DNA of 32,323 nucleotides from Macrostomum lignano. Its lineage: Eukaryota. The position numbers were made by a program, and so were the translations under genes. The stretch is from NCBI GenBank assembly GCA_002269645.1, contig NIVC01003164.1, positions 1 to 32,323 on the forward strand, written 5' to 3'. Position 1 is the first letter of the stretch. Each line of letters begins with the position of its first letter. Below, piece by piece: positions 1-32,323 of this stretch. The notes under the pieces were generated by a model, which saw nothing but the letters and a program-made list of their open reading frames with translations, did not search any database and was not told the DNA's origin.

Positions 1-1444
1 CCTGCGACAGTTGGAGGAGAAATTGAGCCAAGCCAAACATAAGCTTCCTTACTGATTCCGGAAGAGTTATAATATTGAATACTTCCTTCCGTTGGCTGTC
101 TGCATGGCAGATGCCAAACATCTTGAGGAAACCCTCGGTGAGAATTTACGCAAATGAATTCATTGAATTAATGCGATTTTTGACAAATCTTGTCCGATAA
201 ATCATTGCAGCATCTCGACCTGGCAAATATCTGATAAAATCATCCAGGTAAAGTTATATGCGGCAACTAGCAACAAAACTGAGAGTTAAATATGAGCATT
301 GACACATGGCAGAGCTGCAGGGCCTTGGCGTGTAGGTTGCGCTGTTAGTACCATGCGAAACGCAGAGTCTGCATCCGTCTTCTTGCCAGTGCCTGCAGTG
401 TCATTAGCGACTTCTCCTGCACCGCTTGTGGGCTGTTAACTCTGACTCTGAGTTTTGTTGTGGACCTGTGCGGAAGCAGTTGCTTGAATAGTGTTCGCTC
501 GTGTTCAATTTCATGACTGGCCTTTTAATTATCTCGTACACTTCAGTGCATTATTTCATTCATCATTTTCTAAATCTTTTTAAGCCGACAGTTTACTTTA
601 CAGCCAACTTAAAAATAACCTTCCCTCGATTGCCAGCAGAAGTTCGAAACCTCGCCAGCGACAGCTGATTAACGTCCAAAGCAGCAACTCCGCAAAGGCT
701 ATCCGCGACTGCCTTCTCAGCGGGACACCTTTGCAACAAGCGTCGCTACAGGCCTATATTGAGCAGCCACTGCTGGTTGACAAGCGCAAGTTCGACATCC
801 GCACCTTCTTAATGCTTGTCTGTCCAAAGCGCGGGCGGAGCTGGTGGCCGAACAAACGATTCCGGCTACTTCGCCTTCCACCATCCGGGCTTCCTGCATC
901 TTCGTCTCGAGCCATTCAACCCGCAATATCCGGAGCCTTCGCAAGACGGACCGAAATATCAGACGAGTCAGCAGCTCATGGAGGCTTGCACATGGTATCG
1001 GACGAGCTCAACGCTTACTTGAACAGAAAAAAAGGCTTCAGAATGCCCCCAGACTGGGTCAAAGTTAGGCTGTATCCACAAGCGAGAGCTGTTCTGGGCT
1101 ACCTAGCTGGCTTGCTTCGATGGAACCTACATGATCGCGTCTCCGCAACCAGCAGCTTCCGCATCATCAGCGCCCACATGCTTCTGGACGAGAGCCTCAG
1201 ACTGCACCTGCTGAAGTTGGACGATGATGCGCCAAATTGGAGCCGCCCAACCAGCGTGGTGGACTCCGTGCTGTCGAGCATTTGGCAGGAGGCTGTCTGT
1301 CTCGCATGCGAGATTGCCATCAGATTCAGAAGCGGCAGAACCATCAGCGATGATCACTTGGTAACCAGGCGGAACTTTCGCATGGTCTACAGCTCAGAGG
1401 ATCTGTGTCTCGCCAGACAGAGCGTCACTTTGATGTACGACTGA
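1..1444 (+). pseudogene. TTLL10: TTLL10-like tubulin glycylase (TTL family), 3' part; disrupted and catalytically degenerate
   Basis: Reconstructed exons <1..137, 211..247 and 592 (or 604)..1444 with GT-AG introns 138..210 and 248..591/603 in compatible phases. Motifs: NIEYFLP, KYLIKS (WIxKP equivalent), YIEQPLLVDKRKFDIRTF, YFAFHHPGFLHL, DELNAYL..DWV, FRIISAHMLLDESLRLHLLKLD and NFRMVYS, matching TTLL10 as I recall it. In-frame TGA at 53..55. The homologous frame shifts +1 near 815-850 and back near 995. Confidence 0.75.
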
Positions 1445-2152
1445 TAGAGTTGCATTTCAAGTGTACTTGATAGTGAAATTTTCTCTTCCTTTTTAGTTTA
1501 TCGGCCTTGTCTTAAAAATTGTACCATACTACTCGTTTTGCTAAGAGCAGGCATAGGAATAAATGCATGCATTTATTGTATCATTCTGTCTTTTTCAATC
1601 TAAATAAAGCACTTAGCTGTTCGACTCTTTTCATAAGAGATCTGAATTATGATGATATTTAAATTCTTACGTCTGAAGACGTATGAAGCTCGCAAATTCG
1701 GGAAGTACTTTTAATGACTACGAGGGCCGGGCACGTAGGAAGGGGTTGGGAGAGCGATAACTGTCCAAGATTCTTTAAGCGATACTCTTGAGGATAGTAG
1801 CGTGTTCACGCTTGAAAAAGTCAAATGACTACTATGCGCAGGTGAACTATAGTGGGTAATCATAGGGCTAGAAGCAGTTGGGTGATTTTCCCACAAAGCC
1901 CAGCTTCTCATCTTTTTTGAAGGCTGATTACTTCAATTTGAAGGTGAACAATATTGAGGTTATTAGAGTTAGAGGTTATTACGAGTAACTCAAATTTAGT
2001 AAGACAAGGAGCCTCCTCTCTGCGTCTATTACTTTATTGTAGTTTATTTAAAGACACATAATTGCTTCCACAATTGTTCCAGTAACGAGTTAATCAAGTC
2101 CTATTTCAGCTTTATCATATCAGCCTAGCATAAGCTCTGCAGCTCGTATGCC

Positions 2153-2844
2153 TCATTCAGCCATCCAGATGTCGTCACTTACATGTATTTCGCCGCTCAA
2201 GGCGGTGGCAAAGCTGTTGAGGTGTCAGAGGCCGCTGCTGCCGTTGAAGCAATACGGGGACTTGACCAGACTCTTCGCCATGCGAGCTCAGCCCAGAGAG
2301 AGGTTGCAAATTCCGCAGCTGGGATGAGCGGATGGGCGGCGGAGGCGGTGACCTTGTGAAATCGACGGCCCTGGGAGCCTGCATGCAATGTGGGAAACGT
2401 ATGGACAGAATACACTACATTTCACAGACGGAAAGTGAGTGAGAGTGAACATTCTCACAGATGGAATTTCTCTTGACTAAACCGTAAAAGCCGCATTTCC
2501 AGTGCAATAATCGTCTTTGCACTCCAGACCCTGTTGCTGAACCGCAGGAGCCGTAGCAGGAGCCACACTAATAGTAAAGGCCTGTCTGCACGCCTTCGTA
2601 TCGAAAACCGCCGTACAGATCAAACATCGTGTCTCCTCTGGACAAGATCACCTGTCTATCGTAGTTAAATATAAACGGGCCGATCTGGTCGATGCCGGCA
2701 AGACCCCGCAAGTCTCTGTTAGATTGGTCAATGAGGCAGCTGGCAAAGACTCTAATGGCCTTCGCTGCCCCAGCAACTCGCGGAGACTAGCAGAACGGCC
2801 ACTGCAACAGCTGCCCAAGCAGCGAGGACTCTGATGTGGCTCAT
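2153..2844 (-). pseudogene. WSC-PAN secreted protein paralog A (most decayed copy)
   Basis: ATG at 2844 starts a hydrophobic signal peptide (MSHIRVLAAWAAVAVAVLLVSA). After a frameshift comes FASCLIDQSNRDLRGLAGIDQIG, with the TVELCSEIC segment missing and an in-frame TAG. The exon-2 acceptor is at 2379/2378 (SQGRRFHKVTASAAHPL..AEFA), followed by further frameshifts, a Cys codon changed to TGA, and the end SFATALSGEIHVSDDIWMAE* at 2153. Confidence 0.8.
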
Positions 2845-2894
2845 ATCTTTCAGTGTTAAACTTATTTGTTGACTGAATTGAACCATGTTATTTA

Positions 2895-3101
2895 TTACAT
2901 GCCTTTCCGCACAGGATGGATGTTAAGCAAAGGCAAAAAATACACTGGAAGGAAGCTGCGCAATGCACGGTCAAACATTCTAATTTGGCAACCATATAAT
3001 ACAGAGACAGAAACCTTTAAAACATTGATTATAAATGCAGTATGCAAATCCCTAACCCCTATCATCCCGTCTTTCAGAACTATTAGACCAAATATTGTCA
3101 A
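2895..3101 (-). mobile_element. possible decayed LINE (RTE/L2-like) ORF2 C-terminal fragment
   Basis: The minus-strand ORF contains VSVSVLYGCQIRMFDRALRSFL, which resembles the SVLLYGCExW...F.R.LR.IL motif found downstream of the RT domain in RTE/L2-type LINEs. The match is short. Confidence 0.35.
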
Positions 3102-3515
3102 TTCAATGGGTTAAGCAAGGCTGTTACTGTTTAGAGTCAGTTATATTAAATTCGAAAAAGCTATAAAAAATCCATCAGATCGATTCTACAAGTATTGCAA
3201 CTAGACCGACCATATTTGGCTAGTCTAGGATTATTCTGGGATTTATTCTCACTTCTGTTAGAAAACAAAACCAACAAAAATACATTCTTTTTTTATTTTC
3301 ACAGATTTAAAGGTCTGAATTGTGTTTGCAATTGTATTTGTCGTAAATAGCTGCAAAAGTCTCTCTCTTATTAGTATTTATTATTGCACTCGAATCTGAA
3401 TAGTTAGTATTTCATTTGTGCCTTCGTCACCGAGTTCATGCACTGATTCAAAAAGTTAGCCAGCATAGTCTTCAGTCAAATCAGGAACAAAAAACTTATC
3501 CTGGACTTCAGGGCT

Positions 3516-4249
3516 TCAGCCGACGATCCAGACATCGCCAGTCTCCTTGTCGAATGCGGTGGCGAAGTTTCTGAGGCGGCAGAGGCCGCTGCTGCTGTTG
3601 AAGCAATAGGAGGAGGAGCTGGCAGACCGGGCGCAGGAGGCGGCGCAATCGATCCGACTCTGCGCCTTGACGTCCCAGCCCAGGGAGCCGGCGAATTCGG
3701 CAGTGGCGACCAGCTTTGGAGCGACAGAGGTGGCGAACTTGCGAAAGCGAGTATTTTGCAAAGCTGAAATAGAAATTTTTAAGGGCATAGAGCTCACTTT
3801 TCTCTATTGTATTCATAGCTTATTAGTAAAAATCTAACACTTCTCGACATACTCACTCGATGAGTACACATTTTCATAGATGGACTTTTGCAAACGACCT
3901 CCGCAAATCTGGCTAGCATTCCCGTAGCAATTCGTGTTTCACTCGGACTCTGGCGCTGGACCCCAGGAGCCGTAGCTGAAGTCGCACGAGCAGAAGCCGT
4001 AATCCTGCACCGCAGTGAATCGGAAACCACCGTAGGTGCAGATTTCACTGCACAGCTCCACCGTCATAGCAAGTCCAACCATCGATACCTTCTCTGGAAT
4101 ACTTGACTCTGAATGAGGCAAATTCTGCGATGCCAGCAAGGCCCCAATGTCTCTGTTTAGTGCGTCTTTGTCAACAAAGCAGCCACATAGACGGGAGTGG
4201 CTTTGCGCTGTAGAACGGCAGCAGTGACAACAACTTTAAGCATAGTCAT
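3516..4249 (-). pseudogene. WSC-PAN secreted protein paralog B
   Basis: Exon 1 is 3857..4249: shortened signal peptide, a 1-nt deletion in the YVGC codons near 4176, and a Cys codon changed to TGA at 3939..3941. The phase-1 GT-AG intron is 3764..3856. Exon 2 (3516..3763) is open: LQNTRFRKFATSVAPKLVATAEFAGSLGWDVKAQSRIDCAASCARSASSSSYCFNSSSGLCRLRNFATAFDKETGDVWIVG*. Confidence 0.88.
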
Positions 4250-5228
4250 TTGCGGCGACTGAGATGTGCTTAGCAGCTTGGCAGGACAAGTAATGTTGCT
4301 CACAAGTTCTTATAGATGTCAAATTCCATTGATAATAAGATCGCGTCTAAAACATCAATATTTATTGCTTTCATGGGCTAATGGCCGACCGGGAGACACA
4401 AAAAATCTAATTGACGAAGTGAATAATGTTGATCAAGTTTATTTTGCATTGCCTTCTCCAAATAAAACTGACCCAGGAAGAATGAGAAACTGGCTAATGG
4501 ACTCGAGAAAAAAGTCGAGAAAGGAGTGGACGAGAGATAAAAAGTTAGGGTATTGGCTTGGTTGTGCAAGTTCTAGTTGTCCACGATGACATACCGAGAT
4601 TAGAAGTTGCGAGATGGAACGATGAACGAACAAAGTCGGGGGTAGTAGCCTCATCAAAACAAGCTGATAAGCACGGTAAATTGATCAGATTGACAAGCAC
4701 TGCCCAGAATGAGTAAACATAAGCTAAGCTAAGCTAAATTGATTTAGGGTAATCTGATGCGCGCTACCTTCAAGGTCAGCAACGTCATAAGTTGCTTTAG
4801 AGAGGGAAAGAGTAGAAGTATTGTTTTAACACACTTCGTAATTAAGTTTCCAAAGACTCTCTGAGTCTGGAGTCTGGGGTGCTGCAACTGCAGATAGAGA
4901 GTGTTGAATGCCTCCAGTGCCAGCTCATGAATCAGAATCCATCAGTCAGCTTCCATGTATTTAGGTGAGAAGCTGATCAAACTGGATTCTCATGTTACTC
5001 CGCATCTTCTTTCATTTTTTCTTTACTTTGAAAATGCAACGATAGCCGTTTACCGTAGAATGAAAAAGAAGGAAAATAAAAAAATCTATAATAAGAACCA
5101 ATTAAAACTTAACTTGCAAATGTCTTTGCTTTCTAACCAAAATTTATTTTCAATTTCAAGTAGTTGGTCTGACAAGATTCCAAAAAACACAATGGGAAAT
5201 CGAGTCATCGAAATCGGGCTCCGAGGCT

Positions 5229-6085
5229 TCAGCCGACGATCCAGACATCGCCAGTCTCCTTGTCGAATGCGGTGGCAAAGTTGCTGAGGCGGCAGAGGCC
5301 GCTGCTGCTGTTGAAGCGATAGGAGGAGCAGCTGGCAGTCCGGGAGCAGGAGGCGGCGCAATCGATCCGGCTCTGCATCTTGACGTCCCAGCCAGGGAGC
5401 CGGCGAATTCGGCAGTGGTGACCAGCTTTGGGCGGCAGAGGCGGCGAACTTGCGGAAACGAAGTACCTGGATCCTGAAATGTGTTTTTTGCATCGAGCTT
5501 GTTGGCAAATGTTTTTGGATAATCTCAGCTTTCTCGTGCTTTACGATCTTAAGCTGTACATTTGACCTGGTCGAGTCGAATTTTGAACTTTACTGATCCC
5601 GGATGCATGAACCAACTTTTGGCTTTTAGTAAACCAGATCGGAATCCGAAAAAATTGTGCTCACCCGAGAAGGTACTCTTGTAGATCGAAGCCCGCAGGG
5701 AACTACCGCACACCTGACCATGATTGCCAGAGCAAGGATTGCTGCACTCGGCTTCCGGAGCGGAACCCCAGGAGCCGTAGCTGGAGTCGCACATGCATTC
5801 ATTACTATTCTGCACTGCGGCGTATTGAAAGCCACCGTAAATGCAGATTTCGCTGCACAGATCCACAGTCATGTCATGTCTGGACACGATGCCTTGGCTT
5901 GGGTGTAAGACACTGTATATGCCAAGCTGGGCAACACCAACAAGTCCCAGCATGTCTCTTTCGGGTGGAAGTTTGTCAACGAAGCAGCCGACATAGACCG
6001 GAGTGGCCTTGCGCTGGCACAGCGACTCGCCGGCCAGCAGAGCGACAGCCAGAACATTCGCTAGCACGGAGAGTCTGCTCAACAT
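5229..6085 (-). CDS. WSC-PAN secreted protein paralog C (open spliced frame, about 221 aa)
   Basis: Exon 1 is 5665..6085 (421 nt): signal peptide MLSRLSVLANVLAVALLAGESLC, then an 8-Cys WSC domain (YVGCFVD..RDM..MTVDLCSEIC..GGFQYAAVQ..ECMC..ECSNPCSG..CG..SIY). The phase-1 intron is 5474..5664 (GTGAG...TTTCAG). Exon 2 is 5229..5473 (245 nt) and ends GWDVKMQSRIDCAASCSRTASCSSYRFNSSSGLCRLSNFATAFDKETGDVWIVG*. Confidence 0.85.
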
Positions 6086-6714
6086 GGTTTGTAGAATAGG
6101 TGGGGGTGGTCGATTTTGCTGTCTGTGACTCTTTCTTGTATTGCCTAATGTAGCCTTGATGGCGCCTGTCAAACTGTTTCATGACTTTATAGATCAGCTC
6201 AGGCTAAGGCTTTCTGAAAGATTTCTTTCTTTATGCAGGAAGTTTGCCAGGCCGCATTGTCTGTGCGGTGGTCGCTGATGATTGATGCCGATGAGCTGAA
6301 ACTGCGGAAGCAAACCGGATGGATTGAATGAGAGACAGAAGCTCACGGTTAAATTTGTCCGCTTAGTAAGAAGAAGGAAAAGCAAGTCGATAAAGCTGTC
6401 TTACAATCATCGATTGAATAGCAGTAAAAAAGAATAGGACTAATTTGGGAAAAGATTTGAACCAATCGCCTGGGAAATCAAGCTCCTCGGACTCGCTATT
6501 AACAACAATTACAATTTTTGGGCATATAGCAACAACATTCACGAGGCAGTGTATTTTAAGACATCACATGATCAGCACATAACCACACGCTTTACCTCGT
6601 TCGAGATTCGGGAAGTTGCCAACACAACAGTATCAATAGCACAGACAATTGTCAATGCCATATGAATGAATTATAGATCCGAACTCACTTTATATTACTC
6701 TATAGGATTTTAAG

Positions 6715-6954
6715 GGTGGCTAGAATAGAGCACAGCGGACTAGAATTCAGTACAGGTGGCTAGAGTAGAGCACAGATGGCTAGAGTAGAGTACCGGTGGC
6801 TAGAGTAGAGCACAGGTGGCTAGAGTAGAGAACAGGGGGCTAGAGTAGAGAACAGGGGCTAGAGTAGAGAACAGGGGGCTAGAGTAGAGCACAGGTGGCT
6901 AGAGTAGAGCACAGGTGGCTAGAGTAGAGAACAGGGGGCTAGAGTAGAGCACAG
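6715..6954. repeat. 20-bp minisatellite, about 12 copies (GGTGGCTAGAGTAGAGCACA)
   Basis: Direct tandem periodicity with GGTGG/GGGGG and GCAC/GAAC variants. Confidence 0.95.
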
Positions 6955-7055
6955 AAAGAAAACTCGTAGACAAGTTTTTACTCATTAACTATGTCTGCAG
7001 TACTTGAACTGGTTTCAGATTCGTTTCTCGCCAAGCTAAAGCCAGTTGCCAAAGT

Positions 7056-7876
7056 TCAAGTTGCAATCCAGACGTCGCCGGTCTCATTCGCCAAAGCGAC
7101 GGCGAAGTTGCTAAGGCGGCAGAGGCCGCTGCTGCTGTTGAAGCGATAGGAAGAGCAGCTGGCAGTCCGGGCGCAGGAGGCTGCGCACTGCATCCGGCTC
7201 TGCGTCTTGACGTCCCAGCCCAGGGAGCCGGCGAATTCGGCAGTGGTGACCAGCGGAGGGGCGGCAGAGGCGGCGAGCTTGCTAAATTCACGGCCATGGA
7301 AGTCTGCAACAAATACATAACCAGTTTTTCAAAATCAGTACAAGGGTTGTACTTTTACTTTTGCATCGGAAAAATTGCTTTAGTCGCCGCCACTTAGTCT
7401 TTTTGGGAATTTTTTGGGAAAAAGGATAAAAAATACTGGAATTTCCTCTCACTCGATGGGTACACATTCTCGTAGATTGAGTTCCTGTACGCTCCACCGC
7501 ACATCTGCTTAACGTTCCCGAGGCAGTGCTGGTTACACTCAGTCTCTGGCGCGGGACCCCAGGAGCCGTAGCTGGAGTCGCACGAGCAGGTGGCATAATT
7601 CTGTAGGGCGGCGAACCGGAAGCCGCCGTGGGTACAAATTTTGCTGCACAGCTCAGCTGTCATGTCGGACCTGGACAGAATTCCCTGCGTGATGTAGGTG
7701 ACGCTGAATGGGCCGAGCTGGGCGATGCCAACGAGGCCCTACATGTCTCTGTTTGGCGGAGCTTTGTCTCTGAAGCAGCCCGCGTAGACCGGAGTGACTT
7801 TGCGCTGGCACAGCGACTTGGAGACCAGCAGAGCCACCACTACAGCAGCCGTTGCTGCAGAGAGTCTGGGACGCAT
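7056..7876 (-). pseudogene. WSC-PAN secreted protein paralog D (single nonsense codon)
   Basis: Exon 1 is 7453..7876 (424 nt): signal peptide MRPRLSAATAAVVVALLVSKSLC and a full 8-Cys WSC domain, with one in-frame TAG at 7739..7741 (ATG TAG GGC, where copy C has Met-Leu-Gly). The phase-1 intron is 7304..7452. Exon 2 (7056..7303) is open: FHGREFSKLAASAAPPLVTTAEFAGSLGWDVKTQSRMQCAASCARTASCSSYRFNSSSGLCRLSNFAVALANETGDVWIAT*. Confidence 0.88.
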
Positions 7877-8685
7877 GGAATGCGGTTGTTGTCACTTGCG
7901 CGACCGTAAAATTTCAGGTCACTATCGCAGTAAAGAGGGTTTAGACTGTCTGAGTCTCTTGTTTTTCGGATTGAGTGGGATAAAGGCAGCACTTCATAGT
8001 TCGTTTTATACTTTTTTCCTGGCTTCTTTCGATGTTAAGAATAATAGACGGCAGCGGTGTGTTGTAGCCAGCAGTCAATAGAATCCCGTGTTTTAAACTA
8101 GTGGGTTCACGAGTAACTTTATTGATTGATAGAATCGAATTCAATGCTGCTGATAGACATGCTAGAAACATGCCATGAGAATTATCTGCAGTCCTGGTAT
8201 CATTTGGTATCTTTCCCAAGGGTATTCAGTGACAGAACAGGCAAAAAATTCCACCCTAGAGGTTCAAATTTCTCCATTTTCCAGTAGATTTCGTGAAACA
8301 ATACGTTGAAAAGTGCCAGCATTTCAGCAAAGTTCGTCTATCCTTCGAAAAAAATTGTCCACCTCCATCCTTCAGTCTGCCGCGACCGATTCTGATTGCA
8401 TTCTGATTGGCATTGCATGCTCTGCGAGAGTATTTCATGCACAGTTTGGTTAATTTCAAAGTGATTCCCTGAATAGTATCTGGTTAAAAATCTTGTCGAT
8501 AAAATTTAGTCATACGAGTAACAAGCAATTTAATTTTTTGATAAAAAATCTCATTTAGGGAAGCAACCGTTGAATTCCATGGAGATTGGGTGTCTTACCA
8601 CACACTAAACAGTAGAAAAATAGCTAAGCCAAAATAGCTAACTTCATAGTGAAGTTAGACATACCTGTCTGTCGCTGAAAATAAG

Positions 8686-9190
8686 GTGAGAGTCTCAAAG
8701 TCAGACTCGAAACATTACTGAGAAGGCGCCACTCACACTACTGGAAAAACAATATTTTAAAAGTCGCTCGTAGTCATCGTTTAGAACAGCAGTTCGCAGC
8801 ACAAAAGTCAAGAAACGTAACGAACAGGAACGGCACCAGCGTATCTAAGGATGTCTAGAAGGAGCCACAGAGGTATAGGAGGATCCGTCCGGTTTTTGTG
8901 CCGAGGTACATCGTCATGTTAGCGTAAATCAGCTAATGGGAGTACCTGACGGGAGTACGGCCTTTTCAAGGTGGGTGGACATCCAGTCTATGTCGCCGAT
9001 GAAGGCACCCACTGTTATTAATGCCCTTCGCAGAACCTTCGAATACATTGGATTACCGAGAAATCTACGAGTAGTTTTAGACAAAGATGGCACTTTTTTT
9101 CTGAAGAGTTCAAACATTGATTATACGCTTACTTCTTCAGGAAACCATCAGTTCAATGGTTCATCAGTTCAACCCAAGTTCTACTTATAA
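8686..9190 (+). mobile_element. decayed Ty3/Gypsy LTR-retrotransposon integrase fragment
   Basis: ORF 8936..9190 contains FSRWVDIQSMSPMKAPTVINALRRTFEYIGLPRNLRVVLDKDG..FLKSSNIDYTLTSSGNHQFNG, which follows the rve core pattern (SKW.....M....A...I..L...F...GLP..IVSDNG...F......H.....P.SNG). Upstream LLRRRHSHY..ILKVARSH resembles the HHCC zinc-finger start. Stops and frameshifts are present and no LTRs were found. Confidence 0.6.
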
Positions 9191-9738
9191 ACAGCATCAA
9201 AACTATCCTTTGATTCTGCTACAAAATACCCTTTTAAGTTATTTATAAGCTCAAAACTTGTGCCGTCAATGGTAGGTTCAGTGTTCTTCTGTTCTATTCG
9301 TACATATTGCTTACATTTATATCTAGCTCAGACGGCTAGCAACAAAGACAAAGACAAAAGAAGTAGAGAGTACTGTACACTACAAGTACTGTAAGTACTC
9401 TCAGTTACATTTACCAATTTAAGTTTCAGCTTTCTTAACAGACTATTGTCCAGCATCTAAGTAGTGCAAAACGAAAAATTCCTACTCGTATGCTTTTCTC
9501 AACAGAAAACTGTAAAGTACATTTCGTGTCCCCAACAAAAGAAAAAACGGACTGGGATTCTAACAGAACAAACTTATCATTTTTCAAGGGTGCCGAGGTG
9601 AGACTGGGCCAGCTTCTTTCGAACACCCCGACCGGATGCTTTTCATTACATCCCATAGTCTCTGTAAGTTTTCATATCAAATACTGAATTTTAATGCCAT
9701 GCACCGGCTGCCTGAAATGTGGGAAGACAGAAGTAGAC

Positions 9739-11820
<2,082 letters not shown>

Positions 11821-13934
11821 GGGAGAGGCAAATTTAGAGAGAACAGAGAAAACATAATTGATATTGATGGAAGCTGCCATTCAGGCACTCGAGTGCAGTC
11901 ATTCGAGCAAATTTTAATGGATTTTGCGATTTTAATTTAATCAAAAAACTTCACTGCTGTCTAATCTTGACTTTTTATTCATTGAAGATAAATTCTGCAG
12001 CTGCTGTTTGCTGACTGCCAGCTTCACATGCAGCAATAAAACAAGTGATGATAAAAATTGAATTAAAAATCTGTCATCGCAGTCCCATTGTTAACCCGGC
12101 CTGGATTTCATTTCCCAATCTCAGTCAGGCATTCAGGCGCTGCCAAGTGAAGTGCATTGAGCGAGATGAGGATGCCAGATATTGGGTGTCGCTGACTGTG
12201 CTCAAGGTTCTGCACCGCCTGCTGATTTACGACGCGACTTCGACGACGAGCCTACAATATCGACGCTCTAGCTCTCCAAAGATCTGCATTAAAAAACTGG
12301 CGCTACCGGAGAGATTGAGAATGGATCGAGGGACTCGACGTCATCACGCCGATCAAGGTGGCCAACTGGGAGATCTGGACCCAGCGCTTTGCCACCCGTA
12401 TTGATTTTTTGTCAAGCGTCAGTCAGCATTAACTGTGCTGGGTAACTGCGTCTTCGGCGGCTGCGTGTGATGATGTGATAGCGGGCGTGGTCGCGCACTG
12501 ACGGTGGTAGAGAAGAACTGAGAGTTATGCTATGGCTCTTTATAAATATATTTTCCCGAAGGATAACTTTCTTTTCAAGAGTTTTTTATTTTGACGCAAA
12601 AATCACAATACAGAAAGAATTTGCATGTATTCGACATGCAGAAGCATCTGAAAAGCATGTGAATTAAAACAAAGTGACTTTGAAACCCTAAATTTGGAAG
12701 TTACTGTTGATTTTGAGAACAGGATAGGAAATGCTCTGAAATGATAGACTGAAGCTGTTCTGCTTTTGCTTTTAGGATGGCCTGCATGGGATAGCTCGGC
12801 TCCATGACCATTCCGCTGCTACATGTGACTGTGACCCTTTTTAAAGCGGATTCACTTACGTTCACTTGAGTTCACTAAGTAATGGAGAAATGGAGATGGA
12901 GTAACGAGGCATAGCGACAAGGTTAACAATAAACTGAAGGATTAGCACTATTACCTGATGACCCATGGGTTAAACCCTGTCTGGCCTCTTATAGATATAT
13001 TTTAGCAGGGCTACAATACTTTGTAGCTTTAGCAAATTAGGCAAATTGTAGTATTGTAGCTTAGCTACAAGCTAAAGCTACAATACTTTGAGTGAATGGG
13101 GTGACTCAGTCTCTTTTGGGAGGCTGGGAAATGTATGAGTTTTCCCTTAGTCTTTGACGGAATTAAATTTTCCATAACATAAGCAGAGCTTACCATTAGC
13201 CGTCAGAAAAGCAATAAGTTTTGCATGTGGCCATAGATTAAAAAACAGGGAAAAAGTGTTGTGCATAGGACAAGATATCAGGTACTTGTAGCTATTCATT
13301 GTCTACTCTTACATAAAAGAAAGGCTTTTGGGACTAACGAAAATTCCTCATCAATTGTGTCGCGATGAATAGCCCGGGTACAAAGCTGTCGAAAAAAAAG
13401 ATGGAAAAGACACGCATGGTGGGAAGGACCATTAGTAGTGTTAAAGTCTTAGTAGTCCTTTTCATGGTGAAGTCATCTGACTTTTTTTTACCATTCTGAT
13501 TGATTGTTCAAAGCAATTTCCGCAGCTGCATCACGAATACAGATAGAATTGCTGTATTTTTTCCTCTGGACTACGAACTCAAGTAAAAATATGAGAATAC
13601 GATGCATAATTTTGTATGCAAAACTAGCTTTGTAGTTTGTAACCAAGCTTTGGGAATGCAAGTTTGCAATGAGTAGAATTACTAAGAGGATTAGGATCAT
13701 TAAAAAATCTTTCACTCATTGAAGACAACTCGCCAAAATGTGTCTATTGCGAGTTGTTTCTGTTGAAGAGGAATTGCACAGGAGTACTTGTTGCTTGCCT
13801 ACATGTATTTCCATGCTTTGTTGTTGATTCGTCAGTAAACAGCATTTGTTGAATTAAAAACTTCTGCAAGAGCATTTGGAAAAAAGAGAAATTTGTTTCA
13901 AAAAAATATTTTCTTTCTAGATTAAAAAGCCCAC

Positions 13935-15960
13935 GAAGCTTTCTGTCGGCAGTTTCGGGAACTATGCATCACACTCACACATCTGGTAGAGCAGCTAGCA
14001 AATTCTGAAGCTTTCTGTCGGCAGTTTCGGGAACTATGCATCACACTCACACATCTGGTAGAGCAGCTAGCAAATTCTGAAGCTTTCTGTCGGCAGTTTC
14101 GGGAACTATGCATCACACTCACACATCTGGTAGAGCAGCTAGCAAATTCTGAAGCTTTCTGTCGGCAGTTTCGGGAACTATGCATCACACTCACACATCT
14201 GGTAGAGCAGCTAGCAAATTCTGAAGCTTTCTGTCGGCAGTTTCGGGAACTATGCATCACACTCACACATCTGGTAGAGCAGCTAGCAAATTCTGAAGCT
14301 TTCTGTCGGCAGTTTCGGGAACTATGCATCACACTCACACATCTGGTAGAGCAGCTAGCAAATTCTGAAGCTTTCTGTCGGCAGTTTCGGAAACTATGCA
14401 TCACACTCACACATCTGGTAGAGCAGCTAGCAAATTCCGAAGCTTTCTGTCGGCAGTTTCGGGAACTATGCATCACACTCACACATCTGGTAGAGCAGCT
14501 AGCAAATTCTGAAGCTTTCTGTCGGCAGTTTCGGGAACTATGCATCACACTCACACATCTGGTAGAGCAGCTAGCAAATTCTGAAGCTTTCTGTCGGCAG
14601 TTTCGGAAACTATGCATCACACTCACACATCTGGTAGAGCAGCTAGCAAATTCTGAAGCTTTCTGTCGGCAGTTTCGGGAACTATGCATCACACTCACAC
14701 ATCTGGTAGAGCAGCTAGCAAATTCTGAAGCTTTCTGTCGGCAGTTTCGGGAACTATGCATCACACTCACACATCTGGTAAAGCAGCTAGCAAATTCTGA
14801 AGCTTTCTGTCGGCAGTTTCGGGAACTATGCATCACACTCACACATCTGGTAGAGCAGCTAGCAAATTCTGAAGCTTTCTGTCGGCAGTTTCGGGAACTA
14901 TGCATCACACTCACACATCTGGTAGAGCAGCTAGCAAATTCTGAAGCTTTCTGTCGGCAGTTTCGGAAACTATGCATCACACTCACACATCTGGTAGAGC
15001 AGCTAGCAAATTCTGAAGCTTTCTGTCGGCAGTTTCGGGAACTATGCATCACACTCACACATCTGGTAAAGCAGCTAGCAAATTCTGAAGCTTTCTGTCG
15101 GCAGTTTCGGGAACTATGCATCACACTCACACATCTGGTAGAGCAGCTAGCAAATTCTGAAGCTTTCTGTCGGCAGTTTCGGGAACTATGCATCACACTC
15201 ACACATCTGGTAGAGCAGCTAGCAAATTCCGAAGCTTTCTGTCGGCAGTTTCGGGAACTATGCATCACACTCACACATCTGGTAGAGCAGCTAGCAAATT
15301 CTGAAGCTTTCTGTCGGCAGTTTCGGGAACTATGCATCACACTCACACATCTGGTAGAGCAGCTAGCAAATTCTGAAGCTTTCTGTCGGCAGTTTCGGGA
15401 ACTATGCATCACACTCACACATCTGGTAGAGCAGCTAGCAAATTCTGAAGCTTTCTGTCGGCAGTTTCGGGAACTATGCATCACACTCACACATCTGGTA
15501 GAGCAGCTAGCAAATTCCGAAGCTTTCTGTCGGCAGTTTCGGGAACTATGCATCACACTCACACATCTGGTAGAGCAGCTAGCAAATTCTGAAGCTTTCT
15601 GTCGGCAGTTTCGGGAACTATGCATCACACTCACACATCTGGTAGAGCAGCTAGCAAATTCTGAAGCTTTCTGTCGGCAGTTTCGGGAACTATGCATCAC
15701 ACTCACACATCTGGTAAAGCAGCTAGCAAATTCTGAAGCTTTCTGTCGGCAGTTTCGGGAACTATGCATCACACTCACACATCTGGTAAAGCAGCTAGCA
15801 AATTCTGAAGCTTTCTGTCGGCAGTTTCGGGAACTATGCATCACACTCACACATCTGGTAAAGCAGCTAGCAAATTCTGAAGCTTTTTTGTCGGCAGTTT
15901 CGGGAACTATGCATCACACTCACACATCTGGTAGAGCAGCTAGCAAATTCTGAAGCTTTC
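13935..15960. repeat. 72-bp satellite, 28 near-identical copies
   Basis: Unit GAAGCTTTCTGTCGGCAGTTTCGGGAACTATGCATCACACTCACACATCTGGTAGAGCAGCTAGCAAATTCT. From 13935 to 15952 is 28 x 72 + 1 nt, the extra T lying near 15885. Only three recurrent single-base variants occur. Confidence 0.99.
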
Positions 15961-16571
15961 GATCCTAAGCAGACATTGTCAGTGGTTCTTTTTTATTTTA
16001 AATGAAAGAGTGAATAAAAGCATACTCATATATTCGAGTTGAAAAATATACGCATTGAAACACTAAAAATTAATTCAATCATGGTATTTGCAGTTTTTCG
16101 ATGTGGTCAGCCCTAGGTGCTCTCATATATCTCCGAAATTTCATATTTCCGAAATTTCATATCTCCGAAATTTCATATGTCCGACAGCATCTTTTTCATA
16201 TTTCCCACACTTCATATCTCTGTTATAAGTGAATTTAAAGAAGCTTAACGTCACATTCTATTTTGATTTGCTCATTATTAGCGAGTTCGTTATTCAGAAA
16301 CTTGCTGATGTGAAACGAGTATTGCATGTAGTAATTGGGATAAACATTGGCTCAAAAAATCCTTAGAAGCTTAGGACGACAATCTTTGTCAAACATCAAA
16401 CTTGCATCAAACTGCGACTGCCATGTCCGACAGCGCTGACGATTTTAGCTCTTAGGGCAAGGTATCAGATGTAATAATCCGTAATTATGGTTCACTTTCA
16501 CCGTCTGTCAAATATCGTGAAGCGCCGTTTATTTAGGTGTTGTTTAGACAAAGCAGCTCTCGAGACTGGCC

Positions 16572-17608
16572 TTAGTTGGCGATCCAGACGTTGCTGAAGT
16601 TTCCACTCGCCGGGATGGCGGTGAACCGGCTGATCCGGCACAGCCTTCCGCTGCTGTTGAACCGGTAGGCCAGGCAGTCCCACTGAGCAGCCAGACGGCA
16701 GATGGTCGCGCACTGGATCAGATCAATAGCCGGCAGGCTCAGTTCGGCTACTCCTTTGAAGTTGGCATCGAGAACTAGCAGCGGGACGGTGGCGGCGGCG
16801 ACTCGGCGAAACCGACGGCAGTCGCTGAGCTGCAAGCCATCTATAGGGTTTTGGATGGCAAATTTCACTGTTGATTTGCTGAACCTGATGAGTCCTCATC
16901 AGTCCCTGATGAACGATTAAAGTCAAGTTCGGTTTCCTTGACTTTACATTCAAATGAATGCTGGGTGCAAACCAGATGACTTAATTAACATTTCTTTCCT
17001 AAACCGGAACGGAATCTGATGGTTGCGGACTCAGTCTAACATAAAATTCGAGCTCTAATTTACAACTATTTGCCTATTTTGACTGTGTTGTAGAATAGGA
17101 AATTAAGATTTATCATAGAGCATTTGTGCAGAAACTTCAACTGAACAAGAACTATGGTTCCCTGATTCGCACCTGCCCATTGGACTGTACCTGAGTACAC
17201 GTTCTCATAAACGGAGTTGCGGAATTGGCCACCACAGGTTTGAGACACATTGCCCATGCAGGCCATGTTGCACTCCAGCTCGCTTACTTTGCCAAGCGAA
17301 CCGAACTGCCAGTCGCAGCTGCACTCCTTGCTGTATTGCAGGGCAAAGTACCGGAAACCGCCGATGGCGCAGACCCGGCTGCACAGCTCCACCGTCAGAG
17401 ACGGGCTGGACAGAATTCCCTTCTCCGTGTGATTGATGCCGAATTGACCAAGTCTGGCAATTCCAACCAGACCTACGATGTCTCTATTTGGCATGGCCGC
17501 ATCCGCGTAGCAACCAACATAGCTGAGTGCGGCTACAGTTCGCTGGGCCAGCGACGGAGCGACTAGCAGAGCTGCAGCAACCGCGACAAGCTGCAGGCGA
17601 ATCGCCAT
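16572..17608 (-). CDS. WSC-PAN secreted protein paralog E (intact, most divergent, about 228 aa)
   Basis: Exon 1 is 17191..17608 (418 nt): signal peptide MAIRLQLVAVAAALLVAPSLA and an 8-Cys WSC domain (YVGCYAD..NRD..LTVELCSRVC..GGFRYFALQ..ECSC..ECNMACMG..TCGG..NSVY). The phase-1 intron is 16841..17190. Exon 2 is 16572..16840: RRFRRVAAATVPLLV..IQCATICRLAAQWDCLAYRFNSSGRLCRISRF..NVWIAN*. Confidence 0.9.
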
Positions 17609-18559
17609 CTTGGACTGTTTTGGAAAATCCTGCAGCAGTTGCGTCTGAGCAAAGACATGATAGAAAAATTGAAAGCTGCTTAACAAGCCGGCAGGATTAA
17701 CTCACCAGAAGGCAATTGGTCCACCGTCTCTCTTGCTTTGGATTGGAGGAAGGAAAATACTTGTAAAAACTGACTGCCGTTGTTCCAGCTTTCAAAAACT
17801 GACTGCAATGATTTCTGTTTGAGAGCACATGGAGAGTGCAAAAAATAAATAGCAGATCATGATTGAAACCTACTTCTACATTTAGCTTACTTTGCAAGAA
17901 GAAAAAATACTGAAATATCTAAAATATCGAACTACTGAAATATCGACAACTATATTCAGCAAAGAAAAAGTTCAACCAGAGAAAACCCGAGACGCGGGGG
18001 CGCCCGCATGCCTGTTTTTGTCTTCTCAGTGTAGAAAGCTTTGTATTTTCTACTTTGCAGGATTCAAATGGCATGTCTAGTCGATAAAAACCCCGTTTGA
18101 GATGAAGTAAAGCAAAGTCTTTAGGGGGGTTCTATTCGTGCAGTCCATGAGGTACTTAATTGATGGCTGCCTAAACTCCGACGCCATGAGGCTTTGGACG
18201 GGTGCCAAAACTAATTAGCCACTATAACTAACTCCGCAAGCATCGCGTACTTATCATCTGCAATAAGTTCCGTTTGAGAGCGATAACGTTTAAGTCTAAT
18301 TTATGTCAGCTTCACGCCAAAAGGGATGGAACAAGGGAAACATATATGTTAAATATCGAGATTCAAAAAAACTAATTCCCGGTTCAGATTAGCATTCCCG
18401 GTTGCCTGCACAGAGACTCTGAGTAATTTAGGCTTTTACGCTACAAGGATTTCAAACTATGCAGTGCCCTCTGTTGCCTGTAAACTCTGTCTTCTATCTA
18501 ACTACAGCTCGATCGCCTGAACCGAAAAATCTTATTTAAACTTCAGAGCCTTTGATTGG

Positions 18560-19334
18560 GAGGTAGCAGAGCAGCTCAGCGGGAAGCGCGTCGGACTCTT
18601 GCGTCACGACACCCTGGTTCGCCTTGCGTCACGACACCTGGTTCGTTTTGCGTCACGACACCTGGTTCGTCTTGCGTCACGACCCCCTGGTTCGCCTTGC
18701 GTCACGACCCCTGGTTTGTCTTGCGTCACGACCCCTGGTTTGTCTTGCGTCACGACCCCTGGTTTGTCTTGCGTCACGACCCCTGGTTCGTCTTGCGTCA
18801 CGACCCCCTGGTTCGCCTTGCGTCACGACCCCTGGTTTGTCTTGCGTCACGACCCCTGGTTCGTCTTGCGTCACGACCCCCTGGTTCGCCTTGCGTCACG
18901 ACCCCTGGTTCGTCTTGCGTCACGACCCCTGGTTCGTCTTGCGTCACGACACCTGGTTCGTCTTGCGTCACGACCCCTGGTTCGTCTTGCGTCACGACCC
19001 CTGGTTCGTCTTGCGTCACGACCCCTGGTTCGTCTTGCGTCACGACCCCTGGTTCGTCTTGCGTCACGACCCCTGGTTCGAATCCGTGCGCAAACACATT
19101 CATTTGGGGCTTGTGTAAATGCACATAGATTGGCACACCCATGGGACAACCCCTCAATGCAGAGAGTGTACATGCCTGACGATTAGACAGTCAGGACCGC
19201 AGTACACCCTGTGTGAGCGTGTGTACGAGTGCGTGCCTGCATACAGTATTGGTGCGCTTGTATGTCCCCAGGAGTCAGCGAAATGGGCAGAATTGCAAAT
19301 ATGTATAAGCATTGAATACACTATATAATACACA
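18560..19334 (+). mobile_element. tRNA-derived SINE with 16-bp TSD and an internally amplified tRNA head
   Basis: A-box-like CAGCTCAGCGG at 18572..18582 and a perfect B-box GGTTCGAATCC at 19075..19085. TCGGACTCTT resembles the tRNA-Lys(CTT) anticodon arm. An about 250-bp body ends in an AT-rich tail. Flanking direct repeats CAGAGCCTTTGATTGG (18544..18559) and CAGCGCCTTTCATTGG (19335..19350) match at 14/16. Confidence 0.8.
18598..19080. repeat. 24-bp (some 25-bp) CpG-rich minisatellite, 20 copies, inside the SINE head
   Basis: Unit CTTGCGTCACGACCCCTGGTTCGT; 20 occurrences of GCGTCACGAC counted. Confidence 0.97.
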
Positions 19335-21032
19335 CAGCGCCTTTCATTGGCAGAATATTTTAAGCTGCTAATGTCAGTAATATCGATACCAGCTCAGAAA
19401 TCCTACAACCCCAAGTTTGAGATCTTCGTCCTAATGGCGCCACCCAGCTAATAAAAGCCGTAGAGTATTGGGCTCGAAATAATTAAATTGTCATAAAGCT
19501 GAACAAAATTATAGTTTATTGGATTCAAAATGATCAGATCACCGCAAATAGAAGTGTTTTTATGTCAAAATATCAAAACACACGAATTCTATTGTATTTT
19601 TCTCATTAATAATATGACTGTAATTTTTGTACAAGCAAGCGTGGGTTTGCGAGAAAGAAAATCGAGTAAAAAAGCAACCCTAACCGGACTCAAAGAAATT
19701 TGGAAAAATGTTATGAAATATACAGCTAGCTAAATATCATTTATGAGAAATGCGAAAAATGAACGAAAAAATGAAGCATTGTTACATCACAATTGTATTT
19801 TGTCAGCCCTACTTTGCGAGCAGGAATAGGAGTTTCCGAGGGAGCTCGAGGCTTCCCAGTTCTGCCCAACAAGGAGTCATAATATACCATTGATATTTAT
19901 ATTATATATTATATTATATACCATTCATACTAGTGTTATAGTTAGCTGAGACTGTCTATGGTAAAATCCCATTTACTCCAATGCATTCAGTCGGTTTTAC
20001 GGCCCGCTGAAAACGTCTATGGCAAAGTCAGAAGAAAGCGGGGTCAAGGGGGTGCTGAGCACACCAGCACTCTATGCCAGCGAGTGTCGACCATAGACAG
20101 AAAATCTTCAGTCTCGCCAGTCTGATTTCCGTATCTATGACTAAATTGAAAGCTTGCAGTACCAACTAGGCCGCAAAATGGAATACTAAGCATTATTAAG
20201 CAGCACTAAGCTTTAATTTTAAAATATACAAGTTGTAGAAAGATTAACTAGATACTTATATGCATACGATTTTTTTACTTATTGAAGTCGGCCATAGATT
20301 ATTGCAGCGGGCGGGATGCCTTGCGTTTTACCGCGTTTCAGCACGCCTAGGCTAACTATAATTGTATTATTAGTAGGCTTTTTACCATAGATATTTGCCG
20401 CTGCTAGACGGGGTGCGGGGCAAGAGCGTCCGTTAGGGGGTTGGGGGCGAAGCCCCACATTCTAACCATAGACAATCGGGCACGCCTAAAGACTCACTGA
20501 CTTAAACTTTTAAATACTCAAAGCTTAAACAAATAGAAACAAAAATGGAGAAAAAATATGAGCTAGTATTTACACGCTTTACAGGATGAAGGTTAACTAC
20601 TTAAAGTAGCCGAAAGAGAACATGAGTATAAAAATAAAGATATATATATGCATATTTTTCGACCCGTAGAGTCTAATAATATTTAGACCCGTAGTTCTAG
20701 AGTGGTAGCACAAAATATAGCAGCGATGCGCATTCAGACTACTGCTGAAAAAACGTTTTTTATTGTATAAGAATTATCAATGGCTGCAAGGTGTGGCAAA
20801 TATTTTTTGGCTAATTGTGCCTGTCAGTTTCACAGTTATTGTTTTTGTACTCCGGGTATTAACACCAGCCGAAATAAGCAGTTATATCTATCATACTTGA
20901 GGCTGAAATTGCAGAATTGCAGACATAATTAGAAATCCAAATAGTAACTGTTAAGCTCTTAAATACATATATCAGACTGACACCTTTAAAGCCTTTAAAT
21001 GCGCACCACTCACCAAATTTAAGGCGTCAGTC

Positions 21033-22215
21033 TCAAGCTTTCCTATCATCAGAGTCCCAGCCATTATCTTTAATCAGGTGCGCCAGCTCGATAATGTATT
21101 TTCCCTCTTTGTAGCGCTGCGAGCTCTCAAAGGCGCGCTCGTATTTCCAGCCTAGTACGGTTCGACAGCCGTGACAGTAAATGTCCGCCACGCTGTGCAA
21201 GCCAGTGAGCAGCAGCCGCTCCTCCGCTGGACCAACAATCACGTTCACTACGCGATCGAATAGGTAGGCCCTGCCCTGGCTGCCCTGTGGGTCGGAGAGA
21301 TTGGCTGCTCTGACTAAACAGTGTCTGAATTTAATAGGCTAGCTCCTATACAAGGACTGTTGGAATGCTTAGTCAGGGAAGGAATTGAGGTGGCTGACTG
21401 GACTGGAGATGCGGGGAAGGGAAGGGAGTGGGGTGGCTGGCTGGACTGGAGATGCGGGGAAGGGAAGGGAGTGGGGTGGCTGGCTGGACTGGGGATGCAG
21501 GGAAGGGAAATGAGTGAGGTGGCTGGCTGGACTGGAGATGCGGGGAAGGGAAGGGAGTGGGGTGGCTGGCTGGACTGGAGATGCGGGGAAGGGAAGGGAG
21601 TGGGGTGGGTGGCTGGACTGGAGATGCAGGAAAGGGAAGGGAGTGAGGCGGCTTTCTGGACTGGAAATGCGGGGAAGGGAAGGGAGTGAGGTGGCTGGCT
21701 GGACTGGAGATGCGGGGAAGGGAAGGGAGTGGGGTGGCTGGCTGAACTGGAGATACGGGGGAGTGAGGTGGCTGGCTGGACTGGAGATGCGGGGAAGGGG
21801 AGTGGGGTGGCTGGCTGGACTGGAGATGCGGGGAAGGGGAGTGGGGTGGCTGGCTGGACTGGAGATGCGAGGAATGGAATGGAGTGGGGTGGCTAGCTGG
21901 ACTGGAGATGCTGGGAAGGGAAGGGAGTGGGGTGGCTGGTTTGGATGGAAAGATTTCATGTACCAGTGTCCACAAGTAAGCAAGCCCAACCAGCCACTAT
22001 GAAAGAGTTGCTAATAATTCAGCAAGCCTTACATGAAAACTCTTGCTAATTAGGTCAGCATGAGCAGCCAGGTGAGCTCGGCAGTGCATGCAGGCATAGG
22101 TGCGCTCGCAGTCGCCATTGGGTGACAACTGGTCAACACCACTGACACTGCTGCAGACTCGACCATTGCCACTGTTATTGCCAATGTCAAGATAAACTTG
22201 AAATGTCCTGCCCAT
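21033..22215 (-). CDS. YPEL: yippee-like zinc-binding protein (YPEL1-4 class), 144 aa, two exons
   Basis: Exon 1 is 22033..22215 ([33 protein letters not shown]). The phase-0 GT-AG intron is 21285..22032. Exon 2 is 21033..21284 ([76 protein letters not shown]). Both CxxC pairs are intact. Confidence 0.95.
21376..21939. repeat. about 43-bp G-rich minisatellite, about 13 copies, in the YPEL intron
   Basis: Unit GGCTGGCTGGACTGGAGATGCGGGGAAGGGAAGGGAGTGGGGT. It accounts for the low-complexity ORFs at 21321..22002. Confidence 0.95.
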
Positions 22216-24689
22216 TGACAGAGTGTATACAATATGCAGTCCAGAACAAGATGAGACTCAACTGATGAAACACTGGACTAAGTGCACACCTGGTCTTCCA
22301 GGTAGATATACACATGCATTATAAAAAAACCAATGAAATTTTCTTTAATAGATGAACAATAGGCAACATTCAGTTAGTACATGCATAATGTGAATAAAAT
22401 TCTTATTAAAACCTGCTTCAATAGGTTTTTGGTTATTAAAAAATTGAAGATATTTTTGACTATAGAGAAATTTAAACCCAACCATAATTATATTAATAAA
22501 TTGACAATTTTTGCTGCACTAGAATTGAGCAATTTGGGCACACAAAATTCAAGAACACGGGCAAACTTTTTGCTGCATACCTTCTTAAACAAGCATCAAA
22601 TTGCCAGCACTCGACCATTAAGACATTAAACCATTCTATTAGAAGGTCATATTGTTTTTTTGTAAATGCAAGAAGAAATATAAATAAATTATCAAAGGGA
22701 TTCTCCCTTTAAAAATTTTTAAATAGTTGATACATTTTTAAATGTAAAAAATTTTTAAATAGTTAAATAGTTTTTAAATAGCTGATTAAATATTTTTTAG
22801 AGGCTAAGATTAAACTACACTAATTATTATATTGAATATTTGGCTTAATATACTACTAGCATCAAAATTATTTTATATAATTTATCTATAATTTCTATTT
22901 TCTATATATTAATATTTACCAATTGACTATCCTATTTAGCAATTATTAGAATTAGAAGTATCAACTTCTATACTTAAAATTTCTAAATATTAACTCTATT
23001 ACAACAAAATCATAAAATCATAAATATATAATCATCCCTTTTACTCATTGTTATACTACTGTCTTTCTAGATCAAGGTAGATCCAAGGGGCCATGGACCC
23101 TACTTAGCTAGGGCCAAAACATTTGGGCCATATATTTACATTATTATTTTTTTTACCTATTATATGTATCACTATTAAAATGACTTAGTAATTTTACTAT
23201 AGTCATAGATATAGATTGGTCCCTTTCCTTAATTTTGTCTCTAAATTTCCAAAACTAATTAAAAGTCTAATTTTGTCTTGAAACAAGTGCTCTTACAAGC
23301 CAATGAATAGGCCCTAACTTTAGGTGCACAAGACGAACATATGATATTACTCAGACTACTTATACGATGCTGCAAAATCCATCCTTCTTAGGCCGGAATA
23401 AAAATTTGAGTGATCGTGGCTTTCAAATTAGTGCTATTTTTGTTGCTGCTCTAACTTGATTAAAACACATGCTTTGAAGGTTAAAATCCAAATGAGTTTA
23501 AGTAGGCCTAATTGGTCTAGGAGTGAAAATTAAAATGCAAAGCACCACGCTGTTGTTGTATATATCCTATTCAATAAAGAAGTAATATATATAGAGTCCG
23601 TTGTTTTAGATCGATTGGAGATCTTGCGTAGCTGGCGAATACACCCCACTTACATTATTGTACCTCTGGAATTGCATTGGCTATTGATCCTTTTGATATG
23701 CACAAAATTATTGAGCGAATGCGTTTTAGCTATAGCCAATGCGGGTTAGTCGACGCGGCCAGAATTTTGTAATAGGAATTAAAAAATAAGATATTATAAC
23801 ACCGTATGCATGTATTTGCTAACAACCAAAGGAGGAATGGCCGGTGCCCTGCTGGGGATCTTACGCGATCAAGAGTAAAAACTGGAACGAGGGGCGATTT
23901 CGGACATACGAGCGTAGACATAAAACGATGCCCCGGCCCTTCTAACTTGAATACCAATTTATGCACAACACGTCGAATTAATGTAAGTATCTTTCGTAGC
24001 TACATGCCTCTCCGAGTTGCAGCTTGTCAGAAATCACCGCCACACGTGGCTTGTGTATGGCCAATAGCAAAACCTTTAGAAAGTCGCATCATATACGATG
24101 TAGACAATGTCGATATATCGATGATAACCTTGATCAAGGCGTTCTTCTGAGCGGCCAGAGCATGTATACAATTTCCTCTTTGTGTAGCACTATACACCAT
24201 TCTCACACGCTGTGGTCAAACGATGGAATGCACAACAGCGTGGTCCGTTGCGAATGTTTATGGTTAGTATAAGACTCGCCATTGATTCATGTTTGAAATT
24301 TTCATTTGTGCTCTATAGACCAATGACCGATGACAATGACGCTCTCTCAATCCTTTAAAGCTACTTCTTAATATGATCTTTGAAATGCGCATTTAAAAGC
24401 GCTGATAGAGTTTATACATGTACGCTCGTATACATGTATCACTACCTCACTATATATATAACATCTGTGCTTACACCAGAAAGAATTTACTTGGATTTTG
24501 GTCTCTTGTCTACATTTAGTTAACTCGCACTGGTCTGTGAAACTTGGGCTACTATATGCACGTACTGTAATAAGTCTTTACTTCATGTAGACATACGGTA
24601 TACGTGTGCATTATGAGGGTCATGGTTGATCGATTAATGATCAAGTTTTTCGATGCAATCAGTGCCAGCATTACAACTATCTGTGACGC

Positions 24690-24931
24690 CAGTGGCGGAT
24701 CTAGAGTTTCATTTGGGGGGGGGGAGCGGTCCAAGTTTGGGGCGCCAACACGAGTGTAAGGGGCGCCAATTTTTAAGCTAGGGGCGCAAAAAAATGCGTG
24801 TAGGGGGCGAAAAATCAAGTTTAGGGGGCGCAAAGTTAGGTTTTTGGGGGGCGCAATATGTTCGGTCAAGCTATTTTGGGGGGGCGGCTGCCCCCCCCCC
24901 CCCCGCCCCCTCCCCACTAAATCCACCCCTG
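24690..24931. mobile_element. non-autonomous hAT-type DNA transposon (MITE), 242 bp
   Basis: The left end is CAGTGGCGGATCTAG and the right end CTAAATCCACCCCTG (12/15 match to the reverse complement). An 8-bp TSD flanks it: TGTGACGC (24682..24689) and TGTGATGC (24932..24939). Internal poly-G/poly-C tracts and GGGGCGC repeats are present. CAG termini with an 8-bp TSD are hAT hallmarks. Confidence 0.8.
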
Positions 24932-25451
24932 TGTGATGCTTAAGGTCGTAGTTATGCCAAATTTACCACAAATGAAACAAATTACAGGCAAAATTCAAGA
25001 TCGATAATGTAATCTAACAGAGCATGTGTGCGTTAATTGGTGCGCAATGCAGTATAGTATACAACAGACAGTTAATACGTGCGGATTGTAGATGCTGATA
25101 AAAATGAGTACGAGCTAAAGCCTACTCGCGTGCAATCTAATTATCATAGGTAGATAAGTTCACTGAGGTGTTACGTGAATTAGATTATTGTAGAACAACA
25201 TCTTGTGTTCTACTATACATGTACAAGCCATTGATAGTTTCACTCGAAAGTTCTTTATACAGCAGTAGTATATAGAGCGAAAGAAGTCATTGAAAATCAT
25301 AAAAAATCGCGAAAAAATAAAAACCGAAACTTAACATTCAATTCGAAACGTACAGTTGGTTACAGTTTCATTGCTTCACTTATTCGATTCCGGGCATGCC
25401 TATACTCCTGCTCTAATCCAATGCAGCTAAGCAGTAATGGCAACAGTTTTA

Positions 25452-27293
25452 TCAGGCAATCTCGATAGCAGCCGCCTTCTCTAGGCCCAGCTCCTTGATC
25501 ACGTCCTCCCTGAGCTTGAACTTCTGCACCTTGCCGGTGACGGTCATGGGGTACTCGTCTCTAAACAGAACGTAGCGCGGGATCTTGAAGTGGGCGATTT
25601 CATCCTTGCAGTAGGCTTTGAGCTCCGCCTCTGTCAACGACATTCCAGGCCGTAGACGGACGACAACGCAGAGCTCCTCGCCCATTCGTTCGTCTGGTAC
25701 TCCGACGATTTGGGCGTCAGCGATGGCTGGATGGCCGTGCAGAAAGTTCTCAATTTCTACCGGGTAGATGTTCTCCCCGCCGCGGATGACCATGTCCCGG
25801 ATTCGGCCTCGAATGTGACCGTAACCGTCAGCATCCAGAAAGCCGATGTCGCCTGTGCGGTACCAGCGGTCCTCGCCGATCACCTCCGAGGTCTTCTCGG
25901 TGTCGTTGAAGTAGCCGCGCATCACCGCATAGCCACGGATGCAGATTTCGCCACGCTGTCCAATTGGCAGCGCGCGGCCCTCCGGGTCTGCGATTTTCAC
26001 CTCCATGTGCGCCGACGGACGACCAACTGAGGCCGTCCGCTTCTTCAGACTATCGTCCGGCATGCCCTGAAACGTGACAGGGCTGTTCTCCGTGGTCCCG
26101 TACGCAATGGTCACGCGGTCCATGTGCAGCTCGGACACGATTCGGCGCATCACCTCCACCGGACAGGGCGATCCGGCAATAATGCCAGTTTGCAGCGACC
26201 GGAGATTCCGCTTGCTAACGTCAGGCTGGGACAGGATGTCGATGAACATTGTTGGCGTGCCATAGAGCGCCGTGCACTTTTCCGCCTCCACAGTGCTCAA
26301 AGTAGCCGCCGGTTCGAAGCTCGGCGACGGATAGATGCAGGTTGCTCCGTGCAGTACAATCTGCAGGTTGCCAAGGCCCATGCCGAAGCAGTGATAGAAC
26401 GGCACCTGAACGCAGATGCGCGCCACGTGTTTGTGGAATTCGCACCGCATGCCGACGAAGTACGCATTGTTTAGAATATTGTGATGCGTTAGCGCCGCTC
26501 CTTTCGGACTGCCTGTAGTGCCCGAGGTGAACTGGATGTTGATTACGTCGTCCATTTGCAGGCGCTCGGCGAGTTTGTGAAGCTGCTTCTCGGTGTTGGG
26601 ATCGGCGCTTCCGGCTCGACACACTTCATCGTACAGGAAGGCACCCGGCCGCTCCTCCTGACCCATCATCACCACGTGAGACAGCGAGGGCATGACCGAG
26701 CTTGACAGGCCGCCCACTCGCGACTTTGGCAGCTCCGGGCAGAGTTCACACAGCATTGCGTAGTAATCGGACGTCTTGAAGTTGGGCGCCGAGACCAGGG
26801 CTCGAATGCCGACTCGGTTGACGCAGTACTCGAGCTCGTGCGGCCGGTAGGCCGGGTTGATGTTCACCAGCACCAGCCCAGCCTTGGCAGCGGCAAACTG
26901 AGTGGTGACCCACTCTCGACTGTTCGGTCCCCAAATACCCAGCCTATCGCCCGGGTTCAGGCCCAGCGACAGAAAGCCTCTGGCTAGTTGGTCAACTTCG
27001 GCACGGAACTCCGCCATAGTGCGGCGCTGCGGCTCGCTGCCGTCCCGACCGCCGCCGAAACGAAACACGAAGGCCTCCCGGTCGGGATTTTTAGCGACCG
27101 CCACGTCCAGCAGCTGGCCAATCGTGCCGCCCATCAGCGGGATGTCGGTCGGGCCGCAGGCGTAGCTTAAGCGCTCCGGCGGCGGCGAAGGCAACTGCTG
27201 GAAGTGCAGGCGGCTGGCCAGCGACAGACGACGCAGTGTCCTGGCAGCGACTGTCACCGATGCCAGCAACCTCGTGCTGATCGTTGATGCCAT
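25452..27293 (-). CDS. ACSF2: ACSF2-like acyl-CoA synthetase (medium-chain, probably mitochondrial), 613 aa, intronless CDS
   Basis: Continuous ORF with the adenylate-forming motifs FTSGTTGSPKG, YGTTE, RTGDIG, IRGRIRDMVIRGGENIYPVEIE, FKIPRY and TGKVQK. The first in-frame ATG is at 27293 (AAAAACATGG context). The N-terminus is Arg/Ser/Ala/Leu-rich and free of acidic residues, like a mitochondrial presequence. Confidence 0.92.
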   Translation of the reverse strand: MASTISTRLLASVTVAARTLRRLSLASRLHFQQLPSPPPERLSYACGPTDIPLMGGTIGQLLDVAVAKNPDREAFVFRFGGGRDGSEPQRRTMAEFRAEVDQLARGFLSLGLNPGDRLGIWGPNSREWVTTQFAAAKAGLVLVNINPAYRPHELEYCVNRVGIRALVSAPNFKTSDYYAMLCELCPELPKSRVGGLSSSVMPSLSHVVMMGQEERPGAFLYDEVCRAGSADPNTEKQLHKLAERLQMDDVINIQFTSGTTGSPKGAALTHHNILNNAYFVGMRCEFHKHVARICVQVPFYHCFGMGLGNLQIVLHGATCIYPSPSFEPAATLSTVEAEKCTALYGTPTMFIDILSQPDVSKRNLRSLQTGIIAGSPCPVEVMRRIVSELHMDRVTIAYGTTENSPVTFQGMPDDSLKKRTASVGRPSAHMEVKIADPEGRALPIGQRGEICIRGYAVMRGYFNDTEKTSEVIGEDRWYRTGDIGFLDADGYGHIRGRIRDMVIRGGENIYPVEIENFLHGHPAIADAQIVGVPDERMGEELCVVVRLRPGMSLTEAELKAYCKDEIAHFKIPRYVLFRDEYPMTVTGKVQKFKLREDVIKELGLEKAAAIEIA

Positions 27294-27317
27294 GTTTTTC
27301 ACCGCTGCTGCTGGCTT

Positions 27318-27350
27318 CTGGGAGAAGCAGATAAACAGTGAGTAACTCAC
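27318..27350 (-). other. predicted 33-nt intron in the ACSF2 5' UTR
   Basis: The minus strand reads AAG|GTGAGTTACTCACTGTTTATCTGCTTCTCCCAG|AAG: a consensus donor, a branch-like TACTCAC, a pyrimidine tract and a CAG acceptor. Confidence 0.6.
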
Positions 27351-28104
27351 CTTGTATTCGTTTCCGCTCTTCTCTAGTCCTGGTCCTTCTGTATTTTAAC
27401 CTGGCATTTATTCTAGCAAAATGCACGTTTGCAATGAAAAGCTCTTTTGTTGGAGGTTTGGGGTGGCTGGCTTTGTCACTGAGTGTACATTGGGCAGATA
27501 CAGTACTGACCGCGGAGGCTTCAGGTAAAGAGGGGACGGGGTAGAGGCTATCACGTGATGCCCGTGTGTGGTCTCTCTCTCTCTTTCTCTAATTAGTACT
27601 TTTCAGTGTGCAAAATGTAAAATGTAAATCCAAAATGTGCAAAAAAGGGTCTATTTTTTAAGCCGGGGGTGAGAGTGTGAGAAAAGTGTGAGTGAGCATT
27701 GCTGAAAAAGCAAATTCGCACAACGAATGCTCTTCAAAGCGGGCAGAAGAAAAGGCCAGTCAGAAGTGCAGAAATACAGTAAAAGTGCAGTCAGATGCTG
27801 TAGTTTTTTTTTAATACCCAAGAAGCTTAGGGGCAGTCTTGTTTTTTTGTACTTTTAGATGTTGCGCTGAAAGCTGGTTGCGTATTGAATTACGAGTTGA
27901 AGGTTAATTGACAGGCTGGGACCGTCAATTAGAGTTAAAATTGTCAGTTTGCTTGAGTGGCAGAAGTTTTAAGCTGGATAAAGTAAAGTCATCTAGGCTC
28001 GTGTGCGGAGAGCATCATTCTTTAAAGATATGATTGAAGATATAGTTGTACTAGTTGGTAGAGGTCATTCCTAAACAGAAGATCAACAAGCCGCTTGTTG
28101 GTGG

Positions 28105-28860
28105 CAGATCTGAAGGGTATCATCCAGATCTGAAGGGCATTATCTAGAACTGAAGGGTATTATTTAGAACTGAAGGGTATTATCCAGTTCTGAAGGGTAT
28201 TATCCAGAACTGAAGGGTATTATCCAGATCTGAATGGTATTATCCAGATCTGAAGGGTATTATCCAGAACTGAATGGTATTATCCAGATCTGAAGGGTAT
28301 TATCCAGAACTGAAGGGTATTATCCAAAACTGAATGGTATTATCCAGATCTGAATGGTATTGTCCAGATCTGAAGGGTATTATCCAGATCTGAAGGGTAT
28401 TATTCAGATCTGAAGGGTATTATTCAGATCTGAAGGGTATTATCCAGATCTGAAGGGTATTATTCAGATCTGAAGGGTATCATCCAGATCTGAAGGGCAT
28501 TATCTAGAACTGAAGGGTATTATTTAGAACTGAAGGGTATTATCCAGTTCTGAAGGGTATTATCCAGAACTGAAGGGTATTATCCAGATCTGAATGGTAT
28601 TATCCAGATCTGAAGGGTATTATCCAGAACTGAATGGTATTATCCAGATCTGAAGGGTATTATCCAGAACTGAAGGGTATTATCCAGAACTGAATGGTAT
28701 TATCCAGATCTGAATGGTATTGTCCAGATCTGAAGGGTATTATCCAGATCTGAAGGGTATTATTCAGATCTGAAGGGTATTATTCAGATCTGAAGGGTAT
28801 TATCCAGATCTGAAGGGTATTATTCAGATCTGAAGGGTATTATCCAGATCTGAAGGGTAT
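28105..28860. repeat. 20-bp minisatellite, about 38 copies (CAGATCTGAAGGGTATTATC), with a 360-bp higher-order duplication
   Basis: 20-bp periodicity; 28121..28480 and 28481..28840 differ at one base (28327). Confidence 0.98.
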
Positions 28861-29875
28861 TTTCGAATAATCAGAGGGGAGCTATTTCGATATTTCAAAG
28901 TCTGAAGGGTTTTTCCTCGTTTTGATGCTCAACAACTTGTTTCTGTTTGTTGTCAAGCAGTCAAATTTAACCGAGACGCAAGAATATTCTGACAGTGAGA
29001 AATATTAGACATCACCCGCTGTTCTCAAGTCCGGGTTGCGAATGAGTAGCATATATCGTGTATAAAGCTTATTTTTCAGACGGAGCGTTGCGTATTTCTC
29101 GGCGTGTTTATTAGAGGAGAGTTATTATTGAAAAAAATAATTCACATATTAAAAAGTTAGCGCGATAAATAACAATAGCGAGGTGGGCGCTGAGGTGCCA
29201 GCGAGCCAGAGAGCTAAAAATAATGTGCCGATTTATTGGAAAAAACATCCGGAAATTTCCTCAGGGTTTCAAGATTTTATTCTGATTGTTAATTATAAAA
29301 TAACATCTCTTAGTGCTCTTGGATAGCGAAAATTAGTGGGGACAGACAGTTGCAATAATTAAAGACAGACTGCTCAGAAATCAGGCGAAAAATGGTTTAA
29401 AAATTATAGGCAAAAAGTCAACAACAAGCCAATAAAAGTTTTGAAGTCAGGATAGGCAATCTATAGAGAAACTATATGCACAGCCAATGGAGGGTTGGTC
29501 CTCAGATTTTGAGTAGATATTTTTGCGAGCTAAGGGAGATATCCGATAGTATGACTGCTATTAAGCATTGATACAGTAGTTAATAGTTATTCATAATATC
29601 GGTATAGTATAGGGTTTCAAGAGTACTTAAAAGTGCACATGCACTTCAGCTAGACAAAGCAACAACATCGGAGACTAGCAGCTAAGGGTGCTTTGTTTTC
29701 GATTGTTACAAATTTGTAGCTCTGAAGCACTGCAGTTCTGTAGGAAATTTTGCTTCGATTGTCGGCGTTGGCGCCTCCTCCGAGACCTGCGGCGCTTCTG
29801 GACGTCTGCAACAGGGATGACTGCGCTTTCAGGTCCCATCTGCAGCCACTGATTCTCAGTTCTTAAGCAGCTCCT

Positions 29876-30937
29876 GCCTACCAGTGCACACACAGCTACC
29901 TACCAGAGCACACAACAGCTACCTACCAGAGCACACAACAGCTACCTACCAGAGCACCCAACAGCTGCCTACCAGAGCAGCCAATAGCTACCTACCAGAG
30001 CACCCAACAGCTAACTACCAGAGCACTCAACAGCTGCCTACCAGAGCACTCAACAGCTGCCTACCAGAGCAGCCAACAGCTGCCTACCAGAACACCCAAT
30101 AGCTGCCTACCAGAGCAGCCAACAGCTGCCTACCAGAGCAGCCAACAGCTGCCTACCAGAGCACTCAACAGCTGCCTACCAGAGCAGCCAACAGCTGCCT
30201 ACCAGAACACCCAATAGCTGCCTACCAGAGCAGCCAACAGCTGCCTACCAGAGCAGCCAACAGCTACCTACCAGAGCACTCAACAGCTACCTACCAGAGC
30301 ACCCAACAGCTGCCTACCAGAACACACAACAGCTACCTACCAGAGCACCCAACCCAACAGCTACCTACCAGAACACACAACAGCTACCTACCAGAACACT
30401 CAACAGCTACCTACCAGAGCACCCAACAGCTGCCTACCAGAACACACAACAGCTACCTACCAGAGCACCCAACAGCTGCCTACCAGAACACACAACAGCT
30501 GCCTACCAGAGCAGCCAACAGCTGGCTACCAGAGCAGCCAACAGCTGCCTACCAGAGCAGCCAACAGCTGCCTACCAGAACACACAACAGCTGCCTACCA
30601 GAGCAGCCAACAGCTGCCTACCAGAGCAGCCAACAGCTGCCTACCAGAGCACACAACAGCTACCTACCAGAACACACAACAGCTACCTACCAGAGCAGCC
30701 AACAGCTACCTACCAGAGCAGCCAACAGCTACCTACCAGAGCAGCCAACAGCTGCCTACCAGAACACACAACAGCTGCCTACCAGAGCAGCCAACAGCTG
30801 CCTACCAGAGCAGCCAACAGCTGCCTACCAGAGCACACAACAGCTACCTACCAGAACACACAACAGCTACCTACCAGAGCAGCCAACAGCTACCTACCAG
30901 AGCAGCCAACAGCTACCTACCAGAGCAGCCAACAGCT
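29876..30937. repeat. 23-bp minisatellite, about 46 copies (GCCTACCAGAGCAGCCAACAGCT)
   Basis: Tandem periodicity with a variable middle (GCAGCC/GCACAC/ACACAC/GCACTC/GCACCC) and CTG/CTA variants. Confidence 0.97.
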
Positions 30938-31271
30938 GGTACCTATCTAGAATAAAGCACACAAAACGAGTCCAGCAGCTTACCTCAGTTTTCAGCCTGA
31001 GGCGGCCCGTTGCCTGAAACAAGTTGTGGTCAGGGAGGAAAATTCGAATATTATTTAAGCTTATGAACTGGTCAAATTGCTGTTAGTAGAAATGGTGAGA
31101 CTACATTAAAAACTAATTCAAGATGAGTCTAATTCGAGCTATTTTACTCAGTCTTCAGGTAAGACAACAATAAGCATAATTTAAAAGATTACGGAAAGGT
31201 TTAACATAAATGTCCTTCGTGCAGTTTGTGCAAAATTTGTGTCAAAACTTGTACTAAAATGGAGAGCACAG

Positions 31272-31316
31272 TTTAGGTTAGGGTTTAGGATTAGGGTTTA
31301 GGTTAGGTTTAGGTTT
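31272..31316 (+). repeat. short degenerate telomere-like tract (TTAGGG/TTTAGG/TTAGG)
   Basis: TTTAGGTTAGGGTTTAGGATTAGGGTTTAGGTTAGGTTTAGGTTT contains two perfect TTAGGG units. Confidence 0.55.
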
Positions 31317-31940
31317 GTCAGTCAGACTGTGATAGACCCGCTAATATTAGTGCGTTGTCAAAATGATAATCATCTTACTGCTTCTACTGTTAGTAACCAC
31401 ATGCAGATTTTATTGTAGTTTTTTTCAACGTTTAGATTTTTCAGTAGTTTATGCACAATGTACTTTAATTTGAATTCTAATTGTTAAAACAACACGCTGG
31501 AACTTTGTGACGATGAGGCATTAGTAACGCTTAGGAGGCTGGCCAATTCTACCTTCGGCATCGTGCAACTCCTGGACTCGTCTGGCCGCCTGCTCGCGAT
31601 GTCATCGATCAGTGCTTTGGCTGCAATCCGTAGGTTGATAGCGCTCTGCTTTATCGCGAGGATAATCTGCTAATCCAGCTGCTAAGCTACTGGAATCGTG
31701 GGATTATGTGACAGGTGAAGCAAGAGGAAGAGGCCTGCGTTCCAAATCAGTCCAAATCATAAAGAATTTCGGCATGCAGCTAAGCACAGCTTCTAACACT
31801 GTCTAAAGAATTGGATAGCGAGCTGCATCATTCAAAAACCAAACTTTTTAGGTTGACCCGCAAAATCTTACTTTGAATTTGAAGAGACTCAAATCCAGCG
31901 TCCATCGTAAATCACATTCCTGCACCCTACCCAGTCTAGT

Positions 31941-32323
31941 AATAATCTATAGCACCCCACATCACTCCTGCCCGCACAATAATCTATAGCAACCACCTCA
32001 CTCCTGCCCGCACAATAATCTATAGCACCCACCTCACTCCTGCCCACACAATAATCTATAGCACCCACCTCACTCCTGCCCGCTCAATAATCTATAGCAC
32101 CCACCTCACTCCTGCCCGCACAATAAACTAAAAGCACCCACCTCACTCCTGCCCGCACAATAATCTATAGCACCCACCTCACTCCTGCCCACACAATAAT
32201 CTAAAAGCACCCACCTCACTCCTGCCCGCACAATAATCTATAGCACCCACCTCACTCCTGCCCACACAATAATCTAAAAGCACCCACCTCACTCCTGACT
32301 GCACAATAATCTATAGCATCCAC
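31941..32323. repeat. 36-bp minisatellite, at least 10 copies, running off the window end
   Basis: Unit ATAATCTATAGCACCCACCTCACTCCTGCCCGCACA. Confidence 0.97.

Follow-up and report, generated by a model that had tools for sequence, protein, structure and literature searches.

The window analyzed here, 32,323 nucleotides long, is the entire 32-kb contig NIVC01003164.1 (GCA_002269645.1) of the free-living flatworm Macrostomum lignano. Searching it by tblastn with the conceptual proteins of two of its copies, D and E, revealed five homologous loci, A to E, all on the minus strand, at E-values of 1e-7 to 1e-94, and no sixth family locus in the window. DNA alignment was concordant, and the five same-strand paralogs of an earlier first-pass annotation thus stand at the same coordinates. 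One copy is clean (E) and four are damaged (A, B, C and D):

2153..2844, minus strand: copy A, a heavily degraded pseudogene with many frameshifts and in-frame stops
3516..4249, minus strand: copy B, a pseudogene; exon 1 4249-3857, phase-1 intron 3856-3764, exon 2 3763-3516
5229..6085, minus strand: copy C; exon 1 6085-5665, phase-1 intron 5664-5474, exon 2 5473-5229
7056..7876, minus strand: copy D; exon 1 7876-7453, phase-1 intron 7452-7304, exon 2 7303-7056
16572..17608, minus strand: copy E, the sole cleanly intact gene, with a product of 228 aa
17608-17191, minus strand: exon 1 of copy E, signal-peptide-like N-terminus and 8-Cys WSC domain
17190-16841, minus strand: intron of copy E, phase 1
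16840-16572, minus strand: exon 2 of copy E, PAN-type module with four core Cys and one extra Cys

Elsewhere in the window, an intronless ACSF2-like gene at 25452-27293 has an exact database match, whose 90% cluster representative is PAA52896.1 from M. lignano.

Wherever the structure survives, exon 1 encodes a signal-peptide-like N-terminus and the 8-Cys WSC domain and exon 2 a 4-Cys module, with a phase-1 intron between them, as first described for these loci. The junctions of C (5665/5473) and E (17191/16840) are GT/AG and phase 1, and those of B (3857/3763) and D (7453/7303) are phase 1 too. The NCBI models of two relatives, BOX15_Mlig003631g5 (P0172) and BOX15_Mlig005479g1 (P0123), likewise contain one intron each, in phase 1 and at the same boundary between the domains. 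An alternative acceptor for E, TTGCAG, which lies 11 nt downstream and aligns with the acceptor of B and D, was rejected, since joining it to either candidate phase-1 donor would break the reading frame. Copy E ends in TAA, with AATAAA 39 nt 3' of the stop; AATAAA or ATTAAA occurs 39-134 nt past the stop in A, B, C and E, and no such polyadenylation-type hexamer was found within 200 nt after D. A second copy of E, identical with its intron included, is present on NIVC01003168.1, where the locus breaks off shortly beyond E.

The damage differs between copies. Copy D carries one in-frame TAG (7741-7739; DM*GLVG), with both domains otherwise intact. In C, the signal peptide and WSC domain of exon 1 are intact, and exon 2 has three 1-nt deletions, near 5433, near 5394 and between 5473 and 5450; because these sum to three the spliced frame stays open, with about 27 residues between the WSC domain and the PAN core out of frame. 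Two UniProt models near-identical to C, A0A1I8JKN1 (P0003) and A0A1I8IAD4 (P0004), show this region in frame, as GSKVHRFRKFAASAAPKLVTTAEFAGSLGWDVK, and each of them is frameshifted over another, different stretch. Since the single-base deletions of C fall within short homopolymers and differ from those in the C-like models of another assembly, some of these lesions may be assembly errors. Exon 1 of B has four 1-nt frameshifts and a TGA (3940-3938) that replaces a conserved WSC Cys, and its PAN-type exon 2 retains an intact open reading frame. A genetic code in which TGA encodes Cys, which would account for this codon, was rejected because B, C and D all terminate in TGA. In A, two WSC Cys are lost with an 18-nt deletion and the C-x3-C of the PAN module with two further ones (27 and 6 nt), and a short remnant of the intron persists.

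Against the Pfam WSC profile (PF01822, curated cut-off 27.8 bits), C scored 55.4 bits (7.5e-15) and E 52.2 bits (7.4e-14), with relatives at 44-59 bits. The WSC Cys of E are C33, C76, C80, C96, C98, C113, C117 and C125, and the CGG motif reads TCGG; in a 12-sequence family alignment all of these Cys except C33 are invariant (7 of 8), and C33 occurs in 90% or more of the rows. Searching PDB sequences with a family profile retrieved the WSC domain of Kremen1 (4e-10) and yeast Wsc1 (7e-7), and a Foldseek search with a low-confidence AF2 model (pLDDT 49) placed Wsc1 and Kremen WSC at the top (E 2e-4, target-normalised TM-score 0.64). Kremen1/2 (PDB 5FWS) and Wsc1 (PDB 7PZ2) are the top exon-1 matches by both sequence and fold, and share with the window family the 8-Cys WSC domain with its CGG motif. 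However, Kremen is a Kringle-WSC-CUB transmembrane Wnt/Dkk co-receptor and Wsc1 a membrane stress sensor, whereas the window proteins are predicted to be small and soluble, with a PAN module instead.

With the Pfam PAN_1 profile (PF00024, curated cut-off 21.4 bits), exon 2 of D (33.1 bits, 5e-8, the best in the window) and C (25.8 bits) scored above the cut-off, and B (20.2 bits) and E (18.4 bits) just under it, so that, of the two copies first proposed for the Pfam check, C and E, both gave WSC above its cut-off and C alone gave PAN_1 above its cut-off. A0A1I8JKN1 scored 30.6 bits, and seven of eight two-domain relatives scanned had a PAN_1 match, four of them above the cut-off; the eighth, P0133, had none. 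Exon 2 contains the motif C-x3-C-x5/7-C-x2-Y-x-FN-x5-C, whose core Cys (C183, C187, C195 and C207) are invariant in family alignments; we infer that the C-x3-C on the helix pairs with two strand Cys. A strict apple domain, of the factor XI/prekallikrein type, has six Cys, with an outer disulfide between the first and the last. By contrast, the module has four conserved Cys only and no outer disulfide, and an additional Cys near the N-terminal side of the module in E and in a few relatives has no C-terminal partner. For this C-terminal part, the family profile retrieved none but PAN proteins from the PDB sequences, at weak E-values of 0.002-0.14: Sarcocystis SML-2 (0.0024), the HGF N domain (0.004), Toxoplasma MIC4 (0.01) and a fungal oxidase PAN domain (0.06). 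In Foldseek, plasminogen and HGF PAN domains came next after Wsc1 and Kremen, at E 0.4-0.6. Model pLDDT was 42 from a 4-sequence alignment and 49 from 13 sequences, and it is because of this poor model that the fold match of the C-terminal module is weak; neither model allows a confident assignment of its fold. SML-2, MIC4 and the HGF/plasminogen N domain resemble the module in their helix C-x3-C and hairpin Cys core, but these matches are weak (E 0.002-0.05), and the apicomplexan proteins lack WSC and consist of apple domains in tandem. The AA5_2 copper radical oxidases of fungi (PDB 6RYV) are secreted with an N-terminal WSC or PAN_1 as accessory binding module (PMC9024836), but there the modules are appended to an enzyme, and the window family is without a catalytic domain.

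Taken together, the product would be a protein of about 205-230 aa consisting of a cleavable-looking signal peptide, an 8-Cys WSC domain and a minimal 4-Cys PAN-type module, with no catalytic domain and probably no membrane-spanning segment besides the N-terminal one. Small residues occupy positions -3 and -1 of the hydrophobic N-termini (SLA then Q across the putative cut in E), and E has a single strongly hydrophobic 15-residue window, within residues 1-22, with no second hydrophobic segment by the same measure. Pfam and the PDB profile agree here with the original description of a protein of about 220 aa with no enzyme domain. A putative secreted, lectin-like protein is supported by this domain content. 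The WSC domain itself has a PAN/apple fold (PMC9024836), so the modules have more in common than the first-pass annotation had assumed, and the product would effectively be two PAN-superfamily binding modules in tandem. As the most likely mechanism we envisage a secreted, disulfide-rich and probably N-glycosylated protein that would bind glycans or glycoproteins through both modules, and might thus engage, or link, two ligands simultaneously.

The window copies belong to a large, multi-copy family of WSC+PAN proteins of 205-220 aa. A word-indexed protein search with E alone as query gave no matches, and the family was recovered only by alignment of the window copies and by an exhaustive HMMER search, which yielded 5709 hits. 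Among the best 150 of these, all full-length single-unit two-domain matches looked up were from M. lignano. This apparent specificity to the lineage may reflect sampling: multi-WSC proteins crowd the best 150, and the databases probably lack the proteomes of other macrostomids. Candidates outside M. lignano with a matched stretch extending beyond the WSC domain (from Mytilus, a lichen-fungus, a chytrid and a metagenome) proved to be multi-WSC proteins with no PAN module, and were rejected. The exact spliced E and C proteins and their exon-1 ORFs were absent from a collection of 15 billion proteins. Nonetheless, UniProt and NCBI already list members from the same species, each uncharacterised and titled "WSC domain-containing protein", and A0A1I8JKN1, carrying PF01822 and PF00024, has the exact architecture, so the supposition that no such family had been described no longer holds. 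A0A1I8JKN1, A0A1I8G2U8, A0A1I8GZB9, PAA52995.1 (BOX15_Mlig005479g1) and BOX15_Mlig003631g5 all have 205-220 aa, a signal peptide, WSC and a PAN-type module, with the same 8+4 Cys pattern and a phase-1 intron where the two domains meet. They differ from the window copies, four of five of which are damaged and the intact one of which (E) lacks annotation; other M. lignano subfamilies are only 28-43% identical to E. Our literature search found no paper that discusses the M. lignano WSC+PAN proteins, and none containing any of six family gene IDs. The present analysis describes the gene structure together with the intact and dead copies.

Between copies, dS is about 0.7-1.4 and dN/dS 0.25-0.43. 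The copies are therefore old and, with lesions in four of five, the array is mostly decaying rather than "expanding locally", as had been proposed. Divergence is uneven along the gene: in B, C and D, dS is 0.9-1.2 in exon 1 and 0.1-0.3 in exon 2, and in the clean comparison of D with C it is 0.92 and 0.31, respectively. Exon 2 of these three copies thus looks homogenised, for which gene conversion is possibly responsible. The family would turn over by birth and death, with E intact, D one stop away from intact, C scrambled over about 27 residues, and A and B dead. Our combined findings make it probable, in our judgement, that the window holds a tandem cluster of an apparently lineage-specific secreted WSC+PAN family under birth-and-death evolution.

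A somewhat unlikely alternative is that A to D, and perhaps E, are untranscribed relics, with the working members elsewhere in the genome. Disabling or scrambling lesions in four of five copies would fit, as would the NCBI annotation, in which E has no gene call on NIVC01003164.1 or on NIVC01003168.1 whereas P0172 and P0123 do have one. Moreover, two fused UniProt models (P0005 and P0006) represent another array whose units are mostly intact and 75-87% identical to the window copies. Yet E is fully intact, with GT/AG junctions and AATAAA, and identical on two contigs; the dN/dS values indicate past constraint; and the homopolymer deletions of C may in part be assembly errors.

About two dozen of 76 prostate-limited seminal-fluid candidates of M. 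lignano have WSC-type BLAST hits; Mlig-pro46 and others are similar to WSCD2 (PMC6953679), and RNA815_80.4, a transcript of the prostate, encodes a pair of WSC domains (PMC4490696). This abundance makes secretion by a reproductive gland at least as plausible as the immune, mucus or adhesive functions suggested previously, and reproductive-tract gland secretion (prostate/seminal fluid) is our leading, if tentative, guess, the link being the shared WSC domain alone. Mlig-pro46, RNA815_80.4/Mlig-pro5 and others resemble the window family in being M. lignano secreted proteins with WSC domains and multi-copy gene clusters; they differ in having two or more WSC domains or being WSCD2-like, and a PAN module is not reported for them. 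Neither by gene ID nor by RNAi primer could any of 18 tested Mlig-pro transcripts be matched to the window or to family members with known IDs, and the 36 primers had no match in the window at up to three mismatches. A bolder version, which we think unlikely, is that these are macrostomid-specific "double PAN-fold" lectins in a fast-evolving reproductive-gland/seminal-fluid secretome of this hermaphroditic flatworm, turning over by tandem birth and death with gene conversion in exon 2 while the WSC exon diverges.

A less likely role is immune pattern recognition: in mucus or epidermis, the proteins would work as soluble lectins for recognition or agglutination, with microbial glycans, for example fungal beta-glucans, as their ligands. 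Certain fungal WSC domains are binders of beta-1,3-glucan, xylan or chitin, and the PAN/apple modules of apicomplexan microneme proteins, which the family profile matches, are galactose-binding lectins; multi-copy, fast-evolving and pseudogene-rich families are also typical of immune lectins. However, our literature search found no immune work on the family in flatworms, and the sole tissue data for M. lignano WSC proteins point to the prostate. Finally, it is very improbable that the units are exons of one large multi-repeat WSC/PAN gene, like the 1074-aa and 2673-aa database models: although A0A1I8IQU1 (P0006, five units) and UPI0007A152E4 (P0005, eight units) are modelled in this way, they continue into unrelated sequence, each unit in the window starts with an ATG and a signal-peptide-like segment and closes with an in-frame stop, polyadenylation-type hexamers follow the stop in A, B, C and E, and the NCBI relatives are modelled as single units.

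Three annotation problems emerge: NCBI omits one intact member (E) or more, fused or frameshifted models of the family occur in UniProt, and, as the arrays are rich in pseudogenes, copy counts from automatic annotation will mislead. Beyond M. lignano the advance is incremental, since the two domains, like their general functions, are already known. Within the species, a model for sexual conflict, regeneration and bioadhesion in which WSC proteins are prominent among seminal-fluid candidates, a defined small WSC+PAN family would offer simple, expressible candidates for glycan-binding effectors of its secretions. If the double PAN-fold reading is true, the homogenisation of exon 2 together with the divergence of the WSC exon would suggest that the WSC domain tracks changing partner or microbial glycans.

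The first-pass annotation had proposed five same-strand paralogs here, sharing a phase-1 intron position, and both proposals were borne out. When the conceptual proteins of copies D and E were searched against the window with tblastn, we found exactly five places, all on the minus strand (2427-2786, 3525-4184, 5238-6085, 7059-7876 and 16575-17608, with E-values from 1e-7 to 1e-94), which match copies A (2153-2844), B (3516-4249), C (5229-6085), D (7056-7876) and E (16572-17608). Alignment of the five loci at the DNA level revealed homology limited to two exons. Each unit runs from an ATG and hydrophobic N-terminus through a WSC-like exon and a GT...AG intron into a second Cys-containing exon, and ends at TGA in A-D and at TAA in E. 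All four introns in B, C, D and E are phase 1, and in the NCBI gene models BOX15_Mlig003631g5 (P0172) and BOX15_Mlig005479g1 (P0123) the only intron is likewise phase 1 and sits at exactly the same place, two to three residues past the end of the WSC domain. These models back the splicing pattern independently, though not the transcription of the window copies.

Exons of copies B-E and the ligase gene in the window.
4249-3857 and 3763-3516, minus strand: copy B, exons 1 and 2
6085-5665 and 5473-5229, minus strand: copy C, exons 1 and 2
7876-7453 and 7303-7056, minus strand: copy D, exons 1 and 2
17608-17191 and 16840-16572, minus strand: copy E, exons 1 and 2
25452-27293, minus strand: ACSF2-like medium-chain acyl-CoA ligase gene, intronless, 613 aa, exact database match, annotated by NCBI

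The sole clean gene is E, which encodes 228 aa, has an AATAAA signal 39 nt past its stop codon and is found in identical form, intron included, on a second contig. Copy D is intact apart from a TAG at 7741-7739. In C, exon 1 is intact and exon 2 has three 1-nt deletions; the spliced C put forward in the first-pass annotation keeps an open frame, yet about 27 of its residues are read out of frame. Copy B carries four frameshifts and a TGA (3940-3938) where a conserved Cys is expected, with exon 2 an intact ORF. Numerous indels disrupt A, whose PAN module no longer has its C-x3-C. The indels may be assembly errors, because the deletions of C sit within short C or G runs and because two near-identical, C-like UniProt models from another assembly (A0A1I8JKN1 and A0A1I8IAD4; P0003 and P0004) each have a different frameshifted stretch. 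Artefact is a less likely explanation for the substitution-type stops of B and D. Judged separately, the window copies themselves may be untranscribed relics, although this is less likely than not.

Judged by their synonymous divergence (dS ~0.7-1.4, dN/dS 0.25-0.43), the copies are old. Among B, C and D, the PAN-encoding exon 2 (3516-3763, 5229-5473 and 7056-7303) is far more alike than the WSC-encoding exon 1, with nucleotide identities of 86-93% versus 70-73% and dS of 0.1-0.3 versus 0.9-1.2, respectively. The highest exon 2 identity, 93%, was found between B and C, and in the cleanest pair, D and C, dS is 0.31 in exon 2 and 0.92 in exon 1. The introns and spacers of these three copies have no alignable sequence. 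This pattern suggests either gene conversion confined to exon 2 or exons of different age.

At the domain level, the reading as WSC plus PAN proved correct. The WSC assignment (PF01822) is solid, with Pfam E-values of 7.5e-15 (C) and 7.4e-14 (E), and a profile of 12 family sequences searched against all PDB sequences retrieved the WSC domains of Kremen1 (4e-10) and yeast Wsc1 (7e-7). The PAN assignment (PAN_1, PF00024) has good support across the family and is borderline for E by itself: against the Pfam cut-off of 21.4 bits, D exon 2 (33.1 bits) and C (25.8 bits) score above, whereas B (20.2 bits) and E (18.4 bits) fall slightly below. Two AlphaFold runs gave poor models (pLDDT 42 and 49). 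A Foldseek search with the better, still poor, model (pLDDT 49) placed Wsc1 and Kremen at the top with 2e-4, followed by the PAN domains of plasminogen and HGF with E-values of only 0.4-0.6. Since a crystal structure has shown WSC to be a PAN/apple fold in its own right, with the two helix-to-strand disulfides in common (PMC9024836), the protein is best regarded as a pair of PAN-superfamily modules: an elaborated one with 8 Cys and a minimal one with 4. The C-terminal module differs from the strict six-Cys apple domain and is not an apple in that sense. In E, the PAN module opens with an extra, partnerless Cys (C148; window 16820-16830), as it does in the family proteins P0135 and P0121. The Cys total in E is odd, at 13, and C148 could join an intermolecular disulfide.

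At 94-99% identity, the window is colinear with a segment of NIVC01003168.1, a contig of 115 kb, and on that basis is an allelic or recently duplicated copy. The N-terminus of the ligase resembles a mitochondrial presequence; its 90% cluster representative is another M. lignano protein, PAA52896.1, a paralog or allele on NIVC01003168.1. The ligase and a Yippee gene are the only NCBI gene calls within 15452-32323, and E is absent from the calls both there and on the sister contig. A (TTAG)n microsatellite of ~523 copies (9739-11819; a 2-kb block of 26% GC and extreme GC skew) separates the A-D array from E, and a 72-bp minisatellite (13935-15960; 28 copies, 98% identity) yields a spurious 642-aa minus-strand ORF. 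Six more arrays of tandem repeats (period 20-43 bp; 6715-6954, 18597-19080, 21375-21939, 28105-28861, 29874-30938 and 31941-32323), one reaching the contig end and one within the range of the Yippee gene, do not have the same copy number in the window as on the sister contig. A plus-strand ORF at 731-1444, which weakly matches the tubulin-tyrosine-ligase family (PF03133, 26 bits), probably belongs to a TTLL gene upstream of the paralog array as one of its exons.

How widespread is the family? A word-indexed protein search with E alone returned no matches, and an alignment of the window copies recovered the two C-like UniProt entries. When 1.84 billion representatives were searched exhaustively with HMMER, 5709 matches came back, the majority being multi-WSC proteins of fungi, protists and molluscs. 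Among the best 150 of these 5709, all single-unit matches spanning both domains that were looked up (176-219 aa) are from M. lignano, a restriction that applies to those 150, as single-unit relatives from other taxa would rank below many multi-WSC proteins. These M. lignano entries bear the name "WSC domain-containing protein" or are listed as "hypothetical protein BOX15_Mlig...". Besides the uncalled E, the family takes in Mlig003631, Mlig005479, Mlig021789, Mlig023418, Mlig003588 and Mlig025784. A PAN_1 match follows the WSC domain in seven of the eight M. lignano family proteins scanned, four of them above the Pfam cut-off, with P0133 lacking one. Two long entries, UPI0007A152E4 (P0005; 2673 aa, 8 units) and A0A1I8IQU1 (P0006; 1074 aa, 5 units), consist of tandem WSC+PAN genes fused to downstream sequence that is unrelated. 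Both are artefacts of gene modelling from another tandem array, whose units are only 75-87% identical to the window copies, and they inflate similarity scores. Unannotated members seem common, because an uncalled WSC-family exon lies on NIVC01000620.1 (19340-19741 of the stretch L003, minus strand), within the span annotated for an F-box gene and ~9 kb from P0172.

The hydrophobic N-terminus, with small residues at -3/-1 and no second hydrophobic segment, suggests that the family proteins are secreted, and the conserved FNSS and GNxS sequons point to N-glycosylation. By analogy with the roles of WSC and PAN domains elsewhere, both modules may bind glycan or glycoprotein. The M. lignano literature on seminal-fluid WSC proteins is suggestive as to role. 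Roughly two dozen of 76 transcripts of prostate-limited seminal-fluid candidates have WSC-type BLAST matches by our count of Table S1, with labels such as "fungistatic metabolite" and "WSC domain-containing" (PMC5977470); Mlig-pro46 and others are WSCD2-like (PMC6953679), and a transcript from the prostate, RNA815_80.4, contains a pair of WSC domains (PMC4490696). For 18 tested candidates, neither the Mlig gene IDs nor the 36 RNAi primers matched the window or known family IDs, and the family IDs are absent from every searchable paper. As the family could not be connected to the seminal-fluid transcripts, a reproductive-gland role is possible but tentative. Immune recognition, proposed in the first-pass annotation, is less probable still, and a function in mucus or adhesion is a further possibility.

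The first-pass annotation knew of no described family of this kind. We found no description of a small secreted WSC+PAN family in the literature. Both domains are well known, and proteins of exactly this architecture are already in UniProt and NCBI for M. lignano, unnamed and unstudied. No new kind of system is revealed; what is new is an unannotated intact member, E, a conserved gene structure, and an array in decay that is now mapped.
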